Assembly (NCBI GenBank): GCA_965603825.1
Contig: CBFDEM010000003.1
Span: forward strand, 372,001-436,000
Source: Blepharisma stoltei ATCC 30299
Lineage: Eukaryota > Protista > Ciliophora
DNA length: 64,000 nucleotides
Reading direction: 5' to 3'
The notes under the pieces are model-generated. The model worked only from the letters and a program-made list of their open reading frames with translations, did not search any database and was not told where the DNA came from. Each line of letters starts with the position of its first letter. Position 1 is the first letter of the stretch. This document shows positions 1-64,000 of the stretch, piece after piece. The position numbers were made by a program, and so were the translations under genes.

Positions 1-3000
1 TTCTCATGCTTATAGTGTTCAGACGTGTTAAAAAGCTCTTGCTCAATACGAATTATTTTAGTATTATATTCTTCAAGTGTATTTTCACATTTCAAATAAT
101 CTACAATAGACTGAGATTTATTTCTTATATCTATTCCTTTTTCATATGCCAAATATAATCCCTGAGAAGCTTCTTTGCATTGGGCTTCTGACAACGGTTC
201 TTTATTGATGAACCTCTGTATTATATTGAAAGAGTTATCAAAGCTTTGATTGATTTGCTGTCAGCTCTTCTGAAGAAACTCAGTAAATTCAGTTCATAAA
301 CATTCAGAGTTTATATAAGAAATTTCTTTGCAGATTTTTAAATAATTAAATGCATGATTTGCCTTCGTTCAATTAAGTGTATTTTCCTTAGTCTGAGTGC
401 TTTTGATTTGTTTTTCTTCTTCGTTTGCAGATGTTTTAATTTCATCAATATCTTCATGATAATTTTCTTCAAATGAGTCAGTTTTCAAGTTATTTTGATC
501 CTCATTAAATGATTTTGAGTCTTCCTTTTCATGAAGAAATTCACTAGTAATTTCATGTAAAACTTGATTAATACTACTTTCAAATTTATTACAGTAGCTT
601 TCTCCAATCTTTTCTAATGATGGTATGAACTCTTTTAAAGTTTCAATTGATTTCATTTGATTCACTAAATCAAAGGCTTTTTTAATTGAACTGGAGTGTT
701 CGATGCTTAAGTCAATATATTTAAATTTCGAATCAATTTCATCCACGAAATTCATAATTTCTTGGTTAATTTTGCCTAATTCTGATTCGAAAACACCAGG
801 GCAGTATTTTTCAAATCATTCCCCTTCTTTTAATCCTGCTAGAGAGATAGATAGTAATTTAAAATCTATTCTTTCAGAGTTTGCGAAACTATTAAGAATC
901 TCTTTAATATTATTCTTAAACCTCATCATTTTTCGTTCTATTTCAAATTTAAGACCTTTATGTGCAGCACTCACTTTTACCTCAATTTCATTAATTTTTG
1001 TTAGTAATTCCATTTCTTCAAAAATTGCTTTAGCAGCTGATAAGCCACAGGTATCATTATCTTTTATGATATCAAATATTTTTGCACTTAGTTTATTATA
1101 ATGATCAGAATATTGCTCTACTGCATTTGCGATAGAGGACTCTAAGTTTTCAATGTCAATAATCTCTTTGAACATATCTATTTCTTTAATATTGCTCAAA
1201 ATTTCGAAATGATTAATTATAGTATCAATATCATTTTCTTCAGTTTTATCCTTAGCGTATAATGGCGCTAAATTCCCAACTACAGCCAATATAGAAGATT
1301 TTATTATTTCTAAGAGTTCTTTATATTTTATGTCTAAATCACTCAAATTCAAGTATTCCCCAATATTTTTTAAGTATGTTTTAACTTGTCTGATGTTACT
1401 AGAACATAAATTAAAATCCTTAATTTCAAAACTCTTTTCTGCTTCCTTTATCATGTTAATAATAAAATTTTCATATATCAGCTTTAATTCAGAATTTTTC
1501 CCATTAAACTCTTCGAAAAATTCAGCAATAAGACTCAAATTTTTTAGTTTAGCTTTAGCAACTTCAATATCAAAATTTTCAATATTATTTTTTTCATTTC
1601 ATTTGAGCTGCTGCTCAATATTATTCAAGAATTCTTCCGGAGAAGGTGTTTCTCCTTTTAGATGGCTTTCTCTAATTTTTTCTGATTCTTTAATTTCATT
1701 GAAGCTGCACTTATATGCTTCTACTATATCTTTGAGTAAAACATTCTTCTCATGAACTGAACTATTGAATAGCTTAGTAGCAGAATGAAATATTTCATTG
1801 GTTCCTTCAATTACTGAGTCGACGCATTGTTTGTATTTTTCTTCATATTCTTTAAATAAAAAAGATAATGTTTTTAAATCTTCTAGCCTGTCTTTTATTA
1901 TAGAGTAGTCCCTTTTTCGTAGGGCAGTTTCAATCTCTCCTTTATGAATATCAATTTGACTTTGTATTTTTTCTCTTGATTCTGATGTCAAAAAACAATT
2001 GAAAATATGATCAGGATTATCAATAGGAATTATATCAAGTATTTTGTGAAGAATATGTTCAGGGTTATCAGTTAATGGGTAAATCACGTTAATTTCTTTT
2101 CTTGTTTTTTCCTCAATATCTTCTATTAACTCTCTTGAGAGCGAATCATGACTATCATCAGTGAGTAAATTATTAATCCTTCCGTGGATATTTTCTATTT
2201 CATCTTTATCATATTTAGTAAAAGCATAGCCAAATGATTGCGAGTATTTTTTTAATCCAGGACAGAATTTAGAAAGAGAATTGGCTAACTTTTTAAACCC
2301 TTGAAATCTATCACCATCAGCTTTACCGCTTAGTAAAATTAGTGGCCTTACGCTTTTACATTTTTGTATTGCATTAGCAATTCCTATAGTATTTGCTATA
2401 TCTACTTCAGCACCTGCAGTGTCCATTAGTCCTGGTGTATCGCAAACAAAAATTTCTGATTCTGTTGGGATTTTTACTGCAGTTATGTGCTTGGTTTCAG
2501 ATTTATAAAGGTTAGAAACATTAACCTTCTTGAGTGCCTCATCATTTATTAAAAAAGGGATAATATGTTCGATACCATTTTCTTTTACTTTCGTGAGCAT
2601 GGATCCAGCTAGGAAATGGACTGTGGTAGATTTTCCACATCCTGTTGACCCAATCAATAAAATTATATCCTTATTTTCTAGATTTTCAGTCATCATTTTT
2701 GATTTTTCTATGAGTCTAAATAGCTCTTTAAAATTTATAGGGCTTACATTTCTAATATTTTTTCTAATGGCTCCGATTGCAGACTCCCAAGTTTGTTTTT
2801 CTGAGTACTCTTTTAAAGTATTAGCAAGTTTACAATCTATTTTTTCATCAGGTCTTTTCGCTAATTCATTAAGAATTTCAAACTCTTGGTCTAAATCTAT
2901 TTGGTTTATCTTTTCCAAGAGCAATTGTGGTAATTCAAAATTAAAAGACTTTGAGGAAAAATAGCATAAAATTTTTGATAAATGCTTTTCTAGACTCTCT

Positions 3001-4208
3001 GCCATTGATGCAGCGTCTTCATAAAGATCATCTAGGAAATTTATTTTGCTTTGGATATAATTTATTTCTCTTTCTTTTAGAGTCTTAACCACTAATCTAT
3101 CGCGAAGTGAGCAAAGATATTCAAGCTCTTCTAAAGTCTCTTCTGCTTTATCTACTAATATTTTCTTTTTTAGTTTCTTATACATTTTAATATCTTTATT
3201 TGTATCTTTTATCTTTTTAAGCAAACCTTCATGATTTTTAATATTGTATTTTGCAAGCCTAAGTTTAAATTCTTCTTCAATATTTATTTCTATGTTTGCG
3301 CTATCTAAATCAATTTTTGGTTTATCAATTGTTTCATAATTTATAGAGACTTTTTCAAAGTAAGTAAGCAATTTGTTCAACTCTATCAATATTTTTTCTT
3401 CCTCTCTTGCTTCTTCATGATTTCCTTTTTCCATCCAAAAATTAAAATTTTCTTCAGAATCTTGGATTTTTGCATATAATTGCTCTTTATCGTTAATCTC
3501 GTGCTTTGCGAAACCCTCTTGTATTTTTTGTTGTAAATCATGTAAATCTTCATCCCTGGGATCTTGAGCAAAGCTAATTTTGCCTTCAGTTAGCTGATCT
3601 AGTTGCGATTGCTCTTCTAAGTTCATTGAGCTAATTGCTTCATTTTTCTTTTCTTCAAGAAGGGGCTCTTTGGTTTCATCAATAGCTTGAGAAATAAATT
3701 GAGATTCATTATCATCAGGCTTAGCTGTATCATTATTTATTGGCTTTTCATCAAAGTATATATTTTTCTTTATCTCTAAATTCAGGTCAGTTTTAGACCC
3801 TTCTATCATTTCTAACTCATTATCTGTAATGTTCCATGATTCTTCATTTATCTCTTGGAGAATAATCTCAATGCTAACATCTATAATTTCTTCGCCGTTT
3901 TCTTTGATTGAGATAACCTGCCTGTCCGGGAAGTTTTGATTGAGACGGATATTGGCGGATCCGAGCTCAATTAAATCTGATGAAAGAGCCTTTAATATTA
4001 AGAAGTCTTGATCATATTTTTCGACTTCTGAATAAATTCGCCATGATTTATTTAGAATCTCATTATCTGATTGGTGAACAAATTTTCCTGTCACTTCGTT
4101 AAAGAGTTGAAATTTGAGTTCAAGACTGGAGCTGATCTTAAGAGTATTCTTTATCTCAACATCAATAACGTTGAATATTAACACTTCAGGTTTCAATTTT
4201 TCCACCAT
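1..4208 (-). CDS. Large P-loop GTPase (AIG1/TRAFAC-like G domain) with putative N-terminal C2-like domain and long helical C-terminus; 3' end outside the window
   Basis: ORFs 1599-4208, 816-1538 and 369-755 are in one frame, joined by TGA (1599, 816, 369, 294), and the frame stays open to position 1. Motifs: G1 GSTGCGKST, G3 DTPG, G4-like TKYD. Confidence 0.8.
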
Positions 4209-5015
4209 TTATATTATTATAAGCTATTCAAATATTGGGGGCTTAAGTGAACATAAAAGATGAAAATATGGCGAAATTTTAGTGCCAGTCATAACTTTAG
4301 ACAAAACTTAGTGAAAATAAACTAGGAGAAAGAAAAATTGAGCCGCTTTTTTGCTTAAAATTGATTTATCTTAATAAATGAGTATTAAATAAATTATAAA
4401 AAAAAATAAATTGATTTTAGGCAAGCACATAGGCTTTATATTAATTCTCAAATTATCTTTCTATTTCTTTGATAGTAGAGAGATATAATCAAGCTCTCAT
4501 GGGTGAGCAAAAATAGCCCATTTTTATAGGTAAATAGGAAATTTTCTAGCCACAGTCTTATTACATAATTGAGATTTAGAAAATGCAATAAAAAATTAAA
4601 AACATAGAGCTTTAACATCTATTTTTAAGAAGTAATTGAAGCAATTTAGGCTTTATTTGAAAGGTTTAAGAATTAATAAATAATAATAATGAATCATGAT
4701 TTTAGATAAAAAATTATATTCATTCATATAAAAATCGCATTTATTATAGAATTTCTAAGGACTCAAGAAAATTTACTAATAATTCTCTATTAATATCTCG
4801 CTTAAATCAATTAAAAATATGTAAAAAATGATAATTCAACATTGATGTTTTAAAAATCAACATATTTTTTCAATTTTAATCTCTTATATTATTAAGCCAA
4901 TTTTTGTGTCTTGCAATTTTATACTTTCCTGAGTTATACAAGCTAATATTTTTACGATTTTAGGAGATGCAATAAGCAGTCTCTATAGATTTTATATTGA
5001 AATAAAGTTTGATAA

Positions 5016-6023
5016 ATGGAAGGGAAAGCTCAAGTATTAGAAACCCCTGACTACCAAAAAACAATTGAAGAAATAAATGAAGAAATAGAGCCAAAAGTCT
5101 TCTCACAAAGTTTAGGAATTGAATCAAAAACTCGAGATAAGTCTTTGACAGAAATTTTCGATTATTTTAATTCCTTAGTGAGAAAACAAACTAAATATAA
5201 TTATGTTAAAGAACAAAAAGAAATAGTTGATAGATCCGACAAAGTAGTCATGCTAGAGCAAGAATTAGAATCAATAAAAGAAGAACTTGGAAGACAAGGA
5301 ACAGATTTAAATGAGAACTCTGAACTTTATAGCGAGATATCAGAGCTAGGACTTTTACTAGAAGAAGTCAAAGGAAAAATAGAAATAGCCTCACACATTC
5401 AAATTAAAAATTCTAAAATCAATTTTAATTCTGCAAGAGAACAATTGGAAGCAACTGGAAATGAAAATTTATCAGGAGGATTTTCATTTGAAATCCAATT
5501 AAATGACTCTGAAGAAAAAAGCCGAATTGCAAGACTTGATAATAAAGTGAGAGAGCTCGAATTTATAATCGGAAACTGGAAACAATCTAAGCCAGCTAAT
5601 GAAAGTCTAGCTGATTTTATAGCAAAAACTAGATTTATAAACTCCGATTTACTAGAAAAACTCACAGATCAAGCTAGGCATTTAGGAACTGACCTTGATA
5701 TTATGCTTTCAGGACGAACCTCAATTCAAGCATCTCCAGACTCAGTCGAAGCCATCAAAAATTTGCATCGAGACACTTTTTCCCATTTAACCGAAATTTA
5801 CAATCTCCCTCAGCTGATTGATAAAATAAAATATTCAGCACCTATTTACGCAACACATTTAGAGTTAGATTCACAGCTGCTAGACTTAGAAACAAATGCA
5901 GACTCTTTGCTCTCTGAAATAAATCAATCAAAATCTGTTATTGACGACTTATCAGAAGGGATTGAACACAACAGAAACTCAATTTCTAGCAACATCGCAA
6001 TTTTAAACCAAAAAATCAAATAA
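5016..6023 (+). CDS. DCTN2: Dynamitin (dynactin p50)-like coiled-coil protein
   Basis: 335-aa coiled-coil ORF. V(L)ETPD near the N-terminus and SRIARLDNKVRELEFIIG resemble dynamitin; recognised by eye only. Confidence 0.6.
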   Translation: MEGKAQVLETPDYQKTIEEINEEIEPKVFSQSLGIESKTRDKSLTEIFDYFNSLVRKQTKYNYVKEQKEIVDRSDKVVMLEQELESIKEELGRQGTDLNENSELYSEISELGLLLEEVKGKIEIASHIQIKNSKINFNSAREQLEATGNENLSGGFSFEIQLNDSEEKSRIARLDNKVRELEFIIGNWKQSKPANESLADFIAKTRFINSDLLEKLTDQARHLGTDLDIMLSGRTSIQASPDSVEAIKNLHRDTFSHLTEIYNLPQLIDKIKYSAPIYATHLELDSQLLDLETNADSLLSEINQSKSVIDDLSEGIEHNRNSISSNIAILNQKIK

Positions 6024-6031
6024 ATATTTGC

Positions 6032-8356
6032 TTAGAGATTATAAGAGGAAAATATAATTTTTGTTTTCTCTTCGTCTAAACTTGCTTTTGAAACAAGTTC
6101 TCTAATTGTAGCTTTTTCTGATTTTGATAAAAATTTAATTGTTGTGTTTATACGACTAGTTGACAATAACTCTATTAAAAATCCAGAAATCCAGTCAGAA
6201 TCGAGCTCAGTAAGTGTATTGATGGATTTGATTATAGTTGAAAAGACTTCTGGGGACATTTGATTGTTTTTGAAAAGGTCACTTATGTTTTGTGGAGAAA
6301 GATTCTAAATATTTCTTACATGGATAAATTCATAAAGTTGCTGAGGGTTGTTCTTGAAGGAGTTTATAGTTACCTCAAAAGAAGTCGAGTTTTTTGGGGA
6401 TTCGAAAGATCCTAGCTGCTCAAAAGCTTGCTTCTTTGCTTGTGAGATTGTTTCTTCTGAAAATGTCGTCGCTTTTGGTTTTGGCAATTTTTTCTCTGCA
6501 GGAGGCATTTTTATTTCCCTAGGATTTATCTCTGTAGGAGTCTTGATTTCTTCTGCGACTCCACTAAACCCGACATGTCTTGGGCTTTCATCAACCTTTT
6601 TTCCCTCTTTTTCTTCTTCATTTTCTTTTGCTATTTTTTCAGCTTCGATAGCAGATTTCATCAAATTATCGAACTCTTTTTTGGCTACTAAATTAGATGG
6701 TTCGATTTCTGTGACCATTTTCATATGTTTTGCGGCATTTTTAAACAGTCCTGTGTTTCCTTCAGCTTTAGCTAGCCTATAAAGAGATTTTACATTCCCT
6801 GGGTCAACTTCAAGCACTTTTTCACAGTCTTTGATGACTTCTTTATTGCAGTCAAGTTTAAGGTAAGCAAGAGCCCTGTTGTTATGCAGCTGAATAATCA
6901 AGGAAGTTACTCTAGCATCTTTAAGCTGTGCCTCTTTACTGATATTGACTTCGATTTTTTCAATTCCAGTAGAAAATTCAAGAATTGCTTCATCAAATTT
7001 TTCTTGTTTGAAATATAAATTTCCAGCCTCTTTAAGCTTTTCTATTTGTTGAATAAGCCCTTCAAGTGTTTGCAAATCTTTCAAGACTTCTGCTTCTTTA
7101 TCGTTAGCCATTTGACCTGCATATCGCTGAAGTGCTTTGCTTGCTTGAATATTGCTAGGGTCAAGCTCTTTAACACAGATCATATCTGCGCGTGCTTTTA
7201 AAATTTGTTCTTTTTTCTCATAGGCTAAACCTCTTCTTAAATAAGCTTTAGATTTCGCAATATTATCAATTGGAGATTGCTCCAAAGCTAAAGAAGAATA
7301 TTCAATTGTTTTATCATCATCGCCTTGCTGCATATAGCTTGCTGCGATATTATTGTATAGTGCTGCTTTTTCATTAGCTAGCAAGCTGGAGTTTTCTTTT
7401 GTTAAATCTATAAGTTCATTTGCGGCTGATAAATAGGTGTCTATAGCTTTGCCATATTTTCCTTGGGTATAGTACTCATTGCCTTGCAGTTTCAGTTCTT
7501 GGGTCCTAGAAAGTATTTGTGAAGACTCACTACCAGTATCAAGCAGTTTATCAGCTAATGGCTGTTCTTTTATTTCTTCCTGATTATTTTTTTGATCACT
7601 TTCTTTTTGCTCCTCATTTTCTTCTTCTTCCTCTTCAACTATTTGGATTCTTTTAAACCCTCCTGTTTTATTAACTTCATCTCTGCATTTTTTTAAATCA
7701 GCATTGGCTTCAGCATTTTCTGGTTCTTTTTCAACTATAAATTCGAAATCTTTTAAAGCTTCTCTATATTCTTTTAATTCAATATATGCTTTTCCTCTTC
7801 TGTTATAAGCTTTAACATAATTAGGATCCAGCTTAATAGCTTTGTTGCAGTCATCCACTACTTTTTGATATCTTTTTAGCTTTAAGCCTGCTAAAGCTCG
7901 GTTGCAATAGATTGCGGCATTGCTGGGGTCTAAAGCTTCTGCACGATTGTAGCACTCTATAGCTAATTCAAATTCTTTTGAGCGGGTATAATCATTTCCT
8001 TTGCTTTTTTCTTCTTCGGCTTTTTGCATATTAATCTGTTTTGTTTGAGTTTCAGCCTTGGAGAGCTCTTCTTCTTTTTTCTTTAATTCTTCCATTCACT
8101 CTTCAAGATCTTCTGAGAGCTTCTTCATCTCTTCTGATGAGGCTTCATTAGTTGGCTTTTTGCTATGTAAAAGTTACAATTTTGGATCTAAAGATTCAAG
8201 TTTTGCCTGGATAGCATTTTCCAGGGCTTCAAACCCGCCTTCTTGCTTTAAAGCTTTAAGAGCTTTTTGAAGCTCTTTTGGTTTGTCTGTTTTTTCTACC
8301 CATTCAAAATCCACTTTGAGAATATCGAAATCTGGCTTCGTAGTCCTTGGATCCAT
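6032..8356 (-). CDS. SPAG1: SPAG1/RPAP3-family TPR co-chaperone (three TPR clusters plus RPAP3 C-terminal domain)
   Basis: ORFs 8174-8356, 6305-8095 and 6032-6259 join through 15-nt introns (8163-8177, 6305-6319) and one TGA=W (LEE-W-MEE). Carboxylate-clamp TPRs (KGNDY, YCNRALA, KAYNRRG). Confidence 0.85.
6305..6319 (-). other. 15-nt spliceosomal intron GTAAGAAATATTTAG
   Basis: GT-AG ends, A at position 10; removal restores the frame into the RPAP3_C region. Confidence 0.9.
8163..8177 (-). other. 15-nt spliceosomal intron GTAACTTTTACATAG
   Basis: GT-AG ends, A at position 10; removal deletes an in-frame TAA and gives DPKFKKPT. Confidence 0.9.
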
Positions 8357-8857
8357 TTCTTTTCTATACGAATTATATTATTGATTGGGAATAATATTTT
8401 AATGTAAATTTAAAGATGCAAGCTCCAATTCATCCTAATTTATCATTTTTATTATTTAAATATACTAAAAATTAACTTTGATCAAATCAAATACGAAAAA
8501 TAGCTTTTAATTATACGTGAAATTTTACTAAATTTTACATCAAAAGTAAGGTTAAATAGATTTTAACACTCAATTAGTAAGCGTTAGGTCGCTAAATAAA
8601 CTGAATAAATAATCTCTCTAACAGCAAATAGCTAAAAGACAAATTAAGTTATAAGAAAAAGGAAAATTGTGACGTAATAGCTTAACAAATAAGTGTAATA
8701 GCTAATTTATTGTTAGAAGCTAAAAATATTTTAAATGAAGTTCATTATCCTTTGTAAAGATAAATCAAGCAATAAAGCGATATCAGCACTAATATCTCCT
8801 CCTCAACTGTCATTACTAAATCATTAAATATTTTATTTGTTTTAATAAAAGCCATTT

Positions 8858-10510
8858 ATGATCCCACATTCTTATAGTGAAATTCCAGACTCTATCCAAG
8901 CAATCTTAAGTATCCCTCCAAATAAAAGATCTTTAAGTGATATTGGCTCATTAATGAAAGCTACCTCACATATTAAATTTTTTCAAGATCTCATTGAAAG
9001 AGAAAAAAGCAGCAAAATTCACCAATCTCTATGCAAAGTTTTAAGCATTAATGAATATAAATCAGGGAAAAATGTTTTTAAAGTGGGAGATGTAGCAAAT
9101 GCTGTATTTTTTATATTGAAAGGCCAAGTAAGAGTTCTTGTTCCAGGAGATGCAGAGTATCAATATGATATTAAAACAGACTTAAAAGAAGGGCCAAATT
9201 TAGATGAACAATCTCCAGTGGAGTTTCATTCAACAAGAACTCGTGCTAAAACAATTTGTTTGCCACCAAGTCAGCTGTTACGTAATTATGTCCAAATGAA
9301 AATTTTCAATAAAGATATTGTTGCTGAAAATAAAAAACCCACCTTTATTTTCCCAATAAAACAGCCAGGATATAAAGAAATAGCCACTATTGGCCCAGGA
9401 GCCTCTTTTGGAGAATTAGCTCTACACAGCGAAAAGCCACGCAACGCAACTTTTGAATGTTTAAGACCGACAGTTTTAGCCGTTTTAAGTAAAGAAGATT
9501 ATCAATCAGCAGCATCCTTGCATGAAAAAGCAACAAGTGAGAAAATTGAATTTTTGCAGTCACTTCCAGAATTTTCAGCCTGGACAAGACTAGCTTTATT
9601 CAAGCTTTGCTACTGTTTTAGTACACTTACTTTAAAGCGTGGCAACGTTTTATTTAACGAAGGTGATCCTATTGATCAAATTTATATCATTAAAGAAGGA
9701 GAGTTAAAATACACCAAAAAATTTTGTGTAGAAGTCCCAAACTCATCTTATATAGATACCTTAGGCCAGCCTTATAATAAAATTAAAAAAATGAGATCTC
9801 CACAAACCCGTAGAATGAAAACATTACAAATTGTAATAAAGCAAAAAGGGGATATGTTTGGATATGAAGAAATATGAAATAAAAAAAATAGCAGGCAGTT
9901 TACCTGTGCATGCGTTTCTAATTCGGCTGAGATTTTTGCGATAAGCGAGAAAGAATTTTTGAAGAGAATAATGCATCCTGAATCAATAAAAGTGTTAGAT
10001 GAACATAATAAAATTTTGAATAATTGGATTGAGAAAAGGACAGAAAATCTCCAAGATATGGAAAATTATAAAGATAATATAGCTTTTACACCTGCACATA
10101 AGTTAAAGCAGCCTTCTAATACTGTTGATATGATGACTCAAAGACAATCAAAACCCAATTACTACTCAGTAGAATCTACACCAAAACAAGCTAAAAATCT
10201 ACCAAAAATTTTGATGTCACAATCTACTTCAACCTCAACAAAAAGTCCTAAGTCTTCAAGCCTCTCAAGACCACGGATTCGAGATTTAGAAGATAAGCCT
10301 GAGTTTTCATACTTTTCTATGTTTAACACTGAACTTACTGAAGATAGTTCAGTAAGTCCTTACAAGCATAATGGAAACACCAAAAGATTTAATGAGGTGT
10401 CCATGACTAGCAGAACAGAAAAAAACCTTAATATGAGTTTCAGCCCCACTAAGTTGTCATCATCTAGGCACAGAAGAACAAATAAATTGAATAGAAGCTT
10501 CATATTATAA
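8858..10510 (+). CDS. Cyclic nucleotide-binding domain protein (two cNMP domains, low-complexity tail)
   Basis: GASFGELAL...PRNAT phosphate-binding cassette; second domain LFNEGD...GDMFGYEE. TGA at 9875 read as W joins 9959-10510 in frame. Confidence 0.85.
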
Positions 10511-10551
10511 TGAAATTTTATCTATATAGTCCTTTTAATTAAAATTTGCTT

Positions 10552-11613
10552 ATGGGTTGTTGCAGTTCCAATTTAAAAGAAAGCCAGCACCAAAAGTTTT
10601 GTATATTTATGAAAGAATGCATAACAAGAAGCGACTTCAAAGGTATTGAATCTCTAGTAAGATCAAGTAGGGGAGAGACATGGCTTGATGAAAAAATTAC
10701 AATTGCTAAAGGGCTTTCTCTTAATGCTTTAGGGTTCGCGCTCTGGCTGGGGAAAATAGATATTTTTGTATTTTTACATACAACTTTTAAAGCTGATTTA
10801 TTACAGTGTGAATTAATTTTAGAAAAACAGTCTACAAGCATACTCGAAATTATTTGTAAACAGGGCTATGGAGAATTGATGGATTATTATCTACCGATTT
10901 ATTTAGAAAATTTTCATGATAATGCTCACTCAAAGGCCGTTGAGAGCTTGACTATTGATTTAGAAAAGTCTAAGCTATATGATTACAAGCCTAAAGGAAC
11001 TTATACACCTATCCAAATAGCTTGTGAAAAAGGCTATATTAATATATTGAGCTCTGTGCATACTTTCTTTAAAGAATATCATTATTGTCCAAGCCAGCTT
11101 GATATTGACTATCAAGATGAAAAAACTGGCGAAAATTGTGCTTTGATAGCTTGTAAACAAGGAAATTTTTCTATGATAAAATTTTTGCATGAAGTTTGTT
11201 CGGCAAATTTCAAAGCCATTAACAGAAAAAATGAAGGCGCTTTACAAATCCTTGCAGCAGCAAGCAAGAAAAAACCTGCACAAGGACTGTATACGTGCTT
11301 TGAATACTTAGTTGAAACTGTCAAGGTTGATGTTATGTATATGTATGAGGAAACACTTTTATTGACTGATAATAAAGCTATTATAGGATATATAGAAAAT
11401 AAATTGCTTTCTAAAGGAGTCAGAGTAAAAAAGGTAGAAATTGAAGCAAAAATAATGGGAGAAAATGCTTCGCAAGCAAATTTTTCAAATGATAGTATTT
11501 ATTTAGACTTGAAAAAATGCTTAGATAATGATGACGATAAAAAAAGCATGCCAAGCTCTGTTTTTCCTGTAGAAAATGATACAGGTTTTTGTAGTTCTAT
11601 ATCTATCATATAA
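10552..11613 (+). CDS. Ankyrin-repeat protein with N-terminal MGCC dual-acylation motif
   Basis: TPIQIACEKG and CALIACKQGN ankyrin motifs. ATG at 10552 gives MGCCSS. Confidence 0.8.
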   Translation: MGCCSSNLKESQHQKFCIFMKECITRSDFKGIESLVRSSRGETWLDEKITIAKGLSLNALGFALWLGKIDIFVFLHTTFKADLLQCELILEKQSTSILEIICKQGYGELMDYYLPIYLENFHDNAHSKAVESLTIDLEKSKLYDYKPKGTYTPIQIACEKGYINILSSVHTFFKEYHYCPSQLDIDYQDEKTGENCALIACKQGNFSMIKFLHEVCSANFKAINRKNEGALQILAAASKKKPAQGLYTCFEYLVETVKVDVMYMYEETLLLTDNKAIIGYIENKLLSKGVRVKKVEIEAKIMGENASQANFSNDSIYLDLKKCLDNDDDKKSMPSSVFPVENDTGFCSSISII

Positions 11614-11634
11614 TTCTATAACCTAATTAAAACT

Positions 11635-12803
11635 TTATTCGTTATCCTGATTTTCATCCTCACTATCGCTTTCTTCAAGCCAGTTTCCGAACTCCTCAAT
11701 TCTTTTCTTTTCTTCAGCTTCATCTTCTTTTGACTAAATATCTCATACTCTTCTATAGTCGCTTTTTCCATCCCAAAACTCACATTGTAGCACCCTTTTA
11801 GCATACATTCTCCCATTTAGTGTTTGAATGCACAGTTCAGCTTCAATAGCTTTTTCAAATTTTATCTCTACCACTCCTTCAGGATTATGCTCAAAAATCC
11901 TCATTCTTTGTACTTTTCCAATATTGTCTTCAATTTCCCTCAACAAATCTATTCTTAAGTCCTCAAAAAATGTCGCTGATTTTTTTGCTTCTTCAATCTC
12001 AAATACATTTTTGATTATAACAATCCTCAATCCTTTAGCTTCAGTCTCGTCTTCATTTCACCCTGATTGTCTTTCCTTTAATGTCTTCGCTTTGATTAAC
12101 TGTAACTTGTCGACGTTGACTTTATTTCTTGGAATATAGTCTCCTTTTTGTTTAAATTCGGCCTAGAAGTTTAATTTACGGGTTCAAGCTGTAGACGGAA
12201 TCCTGGCTCAATTTCTTTGCTCTGTAAAATTGATATGGCCATAGCGACACTTTCGTCATGGGCATAGGATACTAGCCCATCACCTTTAGGCTTTCCTTGA
12301 CTGTCTTTATATATTTTCACTTTAGGCTGCCCAGTGAATTTATCAAGACGGATTGCGCCTGCTTTAGAGAAAAGCTCGATTATTTTTTCGACTGTAATGT
12401 CGGTGGGAAGACCTGAAACGTAAAGGTTAGTGTTCACTTTAGGCTCATATCATTTACTTTTCTTTTTTTGTTGCTGGCGCTTGCGTTTTGCTTTTTTTTG
12501 TCCAAGGATTTTCTAAATTGGGATTACTTTTTCTTCTTCAGATAAAATTTTTGGTTTTTCCTTGATTGGCTCATCTGGTTTCATATGAAGAGCGAGCTCA
12601 GTGTCTTCTTCTGCCAAACTTTGGATGAATTCTTGGATTTTTCCAATTGGTGTTCAATCTGTCATTCCATCTTTTCATACAAGTGAAGAAAGTCCAAGCT
12701 CTTCAGTTCTCAGAAGTGCATCAATATCTCGAAAAGCAACTGGCCCTTCACTTTGCCCTTCATCATTAACATAGTGCCAGATTGGTTGAAAATCTTGATC
12801 CAT
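11635..12803 (-). CDS. HTATSF1: Tat-SF1/Cus2 U2 snRNP factor (GYF_2-like domain, RRM, UHM)
   Basis: Three tiny introns (12513-12527, 12163-12179, 11734-11748) and several TGA=W. NTNLYVSGLP, PKVKIYKD..GKPKGDG, CEFWDG, and RIEEFGNWLE after splicing. Confidence 0.9.
11734..11748 (-). other. 15-nt intron GTATGAGATATTTAG
   Basis: Removal gives DYRR-SKEDEAEEKKRIEEFGNWLE, the conserved Tat-SF1 tail. Confidence 0.9.
12163..12179 (-). other. 17-nt intron GTAAATTAAACTTCTAG
   Basis: Removal gives LEP-AEFKQKGDY, matching the Tat-SF1 motif after the RRM. Confidence 0.85.
12513..12527 (-). other. 15-nt intron GTAATCCCAATTTAG
   Basis: GT-AG ends, A at position 10; removes an in-frame TAG. Confidence 0.85.
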
Positions 12804-13102
12804 AATATGAAAATTAATAGAAATTAATATTTTCACAAATAAATAGAATAAATAACTGTAAACTAATTCTCTCATGAGAATTCTATTAAATTATTACCAT
12901 TTTTACTTCTTCCTTAGCTTCTAAGCTTTTTTTCAACTTAGCCTTTTCTTCTCTTGATAAGAAAATATTTTCTATTTATATACTTTAAGCTAAAATAATT
13001 ATTTCCCATAATAATTTTCTTTTGAATATTTTCCTATTACTTTTTTTAATAAAATTGAAATTTTATGCTATTCCTGACAAGAATTATTTTATCACAATTT
13101 AA

Positions 13103-14410
13103 ATGGAGCCTAAGATCCTATACATTATGATCGATGGACTCGCCGATGTTTCAAATGCGTCAATTAACAACAAAACCTATCTTCAATACTCAAAAAAGCC
13201 TACTTTAGACAATTTGGCAAATGCTGGTTTAACTGGACTTATAGATCCTGTGGAGACTGGCTTAGCTTGTGGTAGCGATGTTGCTCACATGTCTATTTTT
13301 GGCTATGAGCCTTTTAAAAATTATCAAGGAAGAGGGTCATTTGAAACATTAGGAGCTGGGCTAGATCTTGGGTATGACGATATTGCTTTCAAATGCAACT
13401 TTGCTACTTTGGATCCTGAAAGTGGATTAGTTACAAGAAGAAGAGTATCAAGACAATTTTATAAATGGGGTTTGGATTTATGCCGATACTTAGACGATCG
13501 AGAAATTCCTGGTTATCCCGGATACAAAATTAATGTCTTGCATGCTACTGAGCATAGATGTGGCCTGAAAATCGTAGGTCAAAATCTATCTCACCAAATC
13601 GAAGGAACTGACCCATTAAAGGACAATTTACCCTTAAGAGAAGCAAAAGCATTAGATCCCAATGACAGAAACGCAGTGAATTCCGCAAATATTGTAAATG
13701 CTTTAAGTCATTGGATCTATGAAGAACTATCAAAGCACCCAATTAACCAAGAAAGAGTAAGAGAACACAAGCCTCCAGCAAATATCCTGCTTCTAAGAGG
13801 ATGCGGAGTCAAATTAAGAGTCCCTACATTCAGAAATAAGCATAACCTAAAATCATTTTTTATCGCACCAACAGCTATTATTAAAGGCCTAGCTATGACT
13901 CTCGGAGCTGACGTAATTAATGTACCAGGAACAACTGGGGATATACATAGCAATTTTCAAGCGAAATTCGACAGAGCTATTGAGCTATTTAGAGAAGATT
14001 ACGAGTTTGGCTTTGTCCACATAAAAGCAATTGATGATTTAGGACATGATAAAAATCTTGATGATAGGATCACTATGATAGAAAACATTGACAAAATCAT
14101 TGGTGGCACCTTAAAAACCTTAGGAGAAACTTATAGTGATATGATAGTTGTAGTTGGCGGAGACCACACCACAAATATACATATTGGAGATCATAGCTTT
14201 GAGCCAGTTCCTTTTATAGTAACAAGGCTGGAGATTTATAAAGCTCTAACAAATGGAGAAGATATCAGCAGAGAAGCATTAAGAGACAATGTCCAGGCTT
14301 TTAATGAAATTGATTGTGCGAAAGGAGTACTTGGGAGGTTTCCAGGAAGCGAAGTTATGGAATTTTTGAAAAATTTAAGACAGAGAATTAAACAGATTAA
14401 TAGTAGTTAA
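13103..14410 (+). CDS. apgM: 2,3-bisphosphoglycerate-independent phosphoglycerate mutase, archaeal/ApgM type
   Basis: IDGLAD, ACGSDVAHMSIFGY, GRGSFETLGAG, HIKAIDDLGHD, GDHTT, HSFEPVP motifs. Confidence 0.9.
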   Translation: MEPKILYIMIDGLADVSNASINNKTYLQYSKKPTLDNLANAGLTGLIDPVETGLACGSDVAHMSIFGYEPFKNYQGRGSFETLGAGLDLGYDDIAFKCNFATLDPESGLVTRRRVSRQFYKWGLDLCRYLDDREIPGYPGYKINVLHATEHRCGLKIVGQNLSHQIEGTDPLKDNLPLREAKALDPNDRNAVNSANIVNALSHWIYEELSKHPINQERVREHKPPANILLLRGCGVKLRVPTFRNKHNLKSFFIAPTAIIKGLAMTLGADVINVPGTTGDIHSNFQAKFDRAIELFREDYEFGFVHIKAIDDLGHDKNLDDRITMIENIDKIIGGTLKTLGETYSDMIVVVGGDHTTNIHIGDHSFEPVPFIVTRLEIYKALTNGEDISREALRDNVQAFNEIDCAKGVLGRFPGSEVMEFLKNLRQRIKQINSS

Positions 14411-14551
14411 ATAGAAATCTTGTCAGATTAAATTTATATAATCAGCCCAAATATATACAATAGATGCATAAGCTAGGTATTCTCATAAGCTAAACGACTT
14501 TTCTGATTCAAATAGTCCATAAAAACGGTTAATCCTCTATTATTTGTAAAA

Positions 14552-17500
14552 ATGCTCAAACGAATCGGATGCGGGCTCAATCACAGTGTCTGCGTTCTCG
14601 AAGATGGCAGCGTCTACGTATGAGGCTTATCTAAAAATGACGAGCTCGGAGTCCCTGAACTAAAAGGTTTTGCTCAATACACCCCTTACTCTTTTGACAC
14701 CTCATCAGACGAATCCCATTATTCCGCAATTGAAGTGGCAGTAGGAGATACCCACACTGCTTTATTGATTAGAGATGTATCATTACCTCCCTTAAAACTT
14801 ATTTATTCAGCTGAAATACCTATATCCAAGATCTTTAATCAAGTTTTAGAATCCGTAAAAACGAAATGTGTCACTATGTCTAATTATCACACACAGAAGT
14901 GAAAAGGAGCTAAAGCCATCAGCAGGGAAAAAGTTGCAGCCTTTTTCAATGAATTTTTAACGAACGAAAATGAAGAAATAATCCAGGAAATAACTGATTT
15001 ATTGATGACAAAGGCTGACCAAAACGGAAAAATCTTATATAAAGAACTCAGAGACCAATTATATGGGTTCAGAGTTGACGATGGAAGAGTGATGACTTGG
15101 GGCTGCAAAGATAACGGGAGACTGGGGAGAGGCGACCCTAGAGAAATGGAAAATTCAAAAGAAAGGCTCGCACATCTCCCTGAAGAGATTTCGATTACTA
15201 AAATCAGTTGTGGAGGACAGCATACGTTAGCTATATCAATGGGGAGAAAATTATTTTCATGGGGTGCGAATGCATATGGACAGCTTGGCACTGGCAATAC
15301 TAAAGACCAATTTATCCCAGTGCAAGTTACAATAGAAGCTGAATATCTAGTTGACATAGCTGGAGGAGGTTCTCATTCACTTGCACTAGATAACGAAGGA
15401 AATGTGTATTCATGGGGTTTAGGAGAAGGTGGACGCTTAGGCCATGGAGAAAGCAATCTTGAGCTCTTCCCAAGAAAAATTAGAACCCTTGATGACGTTG
15501 AATCAATCGCAGCTGGACATTCGCATTCTGGATGCATTAGAAAAGGAGAAATCTATACCTGAGGAGTTGGGACTTATGCCCGATTAGGCCATGGAACTTT
15601 AAACAACGAATTCAGTCCAAGAGCTTTAGACTTTTTCAAAGGCCGCTACATGTGGAAGCTCTGCTTGTCCTTTTTCCATTCAGCTGTGCTAGCTATGAAC
15701 GGAGAAGTCTGGGCATGAGGAAATTCAAAAAATGGAAGACTTGGTGTACCCAGTTCAAGTGGAGAAAATCAGCTGATCCCTGTAAGGGTTGGCATGGGCA
15801 CTATGATGGGGGCAGTCAAAATTGTCGACGTTGCTCTAGGCTATAAGCATGGTTTAGCTCTATCCAAAAGAGGTCAACTTTTTGCCTGGGGGGATGGTTT
15901 AGATGGCAAACTTGGTATAAACTCCAAAGCTTTAGAAGAGCCGATCCCTAAAGAAGTAAAACTCCCCAAAGTCCACAGCAAAAAAAAGGAAGGGAAATTA
16001 GACTTTATGCCTTTAAAGTCTACAGCAGTTTCTTCAGTATACTGTGGAGATTTTAATTCGTATTGTTTAACAAATGCAGGAGAAGTGCTTGCCTGGGGAT
16101 CCAATGCAAAAGGACAGCTTGGAAATAAGCCTTCAAATGAGCCTGACCAAAGTGGAGATGAAATAGAAGAAGATGAGCCTGAATATACAAATGATATAGA
16201 AAGAACAATGCCGAGGCCTGCTTCACAATTTAAAGGCCGTAATAGTTATACACCGCTGCTAATGGATGTATTTAGAAAAGAAAAGTTCAGGCTTCTTGCA
16301 TCGTCTGGAGAATATGTCCTTGCATTAGGAGTAAATGGAAAAGTTTGGGCATGGGGAACGAATGAGCAAGGACAGCTGGGTATTGGATATAGTGAAAGCA
16401 CAAGAGTTATTAGAAGACCTGTGATGGTGGCTGCATTCAAAAGAATTGATATAAAATTAATTGCAGCAGGCCCTTATCATTCAGCTTTTTTAGCTGATAA
16501 TGGAGAAGTATATATGACTGGAAGTGCAGAATATGGAAAACTTGGCCTTGGTGATGGCGTCTTGACAGGAAAAAGCTCAATTCAATATATACCAAGAATG
16601 GTGCTTGGCTTACCTAATGTAAAAAACATCTCATGTGGCGTCACACATACAGCAGCTCTTGATTATTCTCACCATCTCTGGGTATGGGGAAGTGGCTGGT
16701 TTGGAAAACTCGGACTTTCTGACGCAATAGACCGTGTTGTCCCTACCCTTGTAGATTTTAAGACCTTTCAGCCCCCATCTCAGACTGGTTTAAAAGAAGT
16801 TGCATGTGGAGAGCATTATACTTTAGTTTTGTCCCTTGATGGCTATGTATATGGAGCTGGACTTGCTAAATTTGCAGGGCTGCAAATGGTTGGCTCAAAT
16901 GAAGCTATTTCTTTCCAAAGAGTGGTCAAAATTGCGAGTGCTGTAAAAGCCATATCAGCTGGAAGAGACCATTCATTAGCTGTTACTAAAAGAGGACAAA
17001 TTTATGGATGGGGAAAAGTAACTTCAGGAAAACTCGGCCCAGGACCATTTGTATATGTTGCAGATGACCCAACTGTAGCCTTGCCAGGACAGCTGATTAT
17101 GTCACATGATACGGTGTTTGAAAGGGCAGTCTGTGGAAGTAATCATTCATGCGCTTTAACAGTAGATGGCGATGTGTTTGTATGGGGTAGCACTGGGTCT
17201 GGGAGACTTGGACTGGCTTATATTGATGACCCTGAAATAAAAGTGCCTCAAAAGCTATATGGTGTTAATAAATGGCTATCAGAAAATAAAGAAATTGCCG
17301 AAACACAAGTTGATGATGTTGAAGAAGGAGACAATGAATATTTTTTGCAGACTTTAATAAAAAATGAGCCCGCGGAAAACTCTGAAGAAACTTTATTACT
17401 GAATGACCAAAAAATCATATCAAAACTTGACAATTTATTGATGATGTTTGACAAGGTAAGAGAAGTAGAGCTTGAAAGGACAAATTCTCTGAGCTACTTA

Positions 17501-20113
17501 GAAAGCTTAATCGTTGCTAAAATTGAAAAAATGCCTCAAGTCGGAACTCCGCTCTTTAAACTTACCTTACCTCCTATCATCTCCAAAAATATCCAGCTTT
17601 ACGAATATTTATTAGGCTGTCTCCAAAGCCACCCTTGCTACCTAGGCAGTATCATTGAAAAAAATCCAAACTTGCCAAGCACTCAGCTTGCAGACATCAT
17701 CAATGGCATATACGGTAACATGAAAAACGACCCTATAAAAATGCGAAGACTTATGCTTCTTTATAAAATCGCTCTCACAATCTCAGTCGGAAAATCAGAT
17801 TTCAAAAGATCACTAAAAGTCAAAGCCAGCGACATTGCATCAGAAATTTACTTTAAGCTCCTCAGAAGTCAGCCTACAAACATCCAATTCATTTCAGGCC
17901 TCGCTGCAGAAATAATGAAGCTCGTCTACAAAGCCAGCAAAAATAGTGTAAAAAAAGACAAGCCCAAAGTTGTAAAAGAAGTTTTTGTACGAAAACCATC
18001 CCAAGCTTCTTCAAATAAAGGAAGCAATGAAGAAAACAAGACAGATGAAGATCATGGCAGCGCGCCTGAAGCTCCACCTCAAGACGAAATCAGAAGTCAG
18101 CCTGAAGAAATTAAAAGCCAATCAGAGGAAGATCCTCAGAATATCCGTATGGCGACTAATGAAGCTGTTGACCATGAAAAACACATGGATGAAAATAGAG
18201 TTATTGATGAATCAATTCCTGAAGTAGAAAGAATGAAAATCAAGGACGCTCTGAATTATAAACAATTAGAAGAACTAGGAGAGCTTCCATATGAACTGCA
18301 AATAGTACTAAAAGAAAGAATAAGCCTGTTTAAGAAAACTGCTGGAAAAGCAAGAAAGCTTATTTATCAAGTATTAAGTCATAGTCCAAAGGTGAGGAAA
18401 CGGTTTTCAGCTACACAAAAACTGTCAAATGAAGTAAAGTTCATGTATAAGGATATTCCGTCTGTCTTTTTAGAGCATTTTCCTTCACAATGTAATACCA
18501 TTGAAGGCAAAGCCATTTTGGATTCAAAAATAGTTTCGCTGTTCTTTTTACCATTAGTGGAGCTGCTGAAAGAGCCTTATCAATTGAAAAGAATGGGGAT
18601 TGAAGAATTTAATAACTCTTTTCGTAAAAAAGGAGCAGGGCCAAAAGATGAAGCCGGGCTTAAAATAAGTTTCAATGAATTTATAACACTATATGGAAAT
18701 AACGTGAAACTCATTGCTGAAGATTTAGAGAAAGTTGCTGAAAGAGCACAAGGATATGTGGTAGATTTTGATGAATATAGGAAATCTTTGGTTGATGAAT
18801 TAATTAATGTCCCTGATTTAAATTTGCAGGATTTGTCGTTAGCTGACCTTTTCACTCAATGTTTGGCAGCAGAAGACCCAAATCTTACAATAAAGGTCTG
18901 CGATATTGCCAGTATTCATTTGCTATTACTACAACACTTAGATATACTAAAAGAATCGTTTTCTGAGGATGATCCTGTTGTCTTGATTATTGAAAGCTTC
19001 GGAGATATCACTGAGCTATATAAGAAAATCCTAAAAAGTGATACAAAGGATATAAAAATGAACTTAAATCTGCCAATAAGATGACTGCTAAGAGAAAGAG
19101 GAATCCAAACATGCCCAAAGTGCAAAAGTCCTTTAACTTATTCTTTATTGAAAAATAAGCCTCCAGAAGACCGCGTAGATGAGCCTACTACTGTTACAAA
19201 ATTGTGGAACTGCTGGAGCTGTGGGAACACTCAAGATGGGTGACACATGAAATGCTTAGAGTGTGAAGCTGTCAGGCGTGAATTCCCAATTGAAGCTTTA
19301 ATTAACTGTTTCAGGCCGTTTTACAATAGTAAAGAACTTCTTGCCTTCGTAAATATTTTACATGACATCCCAAGAATTCCTCCAAAAATCACTCCCCATA
19401 AATTTATGAAAAATATTGTGGAAAAAGATAAAAGTGATTTTTCAATGGCTCACAAAATAAATGGTTTTTTCAGGTCCATTTTAGATAATAAGCCAATTGA
19501 AAAGACAGAGGATGAAGCTATTGAAGACGCTATAAAAGACTTTGAAATTCAAGCGAAGCACGAATACGACTTGAGAACTGGGCATAGAGCTTATCTAGAC
19601 TCTATAAATCAAATGCTGCTTGAAGTAGAAGAAGAAATAAGGCTAGGATGTAACCAATTTCAGCAGAACACAAGAACAATTTTAAAGCAAGCCTCTCTTG
19701 CAATTAAAACTGGGAAAAATACATCTGAGGTAAAATTTAATGACGCAAGTACTAATAAAAGAGCACAAGGAAGGTTTAATATTGACTATTTGAAGAAGAA
19801 AAAAATTTTAATTAATATGAATGTCCCACCTGCTGTTATGAAAAACACGATATTTTTATTTACAGAGACTGAGACTGGGTCTTTTGATGTAAAAGTAGTC
19901 CTTGTGGAAAATAGAAATTATATTTGTTTGCCGAGAGCTCCAATTGAAGTGAAATTAATGGGATTTGAAATAGAGCCAGATAAGTTGAAAGCGATGAGAA
20001 GGACTATGAACTTTAGAGCTGAGACTTCATTTCTTGATGGAAAAGTTAGCTTTAACGTATTTCAGCTTGTTAGGCTGCTAGGCAGCTTGCTAGGGAAATG
20101 CAAACAAGAGTAA
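14552..20113 (+). CDS. About 1853-aa RCC1-repeat protein fused to an IQGAP/RasGAP-like region, a RanBP2-type Zn finger and a RasGAP_C-like tail
   Basis: Single frame with TGA at 14621, 14900, 15560, 15716, 19082 and 19241 (for example VYV-W-G, IYT-W-G). Many RCC1 repeats. YEYLLGCLQSHPCYL and KVSFNVFQLVRLL resemble IQGAP motifs. Confidence 0.8.
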
Positions 20114-20326
20114 AAATATTAAAGAAGTTTAATTAACTGATAAATCTTATTAAAATAAGACACTTGGCTTGAATACATTTTATTGATTAAAATCGTGCTT
20201 ATGATATAGAAATATTGAAATTGTTTGAAATGATTAATATAAATTTAAGCAATATAATGATGATAACAAAATTCATAAATAATTAAATTAAAGGATATAT
20301 CCAAAATATTTATTTTAAAATTCTAA

Positions 20327-21037
20327 CTATCGATTTGCAATTTTTTTCAAAAATTGATATCTCTCAGGAGCAATCTTCGGTTCACTTTCTTTTAAATCCA
20401 AAGTAGAAAGAGAATTTGAAATAACTCTATACCTTAATAAACTGTGATTTGCTTTATTATCAGCCATTTCCCCTGCGTCAATATTAAACGCAGTGACAGC
20501 TCGAGGTATTTCATATTCAAAATATACTTTTTTCGAGTTTTTATCAGCAGAAGTTTCATTATTTCTTTCCTGGTCAAAAATTTTTGAAAATTCTCTTTTT
20601 GGCAGTTTTCTATGAGAGCTGGATCTTCCGCTTGATAAAGAAAGGGATGGTTTATGGTTTAAAACATTTTGATGCTCATTATTATATTTCATGTCTTTAA
20701 CTCCATGACCTCTTTCTCCTAAAGAAATTTGTTTAAGCTCTTTTATTGATAGTGGATCAAATTCTCGTCGTCTGATCACTGATATAACTCTATTCGAATT
20801 TACTCTCCTATATATTATTAATGGTTTTGGCTCACTTTTATTTGTCTCTTCTAATTTTTTCCGTAATTGACTGCTCTTTTTACTAGGTGGCTCTTTAAAT
20901 CATGGCCCAAAGCTAGAATCCTGATTAAGGTTCTCTTCTTTAAGTTTCGTTGAAAAGCTGTTTCTGAATATATTGATTGACTTGAATAAATACGCTTTTT
21001 TATCTTCAGCGATTTTCCTTAAGTTGCCACTCGACAT
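20327..21037 (-). CDS. Hypothetical basic protein (about 236 aa)
   Basis: ATG at 21037 is in frame with ORF 20327-20779 through one TGA. No motif recognised. Confidence 0.6.
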
Positions 21038-21097
21038 ATATTTTATAATATTTATAAATTTGATATATAATTGACGTATTAGTCTTAATAAATATGT

Positions 21098-23908
21098 CTA
21101 TGGCAAAATTAAAATACGGCCTTCCCACTTTTTCTCAAACTCAGCTCCTTTTATGACTACAGATGGAAGCTGTAATGTTCCTGCTTCAATACCAAAAATG
21201 TTTATATTAAACGTTTCTTCTGCCTGTGCTGCTAAAACGAACTTTAAGCTTTCAATCCCTCCAATCATAAAAGCTGACACTTGCTCTAATGAAAGCTTTA
21301 TTTCCATGTCGTCATTTGTCTTATTTTTTATAATTATTTTCATTTCGAATAGCTGCTGGACTGAAAATATAGAAGGGACTATAACTTTCAAATCCACAGG
21401 GGATTCTTTAACTTCTTTATTAGGTAGAGGAATGCGACAATAGCTTTTTGGACCTCCAGGTCTAATAGAAAACTGATAAGGGGTAAAAACTGGGACATCT
21501 AGATCATAAACTTCTTCTGACTTATACTGCAAATCGTCTTCTGCTTTTACAGAGTACCTAAGTTTCACCTTCAAATCATAGGTTTTTTCTTCACTAAATA
21601 AAAATTTCAACGGCAGAACATATTTTTCAGTCAAATTCGGCAGAATAATCCCGCCTGGAGTGTAGTCTTCAGGCTCATCTTTTGCTACGACAACTGAGAA
21701 GCTGTTTTCAGTTTCTCTATCAATGCTAGGCCTACGGATGGATTTTTCTTGTTCATCGTCAATAGTTTCTTCTACAATTATAAGTTTGCCATTAGTAATT
21801 TCGGCTTCTCTATTTAGAATTTACGGGTTAAGGGTAATTGTAAGAGGGTAGTATTCAGAAATTAAAGCTGGAGGTGAGTGCTGAAAGGTAGGGAGTAGCT
21901 TGGCTGGAGGAGGATTTACATAGAGTTTTGCTAAAGTGTCAACTTCTAATGCAATCATGCTCATTGCTACAGGCTCATATGTGAGGACGACTTTTATTAG
22001 CTCAATCACAGACACCAATCCGCTTTTTACAAGGATTCTATGTGATACTAGTCTAGGCTGGCCTGGAATAAGTGATATTGTCTCTTCAATATCTCTATTA
22101 AAAGAGCTATCAGAAAAAATCAAACTGATTTTTACAGGCTCTAAAATTTCAGGAAAGCTGCTTACCAGTTTTATTTCAAGAAATGTAGGATGGTAAGTCG
22201 ATATTTTTTTTGGTTTAAAGCAGGCTTCTAAACTTATTAAATTTTCTGGGCATTTCATTCTGACTTGAAGCATCTGTGCTGATAATATTTTTTTAATTTC
22301 TTGAAATGATTCGGCTGATTTTGAGCTGTCTACGCTTGCACAATGCAAAAGCCATTGTAGGTTTTCTTCAGTGTTTTCAGTAGAAGAGCTTAATAGACCT
22401 TTAATTAATGAAGCCAAAAGGGTTGTCCACCCATCAAGCTTTTTCCATAACTCTACTTTGACTTTATAGCTAATATCACCTTGTCCAGTTCTCATATAAA
22501 GTTCGGAAAGCCAATATGAAATATGTGCAGCCATCCTAGGCATCATAATAATTATTTTATAAAATTTCAGCGCCCTTGTGAAATAATCAGTGGCTATTGA
22601 AATATGGTCGACTTCAGCTTCTTCAAGGGTTTTAATGATATTCATTTGGTCAGTTAAGCTGATTCCTTCAATCATTTCATTTTGGTTTGGGTGGGAAATT
22701 AAAGTTTTGGCTTGGCCTACATATTCAGGGTCTTTTACTCTGAGCCCAGTATTTTCTATAAATCCTTTCCAGTTTATTACTGACTGCATAAATTCAGGGT
22801 CTTCAACAGTGATATGGGAGCGGTTTAAGAAATAAATGGCTGAGGTCTGGAAATAAAAGGCTGGATGTGTCCAGAAATTGTCCTTTTCTAATATTTCTTG
22901 AGGAATATTGTCAATAAGAGTGCCAAAGCGGCCATATTGTTCACTCAGCCATTTTCATTGCTCAAAAGACATGATGTCTTTATGCTTGTTAATTTTGTAT
23001 TGAACTAAATGGTTTTTAAAGACAGTTATCGCTTCTTTGAGTCTTGATATCAATTGAGGCGGGCTTAAGAGGATTGATAAAATCCTATGAGCAGTCCAAT
23101 CTGCTACAGTTCTTATTTCCTCAGCATGCGAGATGTCATTTGTTCCCATTTCCTGCAGCTCAAAATAAGCTTTTTTATAGTGGTTTAAAGCGGCTTCTTT
23201 ATCCTGCTTAAGCTCACATAAATATCCAAGCTTAAAATTGTACCTTATTTGCAGTTCTATGAAATTTCCACTGATTTCTTTCTGTGCTCGGCTTTTTAAT
23301 TTTTTTAGTCTTTCGATTTCGTCCTTATAATGGGCACTTGAGCTCTCCCAAAGGTATTTTTTGAATTTTATCATCCTAGAATCATTTTCGTCTAAGCTGA
23401 TTCTAGCGAGAAATATTCCTTTACTGTCGATTTCGCAGGCTTTTTTAATGAGAGATCCTTTGTCTTCTAATGGGTTATCATCATTAGGACTCAAAATAGC
23501 TAAAACAGCAATTTTCACTAGTCTTCCTCTAAGCTGGTCTTTAAATCTGCGCACATATCTAGCAATGGTAGCTTCTTTAGATTTCCAATCTTGAGAATCT
23601 AATTGTGGAGAGTCAGGTGATAGCCCTCCCCAATCAAAAACAATAAGAAGGACTGAAGGAATGACTTTCTTGCATTTGGTAGTCCAGTTAAGCTTAAGTA
23701 TTCCTTTATTGGTATATCTTTCAAATGATTTATTTTCACTTCTTATCTTGAATTCATGGTTGAAGTCAACAAATTCTGATTCCAGTCGCTGCTCGATAGT
23801 GCTGCTTATTAGTAATTTCGAAAGAAGTTCTTGGATCCTTGACCCACCTACAATCGTTACAACTGGGCGAATATTTGGCACTCGTACTGATTGAGGAAGA
23901 TCACCCAT
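21098..23908 (-). CDS. TRAPPC11: TRAPP complex subunit 11 (foie gras/gryzun)
   Basis: KGILKLNW..K, IPSVLLIVFD, IRYNFKLG.LCE..QD, HPAFYFQ motifs. TGA at 22955 read as W; 15-nt intron 21810-21824. Confidence 0.85.
21810..21824 (-). other. 15-nt intron GTAAATTCTAAATAG
   Basis: GT-AG ends, A at position 10; removes TAA and joins 21821-22789 to 21098-21634. Confidence 0.85.
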
Positions 23909-23951
23909 TTATAAATTACTTAGAAAGTAAAGATTTACATTGATAATGTGT

Positions 23952-25844
23952 CTATAAGATTCCGTTGCTGTATCGTTGAAATGCGTCGTACCTTCTTGTT
24001 CTCCAGTTATTGGCTGCGCTTGCTACCAAGTTGTCAATTAAAGTCATACATTTTTCATCAGTTTTGCTTAAGTGAAACCTTTCTCGGAATTCATTGACCG
24101 CTTTATCGAAGTCTCTAAAGCACGGGAATTTTCTGCCAGCCATCATAATAATCAAGATCTCAAGCTTATCAACATGCTTTCTTAATTCTAAAAATCCTTG
24201 CAAAAGTAAAATTTTATAGTATCTGAACATTTCACTATCCATTCCTCCCATTAGTTCAATCATTTCTTTAGTCAGCTTAAATGGTGCAGTCTCAAAATTA
24301 ATGTTTCCTCCAGGACTGTTTGTGAAAAAGAACCCAAAATCTATATGAATGATATGTCCATACCCATCAATAAGGATATTTCCGTTATGACGATCTTTGA
24401 TATTTAATATATAACAAAGAAGTGAGTAGCCAGCTAAGCTGTCAATAAAGTTTTTCTGGGCTTCTTCAAAGTTGTTAGGCCATGTTGATAAATAAAAATT
24501 CAAAAGCGACGTGTAGTTTTTTGAATTTTTTTTAATAGCATGAATTGAAAGCGTATCAGGGACATATTCAATCATTCCTGTATTGTGAGATATAACCAAA
24601 ATATCATATGGTCTTAAATATATTGATAAGAAGGCTTCATCAAAAATAGTTTTAAACTTTTTGATAAACTGCATTGCAAGATACTCCTGCCGAAGATCGT
24701 CAAGTCCTTTCACAATAATGGCTCTTAGTTTCCAGGACTCATAATTCGAAAACTGAGAAGTATTTTTGATTCTTTGAGTAATACCTGATCAAGGTTCTCC
24801 TCAAGGGTTATCAGGGGCACTTGAATTGCTTAAGTTATTTTCAGTGTCGTCAATAGCATTATTTCCTTCTCTTTCTGTCTTCTGTACTTCTTCAACATAG
24901 TCTTCGAAGCCTTGAAATCTTTCTTCATCTTTATTGACCATTTTGTCGACTTGACTTACATCAATGTCTTCTACTTCATGCTCCATTGCATTATTAATGT
25001 CATTGGTCCCTTCATGGCTATTTTCTGTTACTATTGGCTCGATTTCACTCATATCAACTGTCTCTATTAAAAGTTTATAAGGAACTCTTGCCTTCGTACT
25101 GAAGCAGCTAGACTCATCACTTATTATCCTTACTATCTGATACACTCCTGAATCTGTATTTTCCACAAACTTAAAAGGTATAATAATCCCTCTAAACATC
25201 CTTCTCGTATACTCCGAATAAATCCCCTCATGGTATTTTTGCTTTGTTTCTTTTATTCAGCTATCCATCCCAGACAGCCAATTTTTCAACTTTTCATCTC
25301 TTTGCTCCAGCGGGATCATCAAAAGCGCAACAGAGATTTTGCACAGCAAGCCAATAGCTTTTTGCTGATAATTAAAATAGTCATTCCTAATGCTTTTTCT
25401 TGAAAATTTTTCCATCTCTGTCTCTTCTATATCAAGATGAAATAAGTGTGGAGTTTCTACATTGTGATTTTGCTTTGGCAGGGTCGCATTGACAATGACC
25501 ATTTCTAGATCATGTCCTATCCGTTCCAGCTTCTCCTGTTTATTCGCAATCCTATCATTTAAAGCTCCATTCAAGAATCAGTAAAATTTAATTGCAAAAT
25601 CATGCGACTTTATGCTGGTTTCCAAAAAAAATCTTTCTAAATCCTCAGAATCCTGCCGATTTATCATAAGATTCATAAGCTGAGGGATATAAAAAGAAAT
25701 ATCATCGATAGGAAACGTATATAATTTATTGACCAAAAAACTGTGGATCCCTGACTCTTCACGTCTCTGCAAATAATATAGAAGATGCTCTAGCTGAAAA
25801 TACTCTGAATTAAACAGCCGTAATAGAGAGCCATCATTTGACAT
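23952..25844 (-). CDS. PI4KB: Phosphatidylinositol 4-kinase type III beta (Pik1-like)
   Basis: LLRLFNSEYF, FYIPQL, DDLRQE, KDRHNGN, IHIDFGF. Four ORF pieces are joined by TGA at conserved Trp positions (FY-W-FL, P-W-GEP-W). Confidence 0.92.
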
Positions 25845-25886
25845 GCTAGAGATTAATTAGGAAATATTATTTTCATGATAATTAAA

Positions 25887-26753
25887 ATGGAATTAAATTC
25901 TTATTTGATTGAAATAAAGACAGCAGCAATTACGTCATATGATATTTTATTTAATACAAAGAAAACGGCTTCGCCGTTTAGGATTATTGCAGGGGTTATT
26001 TTAGAATGTGGAAGATGTACGTCAGCTTATACTAGAGGGATGTCAGTGGTCGCATATTTGCCGAGTTCATTGAATTTAGAAATGGTAAGGGGTGGGGAGT
26101 TTGTGTCGGCTTATATACCTGAGCTTTATTTAATAAAGAAACCGGTTGAGCTGTCTTATGAAACAGCTGCTATTGGAATTGCTAGTGGGATTAGAGCACT
26201 TACGGCTTTGCATTACTGTTTAGGAGTTTTAGAAGGAGAAAACATTTTAATTATAGGAAGCCCAGACCTTGTCCCAATTCATATAGCAAACTCATTAGGC
26301 TTGGTCACTTATTTTACAGGAAAAGATGACATAAAAGCTAGATCACATTATATACAAGATTTCCCATTTTCTTTAATACAAGAAACAGGCGGGCTAGGGG
26401 TTAATCATATTTTAGATTTTTCTCTATCACATTCTGCTGAACATAAAATAAATATCATAAGCTGTTTAGGACTCAGAGGAAAATGATGCATATGTGACCC
26501 AAATTTGCAGCTTGACCCTCCAGAAAGCTACCAACTTTATATGAGAAATTCAAGCTTGTGCTATTTCAATGAAGATATTTGGACACATAATGGAGTTGAG
26601 CATGGGAAATTTGTACATCTAATGAATTTAACTTTAAATAGACTAAAATCAGGCATTTTTGAAGCAAAACCACAAAGAACTTATTTAGTAAATCAAATCC
26701 ATGAGGCGCTTACAGATTTCACGAGCGATCTTATTTTAATTAAATCTTCATAA
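25887..26753 (+). CDS. CRYZL1: Quinone oxidoreductase-like protein 1 (CRYZL1 family)
   Basis: ETGGLGV..ILD and IISCLG..GK-W(TGA)-CICDPNLQLDPPES. Alternative ATG at 25875. Confidence 0.75.
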
Positions 26754-26761
26754 TCATAATA

Positions 26762-27166
26762 ATGGAACTTGAAGGACTTGTACCAAAATCTTTCCTTATC
26801 ATTGCAGGAATAGCAATTCTCTGCTGCTTGGCGAGGCCTGATTTTAACTTGCCGTTATTTGTATTTGCCTGGCTTATATGGTCTGAGCCTGACAAAGTAA
26901 TTTTTACTTAGACCCAAAGAATCAAGGTATTTTATTTAATGATAATCACCTTCATCGTCGATTTTATTTGGCTTTGCTACTGGGGATCAGTTTGGAATAA
27001 TGAAGTTGACTCAGGAAATTGGGAATCTGGAGTCCATCACTTTGTATTTGCCTTGTGCGTAATCAACTTTATTATTAAACTGGCTTCTATTGTTTTGGCT
27101 GGACTCACTGAAAAAGAAAATTTCAAGGAAAACCTCCCAAGCGTGCTAGGCCGCGTTTTAGGTTAA
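26762..27166 (+). CDS. Small multi-pass membrane protein (about 129 aa, AGTRAP-like)
   Basis: ATG at 26762 plus 15-nt intron 26897-26911 joins ORF 26939-27166. Three to four hydrophobic helices; RPDFN and D(F)IW motifs. Confidence 0.75.
26897..26911 (+). other. 15-nt intron GTAATTTTTACTTAG
   Basis: GT-AG ends, A at position 10; removes an in-frame TAG. Confidence 0.88.
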
Positions 27167-27715
27167 GAGTTCTTTTAAATAATCTTAAGCGTTAATAATA
27201 ATTCAAAATTGGGTTAAGTTAGTTTATAACAAAAAAGTTTGATCAATAAAGCTCCAATAGGGAAATCTAAATCCGTAGGCGAGAAGTATCAAGTTAGAAA
27301 CAGATAAAAGATAAAAAAATTTTAAAATAAAAATGAGAATAAAGATAATTGCATGTCTAGCTCTCAAATAAAAGCAATTCAGAGGATATTTAATGATAAA
27401 TAATAAATATCATTTATGCAAACTATATTTTCATCTCAGATCTGAATTATTAAAAAATAAGGCTCGAATTGGCGTTCTATAAATCATAATGTATTTTAAT
27501 AAATATACACATATCAGACTAAATGTTTACAGATTTGGTTTAATAGAATTTAACTCATAACACTTTTAACAAAATCCGGAATTTTTATACCGACTTAAAT
27601 TTTTTAAACAGAAAATCTTTATTTCTTCTTCAATTGTTCACAATATAAATACCTTCAGATATCATGAAAAATCAATGAGCACAAAAAATAAGCCATTGCC
27701 CACGTGGAATAATAA

Positions 27716-29788
27716 ATGGCAGCTAACGAGGATATTGATATTGATGTCATCAGAGATAACGCTAGGAAAGGAGCTCTCAAACGAAACAAAAAGACCGCAA
27801 AAAGCAACTTTTATGCTTACTTAGTATTCGGTATTATTGGAGCAATTATGGGAATTGCAATCGGAATAATGGCCTTCAACCCTGAAATCCCACTCCACGA
27901 AGCCCCTGTAAATGATAAAGTTCTAATTGATGCTCAAAATTCCTTAAAACTTAACTTTACTCTCAAAGAAAACTCATATTTCAAAGATTGGAACCTTAGA
28001 GATGTAGCCCGAGCTTCACAAACTTATCATTCTCAGCAAGCAAAATTATTGGGTCCTTGTCAGACTTTCCTTGACAATACTGAACTTGTCCCTGACTATT
28101 ATGACGTCAGAGAAGAATTCCCTCATTGTACAGCTGACATTTACATACAAGGGAATTGCTCGTCATCACATGCATTAGCAGCTGCTTCAAGTTTAAGCGA
28201 AAGATTCTGCATTCATAGCAAAGGGGCTGTTATTGTGAATCTAGGAGGACAGGATTTAGTTTCTTGTGACAAAAATAATGATAAATGCGGGCAAGGAAAC
28301 ATTGACAGTGTTTGGATCTATATCAAAGATGTTGGACTTGTTGAAAACAAGGTATTCCCTTACACCTCTAAAGATTTAACTGCTCCTAGTTGCCCTGAAA
28401 AACTTGAGGGAACTACTTATAAAGCTAGTGAATTCTGCGCGAGTGCTACGGAAGCTGCCATTATGAGAGAAATAAAGAAGAATGGACCTGTAGTTGGATA
28501 TATGCATGTGCATACAAATTTCTTAGTCTATAGCAGTGGAGTTTATAAACCTCACATAGCTGCAGCTAAGATTAAAGGCGCCCATGCGGTAGAAATTTTA
28601 GGATGGGGAACTGACGATAACAAACAAGCATACTGGATTATTAAAAACAGTTGGGGAAGTGATTGGGGAGAAAAAGGCTATGCAAAGGTTGCGAGAAACT
28701 CTAAAGAACTTAGTCTTGAAGATTTCGTTGTTGCTGGAACTCCATTAATTAGTGAAGAGTTCAAGCCAAAAACTGCTAAAGTAGAAGATACCAAGAAAAA
28801 CGAGGATGTAGAAGATCTTAGTGCTCAAAGGAAAACTGAGCCTGAAGTTACTAAAATTGAAGAAAAACAAAAAGAGACAAAGTCAACGGAGCCAGTAAAG
28901 ACTGGAAGCAAGCCACAAGAAACCAAAACTTCAGAGCCAACCAAGACATCAGAACCAACTCCTGAGCAAGTTAAAACTCCTCAGCCAACTAAGACTCCAG
29001 ATCAGACTAAGAATCCTGAGCCAACTAAGACTCCAGAACAGGTTAAAACTTCTGAGCCAACTAAAACTCCTCAGCCAACCAAAGCTCCAGAGCCATCTAA
29101 GACTCCTGAGCCAGCTAAAGCTCCAGAGCCATCCAAGAGTCCTGAACCAACTAAAACTTCAGAGCCAACTAAGGCTCCTGAACCAGTAAAGCCTCAAGAA
29201 AAGGCTAAGACCCCAGAGCCTGCTAAAACTCCTGAATCTACTAAAACTCCTGAATCTACTAAAACTCCTGATCCAACTAAAGCTCCTGAATCAGCTAAAA
29301 CACCTGAGCCAGCTAAAGCTCCTGAATCAGCTAAAATCGTAGAGCCAACCAAAACTCAAGAGCCAGTTAAAGCCCCTGAGCCAACTAAAACTCCTGAACC
29401 AACTAAAACACCTGAATCAGCTAAAACACCTGAACCAACTAAAACCCCAGAGCCAACTAAAACACCTGAACCAACTAAAACCTCAGAGCCAACTAAGACT
29501 CCTGAATCAGCTAAAACTCCTGAGCCAGCAAAAGCTAAAACCCCAGAGCCTACAAAGATCCCAGAGTCAGCTAAAGTTCAAGAAAATGCTAAAGCTCCAG
29601 AGCCAACTAAAACTCCTGAGCCAACTAAAGCTAAAACCCCAGAACCTCCAAAAGCTCCTGAAGCTCCTAACTCATCTAAGACTCCTGAACAAAAACAGCC
29701 TGAGCCACCTAAAGTTGAAAAACAAGAACAAAAAGCCCCTGAGCCAGCTAAAGAAAGCCAGCCAACTCCTCCACCACAGCAATCCTAA
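27716..29788 (+). CDS. Cathepsin B-like (papain C1A) protein with catalytic Cys replaced by Ser, N-terminal TM anchor and long PEPTKT repeat tail
   Basis: QGNCSSSH in place of QGxCGSCW. QDLVSCD, GAHAVEILGWG and YWIIKNSWGSDWGEKGY are retained. Confidence 0.88.
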   Translation: MAANEDIDIDVIRDNARKGALKRNKKTAKSNFYAYLVFGIIGAIMGIAIGIMAFNPEIPLHEAPVNDKVLIDAQNSLKLNFTLKENSYFKDWNLRDVARASQTYHSQQAKLLGPCQTFLDNTELVPDYYDVREEFPHCTADIYIQGNCSSSHALAAASSLSERFCIHSKGAVIVNLGGQDLVSCDKNNDKCGQGNIDSVWIYIKDVGLVENKVFPYTSKDLTAPSCPEKLEGTTYKASEFCASATEAAIMREIKKNGPVVGYMHVHTNFLVYSSGVYKPHIAAAKIKGAHAVEILGWGTDDNKQAYWIIKNSWGSDWGEKGYAKVARNSKELSLEDFVVAGTPLISEEFKPKTAKVEDTKKNEDVEDLSAQRKTEPEVTKIEEKQKETKSTEPVKTGSKPQETKTSEPTKTSEPTPEQVKTPQPTKTPDQTKNPEPTKTPEQVKTSEPTKTPQPTKAPEPSKTPEPAKAPEPSKSPEPTKTSEPTKAPEPVKPQEKAKTPEPAKTPESTKTPESTKTPDPTKAPESAKTPEPAKAPESAKIVEPTKTQEPVKAPEPTKTPEPTKTPESAKTPEPTKTPEPTKTPEPTKTSEPTKTPESAKTPEPAKAKTPEPTKIPESAKVQENAKAPEPTKTPEPTKAKTPEPPKAPEAPNSSKTPEQKQPEPPKVEKQEQKAPEPAKESQPTPPPQQS
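28880..29760 (+). repeat. Coding minisatellite with 18-bp units encoding PEP(T/A)K(T/A) hexapeptides
   Basis: Dozens of imperfect cctgagccaactaaaact-like units. Confidence 0.9.
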
Positions 29789-29994
29789 TAAGATAAACAA
29801 TAAAATAATTCTGAATTTCTTAACCTGGAAGCTATTTTTTACACAATAAACCCTCTTTTCTTGTAAATTACTATAAAAAAACTAATCCCTAGCTCTTCTC
29901 TTACAAATTAAAAACCTGAAAATGGTAATTACTTCTCTTATTCTAATTCGAATATAAACTATTAAAAATTGAGCAAGTGTTGAATCAAATAAAT

Positions 29995-31626
29995 ATGATT
30001 TCTTTTCTTATTCTTCTAGTTTCCTCAGTCCAAGGCCAACTAGACTGCCAAACCTGCATGGTTGCCGCTCAAACTCTTCAATACCTCTTATCAAATTCTC
30101 AAGTCCAGTCATCTTTTAAGAGCTATGTGGCTGAGTTCTGCAGCTATTCATCAACCCCAACAGACTGTAACTCTATTGGAGCAGTAGGAATTCAAGAAGT
30201 CACTGATGTTTTGCAACGAAGAATTGTCAACCCAACCTATCTTTGTTCTGGACTTGGAATATGCTCGTCAGCTTCATATGTTCCTGAAGACTTTGACATT
30301 TGGGCACAAAAAATATTATTCAATACTCCTGCACATCAGATCCCTGTTAGAACTACCAGCTATTTGTATTTTGCGCAGATCTCAGATGTAAGGCTTGATT
30401 TGAACTATTTTTCAGGGAAGTCGAATACCTGCTCATCTGGCCCGTGCTGTCGAGAGGGGACACCTACAAGCACTAGTCAAATTGCAGGTACTTATGGAGA
30501 CTATAACTGTGATTTACCATTGTCTACTTTCAGAATGGCGCTTGATTCTATACTAGCTAGCAAGCCAAGCTTCATTATTTGGAACGGTAATAGTGTTACT
30601 CATGATCTAACCTTATCCATAACTGACCGGCTTAATACGATAAAAACAGCTACCCAAGAAATTTTAAACAAGTTTGACTCCTTCCTTTACCCAGTTTTCC
30701 CTATTTTTGGGCCTTTGGATTGCTATCCTGAGCATCAGTATGATTTTTCTGATGAAGCCACTCTTTTGAAAGGCCTTACAAGCTTATGGTCTATATGGCT
30801 TGGAAAACAAGCAGCAGCTCAGTTTTCCACAAATGGGACATATTCAGTTCAATATAAAAATACAAATTTGAGGATAATTGGGTTAAACACGATGTCATGC
30901 GATATAAATAATTTTTATTTGTTTGCAAATGTCACGGACCCAAGTGGGTATATTTATTGGTTGAATAATGAGCTAGAAAGTGCAGAGGTTAATGGATATA
31001 AAGTTTATATCATAGGAAACATCGCTCCAGGCTCAAGCTCATGTGTGAACAGCTGGAGCAAACATTATTCAGTATTAATGGAAAGATACCAGAACACTGT
31101 TATGGGACAATTTTTCGGGAACCAAAATAAAGACCAGTTCAGAATTAATACAGGCTATTTTTCAGGGAAGCCAACAGGAATCCAATTTACAGCCCCATCG
31201 TTATCTCCATATAAGAATACAAACCCGTCTTATAGAATATATCAGTCTGATAATCTGTCTAAAGTGGTATTAAACTACGTCCAATACAGGCTTGATTTAT
31301 CAGAAATTGCCCCTTCTTTTTCAGAAGCTTATGATTTCTTAAGCTATTATAGAACTGATGATATGCTACCGGCTACAATTTTTGAACTTGCCACAGAAAT
31401 GAAAGGCCAAGAGCTGCTCATGATGAAATATGCAGCTAATAGATATACAGATGGGCCAGATTCATTGGTAGGATGCAATGATCAATGCATCAATGACCTT
31501 TATTGTGAAATTACGAATGATAGACAAGAAAAAGTTGAGGAGTGCCAAGGAGTAGGGCAGTCTTTTAAAGAATTTGCACTGAATACTCTTTATGGAGAAT
31601 GGACTTATTTGGTGAAGAGCTCATAA
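29995..31626 (+). CDS. Acid sphingomyelinase-like protein (saposin B domain plus metallophosphoesterase fold) with degenerate metal ligands
   Basis: Signal peptide, CQTC saposin, CCR, YGDYNCDLP, NPSYRIY. Metal-binding motifs are altered (DVR, NGN, GPLD, GNIAP, GNQN). Confidence 0.85.
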   Translation: MISFLILLVSSVQGQLDCQTCMVAAQTLQYLLSNSQVQSSFKSYVAEFCSYSSTPTDCNSIGAVGIQEVTDVLQRRIVNPTYLCSGLGICSSASYVPEDFDIWAQKILFNTPAHQIPVRTTSYLYFAQISDVRLDLNYFSGKSNTCSSGPCCREGTPTSTSQIAGTYGDYNCDLPLSTFRMALDSILASKPSFIIWNGNSVTHDLTLSITDRLNTIKTATQEILNKFDSFLYPVFPIFGPLDCYPEHQYDFSDEATLLKGLTSLWSIWLGKQAAAQFSTNGTYSVQYKNTNLRIIGLNTMSCDINNFYLFANVTDPSGYIYWLNNELESAEVNGYKVYIIGNIAPGSSSCVNSWSKHYSVLMERYQNTVMGQFFGNQNKDQFRINTGYFSGKPTGIQFTAPSLSPYKNTNPSYRIYQSDNLSKVVLNYVQYRLDLSEIAPSFSEAYDFLSYYRTDDMLPATIFELATEMKGQELLMMKYAANRYTDGPDSLVGCNDQCINDLYCEITNDRQEKVEECQGVGQSFKEFALNTLYGEWTYLVKSS

Positions 31627-31686
31627 ATATAACTAAAATCATTGGATTTTTAAATAAATTATGCAAATTTTATTAAATAAATTAAA

Positions 31687-32070
31687 ATGGGAGACACAGA
31701 AATCATGCTTTTTCAAAATGAGGAATTAAGATATGAGAACAGCCAAGTATCTTTTGATATAATTGATTCTTCAGGCACAAAAATGCATAATGGATTAGGG
31801 AAATTTTGTATTACGACACAAAGGGTGTATTTCAGCAACTCTCAAGGAGTTTGGGAAAAGGCTTTAGAAGAAATCGGTGTTCATGCAATTTCTAGAGACC
31901 CAAGAAATTTTGGTGCACCTTGCTTGTATTGTCAACTTTTGGCTGAGGATATTTGCCAATGGATTTTTATTCCTCAAGATCAAAATGAGCTTAAGCCTAT
32001 GTTTGGTATTTTTACTCAATGTGTATCTAATGCACCATGTGAAAGCAGTCATATGGAAGAAGATTTATAG
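31687..32070 (+). CDS. CLNS1A: Methylosome subunit pICln (Voldacs domain)
   Basis: G.FCITT.RV, IGVHAISRD, PCLYCQL, FIP motifs. Confidence 0.85.
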   Translation: MGDTEIMLFQNEELRYENSQVSFDIIDSSGTKMHNGLGKFCITTQRVYFSNSQGVWEKALEEIGVHAISRDPRNFGAPCLYCQLLAEDICQWIFIPQDQNELKPMFGIFTQCVSNAPCESSHMEEDL

Positions 32071-32225
32071 AATTAAATTTTTTAAAGTAGACCTTTCCCA
32101 ATAATTCTTTATTTTATTTATTCAAATTTTAACTTATAATATCAAGAAAATAGAATTTAAATTGTAAAAACATCATTAATAATTATTTTTATGAATATAT
32201 ATTATTCTTAACACTGCAAAGACTA

Positions 32226-33947
32226 CTATTCATTTTCTTCTTTTGGCTTCTCCGTCTTCTGGTCCATAAACTTTTGTAAAAATGACTTAAACCCTCTTCC
32301 AATCGAGGCATAAGTTTCAACAGAAGGAGGAACATATTTTTCTTTGTCATACTTAATCAGCTCTTCTACATAGTCACTATTTGTCTCTAAACTATATAAA
32401 TCGGCATTCATAAATTTCTTATGTGTCATACCGCCAAATACCAAAATTCTTGTCCCGTAAGTACACATACAATGACTTCATCTGGCTTCAGGAATATTCC
32501 CATGAACCTGAACATTTTCCCATAATAGGTGCTCCACGTTAAAGATATATAAATCTCCTAGGCAGGAATCTCCAGTCTCTTTAAATAGCTGGTCATTTCT
32601 TCCTCCATATATAAATAATTTTTCACTCATAGAGCAGGCTGAGTGGCTATATCGAGGAGATGGCGGTTTTCCAAAATATTCAACTTCGCTTCATACTAGT
32701 TGGCCTTCACGGACATATAGTCCATGCAAAGCATTTATGGCGTGCCCATCCATATCGAGGCCTCCGAATAGATAAAATCCGCTGTTTAAGATATTGAGCT
32801 CTTGCTTAAGCTTTGGGACGTTGAACAGTAAAATATCAAAATTCGATTTCAAAGTCTCATTGAAAACGGCCGTAAAAGTACAATGAGATCTTGGGCCTGG
32901 GTCTCCATGGACTTTAACGTCGGGTAAGGACCATTCTTTATTCTTTATGTCAAATAGATAAAGATCTGCTAATGGATGCGAATATTGGTCAACTCCTCCA
33001 TATACCAGCATGCATTTCCCTAATATTGTGCAGGAATGATTCCTCCTTGGGCTTGGGGAAGATCCACCTCCATGATATCGTTGCCAATTCATAGTATCCA
33101 TACTGAGCACATAAATTTTACTTGAGCATCTTCTTATACCTAAGTTTTGACTGTGCCCAGTATATCCTCCAAAAGAAATCATTTTCCTCTTATATACAAC
33201 TAGTGAGCACCCCAGCCTTCCATTAGGTGTATAATTAGAATTTACCCTTCTTCATACCCCTGTAATCATATCTAGCTCATTTAAATCAGTCCGATTCAGC
33301 CTTGCCCCAAAAATATAAATTTTTCGGTTTATCACTACCAGTGTGCTACCTTCACTTGAGTTTGGTTTAGATCCCATTGTAGCCTTCAGACTTCAATGGA
33401 CCAAGGTCGTTTCTTTCCTCTTTTTCTCTTTGGGTGACTCATTACTCACTTTGGAAACATTTTTATTATTGTTCTGAGCTTTTTTCTCTGTATTTTGAGG
33501 AAGCAAAAGGGAATGAATATTAGACTTAGGGACGACTGAATCTCCTCGAAGCTGGTCTTGTAGGATTTTTGTGATTGAAACTGACTTCTGGCTTGATGCA
33601 GAAGGCAAAGAAAGCCTTGAGTTTAAAGATCGCATCCAATGAAGACCTTGCAAACGGTTGATATTTTCATCAAATGTGGGACTTAAAACTTTGCCTTGGT
33701 CACTTATATTGGATTTAAAGTCCACTAGAAGTTCATTAGTTGGGCTGATTTTTCCTGATAAGTTTGATGAATATGAAGAATTTTCAATGTGGGGACGGGC
33801 TGAGTGAACTGGAGAAGTGGGGACTCGAATTCTGAACTCTTTACGGGAGGTTACAAGAAGTTGGGTTTCTATTGACGGTGTATATGTGACTAATCGAAAA
33901 GGCACAACATCACTACCTTTCTTTTTTCTTATTTGACTTCTTTCCAT
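32226..33947 (-). CDS. Kelch-repeat protein with disordered N-terminus
   Basis: PSPRRNHS, VYGG, PSPRYSHS, FGG repeats. ORF pieces joined by TGA at kelch Trp positions. Confidence 0.85.
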
Positions 33948-34407
33948 ACTTAATAAAAAATTTATTAGATTTATGAAATGTAAAAGCGTTAAAAGTAGGC
34001 TAAATAATAAGGCCGATAAAAAAAATTCTAAGAAACATATTTAAAAATGGGAACTTCAATAAAGAAAGATAGGATTTGGCTAGGATTCAATTTTAATTTT
34101 TATTTTAATAAATGTTTTATAATTCTGCAGATAAATATATCTTTATTAATTTTTTGCATTAAATATCTTATTTTTATTGGAAAAAAATTTAATTTTAAGA
34201 AAATTGATTCTATATTCTCCCAACTGCAATTTTCCAATTTATTTTTTTTTCTTGTTTTCAATCTACATTTAATCTTTCAAATAATTATATATAAGTAAAA
34301 GGATGCAAGATACTCACATTTTCTGTGCTCAATCCCTATTCATAAGCTACCATACTTCTCAAACTTCCATTTATAACAAATTATTCAATTATTTTTACAA
34401 AATCATC

Positions 34408-35049
34408 ATGTCAATTGCAAAGCCAAATATTCTTTCCCAAATGCATCTATTTCACCAATACCAATTAAACAAATCAAAAATGCTCAAGAATCGCCAAAGT
34501 CTCATAGGCAATAACTATAAATCACTACCTCTATTAGAGTCTGCATCCAAAAAGCCCAAGATAAAATCTGAAAACGCAAGATCGAGGAGCAAATCTGTAT
34601 TAAAATCTCATTTCAATGGAAATGATAAAACAGCTGATGCTATTGAAGCCAATAGCTCAATTGAAAAACTTCCAATCTTTGTTCCTTCTAATCTGCTAAA
34701 ACCACCTATTCCAGACGAATCCCATCTTTCCAAAATGCGTCACAAGATCAAAAAAGCGATAGGAAATAGACAAAAGCGATTTCCAAGTGTAAAACTTAAA
34801 AGCAAATCTGAAATCTATGGAAAGCAGGATCAAAGTATTATTGCTGTGGCTAGAAAAATAGTCAATAGCAAGGAGTCTGTTAATAATATTGTGAAAGGAA
34901 TTAAAAATACAAATAATCAGAATTATGCATCTCATAATACAACAAATGTATCAATAAGCGCAAAGGAATTCCCTTGCGATGGAGAAGCAACTCACTCAAG
35001 TGTTTCAGATTTTGAAGATGATGTTTATTTTAAGTCTATTTATAATTAA
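34408..35049 (+). CDS. Hypothetical basic low-complexity protein
   Basis: Open frame. The ATG at 34408 follows an AT-rich leader; the upstream ATG at 34303 is less likely. Confidence 0.6.
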   Translation: MSIAKPNILSQMHLFHQYQLNKSKMLKNRQSLIGNNYKSLPLLESASKKPKIKSENARSRSKSVLKSHFNGNDKTADAIEANSSIEKLPIFVPSNLLKPPIPDESHLSKMRHKIKKAIGNRQKRFPSVKLKSKSEIYGKQDQSIIAVARKIVNSKESVNNIVKGIKNTNNQNYASHNTTNVSISAKEFPCDGEATHSSVSDFEDDVYFKSIYN

Positions 35050-35096
35050 TTTCCTAATACAAGCAGATTTAAAAGATTAAAATAAAGTAATTTACT

Positions 35097-36149
35097 TTAG
35101 AGTCTTGGCAATTGAAGTTTTCTCCCATTACTATTTATGAAATAAGGCATAATTGTTGTATCTCCTATAGAGATAATTGAGTCTGGGTTTCATTCAATTT
35201 TCTTTTGATTTTTGGTAATAAGTTTATTGTTTACTGCAGAATTGAAATTTGTAGGCTGATGCTTAATTAGCTGTGCTGCTAAGTTATATTCCATAATAAG
35301 CGATTCTCTATAGCTCATATGTATTCCTCTTCTGAATGCTTCTTTTGCAATTCTTAATGATAAAGGACATAGTTCGCTTATCCTTTTTAAAGTCTTAAGA
35401 CTTCAGTCACTCCCTACCAATTTCAACCTATAAATAATAATCTCCAAATTTAAATGCACATCAAAGCAATATCTCAATTCCTTCAAAACTGGTAATATTT
35501 TCGATTTATTTCTATCTGGATCTATATGATATTTTTCTAAAATTTCTATTAAATTCCCAGCACTTTGCATTTCTCTGATAATTTCTTTTTTATCTTTTTC
35601 TATATAGTATTCAGCAAATCCAAAAAGATAGCAATCAATACCATTAAGCCTTTCAGCAGCTAATGATAAATATAAACCTAGCTCTGAAGGGTTTACTCTG
35701 CTTAAAAAATGAGAAGCTCCTACGTCTGGGCAGTATCCTATAGAGCATTCAGGCATAGATCAAAGAGTTTTTGGAGTAGCGACTCTAATAGAGCAAGACC
35801 ATGCTAATCCAGCTCCACCTCCAAATGTGATACCATCCATGATAGCGATTCTTATAGTAGGAATTTGAGAAAAAGAATACCATAACTTAGACTCAGATTC
35901 AAAAATTTCTTCAACATCGACTTCACCTTTGGTCATAATCACTATATCTCCGCCTGCACTTAAAGCTCTGCCTTCACCATACCATAAGATATTTTTGTTT
36001 TCAAGCTTGGCTCTACGAGATAGTGAGTGTAAAATATTAAGCATTTCCATGTTGAAGGAGTTTAGAGATTCTGGACGATTCAGTTTGATGAAAAAGGTGC
36101 TATGGATTTCTTCATAGAGAATGAAAGAGCTATTTAAGGCAGATTCCAT
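35097..36149 (-). CDS. HIBCH: 3-hydroxyisobutyryl-CoA hydrolase-like (crotonase family), 350 aa
   Basis: LNRPESLNS, GRALSAGGD, MDGITFGGGAGL, W(TGA)SMPECSIGYCPDVG. In frame to TAA at 35097. Confidence 0.85.
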
Positions 36150-36254
36150 AAATTTTTATATAATGATAATGTGCTAATTAATTTTGTACAATAATTGCGC
36201 TTAATATATGAGAGCATTATAAAATGAAAAAATAATTAAACTTTAATGAATCGC

Positions 36255-37556
36255 TTAACTATAAGTGTTAACTAGTCTTAATTGTTTTGTTGAAAGATTA
36301 AATTCCCAGAGCTGATTTTGCAGAAGGATCATATATATGCAACCATGATATTCTATTACATAAGTTGTAGGATTAGCACCATGTTTAATGCTATTAGTAC
36401 CTATCAAGTTTCATTTATTAACATTATTCTCTTCACTTTCAAATATATTTCCACCTGTTTGTAGAATAAACGCTTTTTTGCATCCCTTAAACATTATTTT
36501 TAATACGTTTTGAGTCAAATTTAATCCGATAATATCACTATAATTGTTGTTTTTAGGACTGTATTTTATCATCTTGGTAAGATAATATCCTGTCAGTAAT
36601 ATTGCTTCATTAAATAAAACTGCTGCAGTTTGAGTAAAATTGAGACCAGCTGGAAGAGGAGCACAGTCTTCTCATGTATTAGATTTAAGGCAAAATCTTT
36701 GTGCCAAATTATTTCCTCCTCCTAATGCATACACAAATCCATCAAAATAAATTGGGTATAAATAAAGGCTCGGCTTAGAATTTGCAATTTGTTTGATATT
36801 TTTATTTTTATCTATGATAAATGTGTATCCAGATGATGAATTAGGGTTTGAGTAATAAAAAACACTTTTATCTGGTAAGATGCAGCTTGAAATTTGAAAG
36901 TGAATATTTTCTATAAGGTCAAGGTTGAATTTAGTTTCTTGAAATGTTTTTAAATTTATTTCCGATAACTCTTTATTACTATTTCCTTTAAAAAATATAT
37001 ATTTATCATCTTGTATCGAATTAATATTATGAAAAGGATCTATATTGGCATTAAAATAGGTACTAATATTCGAAACTAGAGACTCTGTTTTCGATATAAA
37101 ATTTGGGAAATATCATTTTTGAGCTTCAATATCAGCAGCAAAAGGTTCCATTTTCAAAACGCTTTCAGGGTCATTTTCTTTGCTCAAATCAAGTATTTCA
37201 TTAAATTCAGTCATCAAAGCAATTCTTGAAAATTTTTCTTCTAACTTGTCCAAGCTTTGTAGGGCCTTTTCTAAATTATTTTTCACAGATCCAATAATTT
37301 CTTTTGCGTCTAAAATAACGTTTTTCCTGTATTTCTGCAGGCCTTGCCTTAGTTCAGCAATTTTTTTCTGAATCAATATTTTAGTTTCAGCAGCAGGCGT
37401 ATAATATAATCTTAAGAATTGATGCCTTTTATCTCCAACTAAGGTTTGCATATGTTTAGTGCCGTGGATTTCACAAAATATGGTATAATCCTCGCTGCAA
37501 TCGCACTTGCCATATGGCTTACTTGAGCATCCAGACACAAAGCATTTGCTGGCCAT
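36255..37556 (-). CDS. Array copy 1: B-box-like Zn finger, coiled coil, kelch-like beta-propeller (433 aa)
   Basis: Intact with TGA=W. C-x4-C-x6-CxC-x7-C-x2-H-x3-H N-terminus; VYALGG...W kelch-like blades. Confidence 0.85.
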
Positions 37557-37767
37557 CTTTTGAGAATCTATAAAATTATTATGAAATATATTTAATTAAC
37601 TTGCAGACTCATGAATTAGTATTTATTATCACTCGTAGACGTTTTTAAATTTTGGCTCCGAGTTGCCTTACACTTCCTGAGGCCTGCTCACAGTTTTCCA
37701 CTTTATTATTTTGGATGTTTTCCAATGAGTAGTTGCAGTAGCTCTTCAACAGTTCTTTAATTCAAAG

Positions 37768-37855
37768 TTAGAGATTCTGGACGACTCAGTTTGATGAAAA
37801 ATGTGTTATGGATTTCTTCATAGAGAATGAAAGAGCTATTTATAGCAGATTCCAT
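37768..37855 (-). pseudogene. Short 5' fragment of HIBCH (about 90 bp)
   Basis: Near-identical to 36062-36149 and truncated. Confidence 0.85.
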
Positions 37856-37956
37856 AAATTTTTATATAATGATAATGTGCTAATTAATTTTTTCATTACT
37901 TGCGTTAATATATGATAGCATTATAAAATGGAAATAATTAAACTTTAATGAATAAC

Positions 37957-39273
37957 TTAGCTATAAGTGTTAACTAGTCTTAATTGTTTTGTTGAAAGAT
38001 TAAATTCCCAGAGCTGATTTATTAGGAGGATCATATATATGCAACCATGATATTCTATTACATAAGTTGTAGGAGCATAATTTGATGGAATATTATTATT
38101 GCCTATCAAGTTTCATTTATTGACATTATTCTCTTCACTTTCAAAAATATTTCCACTTGTTTGTAGAATAAACGCTTTTTTGTCTCCCTTAAATAGTATT
38201 TTATATACGCTTTGAGTTAAATTTAATCCGACAATATCACTATAATTGTTGTTTTTAGGACTGTATTTTATCATCTTGGTAAGATAATATCCTGTGAGCA
38301 GTATTTCTTCATTAAACAAAATTGCTGCAGTTTGATGAAAACTGAGACCAGTTGGAAGAGGAGCACAGTCTTCTCATGTGTTAGATTTAAGGCAAAATCT
38401 TTGTGCCAAGTTATTTTGTCCTCCTAATGCATACACAAATCCATCAAAATAAATTGGGTATAAATAGCGGCTCACCTTTGAATTTGCAACTTGTTTGATA
38501 TTCTTATTTTTATCTATAATAAATGTGTATGTAGATGTTAATGAATTAGGGTTTGAGTAATAAAAAACACTTTTATCTGGTAAGATGCAGCTTGAAATTT
38601 GAAAGGGAATATTTTCTATAAGGTCAAGGTTGAGTTTAGTTTCTTGAAATGTTTTTAAATTTATTTCCGATAACTCTTTATTACTATTTCCTTTAAAAAA
38701 TATATATTTATCATCTTGCATCCTATTAATATCAGGTTTTGGACGCTGAAAAGGATCTATATTGGCATTAAAACAGATACTAATATTCGAAACTAGAGAC
38801 TCTGTTTTCGATATAAAATCTGGAAAATATCAATCTTTAGTTTCAAAATCAGCAACATAGGGCTCCATTTTCAAAACGCTTTCAGGGTCATTTTCTTTGC
38901 TCAAATCAAGGATTTCATTAAATTCAGTCATCAAAGCAATTCTTAAAAATTTTTCTTCTAACTTGTCCAAGCTTTGTAAAGCCTTTTCTAAATTATTTTT
39001 CACAGCTCCAATAATTTCTTTTGCGTCTAAAATAACGTTTTTCCTATATTTCTGTAGGCCTTGCCTTAGTTCAGCAATTTTTTTCTTAACCAATATTTTA
39101 ATTTCAGCAGCAGGTGTATAATATAATCTTAAGCATCGATGCCTTTTATCTCCATCTAAGATTTGCATATGTTTAGTGCTGTGGTATTGACAAAATATGG
39201 TATAATCCTCGCTACAATCGCACTTGCCATATGGCTTACTTGAGCATCCAGACACAAAGCATTTGCTGGCCAT
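37957..39273 (-). CDS. Array copy 2 (438 aa)
   Basis: Intact frame with TGA=W; paralog of copy 1. Confidence 0.85.
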
Positions 39274-39489
39274 TTTTTGAGAATCTATAAATTATTATGA
39301 AATATATTTAATTAACTCACAGGGTCGTGAATTAGTATTTATTATTACTCGGAGACGCGTTTTAATTTTGGCTCCGAGTTGCCTTACAGCTTCCTTAGGC
39401 CTGCTCACAGTTTTCCACTTTATTATTTTGGACTGTTTTGTAATAAGCTCTTCGATAGTTCTTTAGTTCAAAGTTACCTAATCATTTAT

Positions 39490-40031
39490 AGCATTCAACA
39501 AATCCAAAAAGATAGCAATCAATACCATTAAGCCTTTCAGCAGTTAATAATAAATATAAACCTAGCTCTGAAGGATTTGCTCTGCTTAAAAAATGAGAAG
39601 TTCTACATCTGGGCAGTATCCTATAGAACATTCAGGCATAGATCAAAGAGTTTTTAATGTAGCGACTCTAATAGAGCAAGACCATGCTAATCCAGCTCCA
39701 CCTCTAAATGTGATACCATCCTAGATAGCGATTCTTATAGTAGGAATTTGACAAAAAGAATACCATAACTTAGACTCGGATTCAAAAATTTCTTCAACAT
39801 CGACTTCACCTTTGGTCATGATCACTATATCTCCACCTGCACTTAAAGCTCTGCCTTCACATACCATAAGATATTTTTGTTTTCAAGCTTGGCTCTACGA
39901 GATAGTGAGTGTAAAATATTAAGAATTTCCATTTTGAAGGAGCTTAGAGATTCTGGACGATTCAGTTTGATGAAAAAGGTGTTATGGAATTCTTCATAGA
40001 GAAAGAAACAGCTATTTATGGCAGATTCCAT
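39490..40031 (-). pseudogene. Truncated HIBCH duplicate
   Basis: Copy of about 35605-36149 with a 1-nt deletion near 39860 and ATG changed to TAG near 39721. Confidence 0.88.
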
Positions 40032-40119
40032 ATAAATGTTTATGCAAAGGATATACAATAATTGCGCTTAATATATGATAGCATTATAAAGTGAAAATAA
40101 TTAAACTTTAATGAATCGC

Positions 40120-41429
40120 TTAACTATAAGTGTTAACTAGTCTTAATTGCTTTGTTGAAAGATTAAATTCCCAGAGCTGATTTTTGTTGAGGATCATATA
40201 TTTGCAACCATGATATTCCATTACATAAGTTGTAGGATAATAATTTCTTGCAATATTATTACTACCTATCAAGTTTCATATATTGACATTATTCTCTTCA
40301 CTTTCAAAAATATTTCCACTTATTTGTAGAATAAACGCTTTTTTGTCTCCCTTAAACATTATTTTAAATAGGCTTTGAGTTAAATTTAATCCGATAATAT
40401 CACTATAATTGCTGTTTTTAGGGCTGTATTTTATCATCTTGGTAAGATAATTTCCTGTCAGTAGTATTTCTTGGTTAAACAAAACTGCTACAGTTTGATC
40501 AAAATTGAGACCAGCTGGAAGAGGACACAGTCTTCTCATGTGTTAGATTTAAGGCAAAATCTTTGTGCCAAATTATTTCCTCCTCCTAATGCATACACAA
40601 ATCCATCAAAATAAATTGGGTATAAATAAGGGCTCGGTTTTGAATTTGCAACTTGCTTGATATTTTTATTTTTATCTATGATAAATGTGTATTCAGATGA
40701 TGAATTAGTGTTTGAGTAATAAAAAACACTTTTATCTGGTAAGATGCAGCTTGAAATTTGAAAGTGAATATTTTCCATAAGGTCAAGGTTGAATTTAGTT
40801 TCTTGAAATGTTTTTAAATTTATTTCCGATAACTCTTTATTATTTCCTTTAAAAAATATATATTTATAATCTTGTATCGAATTAATATCAGGTTTTGGGC
40901 GCTGAAAAGGATTTATGTTGGTATTAAAACAGGTACTAATATTCAAAACTAGAGACTCTGTTTTCGATATAAAATCTGGGAAATATCATTTTTTAGTTTC
41001 AAAATCAGCATCAAAGGGCTCCATTTTCAAAACACTTTCAGGGTCATTTTCTTCGCTTAAATCAAGAATTTCATTGCATTCAGTCATCAAAACAATTCAT
41101 GAAAATTTTTCTTCTAATTTGTCCAAGCTTTGCAGGGCTTTTTCTAAATTATTTACCACGATTTCAATAATTTCTTTTGCGTCTAAAATAACGTTTTTCC
41201 TATATTTCTGTAGGCCTTGCCTTAGTTCAGCAATTTTTTTCTTAACCAATATTTTAGTTTCAGCAGCAGGCGTATAATATAATCTTAAGCATCGATGCCT
41301 TTTATCTCCAACTCAGATTTCGAAATGTTGGGCAGCGTGGATTTCACAAAAAATGGTATAATTCTCGCTGCAATCGCATTTGCCATATGGCTTACTTGAG
41401 CATCCAGACACAAAGCATTTGCTGGTCAT
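40120..41429 (-). pseudogene. Array copy 3, frameshifted (or assembly indel)
   Basis: Length 1310 nt is not a multiple of 3. One G is missing at 40525/40526 (gaggacacag against gaggagcacag in the other copies). Two new TGA codons. Confidence 0.75.
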
Positions 41430-41889
41430 TTTTTGAGAATATATAAAATTATTATGAAATTATATTTAATTAACTCACAAGTCATGAATTAGTATTTATT
41501 ATCATTCGGAGATTGCTTAATTTTGACCACCGAGTTGTTTTTGCAGCTTCCTCAGGCCTACTTGTAGTTTTCCGATTTATAATTTCGGAATGTTTTCCAA
41601 TGATTAGTTATGGTAGCTCTTCGACAGATCTTTCATTCAAAGTTAATAATTTATTTATAGCACTACTCTTTATATCTCAATTACGGATTAATTATAGGAA
41701 TAGAGTATTGATATTCAGTTCTATAATTTTACAAGTTTATGAAGATTGCGGAAACTGACTTTTTATTTTAGAAAATGCTGCCAATTCAAAGAATTTATAC
41801 AAAATTTAATTAATATATTTAAAGCCTATTAAGTGACCTCTTTAGTCATTTTCAAAGGAAGCATACTTTAAATATTAAAATATGTTAAG

Positions 41890-42067
41890 ATGTCAAATCA
41901 ATAGTTAGAAATAATTTTTTGAAAAATAGCAAAGATAGTTATTGTGTGCTTTGTCTTTTTTCATTGGATTTTCATATGAAATAGCAAATGGAGAAAACTT
42001 CTTAATAGAAATATGTAAAACTCGGAAAATTGAAATAGACTCAAAAGGAAAATCATGACCTGTATAT
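41890..42067 (+). pseudogene. Truncated 5' duplicate of the hidden ORF at 45949-46422
   Basis: 41640-42067 duplicates about 45680-46113, with small indels. Confidence 0.75.
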
Positions 42068-42497
42068 ATTATTTAGCAAATCCAAAAAGATAGCAATAAA
42101 TACCATTAAGTCTTTCAAGAGCTAATGATAAATGTAAACCTAGCTCTGGAGTATCCTATAGAAATTTCAGGCACAGATCAAAGAGTTTTTGGAGTAGCGA
42201 CTCTAATAGAGCAAGACATGCTAATCTAGTTCCACCTCTAAATGTGACCATCCATGATAGTGATTCCTATACTAGGAATTTAACAAAACGTATGCCATAA
42301 CTTAGACTCAGATTCAAAAATTTCTTCAACATCGACTTCACCTTTGGTCATGATCACTATTAAAGCTCTGCCTTCACATACTATAAAATGTTTTTGTTTT
42401 CAAGTATGGCTCTAGAGATTTGGACGATTCAGTTTGATGAAAAAGGTGTTATGGATTTCTTCATAGAGAATGAAAGAGCTATTTATGAAGATTCCAT
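42068..42497 (-). pseudogene. Heavily decayed HIBCH duplicate
   Basis: Colinear with 35605-36149 but with several internal deletions. Confidence 0.85.
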
Positions 42498-42589
42498 AAA
42501 TTTTGATATGCAAATGATAGTAAGATAATTATATATAAAACATGATAGAATATCTAACAAGAAATAATAATTAGACTTTAACGAATCGA

Positions 42590-43849
42590 TTAATTATAAG
42601 TGTTAACTGGTCTTAATTGCTTTGTTGAAAGATTAAATTCCCAGAGCTGATTTTGCAGGAGGATCATATATATGCATCCATTATATTCTATTACATAAGT
42701 TGAAGAATAAGCGCCTGATGGAATATTATTACTACCTATCAAGTTTCATTTATTGATATTGTTCTCCTCACTTTCAAATATATTTCCACTTGTTTGTAGA
42801 ATAAGCGCTTTTTTGCCTCCCTTAAACAGCGTTTTTCTGCTACCTGAAGTTAAATTTAATCCGATAATATCACTATAATTGTTGTTTTTAGGGCTGTATT
42901 TTATCATCTTAGTAAGATAATTTCCTGTCAGTAGTATTTCTTGGTTAAACAAAACTGCTGCAGTTTGATCAAAATTGAGACCAGCTGGAAGAGGAGCACA
43001 GTCTTCTCATGTGTTAGATTTAAGGCAAAATCTTTGTGCCAAATTATTTCGTCCTCCTAATGCATACACAAATCCATCAAAATAAATTGGGTATAAATAA
43101 GGACTCCGCTTTGAATTTGCAACTTGTTTGATATTCTTATTTTTATCTATGATAAATGTGTATGTAGATGTTAATGAATTAGGGTTTGAGTAATAAAAAA
43201 CACTTTTATCTGGTAAGATGCAGCTTGAAATTTGAAAGTGAATATTTTCCATAAGGTCAAGGTTGAATTTAGTTTCTTGAAATGTTTTTAAATTTATTTC
43301 CGATAACTCTTTATTGGATGATCCTTTAAAAAATATATTGTTATTAAAATAGGTACTAATATTCGAAACTAGAGACTCTGTTTTCGATATAAAATCTGGG
43401 AAATATCAATCTTTAGTTTCAATATCAGCAGCAAAAGGCTCCATTTTCAAAACGCTTTCAGGGTCATTTTCTTTGCTCAAATCAAGGATTTCATTAAATT
43501 CAGTCATTAAAACAATTCTTAAAAATTTTTCTTCTAATTTGTCCAAACTTTGTAGCGCCTTTTCTAAGTTATTTTTCACAGCTCCAATAATTTCTTTTGC
43601 GTCTGAAATAACGTTTTTCCTATATTTCTGTAGGCCTTGCCTTAGTTCAGCAATTTTTTTCTGAATCAATATTTTAGTTTCAGCAGCAGGCGTATAATAT
43701 AATCTTAAGCATTGATGTCTTTTATCTCCAACTAAAGTTTGCATATGCTGAGCGGCATGGAGTTGGCAAAATATGGTATAATTCTCGCTGCAATCGCACT
43801 TGCCATATGGCTTACTTGAGCATCCAGACACAAAGCATTTGCTGGCCAT
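42590..43849 (-). CDS. Array copy 4 (419 aa; in-frame linker deletion near 43335)
   Basis: Length 1260 nt; intact with TGA=W. Confidence 0.82.
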
Positions 43850-44142
43850 CTTTTGAGAATCTATAAAATTATTATTATGAAATTTATTTAATTAACTCAC
43901 ATGGCCATGAATTAATATTTATTATCATTCGGAGGTTTTCTTTAATTTTGGCTCTGAGTTGCCTTGCAGCTTCCTCATGCCTGCTATAGTTTTCGCTTTA
44001 TAATTACGGACTGTTTTGCAATAAATTATGATTTTCTATTCGTTAATTAGAATAAATGATTATTTAAAAGATATAAAATAATTATATACAATTCTTAATA
44101 GCATATCTAATTGGAAAGAATAATTAAACTTTAATGAATCAA

Positions 44143-45456
44143 TTAATTATAAGTGTTAACTAGTATTAATTGCTTTGTTGAAAGATTAAATTTCCAGAGC
44201 TGATTTTGCAGGAGGATCATATATATGCATTCATTATATTCTATTACATAAGTTGAAGGATAAGAACCTGATGTAATGCTATTACTACCTATCGAGTTTC
44301 ATTTATTGATATTGTTCTCTTCACTTTCAAATATATTTCCACTTGTTTGTAGAATAAACACTTTTTTGCCTCCCTTAAACAGTATTTTTCTGCTACCTGA
44401 AGTTAAATTTAATCCAATAATATCACTATAATTGTTATTTCTAGGGCTGTATTTTATCATCTTGGTAAGATGATTTCCTGTGAGTAGTATTTCTTCATTA
44501 AACAAAACTGCTGCAGTTTGATCAAAATTGAGACCAGCTGGAAGAGGAGCACAGTCTTCTCATGTGTTAGATTTAAGGCAAAATCTTTGTGCCAAATTAT
44601 TTCGTCCTCCTAATGCATACACAAATCCATCAAAATAAATTGGGTATAAATAAGGACTCCGCTTTGAATTTGCAACTTGTTTGATATTCTTATTTTTATC
44701 TATGATAAATGTGTATGTAGATGTTGATGAAATAGGGTTTGAGTAATAAAAAACACTTTTATCTGGTAAGATGCAACTTGAAATTTGATAGTTAATATTT
44801 TCCATAAGGTCAAGGTTGAATTTAGTTTCTTGAAATGTTTTTAAATTTATTTCCGATAACTCTTTATTATTTCCTTTAAAAAATATATATTTATCATCTT
44901 GTATCGAATTAATATCATGCTTTGGGCGCTGAAAAGGATTTATGTTGGTATTAAAGCAGGTACTAATATTCAAAACTAGAGACTCTGCTTTTGATATAAA
45001 ATCTGGGAAATACCAATCTTCAGTTTTAAATTCAGCATCAAAGGGCTCCATTTTCAAAACGCTTTCAGGGTCAAATTCTTTGCTCAAATCAAGTATTTCA
45101 TTAAATTCAGTCATCAAAGCAATTCTTAAAAATTTTTCTTCTAATTTGTCCAAGCTTTGTAGGGCCTTTTCTAAATTATTTTTCACAGCTCCAATAATTT
45201 CTTTTGCGTCTGAAATAACGTTTTTCCTATATTTCTGTAGGCCTTGCCTTAGTTCAGCAATTTTTTTCTTAATCAATATTTTAGTTTCAGCAGCAGGCGT
45301 ATAATATAATCTTAAGCATTGATGCCTTTTATCTCCAACTAACATTTCCATATGTTGAGCGGCATGGAGTTGGCAAAATATGGTATAATTCTCGCTGCAA
45401 TCGCACTTGCCATATGGCTTACTTGAGCATCCAGACACAAAGCATTTGCTGGCCAT
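44143..45456 (-). CDS. Array copy 5 (437 aa)
   Basis: Intact. TGG at 45013-45015 where copies 1-4 have TGA. Confidence 0.85.
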
Positions 45457-45948
45457 TTTTTGAGAATCTATAAAATTATTATGAAATTTATTTAATTAAC
45501 TCACAGTTCATGAATTAGCATTTATTATCATTCGGAGACTTTCTTTAATTTTGGCTCCGAGTTGCCTTGCAGCTTCCTCAGGCCTGCTGTAGTTTTCGCT
45601 TTATAATTACGGACTGTTTTGCAATAAGTAGTTGCAGTAGCTCTTTGACAACTCTTGAGTTCAAAGCTACTTCCCGTCTAATAATTTATTAATGAACGCT
45701 ACTCTTTATAATCTCAATTACTGATGAATTATAGGAATAGAGTATTAATATTCAGTTCTTTCAAACTTACAATTTAGGAAGATAAGGATATTGACTTTTA
45801 TTTTAGAAAATGCTGCCAATTCAAAGAATTTAAACAAAATTTAATTAAATATATTTAAATATATTTAAAGCCTATTAATTGAACTCTCTAGTCACTTTCA
45901 AAGCATACTTTTAATATTAAAAATATGTTAAGATGTTAAATCAAATAG

Positions 45949-46422
45949 TTAGAAATCATTTTTTGAAAAATAGCAAAGATAGTTATTGCGTGCTTTGTCT
46001 TTTTTTCACTTGGATTTTCATATGAAACATCAAATGGAGAAAACTGTTCAATAGAAATATGTAAAACTCGGAAAATTGAAACAGACTCAAAAGGAAAATC
46101 ATGACCTGTATATTGCAATCACTGCGAATTCTCAGAGCAAGAAATAATTTTCCGAAAAGTTTATGGGGATAGGTGATGAACGTATTATACTAGTGCAGTA
46201 GACGGTGATTCAAATTATCAGTATCGATTAATTGAAAATATAGATCTATGCCCAGGAGAACCATTTGAAGTTGACGGAGAAGGTAAAATATGACCGTTAT
46301 GATGCTATGATGGCTACGAAGTTGTAAAGTTTGAAAAAATTGGCAAAATCTTTTGGTCTTATGTTGAAGATAATAGTGCAGGATATCCAAGCCTTCAGTA
46401 TCGAAAAATTGTTAAGTCTTAG
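45949..46422 (+). CDS. Hidden small protein (about 150-160 aa) with a signal-peptide-like N-terminus and two internal 60-aa repeats; start codon uncertain
   Basis: Frame is open only if TGA=W (six TGA codons). Clear internal repeat C..E.D..GK.WP..C...F.K..G...W.Y......G....QYR.I. No in-frame ATG; ATG 45933 would need a 1-nt shorter T-run at 46000-46006. Confidence 0.6.
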
Positions 46423-46493
46423 TCTTCAGCTTAAATAAAACAGTTAAAATTAATCGATTATTTTAAAAAAATTTAAGATTTGTATATTACTAT

Positions 46494-46856
46494 TTAATTA
46501 TCTTTTCTGAAAGTAAAAAGCTCGTTTGAATTTTGACATTTTTCTTTGCTAAATGATAAGCTTATATCAGACGAATTAATCTGACTAAGTATCTCATCAA
46601 TCGGTACTAGTTCATGGATAATTCTCTTAGTTGGCTTCGGAAGACCCTGAAAATTGCCTATATCCATATCAAGAATGTTTTTTTCGTCCAATTTCCCGAT
46701 ATCTTCACTTTTCCTCGAAAACAGCTTCTCAATTTCTCCTTCTATCTCCTGCAGCTCCGAATTAACTGATTTAATAATCTCAAATTCTGTTTTTCCTGCT
46801 CTATTTGTAAGAATCCTCACAACTTTTCTAGTTGTTGGCTTATTTTTCTTCATCAT
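46494..46856 (-). CDS. Hypothetical protein (120 aa)
   Basis: ATG-to-TAA ORF with coding-like composition. Confidence 0.6.
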   Translation of the reverse strand: MMKKNKPTTRKVVRILTNRAGKTEFEIIKSVNSELQEIEGEIEKLFSRKSEDIGKLDEKNILDMDIGNFQGLPKPTKRIIHELVPIDEILSQINSSDISLSFSKEKCQNSNELFTFRKDN

Positions 46857-46927
46857 TTATAATAATCTTGCTAGACCTTCGTAAAACTTCAAATAATTTG
46901 AACTGGTCATTGATATTTAATAAGATA

Positions 46928-49900
46928 ATGAATAAACACCCAGGAATGAAATGCAGAACAGAGTAATTTCTATTAAGTATTGTTCATGAAGCATATTATG
47001 AGCATTTAAAATCAAAGTACACAACAGATTTGGAAGAAGTAACTCAAGAAATCGACACATGGCTTACAAAAAATAATATTTTTTCTCATGAAAGCGCCCA
47101 AAAATCCTTGCCGCTAATGATTTGTGGGAATTCTGGGAGTGGTAAAAGCACATTGATAGCTCAATGGATTGATCTCCATGAAAAATCCCATAAAAGAGAT
47201 AATGATTTTTTGCTCTACCATTTTGTAAAGATCTCGGCAAGTGATAGAGAGTATTATTTTACATTATTTAGGCTTTATAACAAAATTCGAGTAAATTTCT
47301 ATTTAGGAAGCTTATCAAATACCAAAGCGTGTAGGATTGATTGAAGACGATTTGAGGATTTATTTTTCAAGGTGGCTAGAAACAGCCGCAGAAAGAAGGG
47401 CTCTAACGAATTCTGTTAAACAGAATCTGATTTTAGTTATTGACGGAGTTGACAAATATCTTGACCAGCACGGAAGGGAAGAGCCTTCTGATTGGTTGCC
47501 TTGTAACTTGCCAGCTGGAGTTAAAATGATATTTACTTGTAATAATGACAGTAAATCTTACCCATTTCTTGAAAAGAAAGTGAGTTACATCATTGAGCTA
47601 AAGCCTTTAACTTCAGAGCAAAGACTTGATATTTTTAATGAACATCTATTAGGCCGCACAAGAGATGAGACACCAAGGATTTTAGATAAGCTGCAGCAGG
47701 ACATCAAGGCTTATGACTGTTTTGGAAACCCTTTATATTTGAATTTGATGCTAAGCCTCTCTATGCATTGTGTTCATGGAATTGATGATTTTGAATATGA
47801 ATCTCTTGAAAATATGTCGACTCCAGAAAAATTATTTGAATATAGCATCGATTTTTATTCCCAAAGGCATTTTAAAGAAGAAATCATGCTAAGAATTTTT
47901 GGGTTGCTTACAGTCACAAGATCTGGATTAAGTGAAGAAGAGCTAATTAAGCTATCAAACTGTAAACCGCAACAAGTTTCTCGCATTTTAACTATATTCC
48001 ATACCTGTTTGGTCTGTATTTCAGGGTTTTATATATTCAGTAATGAATGCTTTAAAAAAGTTGTCTTAGAAAAACTAGGCACCCTTAGCAGCCTTCATCA
48101 TGAAATTTCTCGTGTACTCGAAGGAAATAAGCTTACAATCAGGAAAACTGATGAACTCTTATACCATTTAGAAGCTAGCAATTCCTGAATGAAATTAAAA
48201 GACCAACTCACAAAGCTTGATGTTTTTACACTTATGATGACCCCTGACTACAAGCTTGATTTATTTAATTACTGAGCACAGCTAGAACAGCAAAGGTTTG
48301 ACCCAGTCCAAGAGTACAATAAAACTATTGAAGAGTTTGTTGCCCAGCATAGTCCTTCCCACCACGATTTACTTATCCTAATGCTTCAGTTTTGTAGGTT
48401 TTTTAAAGAATATAATGATATGGAAGTTCCTTCAGCTTTTAACTTCCGACATCCTCATTTAAAAGGCTATTATGAGCTAAAAGAAATAAATTTACTTGAA
48501 GAAGTTGAAAAGCTGCCTGAAATGTTTTTCTCAACCCAGCAATACCCTCTAAAAGAAGAAGAAAATTTTTCTATTGAAAATAAAATGTCCAGGCTTGCGT
48601 TAAAAGAAATGTGCCTAAAAGCAGCAAAAAAAGAATATTTTAATACTAAACCTCCAAATTTTTATTATTATAAGCGATGACTGTGGATACAGTTTCCATG
48701 GTGCACGCTGGACTCTAATGCAGATTTTTCACAAATTATGAGGAAATTTAATGATGAAAATGAAATGATGAATCCGAAAGCTGAAAATGACTTATCAATA
48801 GAAATGCTGAGCATTTTTAAAAATGCTAATGCAAAAGCTATTAAAAAGTATACACCTGTTACACGATCAGCTTCATCTACTAAAATAGAAATAAGTAAAA
48901 AAAGGCATACAAGAAATGAGTCAAATACACAAATATCAAGGGCTGTAGGAATTTTACCAAAAATAAGGTCACAGATGACGCTAGGCCTGCAAACTCCAGA
49001 ATCAAAAAGTAGAAGCCATTCTGTGTCATCACTTCAGCATAGCTTTACTTCGAATTGTTTTAGTAAAAGTTTTACAGTTAAAGAGTCTTTTGATGTAGAA
49101 TTTAAAGATCTAAGCCCAGATAATGTGCTCGAAAAAATTGGGTCAAGTTTATATGAATATTCTAATGCGCAGGTAAATAATAAAAGAAGAGAAAATTTTG
49201 AAATGAAAAAATTTTATAATAGATTGATAGAAGAAACAAGAATTAAAAAACTTAAATTAATAGGCATCAAAAGCCAGCTTGAAAAAAATGAAGACAACTT
49301 CCGTGAGCAATGCGAAATAAAGCAAAAAATAGACGAGCTTCAAAAACAAATGGAGAGTATATTAGATAAACTTAACAACGCAGAGCTTGACTCCAGAAGG
49401 CTTGAATGTATCATTTCTTGCTGCTTTAAAAATCCTGCAAGAAACGATGAATGGGTCAGAGGACTCGAAAAAGGTATAGAAAATATGAAAGATATGATAA
49501 AATTCGAATTGGGAGAAATTAAAAACTGCAATAAAGAAACAGAGATGCTAGAAGAACAATATTATGCATATAAGGCTACACAAAAAGACAAAGCAATGTA
49601 TCAGCATGATACTATTGAAAGGATTCTCTCACAGTATCAAATAAAAAACAGGATAAATGAAACTTTGTCTAAAGGAGAAAAAAAGAGAAAAGATTTGGTG
49701 ACTAAAATTATGAGTGAACAAAGCAACAGCTATTTTTTTGATAAAATTAAGCAGAGAAATAAATTAAAGGTGACGATATCAGATAAAATGCAGTACTTAA
49801 AAGGGAAATTGGAGCATTATAATCAAGTCATGTCGAAGGTTAGTAAAGTTTTAAATATTTCCCACCCTAGAGAGTTAGGGATGATTCTATTTACTTTTGA

Positions 49901-50444
49901 AAAAAGCAAAGAACTTAAAGAAAGCATAAAAGTTAAAGAAACAAAAATTCAAGAGCTTAAATGCGAAAGAGATTTACTACTCTCCAAACTGCAAATATTT
50001 AGAAAAAAAGAAACAGAAAATGATAAAAATCAGAAAATTGCATATACACTTGATGAATTGCATGACAAAGTAAGGGTAGCTGAGCAGAGATTTGAGCACC
50101 TTCATAAGTTATCTAAACGGCAAGAATATTTATATATATCTTGCTTAGGAAGCTTAGAGCAGCTATGAGGAAGATTTGCGGTAGAAAAAAATTATGATAT
50201 TGACTCAACGAATATAAAGAAGGTTATTTCAACACTAGATAACAGGATTTGTGAAATGAAAAATAAGCTTGGAGACTCTTTCAGGCTGAGAATTAAGTCT
50301 GTAAATGAGTTTCCTATTTCAAAGAGTTCAGAGAGGTCAATTATTGAAAATCATGACGTGCTGGATGTGAAAGAAGTTTCTCATTTTGAGAGAAAAGGGG
50401 AAAGAAAAAATACAAAGCTCTTAAGATATATGAGCATGCAATAA
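46928..50444 (+). CDS. NACHT-like P-loop NTPase (NPHP3/TTC41/TEP1-like) with C-terminal coiled coil
   Basis: Walker A GNSGSGKS, Walker B LILVIDGVD, WLP and GNPLYL motifs. Introns 46963-46977 and 47291-47306; several TGA=W. Confidence 0.8.
46963..46977 (+). other. 15-nt intron GTAATTTCTATTAAG
   Basis: GT-AG ends, A at position 10; links ATG 46928 to ORF 47030. Confidence 0.8.
47291..47306 (+). other. 16-nt intron GTAAATTTCTATTTAG
   Basis: Explains the frame change between ORFs 47030-47344 and 47337-48188; A at position 11. Confidence 0.88.
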
Positions 50445-51003
50445 TATATGCAAGTAAATTTTGATTATTAATATTTTTGTGATGTTCTTTGAGTCTAAAA
50501 ATTATTTAGATTAAGTAAGATTTTTTAAGATTACCAGTTCTTATAAAATCAAGTGATTTTATGATTTTGGGTATGTAAGCTTTTCTTTTATATGACTCAA
50601 TTTAGAGTCAGCTTTTATTAATCCGAAGTTTATTTATTAAATTATCTTTTCTTTTTAAAGATTTTGTTTTCCTCGCCTTTAAATCTTGAAGACACTCAGT
50701 TCATATTTAAATAGTTCAAATATTGCATTCCATATTTTTCTACTAATTTTAAAAGACCGAATAAATCCCCAACTCCAGATTAAGATTCTGTAAAGATCTC
50801 TTTCAAAATTTATATCAGGATTTAATTATATAAACATTTCCATTTCAATTGCATGGGTCGGCTATAATCGCAACTAAAACTAAGGCTTCTAATAATATTA
50901 AATACGATGAGTTTTCGATTCTATGCATTATTTTTTGTGATATTAACTAATTTCTTTTTTTCACATTTCATTCCTCATTAATTATTAAATTGTATTAATT
51001 AAG

Positions 51004-51825
51004 ATGAGTTCAGATCGAAACTTCTCAAAAATCAGAATTGAGTTACAAATTATCCAATCTGGAACTTCTCAAGATATTTCTATCCCAAATATAGACTCCA
51101 AACTTATAGCTTGCAACCAAAACGACAATTTTCTCATTCAACCCTTACTTAAATTTCTATCAGATCATCATCAAAATCTAGAGCATACAATGGTTTCTTT
51201 GTTTTCTAGCATAAAAAAAGTTTTTGTATATTCAGGAAACTATCCTTTACCTGGCGACCTTCAGGTTTCTGCAAATGAATTCATTTCAAATTCCACAATA
51301 AAATTAAGATTCCGATACACAAGAGATTATGAGTCATCAAAAACAGCTCAAGTTGAGCAAGGAGCTGAAGAGGATAATGAGTCTGATAGCGGCGCAAAAG
51401 GGAGTAAAAGGACTAAAGAAAGGAAGGTCGGCGTCATAATAGAAAAAGTAGCTCAGTGGAGAAACTTATATAACGGAGTCCCAAACTCTAACGGAGAAAT
51501 GGTTAGGCTGACTTTAGAAGAAGCTGCCACAAAGGTCGGAATTTCGAAAAAATCTCTTGATGACTATCTGTTACAATTGAGATTTGGCAGGAAATATGGG
51601 TTCAATTTTGAAGAGCATAAAAATGATAAAGTTGGGCTATTAAGAGCTTTTGTAAAAAAATTCAAAAAAATCCAATCTGACCTTTCAAAAGTGAAGCCTG
51701 GTGAGACAATTCCAAGTGAGCTTGAGCAGCAGATAAATGAAAAAGGCACGCCACTGTGTAAATCTAAAAAATGTTGTGTGCCACCTTCTGGGATTTTAAA
51801 GGTTCCAGGACAAAGTTCAAATTAA
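51004..51825 (+). CDS. Putative DNA-binding protein with an HTH-like ciliate domain
   Basis: LTLEEAATKVGISKKSLDDYLLQLR has HTH spacing; basic KRTKERK precedes it. Confidence 0.7.
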   Translation: MSSDRNFSKIRIELQIIQSGTSQDISIPNIDSKLIACNQNDNFLIQPLLKFLSDHHQNLEHTMVSLFSSIKKVFVYSGNYPLPGDLQVSANEFISNSTIKLRFRYTRDYESSKTAQVEQGAEEDNESDSGAKGSKRTKERKVGVIIEKVAQWRNLYNGVPNSNGEMVRLTLEEAATKVGISKKSLDDYLLQLRFGRKYGFNFEEHKNDKVGLLRAFVKKFKKIQSDLSKVKPGETIPSELEQQINEKGTPLCKSKKCCVPPSGILKVPGQSSN

Positions 51826-52040
51826 ATATAATCAAATCTTTCATCTAAATTTTTTGGTTTTAATATTATATTAAAGTTATATTCAAATTATTTATGCGTT
51901 ACAATTTAATTTTTATTTTTAGTTTATATTTGGTAAAAATGCTATTGAGAATTGGTGAGCTGTAAGAATGAGTTCTCTTTTTATACTTTTATTATAACAG
52001 TTTCAATTATGAGTCAACATTCTTGGCTTATATTATTTAA

Positions 52041-52574
52041 ATGGGTAGTGTAATGGCAACTCATAAGAAAAAGCAAAGAGTATAATATATATAGATAGCA
52101 AAAGCTGTAGAAGCAGTTATTTCTAATGATCCTTACTTTCATTATACGACTGAAGATACTACAATCCTACTTGAAGCAGTAAAAATAAATTAGAATAATT
52201 GGACACTTTTACATTTAGCTGTATGGCTGAATAAGGAAATTGCAATTAAAAAAATTTTGGAATTAAAGCCCAATATTGAGGCTCTAGATTCTAATGGAGA
52301 AACTGCGCTACATTTAGCCGAAATTTCCCAAAATGATGATATATATAAACTATTAAAAGTTGTTGGTGCAAACGATACAATTAAAAGTAAATATGGTAAA
52401 GGAAGCTCTTCGAACGGGAAATTAATTGAGATTGATCTCTGCAATGAACAAGCAAAAAAGATTGAAGTGCCTTCAATGGTAAGTACAGTTAAATCAACTG
52501 TTTCAGCTAAAAATGAAATATTCTTAAGTTCTGAAACAGATGAGCTGAATTTCGAAAAAGTTGAATTTTTATAA
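52041..52574 (+). CDS. Small ankyrin-repeat protein
   Basis: Two 15-nt introns (52080-52094, 52179-52193). WTLLHLAV and GETALHLA ankyrin motifs. Confidence 0.82.
52080..52094 (+). other. 15-nt intron GTATAATATATATAG
   Basis: GT-AG ends, A at position 10; removes TAA. Confidence 0.8.
52179..52193 (+). other. 15-nt intron GTAAAAATAAATTAG
   Basis: GT-AG ends, A at position 10; removes TAG just before the first ankyrin motif. Confidence 0.82.
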
Positions 52575-53083
52575 CTTTATACTGATTTTCATTTATGAAA
52601 AATCATGATAATAGATTGAATTTAAATAATTATAAGAAATATAAGAAAATTGGTATAAAAAAAAGCAAGAGAACTATATATAAGGAAATTTAAAAAATAA
52701 TTTTAGTATGACTAATCTTTCAATTATTTATGATTAATTAAATAGAAATGTTTACATTTCACATATAATCTGCATTTTACAAATTTTTTTCTATCACTTA
52801 TCTTTTCGATATAAAATATATTTCCATTTTTCAATTAGACCTCACCCGAAATCCTTAAGATTTTCCTCATATTTAGGCTCTCTCTCAAAATAATTATCCA
52901 TTTTCCTTTTCCTTTAAGTTTAATTTCCATTTCTATTGCTTTCTTATCTAGTTTATTTCACATTATTTAATTCGCCTCAATTTTGCACCAATCCTTCCCT
53001 TTATACAAAAAGACTTTAACTTTAATCTCGCGAGCCGTTAATCCAGTCTATTTAAGAAAAATGAACGGTGGAAATATAATAAT

Positions 53084-56000
53084 ATGGAAGAACAAAGACT
53101 TCTTGAGTTGGTTGAGAAGATCTTCTCAGGTCCGCCTGATGAACCTCAAACCACCTCTCAAAATCTACAAGCTCTCAATAAAGCTCTTCAAAAAGCCTCA
53201 GAAAGCACTTTACAAGCAGTCAGCGACTTGCTCAGCGATCTCGAAGGTCAAGGAAAAATCCCAATGGATGACGCAGACAAGTTCCATGATTACCTTGATG
53301 AAATCTCAGAAGGGAACAACCCCTCTTTCCCAGTCCTGACCTGCTTAGAAGGCCCAACAGCTCACAAGAAAGCATTAAATGCAGCCAAGCTATTCCACGC
53401 TATGCACAAGATCCACCTCGTCCGTCAATCGATGCTGCACAACTGCTTCACTGAGTTAAACGAGCACAAATGGGAAGTCAGAACAAGTGATATGAAAATC
53501 CTTCACGAACTTGAAGTAAAAAGGCTTAATTGTTCCCGTTTAGTTGCCCAGCTTAAAGGAGCTTTAGGAATGAACATGGAAAGGACCATTAGGCTTTGGC
53601 ATGGAAATGCTTTTACCCAGGACTCAGTCATTGAAGTAGACTCTTATGAAGAAAACTATACAACGACAAGGCATAAAAGGACTTTAAGTGAGTACGAAAA
53701 AAGGCAGAAAATTCACAATGCGATTACAGGATTTATTGGAAAAGGCTCAGTGTGTTTTGAACAGCTCGGATTTTGGAGATGGAGACTTAAAGTTCAAGAA
53801 ATCTTGGAAAATGAAGGAAGGGTTAAGGATGGTCTTGATGTCTGTGACGCGTTCTTCAGAAGACTTAATTCAAAGAAGGCAATGAAAAACTGGAAGTTTA
53901 TGCTTAAGCCGAGATGGGAGACGAAAAAGGATTTATTAGAAGAAATTATGAGAAGGGCAGAACTTAGACTGTTTTACGTTAAGAAACTTGCAGCTGAAAA
54001 ACTGAAGACAGCAGAAAAGCCTAAGGAAGAAGATGAGGAATTCGTGGAGTTAGTAGACAATCTTACAGCTAAAACAAAGCACATCAGCAATGTGCCGAAG
54101 AAGGAAAGAGCTCAAGCTGTGAGGGCAGCCAAAGTAAATATGCCAAATTCTAAGAAAAAATTAGGAGACATAGTCAAACATCTTCGTGAGGTCAGCGAAA
54201 ATAAAAAAAAACTGAAAGAAGTCGCTATTTCTTATTGGAAAACCAAAGCTCTAGACAAGCAAAAAGATAAAACTGATGATGCAACCAAAAATCTCGCTGC
54301 CACAGTAGTCAAGGAAATTCTTCAAAAGCAGCCTCGAGACAGCTTAAGAAAATGGAGAGACCTTATAATTGGTCCAAGCGACAAACAGTCTTCAGTTTTC
54401 AAAAACCTCGCAATGAACGCTATTAATATGAAAATTGCTCCAAAAATTGCCTTGCTCAAATGGAAGCTCGCTAAAACTCACAAATCAATTGGAGAATTCG
54501 CAGATAATGAAGATAAAACAGTTGAAAAATATAAGAAGTCTTTACTCCGCAGCGTATTTAAATCAAATAGAGCACTTAAGGACAGCTTACATCTATGGAA
54601 TACCAATGCTAAAGCAGAAGGCAGCAGCCAAACACAAGACAAAGTTACTCATATGATCAATGTCCTTAAGAAAATACTTAACCATAAATTAAATAAGTGC
54701 TTTAAAGAGCCAGCAGAACAGAAAACTAAAGAAGAAGTATTAGGAGAAGCTTTAATTAAAATATATAAGAACATCCATTATGTTCTAGGAAAAGCCTTTA
54801 ACAGATGGGCAAGATTCGTGCCAGATCAACCACGTCCTGAAGACAAAGAAAAAATAATGAAACTCGCTCTCATCAACATGTCAAAAGTCCCAAGAGAAGC
54901 CTTGCTTCGTGCATTCTACGTATGGAAAGGCCTTCTCCCACCCCCACAAGAAGAAGCCAAAACCCCAGCCTCTCGTACAAAAACTAACCCTGCCGCAGGC
55001 AAAAAAATTCCAAAAGATGGTCAAGCCCCAGAAGATGAAGACGAGCCAAGTGGAAAAAGACTTGCTTCTAGAGATCCTAAGACCATAACCAAAATTCCTG
55101 AAGGAAACGAACAAAACGCCAAAATTTTCTGTTTCCTTACAACATTGCAAAGAATTATTGCAGTGAAAACCAGAAAAGTCCTCAAGCCAATTTATATCGT
55201 AAAAGACGCTGATGCAATCCTTAGAGGCTATCTTAAGAAACTTCAGCTAGTTAGAAAGGGCTTATTAGAGACTGCAGTATTCAGATGGAAATATGCAGGT
55301 CTTGCTAAGAGATTTAGAGAAAAGGCAGGAGCTTTGTTTAGAGCTATTCAGCTTTCTACTGATCCTAGAAAAGACGCAATTAGTATATGGGGAGAAAAGA
55401 CCCGTGCAGCAAAATTAATAAAGCAGGTAAGGGCTGCTGAAAAACTTGGATCCACACTTAATAGAAGTGCAAGAGACAACTTGAGAAAAGGCTTAGACAC
55501 TATTAAGTCCAAGAAAAGCCTTAAGGATATATTAAATAGGGTTTGGAATCAGGTGAATAAGAAATATTTCTCTGATGAACATTCCTATTTCTTGAGATGG
55601 GCTATGGCAGTGAACTCAGAAAGAATCAGAGTTGCCCAATTAGAAAAAGATAAAGCTATTGGAGGAATCGTTCACTATTGGTCTGTTAACTATAAACTTA
55701 GGGTAAGACGTGGATTTAATGCTTTTTGCAAGAACTCAAAGCCGCTTAAGCTAAGATTTATTAGAGCTCTTGAGAAAGGACTAAGAGGTAAAGTCGGCCA
55801 TGCTTTTGACACATTGAAACTTAATGTTACAGGCTCACAAAAGCACGAATTGCCAGCACTAAAATTGGCAAATGCACTTAGACATCCTGTGAGACATTCA
55901 TTGAGAGATGGTTTCCAAAGAATCATTGGACTCAACATGAATATTGTGAAACCTTATATGAACAGCTTAATTAAAGGACTTGAACAAGATATGAAAGACG

Positions 56001-59000
56001 CCTTAAGGCTATGGAAAGACAATATCAATAAAGATAAAGTCGACAAACTCAAAGGCAAGAAAAATGCTATCAAAAAAGACTTGAAGAAAGAAGCTGTCAG
56101 AAGCGGCAAAGCAAGAGCTGTCAGCTTAGAAAAAACCATCCTCAAAGGAGTCATCCATAACAGACTTAACCAAGCCTTCAAAACAATTACTAGAGACCCA
56201 TACTCAAAGGTAAAACAGCCATTGGAAAACTTGAAAACTCAAATAGAGAAAATTCCTAGAGACGCTCTTAAGAAATGGAAAGATTTCGTCAATTCTGTCA
56301 AATCTGGAGAGCTACTTGATAACCTCAAAGCTATCAAGCTAAATAACCTTTTGCAAGCAATCCCTATCAGAACTTTGAGAAATGCTTATATGAGAATTAT
56401 CGGAGGAGGTAATAAGCTTGCAGGAGTCCTCAAAGCATTAGAGCTCAGAGTCCAAAATAAGCCCAGAGATGCGCTTAACAAGCTAAAAGAGCACGCTTTG
56501 AAATGCAAGAATGGAGAACTTCTTGACAACTTAAAAGCAGAAAAACTGAAAAATGCCTTAGCAAGAATCCCATCAAGGACTTTGAAAGATGCTAGCCAAA
56601 GAATCAAAGGAGACCCTAATAGCGTTAAAGCTACCTTAATTGACCTTGCCAAAATGGTTGAAAAAGCTCCAAGAGATGCCCTCAAAAAATGGAAAGACTA
56701 TCTCAAAGAAACAGAAAAAGACAAACTTAATAACGATCTTCATGGACAAAAACTCTTAAATACCTTAAATAAAATCCCTACTAGAACTTTGAGAGATGCC
56801 ACAAAAAGAATTAAAGGGGACGGAAATCCTATTGCAACAACTCTTAATGAGCTTGAGAAAAAAGCAATTAAAAGACCAAGAGAGGCATTGAGAAGATGGA
56901 AAGAACAAGTAGCATTGGATAAAATCAAAGCCATTCATGATGATAATCTTATCAAGCTTGCCCTTAAAGATTCAGTTAAATGTGTTAACGATGCTCTACG
57001 CAAAGCTTTATATAGATGGAAAGACCATACTTCAGGCATAGAACATGTAGAAAAGAAAGCTTTGAGTAATTTAGAAAATGTCAAACTGTTTGGAATGATC
57101 ACAACTTTACAAAGAATTGTTGCTCAAAAGACAAGGAAGTCGCTTAAACCTATTGTAATTGTTAAAGATGCTGATGCGATCCTTAGAAGATATCTTAGAA
57201 AACTGCATTTAGTTAAGAATCAACTGATGTCAACTGCCATTTTCAGATGGAAATACGCAGGACTTGCAAAGGTTTTCAGAGAAAGAGCTGGACAACTATT
57301 CACAGCAATCCTTCACTCAACTGATCCAAGACAAGATGCAGTCAATATTTGGGCTGAAAAAGTAAGGACAGCAAAACTAGTAAAGAAAATCAGAGCAGCC
57401 GACAAATTAAGTGCTGCTTTGAAGAAATGCTCACTAGATAGAATTAATCCAGCTTATAAAGACATCACAAGAGATCCACTTGAAAGGGTTAAACAGCCAC
57501 TGAGTAACTTAAAAGATGTTATTGAAAAAAGACCTAGAGACGCTGTCAGAAGATGGAAAAATTACGTCGATGATGTAAAGAAGGGCGCAATCCTTGATGC
57601 TCTTAAAGCAGCAAAGCTAAAAGATGCTCTTAATAAAGTCCCAACTAGAACTTTAAGAGACGCAACCCGAAGAATTAAAGGAGACGGCAACCCAATTGCA
57701 GCAATTCTAGATGATCTTGAGAAAAAAGCTATTAAAAGACCACGTGATGCGCTCAGAAGATGGAAGGACAGAGTCAATGAAGATAAATTCAAAGCAATCA
57801 GAGATACCCATCTCATTAAGCTCGCTTTGAAAGACTCAGTGAAATGCATAAATCTCATCCTTCGCAGATCTATAAATAGATGGAGATTGGCTATTCATGA
57901 TATTCAGCACACTGAAAAGAAAGCTTTAACAAATATAGAGAACGTAAAGTTATTCTGTATGATCACAACTTTACAAAGAATTGTTGCTCAAAAGACTCGA
58001 AGGTCACTGAAACCAATAGTTATTGTAAAAGATGCTGATGCGATACTTAGAAGATATCTTAGAAAACTGCATTTAGTTAAGAATCAACTGATGTCAACAG
58101 CTCTTTTCAGATGGAAATACGCAGGAATTGCACAAGGCTTCAGAGAAAAAGCTGGAAAACTATTCACAGCAATCCTACACTCAACTGATCCAAGAAGGGA
58201 TGCAATCAATATTTGGGCTGAAAAAGTAAGGACAGCAAAACTGGTAAAGAAAATCAGAGCAGCTGACAAATTAAGCACCACTCTCAAGACTTGTGGAAAC
58301 AACAAACTAAGACCTAGCTATGAAGCCATTGTTTCTCAGCATCAACTCAAAGAAAAACTCGACAAAAATGCTTTAAAGAATAGCAAACTAGCTAATGCTT
58401 TACTTAATCCCGCTCGCTCACGACTTCAAGCTGCATACAAAAGAATCATTGGCACCAAGTTCGACATGAAGCCATACCTGACCAACTTAGTCAAAGGCTT
58501 AGAAAACGACATGAAAGATGCTTTGCACTTATGGAAAGACAACATAAATAAAGATAAAGTCAAAAAACTCCAAGGCGAGAAAAAAGCTATCAAGAAGAAT
58601 CTTAAGCGTGAAGCCGTCAGAAGTGGTAAAGCCAGAGCTTCAAATCTAGAAAAAGCTATACTGAAAGGACCAATCCAAAACAGACTTGCTCAAGCATTCA
58701 AAGACATTGTCAGAGACCCATTAGAAAAGGTCAAACAGCCATTGAATAACTTGAAAGATGCACTGGAAAAGAAACCAAGAGATGCAGTAAGGATGTGGAA
58801 GAACTTTGTTGATGCAGTCAAAAAAGGAGAAATATTGGACCAAGTCAAAGCTACCAAATTGCAGAATGCACTTGAAAAAGTACCAATCAGGACTGAAAAA
58901 GACGCTTTGGCAAGAATTGTAGGTGGAGGAGATAAAGTTGCAGGAGCTCTTAGAGCATTAATCGACAATGCAAAGAAAGTACCTCGTGACGCACTTAGAA

Positions 59001-62000
59001 AACTCAAAGACCATGCAAGCAATTGCAAGAATGGCAAGATACTTGATAACCTCAAAGCTGCTAAACTTAAAAATGCCCTTGATAAAGTTCCTGTTAGAAC
59101 AGAAAAAGATGCATTAGTCAGATTGGTCGGAGGAGGAGATAAAGTTGCTGGAGTTCTTAGAGGATTGATCGACAACGCTAAAAAAGTACCTCGCGATGCA
59201 CTTAGAAAGCTTAAGGATCACGCAAACAAATGCAAGAATGGGCAAGTCCTTGATAACTTAAAATCTGCTAAGCTCGCGAACTTACTTGCAAAGATACCAA
59301 TTAGGACTGAAAAAGATGCTTTTGCCAGAATAATTGGTGGAGGTGACAAAGTTTCAGGAGTCCTCAGACAGCTCATAGACAACGCTAAGAAAGTACCTCG
59401 TGACGCACTTAAAAAACTCAGAGACCATGCAAACAAATGCAAGAATGGTCAAGTCCTTGACAACCTCAAATCCGCTAAGCTCACAAATGCACTTGCTAAA
59501 GTCCCAATTAGGACTGAAAAAGATGCATTGTCAAGAATCATTGGTGGCGGAAATAAAGTAGCAGGAGCTTTGAAAGGACTGATCCACAACGCTAAGAACT
59601 TACCACGTGACGCTTTCCAAAAACTCAAAGATAACGTAGCTAAATGCAAGAACGGTGAAACACTAGACAACCTTAAAGCCGCCAAACTTAAGAACGCACT
59701 TGCTAAAGTCCCAGTCAGGACTGAAAAAGATGCTTTGGCAAGAATTGTCGGTGGAGGTGACAAAGTCGCAGGAGCTCTCAAAGGATTGATTCACAATGCC
59801 AAGAATTTACCACGTGACGCTTTCCAAAAACTCAAAGATAATGTCACCAAATGCAAGAATGGCGAAACTCTTGACAACCTTAAAGCTGCAAAACTAAAGG
59901 ATGCCCTTGCTAAAGTTCCAATCAGGACTGAAAAAGATGCTTTGGCAAGAATAATCGGTGGAGGAGACAAAGTAGCAGGCGCTCTTAAAGGATTAATCCA
60001 CAACGCTAAAAATTTGCCACGTGACGCTTTCCAAAAACTAAAGGATAATGTTGCTAAATGCAAGAGCGGAAAAGTGCTTGATAATCTCAAGTCAGCAAAA
60101 CTGAAAAATGCCCTTGATAAGATTCCTATCAGAACTGAAAAAGACGCTTTTTCAAGAATTATTGGAGGAGGCAATAAAGTGAATGGAGCACTTAAATCAC
60201 TTATAAACAAGGCTGAAAGACTTCCACGTGATGCATTCCAAAAACTTAAGGATAATGTCACAAAATGCAAGAATGGAGAAATACTTGACAGTCTAAATGC
60301 ACAAAAGCTTAAAAATGTTCTAGCAAAATTACCTCTAAGGACCTTAAAAGATGCTCATGCAAGAATAATAGGAAGCGGAAACAAGGTGGCTGGTGCCCTT
60401 AAAGCCCTCATGCTTAGAGCCCAAAAAGTTCCACGTGATGCTTTGCAGAAACTCAAAGAGAACGCCCTTAAAGCTAAAAATGGAGAAGTACTTGATCATG
60501 CTAAAGCTCAAAAGCTCAGAATTGCCTTAGCTAAAATTCCAAGCAGAACACTTAGAGATGCTTACAAATCAATAGTAAAAGATGACTCACGTGTGAAAGC
60601 TGCTCTTAGAGCTTTAGGTCACTTATATGTAAGAATGCCTTCTGAAGCCTTACGTTTGTGGAGACTCGGTGCAGAAAGAACAAAAACTAATGAGCAAGCA
60701 GCAAAAGTAGCAGACACTGAAAAGAAGCTGAAAGGAGTCTTAATCAAAAATGCTCTTGAGAAGCCAGTTAGACGCCAAGTTAGATCAGCCAGAGAAAAAG
60801 CCCAGGTTACTGACAGAGTTAAGAACATCATTAAACTATTTATGCTCAGAGTTGCTGCAAGACCTAGAAACGCCTTTAATAGGTGGCTTCAAAATTCTAT
60901 CAGGAAAGAAACTAATGATGTAGCTGGAAAAATCAGAGCTGAGAAATTGAGATATATATTGGATTTGATACCTTTAAGAGCTATGAGACCTGCTTTCAAT
61001 GAAATTGCGAAAAGAGGTAGACCTGCTGTGAGAGATCCATTGAAGAATGTAGCAAAAGCATTTGCAAGAAGACCAAGACAAGCTCTTTATAAGTGGAAGA
61101 CATTTTTGCATTTAGTGAAAAATGACCAACTCTTAGACGCTGTAAAGGCTCAAAAGTTAAGAAATGCACTCGAGAGGATTCCGATAAGAACGATTAAGGA
61201 GAATTATGACTATATTTTGCAAAGACATGGAACGAAGGCTTTAGGAATATTGAGATTGTTGTTCAAACATTATCAAGAAATGCCTAGTGAAGCAATGAAG
61301 AAGTGGAAAGACTTTGTTAACAATTGCAAGCAAGGAGATCTTCTTAACGCTGTAAACGCTCAGAAACTTAAACTTGCCTTAGAAAGAATTCCTGTAAGAA
61401 CTATCAGAGACGCTCAACAAAGAATCTTAGGAGATGGTGACAAATTCGCCGGAAATGTCAGAAGAATCCTTATCCAGCTTCAAAAGAAACCGAGAGTTGC
61501 CTTCAACATCTGGAAACAGTACATTCAAGATTGTAAGACAAGAAACTTATTCGACAATGTCAGATGCCAGAAATTAAAGAACGCTTTGGAACGAATTCCT
61601 AAGAGAACACTCAAAGACGCAACTCAAAGAATCATTGGAGGAGGTGATAAAGTTAAAGGAGCAATCAAGAATGTAATGAATGCAATGATAAGGAAACCAA
61701 GAGACGCTCTTCAGAAGTGGAAAGACTACATTAAAGATTGCCAGACAAAGAAAGCTGTAAACGCTCTCAAAGCTAACAAACTTAAGAATTGCTTAGAGAA
61801 GGTTATTCCAAGAACTCTCAGAGACGCTCATAACCGAATTGTTGGCCAAGGAAGCAAGATATTAGGAGCTCTTCGCAGAATGGAAATTCAGCTCAAGAAT
61901 AAGCCACGAAACGCATTCAATAAATGGAAACTCTATCTTCAAGCTTGTAAAGAAAAAGGACTCCTCGACAATGTAAGAAGCCAAAAATTAGTTAACATTG

Positions 62001-64000
62001 CACTTGCCATTCCTCGAAGAACTTTAAGAGACACTTATCAAAGAATAGTTGGTGAAGGTGATAAAGTTTTAGGTGCCCTAAAGAAACTTGACGTAGCCTT
62101 AAAGAGATCTCCTAAGCAAGCCTTTGACAAATGGGCTAGGTTCGCTAAAGACTGTGGTACAAAGAGCATGCTCGACAACCTAAGAACTCAAAAGCTTCAG
62201 AACGCTCTAGAAAAGATTCCTAAACGAACTATGAAGGATGCAGCTGATAGAATTCTTGGAAACGGAAATAGACTTAAAGGTGCTCTTCGCAGACTTTTCA
62301 TCCAATTGCAAAAGAAGCCAAAAGAAGCATTTGATAAATGGAGAGGCTTTATGGATTCTTGCAAGAAGAACTCTTTATTAGATGCTCTTAAAGCGAAGAA
62401 ATTACAAGACTCCTTAAACAAGATCCCTCAAAGAACTCTCAGAGATGCAAATAATAGAATCATCGGTCAAGGAAGCAAAACTGCTGGAGCTCTCAGAAGA
62501 CTTGAAATTACTTTGAAAAAATCAGCTAGAGGCGCTTTCAATAAATGGGCAAACTTCTGTAAGGACTGCAAAGACAAGAAAATAATTGACAACTTAAGGA
62601 CTCAACAATTGAAGAATGCCTTGATAAATGTACCAAAACGAACACTTAAAGATGCTACAGATCGTATCAAAGGACAAGGTGATAAAGTCAAAGGAGCTAT
62701 AAGGACAGCCATTGGCGCACTAAAGCGAGTTCCTAGAGATGCATTGCAAAAGTGGAAGGACTTCGTAGATGATATTAAGAATAAGAAAACCTCTGACGCT
62801 TTGAATGCTAAGAAATTGCAGACTGCACTTGAAAAAGTACCGATAAGAACTCTTAGAGATGCTCATAGTCGAATTATTGGTGAAGGAGATAAAATAGCTG
62901 GAGCTATTAGAAGACTTGATATTAATCTTAAGAAAAAGCCAAAGCAAGCATTTGATAAATGGAAAAACTATCTCAGAGCGGTTAAAGACAAGAAAATAGC
63001 AGACAATCTCAAGACACAGCAGCTTAAAAATGCACTTAAGAATATTCCTAAACGAACTTTGAAAGATGCAGCACAAAGAATCAAAGGAGATGGAGATAAG
63101 GTTAAAGGAGTACTTAGAGCAGCATTTGCAATTCTTAGGAAAGCACCAAAGCAAGCATTTGATAAATGGCAAGACTTCGTCCAAGGAACCAAACAGAAGA
63201 AATCATTAAATGCTTTGAATGCTGAAAAACTGAAAAATGGATTAAGAAAGATCCCTGCTAGGACATTGAGAGAAGCTTATAACCAAATTGTTCCTGATAA
63301 TAAGAATGAGCTTCAAGCAGAAAAACTTAGAAAAGCACTTGATAAGATCCCATTACGCACTTTGAGATCTGCATTTAATCCTATTATTCTTGACAACTCT
63401 GATAAGATCAAGTCTGCATTGAGAAATCTTGCTGTTTTGTACTATCAAAGACCTAGAGACTGTTTGAATAAATGGAAACTTGGATGTGAAAAGAAGAAGA
63501 CTGCTGATTCCAACAAGAAACTCAAGGGAGCCATGCTTAAGAACGCTCTTGAAAAACCAGTCCGAAAGCAAGTAAGATCAGGAAGAGACAGATGCCAGCC
63601 AAGCGATAAGGTCAAGAAGACTCTACAAGTTTTCGCACTTCGAGTTGAAAAGATGCCTAGAGATGCTCTTAACAAATGGAAAGCTTTCTTAAACCTTGAG
63701 AAGAACGACAACCTCTCAGATGCAGTAAGAGCTCAAAAACTAAGATATGCACTTGACAGAATACCGATTAGGACTCTGAAAAATAATTATGACTTTATTT
63801 TGCAAAGACATGGAACCAGAGCTTTAGGAATATTGAGATTGTTGTTCAAACATTATCAAGAAATGCCTAGTGAAGCCATGAAGAAGTGGAAAGACTTTGT
63901 TAACAATTGCAAGCAAGGAGACTTACTTAACGCAGTAAACGCTCAGAAACTTAAGCTTGCCTTAGAAAGAATTCCTGTAAGGACCATCAAAGACGCGCAT
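53084..64000 (+). CDS. Giant Sfi1-like repeat protein (putative centrin/spasmin-binding), more than 3639 aa, continuing past the window
   Basis: Stop-free frame from ATG 53084 (MEEQRLLELV) to 64000 (...IPVRTIKDAH); absent from the ORF track because it has no stop. Recurrent (A)L/F-x2-W-K/R motifs; 69-aa repeats. Confidence 0.85.
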   Translation, partial: MEEQRLLELVEKIFSGPPDEPQTTSQNLQALNKALQKASESTLQAVSDLLSDLEGQGKIPMDDADKFHDYLDEISEGNNPSFPVLTCLEGPTAHKKALNAAKLFHAMHKIHLVRQSMLHNCFTELNEHKWEVRTSDMKILHELEVKRLNCSRLVAQLKGALGMNMERTIRLWHGNAFTQDSVIEVDSYEENYTTTRHKRTLSEYEKRQKIHNAITGFIGKGSVCFEQLGFWRWRLKVQEILENEGRVKDGLDVCDAFFRRLNSKKAMKNWKFMLKPRWETKKDLLEEIMRRAELRLFYVKKLAAEKLKTAEKPKEEDEEFVELVDNLTAKTKHISNVPKKERAQAVRAAKVNMPNSKKKLGDIVKHLREVSENKKKLKEVAISYWKTKALDKQKDKTDDATKNLAATVVKEILQKQPRDSLRKWRDLIIGPSDKQSSVFKNLAMNAINMKIAPKIALLKWKLAKTHKSIGEFADNEDKTVEKYKKSLLRSVFKSNRALKDSLHLWNTNAKAEGSSQTQDKVTHMINVLKKILNHKLNKCFKEPAEQKTKEEVLGEALIKIYKNIHYVLGKAFNRWARFVPDQPRPEDKEKIMKLALINMSKVPREALLRAFYVWKGLLPPPQEEAKTPASRTKTNPAAGKKIPKDGQAPEDEDEPSGKRLASRDPKTITKIPEGNEQNAKIFCFLTTLQRIIAVKTRKVLKPIYIVKDADAILRGYLKKLQLVRKGLLETAVFRWKYAGLAKRFREKAGALFRAIQLSTDPRKDAISIWGEKTRAAKLIKQVRAAEKLGSTLNRSARDNLRKGLDTIKSKKSLKDILNRVWNQVNKKYFSDEHSYFLRWAMAVNSERIRVAQLEKDKAIGGIVHYWSVNYKLRVRRGFNAFCKNSKPLKLRFIRALEKGLRGKVGHAFDTLKLNVTGSQKHELPALKLANALRHPVRHSLRDGFQRIIGLNMNIVKPYMNSLIKGLEQDMKDALRLWKDNINKDKVDKLKGKKNAIKKDLKKEAVRSGKARAVSLEKTILKGVIHNRLNQAFKTITRDPYSKVKQPLENLKTQIEKIPRDALKKWKDFVNSVKSGELLDNLKAIKLNNLLQAIPIRTLRNAYMRIIGGGNKLAGVLKALELRVQNKPRDALNKLKEHALKCKNGELLDNLKAEKLKNALARIPSRTLKDASQRIKGDPNSVKATLIDLAKMVEKAPRDALKKWKDYLKETEKDKLNNDLHGQKLLNTLNKIPTRTLRDATKRIKGDGNPIATTLNELEKKAIKRPREALRRWKEQVALDKIKAIHDDNLIKLALKDSVKCVNDALRKALYRWKDHTSGIEHVEKKALSNLENVKLFGMITTLQRIVAQKTRKSLKPIVIVKDADAILRRYLRKLHLVKNQLMSTAIFRWKYAGLAKVFRERAGQLFTAILHSTDPRQDAVNIWAEKVRTAKLVKKIRAADKLSAALKKCSLDRINPAYKDITRDPLERVKQPLSNLKDVIEKRPRDAVRRWKNYVDDVKKGAILDALKAAKLKDALNKVPTRTLRDATRRIKGDGNPIAAILDDLEKKAIKRPRDALRRWKDRVNEDKFKAIRDTHLIKLALKDSVKCINLILRRSINRWRLAIHDIQHTEKKALTNIENVKLFCMITTLQRIVAQKTRRSLKPIVIVKDADAILRRYLRKLHLVKNQLMSTALFRWKYAGIAQGFREKAGKLFTAILHSTDPRRDAINIWAEKVRTAKLVKKIRAADKLSTTLKTCGNNKLRPSYEAIVSQHQLKEKLDKNALKNSKLANALLNPARSRLQAAYKRIIGTKFDMKPYLTNLVKGLENDMKDALHLWKDNINKDKVKKLQGEKKAIKKNLKREAVRSGKARASNLEKAILKGPIQNRLAQAFKDIVRDPLEKVKQPLNNLKDALEKKPRDAVRMWKNFVDAVKKGEILDQVKATKLQNALEKVPIRTEKDALARIVGGGDKVAGALRALIDNAKKVPRDALRKLKDHASNCKNGKILDNLKAAKLKNALDKVPVRTEKDALVRLVGGGDKVAGVLRGLIDNAKKVPRDALRKLKDHANKCKNGQVLDNLKSAKLANLLAKIPIRTEKDAFARIIGGGDKVSGVLRQLIDNAKKVPRDALKKLRDHANKCKNGQVLDNLKSAKLTNALAKVPIRTEKDALSRIIGGGNKVAGALKGLIHNAKNLPRDAFQKLKDNVAKCKNGETLDNLKAAKLKNALAKVPVRTEKDALARIVGGGDKVAGALKGLIHNAKNLPRDAFQKLKDNVTKCKNGETLDNLKAAKLKDALAKVPIRTEKDALARIIGGGDKVAGALKGLIHNAKNLPRDAFQKLKDNVAKCKSGKVLDNLKSAKLKNALDKIPIRTEKDAFSRIIGGGNKVNGALKSLINKAERLPRDAFQKLKDNVTKCKNGEILDSLNAQKLKNVLAKLPLRTLKDAHARIIGSGNKVAGALKALMLRAQKVPRDALQKLKENALKAKNGEVLDHAKAQKLRIALAKIPSRTLRDAYKSIVKDDSRVKAALRALGHLYVRMPSEALRLWRLGAERTKTNEQAAKVADTEKKLKGVLIKNALEKPVRRQVRSAREKAQVTDRVKNIIKLFMLRVAARPRNAFNRWLQNSIRKETNDVAGKIRAEKLRYILDLIPLRAMRPAFNEIAKRGRPAVRDPLKNVAKAFARRPRQALYKWKTFLHLVKNDQLLDAVKAQKLRNALERIPIRTIKENYDYILQRHGTKALGILRLLFKHYQEMPSEAMKKWKDFVNNCKQGDLLNAVNAQKLKLALERIPVRTIRDAQQRILGDGDKFAGNVRRILIQLQKKPRVAFNIWKQYIQDCKTRNLFDNVRCQKLKNALERIPKRTLKDATQRIIGGGDKVKGAIKNVMNAMIRKPRDALQKWKDYIKDCQTKKAVNALKANKLKNCLEKVIPRTLRDAHNRIVGQGSKILGALRRMEIQLKNKPRNAFNKWKLYLQACKEKGLLDNVRSQKLVNIALAIPRRTLRDTYQRIVGEGDKVLGALKKLDVALKRSPKQAFDKWARFAKDCGTKSMLDNLRTQKLQNALEKIPKRTMKDAADRILGNGNRLKGALRRLFIQLQKKPKEAFDKWRGFMDSCKKNSLLDALKAKKLQDSLNKIPQRTLRDANNRIIGQGSKTAGALRRLEITLKKSARGAFNKWANFCKDCKDKKIIDNLRTQQLKNALINVPKRTLKDATDRIKGQGDKVKGAIRTAIGALKRVPRDALQKWKDFVDDIKNKKTSDALNAKKLQTALEKVPIRTLRDAHSRIIGEGDKIAGAIRRLDINLKKKPKQAFDKWKNYLRAVKDKKIADNLKTQQLKNALKNIPKRTLKDAAQRIKGDGDKVKGVLRAAFAILRKAPKQAFDKWQDFVQGTKQKKSLNALNAEKLKNGLRKIPARTLREAYNQIVPDNKNELQAEKLRKALDKIPLRTLRSAFNPIILDNSDKIKSALRNLAVLYYQRPRDCLNKWKLGCEKKKTADSNKKLKGAMLKNALEKPVRKQVRSGRDRCQPSDKVKKTLQVFALRVEKMPRDALNKWKAFLNLEKNDNLSDAVRAQKLRYALDRIPIRTLKNNYDFILQRHGTRALGILRLLFKHYQEMPSEAMKKWKDFVNNCKQGDLLNAVNAQKLKLALERIPVRTIKDAH
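58775..63300 (+). repeat. Tandem 207-bp (69-aa) coding repeats
   Basis: Trp codons at 61304, 61511, 61718 through 63167 are spaced exactly 207 nt apart, as are PRDA starts at 58982 through 60431. Confidence 0.92.

Follow-up and report, generated by a model that had tools for sequence, protein, structure and literature searches.

The 64,000-nt window that we analysed, which is the whole stretch of DNA taken from a macronuclear contig of Blepharisma stoltei, contains five tandem paralogs at positions 36255–45456 of the minus strand. They encode proteins of 419–438 aa that are 85–92% identical, and the limits of the array agree exactly with the original prediction, as do its three framework motifs, which were invariant in all five copies. 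Four copies are intact genes: C1 (44143–45456, 437 aa, protein P0001), C2 (42590–43849, 419 aa, P0005), which carries a 19-codon deletion in the linker ahead of the propeller, C4 (37957–39273, 438 aa, P0003) and C5 (36255–37556, 433 aa, P0004). Their open reading frames were read with TGA as Trp, which was supported because TGA at codon 148 of C2, C4 and C5 is aligned with TGG in C1 and because this reassignment is described in the Blepharisma stoltei genome paper. The remaining copy, C3 (40120–41429), lacks one nucleotide between 40525 and 40526, right after the residues NTWEDC, from which point the rest of the propeller runs on in a different frame, and its annotated product (P0002) has 313 aa.

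The unit spacing between copies was 1607–2420 nt. An intact gene of the enoyl-CoA hydratase/isomerase (ECH) family (35097–36149, minus strand; Pfam ECH_2 in two pieces, E = 4e-23 and 1.5e-21) lies immediately downstream of C5. By blastn against 35603–36254, we detected a truncated 5' copy of this gene together with the C5–ECH spacer at 39487–40119 (minus strand) and shorter ECH-derived segments at 37768–37953 and 42063–42588, the identities of the three being 92%, 93% and 72%. These truncated fragments between the copies are scars of segmental duplication. The region upstream of C1 (45457–46113, minus strand) was also found to be repeated before every copy with 81–93% identity (43851–44024, 41430–42067, 39274–39477 and 37558–37770 for the others), and it probably holds the promoter and the 5' UTR. 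The array grew through repeated rounds of segmental duplication, in which a unit of ∼1.6–2.6 kb took the 5' end of the hydratase gene along. The copies are recombinant mosaics produced by gene conversion or unequal crossing-over: many splits among the five were mutually incompatible, a neighbour-similarity test gave 0.759 versus 0.534 (p = 1e-4) and the preferred tree differed between gene segments. Such swapping of segments followed the duplications. The C3 deletion, the ECH fragments in the repeat unit and the mosaic structure of the copies had all escaped the original prediction.

The AlphaFold model of the C1 protein (pLDDT 93, pTM 0.76) predicted, from the N to the C terminus, a two-zinc cross-brace finger (aa 1–47; 45316–45456, minus strand), a 60-residue amphipathic helix (aa 56–115; 45112–45291, minus strand), a helical linker and a six-bladed Kelch propeller (aa 189–435; 44152–44892, minus strand). 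The Kelch propeller, which had been proposed beforehand, was confirmed by the model and by profile matches, and it proved to be compact and six-bladed. In the model, 23 strands fell within residues 189–435, and Foldseek matched the propeller to the six-bladed Kelch structures SAKe6, KLHL3, KLHL2 and Keap1 (target TM 0.71–0.76, E down to 5e-13). Pfam Kelch_6 scored 32.6 bits in C1 and 29.8–32.6 bits over the four intact copies against a cut-off of 25.3, and 77 of 88 family members had a match. Residues 56–115 were modelled as a single helix with pLDDT above 90 and with a hydrophobic periodicity of 3.5–3.6 residues that is conserved across the family, and this helix probably forms a coiled-coil dimer. 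The eight Cys/His ligands of the finger were near-invariant among 56 members compared and follow the pattern C-x4-C-x7-C-x-C-x7-C-x2-H-x3-H-x(6-9)-H, the first ligand being Cys5; only the second half of this pattern agrees with the B-box1 consensus. A profile search of the finger against PDB sequences gave no significant match and its Foldseek matches were all at E ≥ 0.5. In VIA, the finger scored Z 4.9 to the CPEB1 ZZ domain and to COL2 B-boxes, Z 4.3 to TRIM28 B-box1 (rmsd 1.8 over 41 residues) and Z 4.0 to PML B-box1, with the CYLD B-box also within Z 4.0–4.9. The modelled finger is thus weakly closest to B-box1 and ZZ folds.

These proteins had originally been described as TRIM-like. The layout of finger, long helix and C-terminal propeller stood, and the array proteins resemble metazoan RING-less TRIM-like and TRIM-NHL proteins in their module order, in which a small two-zinc cross-brace finger is followed by a long helix, then by a helical linker and finally by the ligand-binding domain at the C terminus. 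They also resemble the fast-evolving 'group 2' TRIMs (PMC2533329) in having clustered, lineage-specific genes and a fast-changing binding domain. However, a RING was absent from P0001 and from all 88 family members, the protein opening directly with its single finger, and Pfam zf-B_box (PF00643) matched 0 of the 88 at E ≤ 0.01. The first two ligand pairs of the finger are C-x4-C and C-x-C, whereas the B-box has C-x2-C. The TRIM module has been described as metazoan-specific and the C-terminal domains listed for TRIMs do not include Kelch (PMC2533329). 'TRIM-like' therefore refers to layout and does not imply TRIM membership, and the resemblance may be convergent or may reflect independent assembly from shared domains.

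In the B. stoltei genome, we obtained at least 134 matches, many of them arrayed, and the family has no fewer than 120 loci there, often in arrays; it comprised 344 representative proteins including members from Stentor coeruleus. Three S. coeruleus proteins annotated as 'Kelch motif family protein' (OMJ65416, OMJ90241 and OMJ72066; 435–456 aa) matched over their full length, although with an identity of only 22–24%. Since the lengths are the same and the matches span the whole protein, the architecture predates the Blepharisma–Stentor split. We found no published work on the Stentor 'Kelch motif family' proteins. The array is a local tandem expansion of a previously undescribed heterotrich ciliate gene family, and the duplication scars, the frameshifted copy and the number of often arrayed loci bear out the birth-and-death evolution originally proposed. 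B. stoltei also encodes sister architectures, namely RING+B-box+Kelch (P0070, CAG9326976), U-box+Kelch (P0113 and P0121) and kinase+Kelch (P0019), and the propellers of the RING+B-box and U-box proteins are homologous to that of P0001 (E ∼1e-12 to 1e-16). While P0070, P0113 and P0121 carry recognised E3 domains, in the array genes the divergent N-terminal finger takes their place, and the array protein lacks a U-box; hhalign placed the array finger on the P0070 B-box with a non-significant E of 0.5. Transcription is suggested by contigs of three putative RNA runs (X8–X10), which were confined to the coding regions of C1 and C2 and, weakly, of C3, unlike those of a DNA run, which covered coding regions and spacers alike; the RNA nature of X8–X10 is the guess of the tool and the contigs carry no expression levels.

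Amino acid differences were found in 106 of the 438 alignment columns. As predicted, they were clustered, with 40 adjacent variable pairs versus 25.4 expected (p = 0.0004; window variance, p < 0.0002), while synonymous-only sites showed no clustering. Of the five variable patches quoted in the original prediction, four are genuine and lie in the coding frame (SKRSP/SKPSP/SKVSR/SKPSL, GGR/GGG/GGQ, SGSR/QSLF/QSVY/QNVL, together with the SITSGSYP group). The remaining one, DPSAK/DPPAK, arises when the sequence that encodes MILLQNQLW in frame is read at +2 instead, and this stretch is itself variable (LLQ/LNK/LLI). The variable patches mapped mostly to the D-A and B-C loops, both on one face of the propeller, and variable sites were enriched in these loops in two independent groups (odds ratios 2.9 and 3.8, p ∼5e-4), the loops being assigned to faces from secondary structure and Kelch strand order rather than from 3D coordinates. 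The D-A loop before blade 5, which is SGSR in C1 (44389–44400, minus strand) and QSLF, QSVY or QNVL in the others, had M2a posteriors of 0.98–1.0 at columns 356–357 and also varies in paralog groups B, C and D. The D-A loop before blade 6, NSITSGSYPS in C1 (44254–44283, minus strand), had posteriors of 0.95–1.0 at columns 396–399 and varies in all five paralog groups. An additional hot spot, missing from the original prediction, lies in the zinc-finger helix (C1 aa 29–40; 45337–45372, minus strand), between and after the ligands C28, H31 and H35.

In Keap1 and KLHL3, the substrate-binding face is built by the D-A and B-C loops. The array proteins share the six-bladed Kelch propeller with the KLHL/Keap1 cullin-3 substrate adaptors, and their variable loops correspond to the substrate face of the latter. 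They differ in that BTB and BACK had no match in P0001 or any of the 88 family members and in that their blades are shorter (∼41 aa each); dimerisation would use the coiled coil, whereas KLHL proteins use the BTB domain.

We analysed selection with our own implementation of codon models, which is neither PAML nor HyPhy. The diversifying selection that had been proposed held for a subset of sites, but not for whole genes, for which dN/dS was 0.4–0.57. M2a was preferred over M1a on three trees (2ΔlnL 42–48), with ω of 5.7–7.4 at 7–10% of sites, and remained so when C3 was removed (2ΔlnL 29.0), when the two largest patches were removed (2ΔlnL 25.4) and, in each propeller half, when every segment was given its own tree (p < 2e-4). 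The C3 branch had an ω of 0.67 versus 0.50 for the background, a non-significant difference. By structural class, ω was 0.22 in strands, 0.37 in A-B and C-D loops and 0.78 in B-C and D-A loops when pooled; in the array, this last class reached 1.15, which as a whole was not significantly above 1. Hot spots set only from the four other paralog groups gave an ω in the array of 2.14 (n = 29, 2ΔlnL 18.1) or 3.27 (n = 9, 2ΔlnL 18.4), tested against ω = 1. Elsewhere, such cross-validated hot spots gave 2.84 in group B and 3.44 in group E, and about 1 or lower in groups C and D. pS was equal at hot spots and other sites, and 43 codon columns had differences of at least 2 nt. Recombination and multi-nucleotide changes are known causes of false positives in site models; both are present in the array, and our controls lessen this concern but do not remove it. 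Replacements build up mainly in the D-A and B-C propeller loops and the finger helix, where they outpace silent changes, and the framework is under purifying selection. A site class with ω above 1 was thus found on the ligand-binding face in independent lineages, in an array that has recombined and with the face defined from secondary structure only.

Because the ligand-binding loops change faster than silent sites, the array suggests a diversified set of binding proteins. The explanation that we consider the best, and a fairly probable one, is a diversified finger/helix/Kelch family with loop replacements under positive selection and with paralog-specific ligands. Relaxed constraint, by which redundant young duplicates would drift in their exposed loops in a decaying array while conversion and multi-nucleotide changes inflate ω, would be compatible with the low whole-gene ω, the loop class not significantly above 1, the frameshift in C3, the demonstrated recombination, the 43 multiply substituted codon columns and the hot-spot ω of groups C and D. 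Nevertheless, M2a was still preferred without C3, with segment trees and without the two multi-nucleotide patches, and sites picked from other arrays still gave an ω of 2.1–3.3. Moreover, pS was not elevated at the hot spots, the ω of 0.37 in the opposite-face loops means that loop exposure alone is no explanation, and four of the five copies have kept open frames at a dS of 0.1–0.17. We regard relaxed constraint as unlikely. Binding to actin or to other parts of the cytoskeleton is common among Kelch proteins, the family is common to the large contractile heterotrichs Blepharisma and Stentor and the long helix could act as a structural coiled coil, so that the copies might be cortical or contractile-fibre scaffolds of a giant cell, kept for dosage and varying in their loops without a role in recognition. 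Dosage, however, predicts homogenised copies rather than replacements on the ligand face at ω above 1, and the modules found in the sister architectures are of the E3 (RING, U-box) and kinase kinds rather than cytoskeletal. The contig depth in the putative RNA runs was also low, although contigs are a poor gauge of expression level, and we hold such a structural role to be very unlikely.

For the diversified binding-protein family that we favour, the array proteins would be cytosolic, dimeric receptors or adaptors that use the top face of the propeller to bind protein ligands, with different ligands for different paralogs. Duplication and loss of copies, together with patch shuffling and positive selection, would keep the repertoire diverse. 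Because paralogs pair the propeller with RING+B-box, U-box or kinase domains, bound targets would most probably be handed on for ubiquitylation or for a different modification, whether by partners or by the finger; this downstream step, with its ubiquitin link drawn only by analogy with the paralogs, is a conjecture. Intracellular immune-type sensors comparable to TRIM5alpha and finTRIMs, in which propellers would recognise a virus, an endosymbiont or a pathogen effector and an arms race would drive the loops, would leave the signature seen in fast-evolving, clustered, species-specific TRIM genes (PMC2533329), and the large lineage-specific arrayed family, the positive selection on its binding face and the patch shuffling agree with this. 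But neither a RING nor a known signalling domain is present, and diversification could just as well partition endogenous substrates or prevent cross-assembly between paralogs; we consider immune-type sensing improbable, and the idea that microbes or viruses are recognised is purely conjectural. It is likewise rather doubtful that heterotrichs use a germline-encoded receptor repertoire, numbering over 100 genes, for innate defence against or surveillance of viruses, endosymbionts or foreign proteins. If true, heterotrichs would possess a unicellular counterpart of TRIM5/finTRIM-type restriction factors that was assembled independently, with new specificities arising via tandem duplication, shuffling of loop patches by gene conversion and positive selection.

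Positively selected families of diversified binding proteins are well known in animals (TRIM-SPRY and NLR) and in plants, whereas such families are poorly known in free-living ciliates. The array offers a tractable case, with a confident model, defined loops on the substrate face, the same hot spots in independent arrays and E3-linked sister proteins. Discovery of the ligands could reveal a protist surveillance system or a large substrate-partitioning system, and would assign a role to well over 100 'unnamed protein products' of Blepharisma and Stentor.

Once TGA was read as tryptophan, five paralogous open frames were found on the minus strand of the window (∼30% G+C; contig 3, positions 372001–436000, of a source assembly of 41.46 Mb in 64 contigs), at exactly the limits of 36255–45456 that the original prediction had given for five paralogs: C1 (44143–45456), C2 (42590–43849), C3 (40120–41429), C4 (37957–39273) and C5 (36255–37556). 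The UGA = Trp code is stated in the genome paper (PMC9942806), and at codon 148 TGA in C2, C4 and C5 is aligned with TGG in C1. Products of the intact copies were 419–438 aa long and 85–92% identical. C3 is a frameshifted copy with a single-base deletion between window positions 40525 and 40526, where there is no homopolymer, and its annotated product therefore ends at 313 aa. The linker just before the propeller carries in-frame deletions of 19 codons in C2 and 4–5 codons in C5; this segment had the lowest confidence in the structural model (pLDDT of 72–80) and thus tolerates length changes. Two plus-strand open frames of 120 aa, at 40915–41277 opposite C3 and at 44942–45304 opposite C1, were rejected as separate genes, being antisense shadows that are conserved only because they lie across the C3 and C1 genes.

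The copies follow one another with a start-to-start spacing of 1607–2420 nt, and the array was not reported by Tandem Repeats Finder (period >500). In each repeat unit the gene is flanked by conserved sequence of ∼200–660 nt upstream and by ∼105 nt downstream, and a variable stretch of the 5′ end of an ECH_2 gene is included. The intact ECH_2 enoyl-CoA hydratase family gene is the next gene downstream of the array (35097–36149, minus strand), and fragments of its 5′ end were found at 37768–37953 (93% identity), 39487–40119 (92% identity) and 42063–42588 (72% identity). Such truncated fragments between the Kelch genes show that segments were duplicated repeatedly, with deletions afterwards; as dead by-products of this process, they can be used as markers for the order of events. 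A region of ∼650 nt upstream of C1 (45457–46113) also recurs upstream of C3 (41430–42067) with 85% identity. The copies are mosaics that have exchanged sequence, with abundant incompatible splits among them and neighbouring informative sites more compatible than shuffled ones (0.759 versus 0.534, p = 1e-4). One contig of run X10 (putative RNA) joins C2 to C1, from 43313 to 44864, omitting 1550 nt or about one repeat unit, and one contig of run X1 (DNA) steps back by 2467 nt, from 42466 to 40000, about the C3–C2 unit. The most likely cause is jumps in the assembly graph from one paralog to another, and copy-number variants produced by unequal crossing-over are a further possibility.

A confident AlphaFold model (pLDDT 93, pTM 0.76), predicted from an alignment of 88 sequences, comprised a small finger (residues 1–47, numbered as in C1), a single helix (56–115), shorter helices (130–168) and 23 strands (189–435). 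The kelch-like propeller of the original prediction was borne out by one above-threshold Pfam Kelch_6 blade in each intact copy, by Kelch families in 77 of the 88 relatives and by Foldseek matches to six-bladed Kelch domains (the designed SAKe6 proteins, KLHL3, KLHL2 and Keap1; target TM 0.71–0.76). The proteins are not of the KLHL type, since BTB and BACK domains are absent. An Atlas shape search returned generic Kelch proteins only, and an Atlas feature search with residues 1–180 gave scores of at most 0.85, a lead only.

The finger has eight near-invariant ligands in 56 relatives (C5, C10, C18, C20, C28, H31, H35 and H45), a number that fits a two-zinc cross-brace. None of the 88 members matched the Pfam B-box, RING or ZZ models, Foldseek with the finger gave no significant match, and its profile found nothing significant among PDB sequences, the top hit being a weak AN1-finger match (1x4v, E = 1.1). 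By an exhaustive structural aligner, the top-ranking matches of the finger were ZZ and B-box domains: the CPEB1 ZZ domain (Z 4.9), the COL2 B-boxes (4.9), the CYLD B-box (4.5), TRIM28 B-box1 (4.3; 41 of 43 residues superposed with an rmsd of 1.8) and PML B-box1 (4.0). The AN1 reading was dropped because these structural matches favour B-box1 and ZZ. By hhalign, the finger profile aligned at E = 0.5, too weakly to serve as proof, to the B-box within the RING/B-box region of P0070, another B. stoltei protein with a homologous propeller. On the structural matches, the predicted fold of the finger is termed B-box1/ZZ-like, and we make no claim of membership. Along the long helix, hydrophobic residues recur every 3.5–3.6 positions and form a conserved stripe, which is compatible with a coiled coil without proving one.

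Pairwise dN/dS among the copies was 0.39–0.57 at dS of 0.10–0.17, and the genes are therefore constrained overall. The 106 amino-acid-variable columns out of 438 were clustered (p ≤ 0.0004); synonymous-only columns were unclustered. Codon models of the GY type (F3x4, with 62 sense codons, TGA being Trp) were fitted with our own likelihood program, and on the three best trees M2a was preferred over M1a, and M8 over both M7 and M8a (2ΔlnL 42–48), with a class of ∼7–10% of sites at an omega (dN/dS) of 5.7–7.4. Columns with high posteriors were 30, 38, 147, 162, 184, 196, 197, 248, 267, 286, 356, 357, 364, 396–399, 417 and 418. Because the copies are mosaics, four segments were refitted, each on its own best tree; M2a was favoured in both propeller halves (p = 4e-5 and 2e-4) and weakly in the finger plus helix (p = 0.017), but not in the linker.

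Six blades were delimited from the model strands by the Kelch convention, in which strand B closes with the GG doublet and strand D contains the conserved Trp. The variable patches, including ones quoted in the original prediction, fell, by this secondary-structure assignment, in the D-A loops (SKRSP, the PAGLNFDQT region, SGSR and NSITSGSYPS) and in the B-C loops (GGR, GNH and LLQ), which lie on one face since loops alternate faces in a four-stranded meander. Keap1 and KLHL3 bind their substrates with the face formed by these D-A and B-C loops. Variable sites were enriched there relative to all other parts of the propeller (odds ratio 2.9, p = 4e-4) and relative to the opposite-face loops (odds ratio 2.4, p = 0.04).

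Four more groups of recent paralogs (B–E; 80–93% identical; contigs 35/4, 13 and 46), taken from loci elsewhere in the genome, served as the only independent replicates. Their variable columns coincided with those of the array (odds ratio 3.0, p = 8e-5), and enrichment in these loops was seen again in group B (odds ratio 3.8, p = 5e-4). With branch lengths fixed and the five groups pooled, omega rose from 0.22 in strands through 0.35 in the long helix, 0.37 in A-B plus C-D loops and 0.62 in the finger to 0.78 in B-C plus D-A loops, the last reaching 1.15 in the window array. Against circularity, the hot spots of each group were then defined from the other four groups only. At such cross-defined propeller hot spots, omega in the window array was 2.14 (n = 29; 2ΔlnL versus omega = 1, 18.1) and, for a second set, 3.27 (n = 9; 2ΔlnL 18.4); it was 2.84 in group B, 3.44 in group E and ∼1 in groups C and D. 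An excess of amino-acid replacements on one face of the propeller recurs in independent arrays. The finger helix (residues 29–40; window 45337–45372 in C1) also recurred as a hot spot across the five groups, with residues 33 and 36 variable in at least four of the five; it may serve as a second site for ligands or as a surface that prevents assembly between paralogs.

Other sources of this pattern were weighed. A local mutational hot spot was rejected because synonymous divergence was equal at hot spots and elsewhere (0.153 versus 0.128 in the window array). Patches donated by distant paralogs through conversion were judged unlikely, since the next-best copy outside the array is only ∼37% identical in protein. 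The frameshifted C3 does not drive the signal, which stayed without it (2ΔlnL 29.0), and omega on its branch was no different. The two largest patches contain multi-nucleotide replacements, and 2ΔlnL was 25.4 when both were left out.

The N-terminal 298 aa had at least 134 genomic matches, many within further tandem arrays. Several other arrays are no more than a few tens of kb from a contig end, on assembly contigs C3 (558–575.7 kb of 575,708 nt), C4 (2.8–3.6 kb and 1004–1013 kb of 1,013,438 nt), C54 (834–843 kb of 845,979 nt) and C13 (899–934 kb of 941,580 nt), and a subtelomeric preference of the family is possible; unlike these, the array in the window is internal to its contig. Word-index protein searches with the N-terminal piece of C1 and the N-terminus of P0070 returned only the window's own five proteins and P0070 itself, respectively. 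In an exhaustive HMMER search, 344 representative proteins matched, the best of them all from B. stoltei; the nearest paralogs in GenBank are entered as 'unnamed protein product [Blepharisma stoltei]'. Full-length relatives in Stentor coeruleus are named 'Kelch motif family protein', and others were found in further assemblies. Literature searches found nothing on this family.

B. stoltei also carries this propeller type behind other N-terminal modules, namely a RING and a bona fide B-box in P0070 (zf-B_box 29.8 bits against a cut-off of 24.1), a U-box in P0113 and P0121, and a protein kinase in P0019, so that a substrate- or ligand-binding module is its natural reading.

Four of the runs that contain this DNA are putative RNA runs. 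When three putative RNA runs were placed on 40000–45600 at ≥97% identity, their contigs fell solely within coding sequence, that of C1, of C2 and, weakly, of C3, with none in the spacers, and contigs of a DNA run filled nearly all bins, spacers included. This suggests transcription if the putative RNA label is right, the contigs being no measure of levels.

The TRIM-like character proposed in the original prediction held for the layout, which parallels that of RING-less 'TRIM-like' and TRIM-NHL proteins, but not for the full TRIM module: the array proteins have no RING, their B-box is unproven and their C-terminal domain is Kelch. The TRIM module is regarded as metazoan-specific (PMC2533329), and the evolutionary mode of the array parallels that of a clustered, fast-evolving TRIM group (PMC2533329). 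The array proteins would dimerise through the long helix, bind ligands that differ between copies with the top face of the propeller and hand them to a modifying activity; a role as immune sensors is a possibility.

What the first reader, a model, noticed from the sequence alone, without database searches (positions are those of the whole stretch)
53084..64000. Giant Sfi1-like protein missed by the ORF track, with 69-aa (3x23) repeats
Seen: more than 10.9 kb of stop-free frame with no intron detected, made of helical repeats such as PRDALQKWKDF..D.K.....DNL...KLKNAL..IP.RTLKDA..RIIG.GDKV.GAL. Known: Sfi1 repeats bind centrin through F/L-x2-W-K/R motifs (23-aa period in human Sfi1), and giant Sfi1-like proteins form the Ca2+-driven myonemes of contractile heterotrichs such as Spirostomum. 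Inference: a myoneme-type scaffold in a Blepharisma-like ciliate not noted for ultrafast contraction. The regular Pro and Gly-Gly residues may act as hinges.
Basis: partly seen in the sequence, partly recalled or inferred. Interest (0 to 1): 0.78.

Follow-up and report, generated by a model that had tools for sequence, protein, structure and literature searches.

The report
Giant centrin scaffold with tryptophan-less block
This is the front part of a very long gene of the ciliate Blepharisma whose 69-residue repeats match the known centrin-binding scaffolds behind calcium-driven contraction in Stentor and Spirostomum; it likely binds centrin too, likely runs on to at least 8,600 residues, and holds eight repeats in a row that lack the tryptophan thought to anchor centrin.

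Summary
The ORF is real: ATG at 53084, 3,639 codons, still open at 64000, with a 69-residue period. It was missed only because it runs off the window edge. The window lies on a Blepharisma stoltei contig (UGA=Trp, 15-nt intron). The repeats belong to the published heterotrich GSBP/Sfi1-like family: homology to Stentor SteCoe_17904 (Sfi1-1), the Spirostomum GSBP consensus, and Pro every 36/33 residues. The '3x23' subdivision is not supported, and the canonical yeast/human Sfi1 consensus is absent. Family, Pro/Gly-hinge idea and Blepharisma homologs are already in print. Two things are not in the papers I read. (1) Eight consecutive repeats (aa 1953-2504) carry Leu instead of the diagnostic Trp, with a co-varying His/Asn; the longest non-Trp run in 47 homologs is 1, and the array is also present in a second, about 93% identical organism. 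Centrin binding and function are inferred from homologs, not tested. Verdict: a new variant of a known kind; interest 0.42.

The parts
53084..64000 (+). 5' 3,639 codons of a giant GSBP/Sfi1-like gene, open at the window end (414 kDa so far); all 47 Trp codons are TGG
53084..53608 (+). Conserved N-terminal domain (aa 1-175): predicted four short helices (aa 2-75) then a long helix (aa 95-160); shared with Stentor SteCoe_3113 and SteCoe_10583 and unnamed homologs; no Pfam or clear fold match
53609..56212 (+). Irregular head (aa 176-1043) with scattered F/L-x2-W motifs and no 69-aa period
56213..58939 (+). Mixed zone (aa 1044-1952): isolated 69-aa units (Trp-type at 1044, 1182, 1470, 1884; Leu-type at 1113) and a duplicated 155-aa module (aa 1289-1443 and 1577-1731, 83% identical)
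58940..60595 (+). Trp-less block: eight consecutive 69-aa units (aa 1953-2504) with Leu (CTC/CTT/CTA) at the Trp position and His/Asn three residues later; 207-nt tandem array at DNA level (58865-60546, about 76% matches)
   Evidence: array also in organism B
61241..63310 (+). Trp block: ten consecutive canonical 69-aa units (aa 2720-3409), Trp every 69 residues
63320..63823 (+). Linker between higher-order repeat blocks; aa 3425-3624 is 95-98% identical to three copies in CAG9311042.1
63824..64000 (+). Start of the next higher-order block (aa 3580-3635 identical to aa 2719-2774); cut by the window edge

Best explanation
The ORF is the N-terminal part of a giant Blepharisma stoltei member of the heterotrich GSBP/Sfi1-like family, a 69-residue-repeat protein that likely serves as the backbone of calcium-responsive centrin filaments in the cell cortex. 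Shown: gene, organism, repeat anatomy, homology, two repeat classes. Inferred from Spirostomum and Stentor homologs: each Trp-type unit (P-x3-[LF]-x2-W-[KR]) docks about one centrin on a helix that kinks at the two prolines and the Gly-x-Gly; Ca2+ on centrin compacts the chain and makes filaments self-associate, which shortens or stiffens the cortical mesh without ATP. Inferred and untested: the eight Leu-type units bind centrin more weakly or bind another centrin paralog, giving a 550-residue segment with different compliance between the head and the Trp blocks. Inferred (about 0.8): the frame continues into the annotated model CAG9311042.1, which supplies the conserved C-terminal domain, for a chain of at least 8,591 aa (about 1 MDa).
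For: All 13 hits of the first search (1,927 candidates scored) have a 69-aa period; named ones are B. stoltei CAG9311042.1 and Stentor SteCoe_17904, 8740 and 3113. SteCoe_17904 is Sfi1-1, whose RNAi cut the share of contracting cells from 87% to 24%. Window units match the printed GSBP consensus at 9.0 of 18 positions on average (25 units) against 8.2 for SteCoe_17904 (32 units) and 2.0 background. Three Spirostomum 69-mers co-purify with about 4 centrins and compact with Ca2+. Organism: 10 of 12 window ORFs looked up are exact NCBI proteins on a 769,471-bp contig, the length also given for CAG9311042.1; 6 of them need TGA=Trp; a 15-nt intron is spliced at 52179, as described for B. stoltei. 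One-gene reading: the window has the N-domain and no C-domain, CAG9311042.1 the reverse and starts inside a repeat; 15 homologs carry both; the linker is 95-98% identical across the two, against 94-97.5% among the copies within CAG9311042.1 and at most 36% to any other protein held; its CDS is 14,859 nt and the previous Met at both equivalent sites lies 96 aa upstream, which fits a 15-kb exon cap (recalled AUGUSTUS default; the annotation used intronless AUGUSTUS). Leu block: longest non-Trp run is 8 here and at most 1 in 47 other proteins (747 of 758 units Trp); Leu co-occurs with His/Asn in 9 of 9 window units against 0 of 16 Trp units, and in 7 of 7 against 13 of 556 units outside Blepharisma; Leu codons are CTN, two or more changes from TGG.
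Against: No binding, localisation or knock-down data exist for this protein. S. minus GSBP1/2 sequences were not among my hits, so the link to them rests on the printed consensus and spacing. The canonical yeast consensus occurs 0 times and Pro replaces the first Leu of the L-x3-L-x2-W triad in 24 of 25 units. Stentor Sfi1-3 knock-down hardly affects contraction, and Sfi1-2 co-localises only partly with centrin, so family membership does not fix the role. The DNA between the window end and CAG9311042.1 was not seen, their order on the contig is unknown, no bridging protein came up among 19 hits, and the N- and C-domain trees cannot tie the two halves together. The 15-kb cap could not be found in print, and the protein collection may itself stop near 5,000 aa. 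Leu-type units of different species are not each other's nearest neighbours, and 3 of the 7 outside units are identical copies in one protein. 65% of 47-aa stretches of the Trp block lack Met anyway, so the Met argument is weak alone.
Confidence: 0.72

Rival explanations
1. It is a centrin scaffold of the same family but a static or patterning one (oral primordium, cortical mesh), with no part in Ca2+-driven change of cell length.
For: Stentor Sfi1 paralogs are regionalised and needed for oral regeneration; Sfi1-3 knock-down barely changes contraction. Blepharisma is not known for millisecond contraction (recalled). About a third of the clean units in the window lack the Trp (9 of 25).
Against: The only heterotrich 69-mers tested in vitro compact with Ca2+; one paper lists Blepharisma as myoneme-contractile; CAG9311042.1 is almost all Trp-type (53 of 55 units).
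Confidence: 0.2
2. The window ORF and CAG9311042.1 are two neighbouring paralogs homogenised by gene conversion; the window gene ends soon after 64000 and is of ordinary Stentor size (4,000-5,000 aa). This competes on size only.
For: No sequence bridges the two; heterotrichs have many paralogs (at least 15 in Stentor); Trp blocks are only 83-86% identical across the two.
Against: Complementary N- and C-domains, mid-repeat start, 95-98% linker identity, similar 82-94% spread among blocks inside CAG9311042.1; no protein close to the first 1,000 aa among 43 hits in 1.84 billion representatives (best score 31% identity), as expected if a stop-less 5' part was never annotated.
Confidence: 0.2
3. 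Each 69-mer is three 23-aa Sfi1 sites binding three centrins (first reader; also raised for GSBP in PMC9946354).
For: 69 = 3 x 23 arithmetically; raised as a possibility.
Against: No identity or profile signal at lags 23 or 46; Pro spacing 36/33; measured stoichiometry about 4 centrins per 3 units; human repeats are 33-mers.
Confidence: 0.04
4. It is an unrelated basic helical cytoskeletal protein and the W-K/R motif is coincidental.
For: No Pfam Sfi1 hit, no match to solved Sfi1 chains by sequence (11 weak hits, best E 0.026), no atlas hit at 0.9 or above.
Against: The published Stentor Sfi1-1 also gets no Pfam Sfi1 hit, so that test cannot discriminate; direct homology to it is E about 0 over 81% of the query.
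Confidence: 0.03

Closest known systems
Stentor coeruleus Sfi1-1 (SteCoe_17904) and paralogs SteCoe_3113, 8740, 10583 (Yan et al., 10.1101/2025.08.11.669701)
   Same: 69-aa units with one W-K/R site, KGAL-type start, Pro and Gly kinks; 31% identity over 81% of the query; N-domain shared with SteCoe_3113 and 10583.
   Different: Stentor units are nearly all Trp-type (36 of 36 in SteCoe_17904); lengths 2,057-3,739 aa for those found, against at least 3,639 and likely 8,600 here.
Spirostomum minus GSBP1 and GSBP2 (Zhang et al., PMC9946354)
   Same: Trp every 69 residues, consensus match 9 of 18 positions, no introns, internal higher-order duplications.
   Different: 13,125 and 17,974 aa; Trp described as uniformly distributed, with no Trp-less array mentioned in the sections read; sequences not compared directly.
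Spirostomum ambiguum Sfi1 69-mers (Lannan et al., 10.1101/2024.11.07.622534)
   Same: Two prolines dividing the unit into 36 and 33 residues, helix breaks at Pro and Gly.
   Different: A conserved Trp is reported in every repeat there; here eight in a row lack it.
Blepharisma stoltei CAG9311042.1 (4,952 aa, unnamed)
   Different: Starts inside a repeat, has the C-domain and no N-domain; likely the 3' part of this same gene.
Yeast Sfi1p and human Sfi1 (Kilmartin, PMC2173958)
   Same: F/L-x2-W-K/R core in helical repeats (22 matches in the window).
   Different: Spacing 23-35 aa (33-mers in human), almost no Pro, A-x7-LL-x3 consensus absent here; spindle-pole role.

Membership tests
Heterotrich GSBP/Sfi1-like scaffolds | Tandem 69-aa units with Trp every 69 residues | tested here: met
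   Period 69; ten consecutive Trp units at aa 2720-3409. Not met in the eight units at aa 1953-2504, which keep the period but have Leu.
Heterotrich GSBP/Sfi1-like scaffolds | 23-residue GSBP consensus around the Trp site | tested here: met
   Mean 9.0 of 18 specified positions in 25 units; 8.2 in SteCoe_17904; background 2.0.
Heterotrich GSBP/Sfi1-like scaffolds | Two prolines per unit at 36/33 spacing, plus glycines | tested here: met
   P15 and P51 in 96% of units; 30 of 36 Pro intervals are 36 or 33.
Heterotrich GSBP/Sfi1-like scaffolds | Sequence homology to an experimentally studied member | tested here: met
   SteCoe_17904 (Sfi1-1): 2,263 bits, 31% identity, 81% coverage.
Heterotrich GSBP/Sfi1-like scaffolds | Intronless giant gene | tested here: inconclusive
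   No intron seen in the parts covered by probable RNA contigs or by pattern scan; the 3' end lies outside the window.
Heterotrich GSBP/Sfi1-like scaffolds | Direct alignment to S. minus GSBP1/2 | not tested
   They lie outside the length ranges searched; the paper's supplement could not be read.
Heterotrich GSBP/Sfi1-like scaffolds | Binds centrin/spasmin and localises to the cortical mesh or myoneme | not testable with these tools
   Shown only for Spirostomum and Stentor homologs.
Canonical Sfi1 (yeast, human) | Consensus A-x7-LL-x3-F/L-x2-W-K/R | tested here: not met
   0 matches; also 0 in SteCoe_17904.
Canonical Sfi1 (yeast, human) | L8-x3-L4-x2-W1 hydrophobic triad | tested here: not met
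   Position 8 is Pro in 24 of 25 units; positions 4 and 1 fit in Trp-type units.
Canonical Sfi1 (yeast, human) | 23-35 aa spacing, very low proline | tested here: not met
   69-aa spacing, 2.0 Pro per unit.
Canonical Sfi1 (yeast, human) | Pfam Sfi1 profile hit | tested here: inconclusive
   No hit, but none for the published Stentor Sfi1-1 either.
Paramecium CenBP (infraciliary lattice) | Homology to PtCenBP1 repeats | not tested
   No named Paramecium protein among the hits; similarity of Spirostomum 69-mers to CenBP is stated.

The most novel reading that the evidence does not exclude
Blepharisma, a ciliate without millisecond contraction, builds a megadalton (at least 8,600 aa) GSBP-scale scaffold whose gene model is cut short in the public annotation, and the chain is modular like titin: centrin-loaded Trp blocks that compact with Ca2+ in series with a conserved 550-residue Trp-less block that binds centrin weakly or selects another centrin and acts as a spring or damper. 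Repeat class, not chain length, would then set contraction speed, and the Leu block is a natural test of whether the Trp is needed for centrin binding.
Probability: 0.3. Interest if true: 0.68.

Novelty: new variant of a known kind. Interest (0 to 1): 0.42.

Why it matters
The GSBP paper explains Spirostomum's speed by longer scaffolds (13,000-18,000 aa against 1,000-4,600 aa in Stentor) and asks whether the Trp is needed for spasmin binding. A Blepharisma protein of likely 8,600 aa or more tests the first idea, since Stentor contracts in tens of milliseconds with shorter proteins. The eight-unit Leu block offers a ready native construct for the second question, in an assay already set up for 69-mers. 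It also suggests that intronless AUGUSTUS annotations of heterotrichs truncate these giant genes, so published length comparisons may be too low.

Tried and rejected
No whole genome is held for this window, so the frame could not be extended. A search for shorter proteins bridging the window end and CAG9311042.1 gave 19 hits, none from B. stoltei; a search of 1,611-4,600 aa proteins gave 21 hits, none named B. stoltei. Pfam hits on the repeats are scattered and nearly all below cut-off (PF04872 passes on one fragment by summed score) and were treated as noise. The PDB sequence search and the ESM Atlas (best 0.88, low recognition) were uninformative. The four-unit structure model had pLDDT 43: all helix with breaks near Pro and Gly, but too weak to use and not fold-searched. 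The N-domain model (pLDDT 77) found no Foldseek match at E<=0.001 and only generic helix matches at Z<=7.2; the bundle alone was not searched, so no new fold is claimed. N- and C-domain trees did not resolve orthology (near-duplicates and short fragments left out). No run is on record as RNA; X8 and X10 are taken as probable RNA because they splice the 15-nt intron and skip the intergenic stretch. Leu-type units as one ancient clade: not supported by nearest neighbours. 3x23: rejected. Earlier findings of this scan: three look-ups, nothing. Print searches: Blepharisma + Sfi1 gave 3 papers, GSBP/giant spasmin 2 relevant among 20 listed of 72; none of the sections read describes this gene, its length or a Trp-less array. 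Figures, tables and supplements of the two preprints and the SI PDFs of PMC9946354 and PMC9942806 could not be seen, so I cannot tell which Blepharisma sequences are in the published tree.

Full report
Observation. A + strand frame is free of all three standard stops from 53042 to the end of the window. The first ATG is at 53084, giving 3,639 codons with no stop in sight; homologs start at the equivalent Met. Chance of such a frame is about 1e-92. The ORF lister omits it by default because it runs off the edge (0 ORFs, listed), which explains 'missed by the ORF track'. The protein is basic (K 15%, R 8%) with a 69-residue period: identity 0.263 at lag 69 against 0.078 expected, but 0.058 and 0.061 at lags 23 and 46. 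A profile of 25 gap-free units is anti-correlated at lag 23 (z -2.1) and weakly positive at 33/36 (z +2.1, not significant over all lags); 30 of 36 Pro intervals are 36 or 33. So the unit is not 3x23. The first 1,000 aa have no such period; 31 unit matches lie in the rest.

Organism and expression. Ten of 12 window ORFs looked up are exact NCBI proteins, six only when TGA is read as Trp, all with a longest contig of 769,471 bp, the same figure as for the named B. stoltei protein CAG9311042.1. B. stoltei has UGA=Trp and 15-16-nt introns (PMC9942806, passages). Two runs that are probably RNA delete a 15-nt GT..AG intron at 52179 in the upstream gene, leave the intergenic stretch uncovered, and cover most of 53097-56900 and 58640-59058 without an intron-sized gap. 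A strict pattern scan found no tiny-intron candidate among 67 GT..AG 15/16-mers in the ORF. A second organism holds the gene at about 93% identity without gaps over 53258-56900; in 58640-59060, 14 changed codons are synonymous and 10 are not (from the 26 listed differences).

Family. The first search scored 1,927 candidates and returned 13 proteins, all with a 69-aa period; the named ones are CAG9311042.1 and Stentor SteCoe_17904, 8740 and 3113. SteCoe_17904 is Sfi1-1 of Yan et al. (10.1101/2025.08.11.669701; abstract, section 6 part 1, sections 9 and 12, passages), whose tree already includes Blepharisma homologs. Zhang et al. (PMC9946354; sections 7 and 10, passages) describe intronless GSBP1/2 with Trp every 69 residues; window units match their consensus at 9.0 of 18 positions, SteCoe_17904 at 8.2, background 2.0. 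Lannan et al. (10.1101/2024.11.07.622534; sections 9, 10, 24) report the 36+33 division, Pro/Gly kinks, about 4 centrins per 3 units and Ca2+-dependent compaction, and name Blepharisma as myoneme-contractile. Canonical Sfi1 features fail: no A-x7-LL-x3-F/L-x2-W match, Pro in place of the first triad Leu in 24 of 25 units, 69-aa spacing (PMC2173958 and PMC3871271, passages). Pfam gives no Sfi1 hit, but none for SteCoe_17904 either. It is therefore a member of the heterotrich GSBP/Sfi1-like family and only works like canonical Sfi1.

The Trp-less block. Eight consecutive units (aa 1953-2504, nt 58940-60595) and one isolated unit (aa 1113) have Leu at the Trp position, coded by CTC, CTT or CTA, with His or Asn three residues later where Trp units have Phe or Tyr (9 of 9 against 0 of 16). 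In 47 other proteins (near-duplicates included, one without units) 747 of 758 units have Trp and no two non-Trp units are adjacent. Outside Blepharisma the same Leu plus His/Asn pairing holds in 7 of 7 Leu units against 13 of 556 Trp units; three of the seven are identical copies, and Leu units are not each other's nearest neighbours, so the pairing may have arisen repeatedly. In the second organism a contig carries at least four copies at 207-nt spacing and no difference is listed at the first Leu codon. Trp anchors the centrin-binding triad in other Sfi1 proteins, though single Leu substitutions occur in human Sfi1. Weaker or different centrin binding is thus an inference.

Likely full length. 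The window protein has the family's N-domain and no C-domain; CAG9311042.1 has the C-domain, no N-domain and starts inside a repeat; 15 homologs carry both. Both share one higher-order layout of Trp block plus linker, with the linker 95-98% identical between them, 94-97.5% among the copies inside CAG9311042.1, and at most 36% to anything else held. Nothing close to the first 1,000 aa is among 43 hits in 1.84 billion representatives. The annotation used intronless AUGUSTUS (10.1101/2021.12.14.471607, passages). The CAG9311042.1 CDS is 14,859 nt, and at both equivalent sites the previous Met is 96 aa upstream, past 15,000 nt. A 15-kb exon limit in AUGUSTUS is recalled and was not found in print. 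I put the one-gene reading at about 0.8, giving at least 8,591 aa. Against it: the joining DNA was not seen, no bridging protein was found, trees do not help, and the collection may stop near 5,000 aa.

Structure. The N-terminal 230 aa model (pLDDT 77) shows four short helices and a 65-residue helix, with no clear fold match. The four-unit model is low-confidence (pLDDT 43) and is not used as evidence.

Mechanism and verdict. Most likely (0.72) the chain is the backbone of cortical centrin filaments: Trp units dock centrin, Ca2+ compacts the kinked helix and bundles filaments, and the Leu block is a differently loaded segment. The binding, compaction and cellular role are all inferred from homologs. 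The main rival (0.2) is a static patterning scaffold, as Stentor paralogs differ in their effect on contraction. That Blepharisma lacks millisecond contraction is recalled; I saw only a reference title on light-evoked elongation (PMC10288572). New variant of a known kind, interest 0.42.

Noticed in passing
window 53084-64000: All 47 Trp codons of the giant ORF are TGG, against 45 TGA of 119 in 22 other long ORFs of the window; 0 of 18 in the non-repetitive first 1,000 aa (p 7e-4; 0.003 with five paralogs collapsed). Blepharisma is reported to have a near-cognate 4-bp-stem tRNA-Trp and an eRF1 that may weakly stop at UGA (10.1101/2023.10.09.561518, passages), so a giant gene may be selected to avoid UGA; high expression is an alternative cause.
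   Followed up: partly
window 52179-52193: 15-nt GT..AG intron in the ankyrin-repeat gene upstream, spliced in two probable RNA runs.
   Followed up: yes
window 36255-45456 (minus strand): Tandem array of five paralogs with an N-terminal Cys/His-rich motif, a predicted helical stretch and C-terminal Kelch-like repeats; the copy at 40488-41429 ends early (313 aa against 419-438).
   Followed up: no
window 14552-20113: 1,853-aa protein with many RCC1 repeats, a central region recalled as RasGAP/IQGAP-like (not tested) and a Cys-rich motif near aa 1530-1580.
   Followed up: no
window 3-4208 (minus strand): ORF of more than 1,400 aa, open at the window start, with a P-loop (GSTGCGKST) and a later DTPG motif, GTPase-like by eye, and no Pfam hit at E 1e-4.
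   Followed up: no
window 13103-14410: Archaeal-type 2,3-bisphosphoglycerate-independent phosphoglycerate mutase (PF10143 plus PF01676).
   Followed up: no
window 46967-50444: Nephrocystin-3-like gene (NPHP3_N and TPR_NPHP3 weak hits) in two frames, probably split by tiny introns.
   Followed up: no
P0022, P0009, P0023, P0071: The homologs whose C-domains group with CAG9311042.1 mostly start inside a repeat, so they too may be 3' fragments of longer genes, including Stentor SteCoe_8740.
   Followed up: partly
window 58733-60181: Seven successive units (aa 1884-2366) also carry Glu in place of the conserved Leu of the second half-repeat (R-T-L becomes R-T-E), starting one unit before the Trp-less block.
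   Followed up: no
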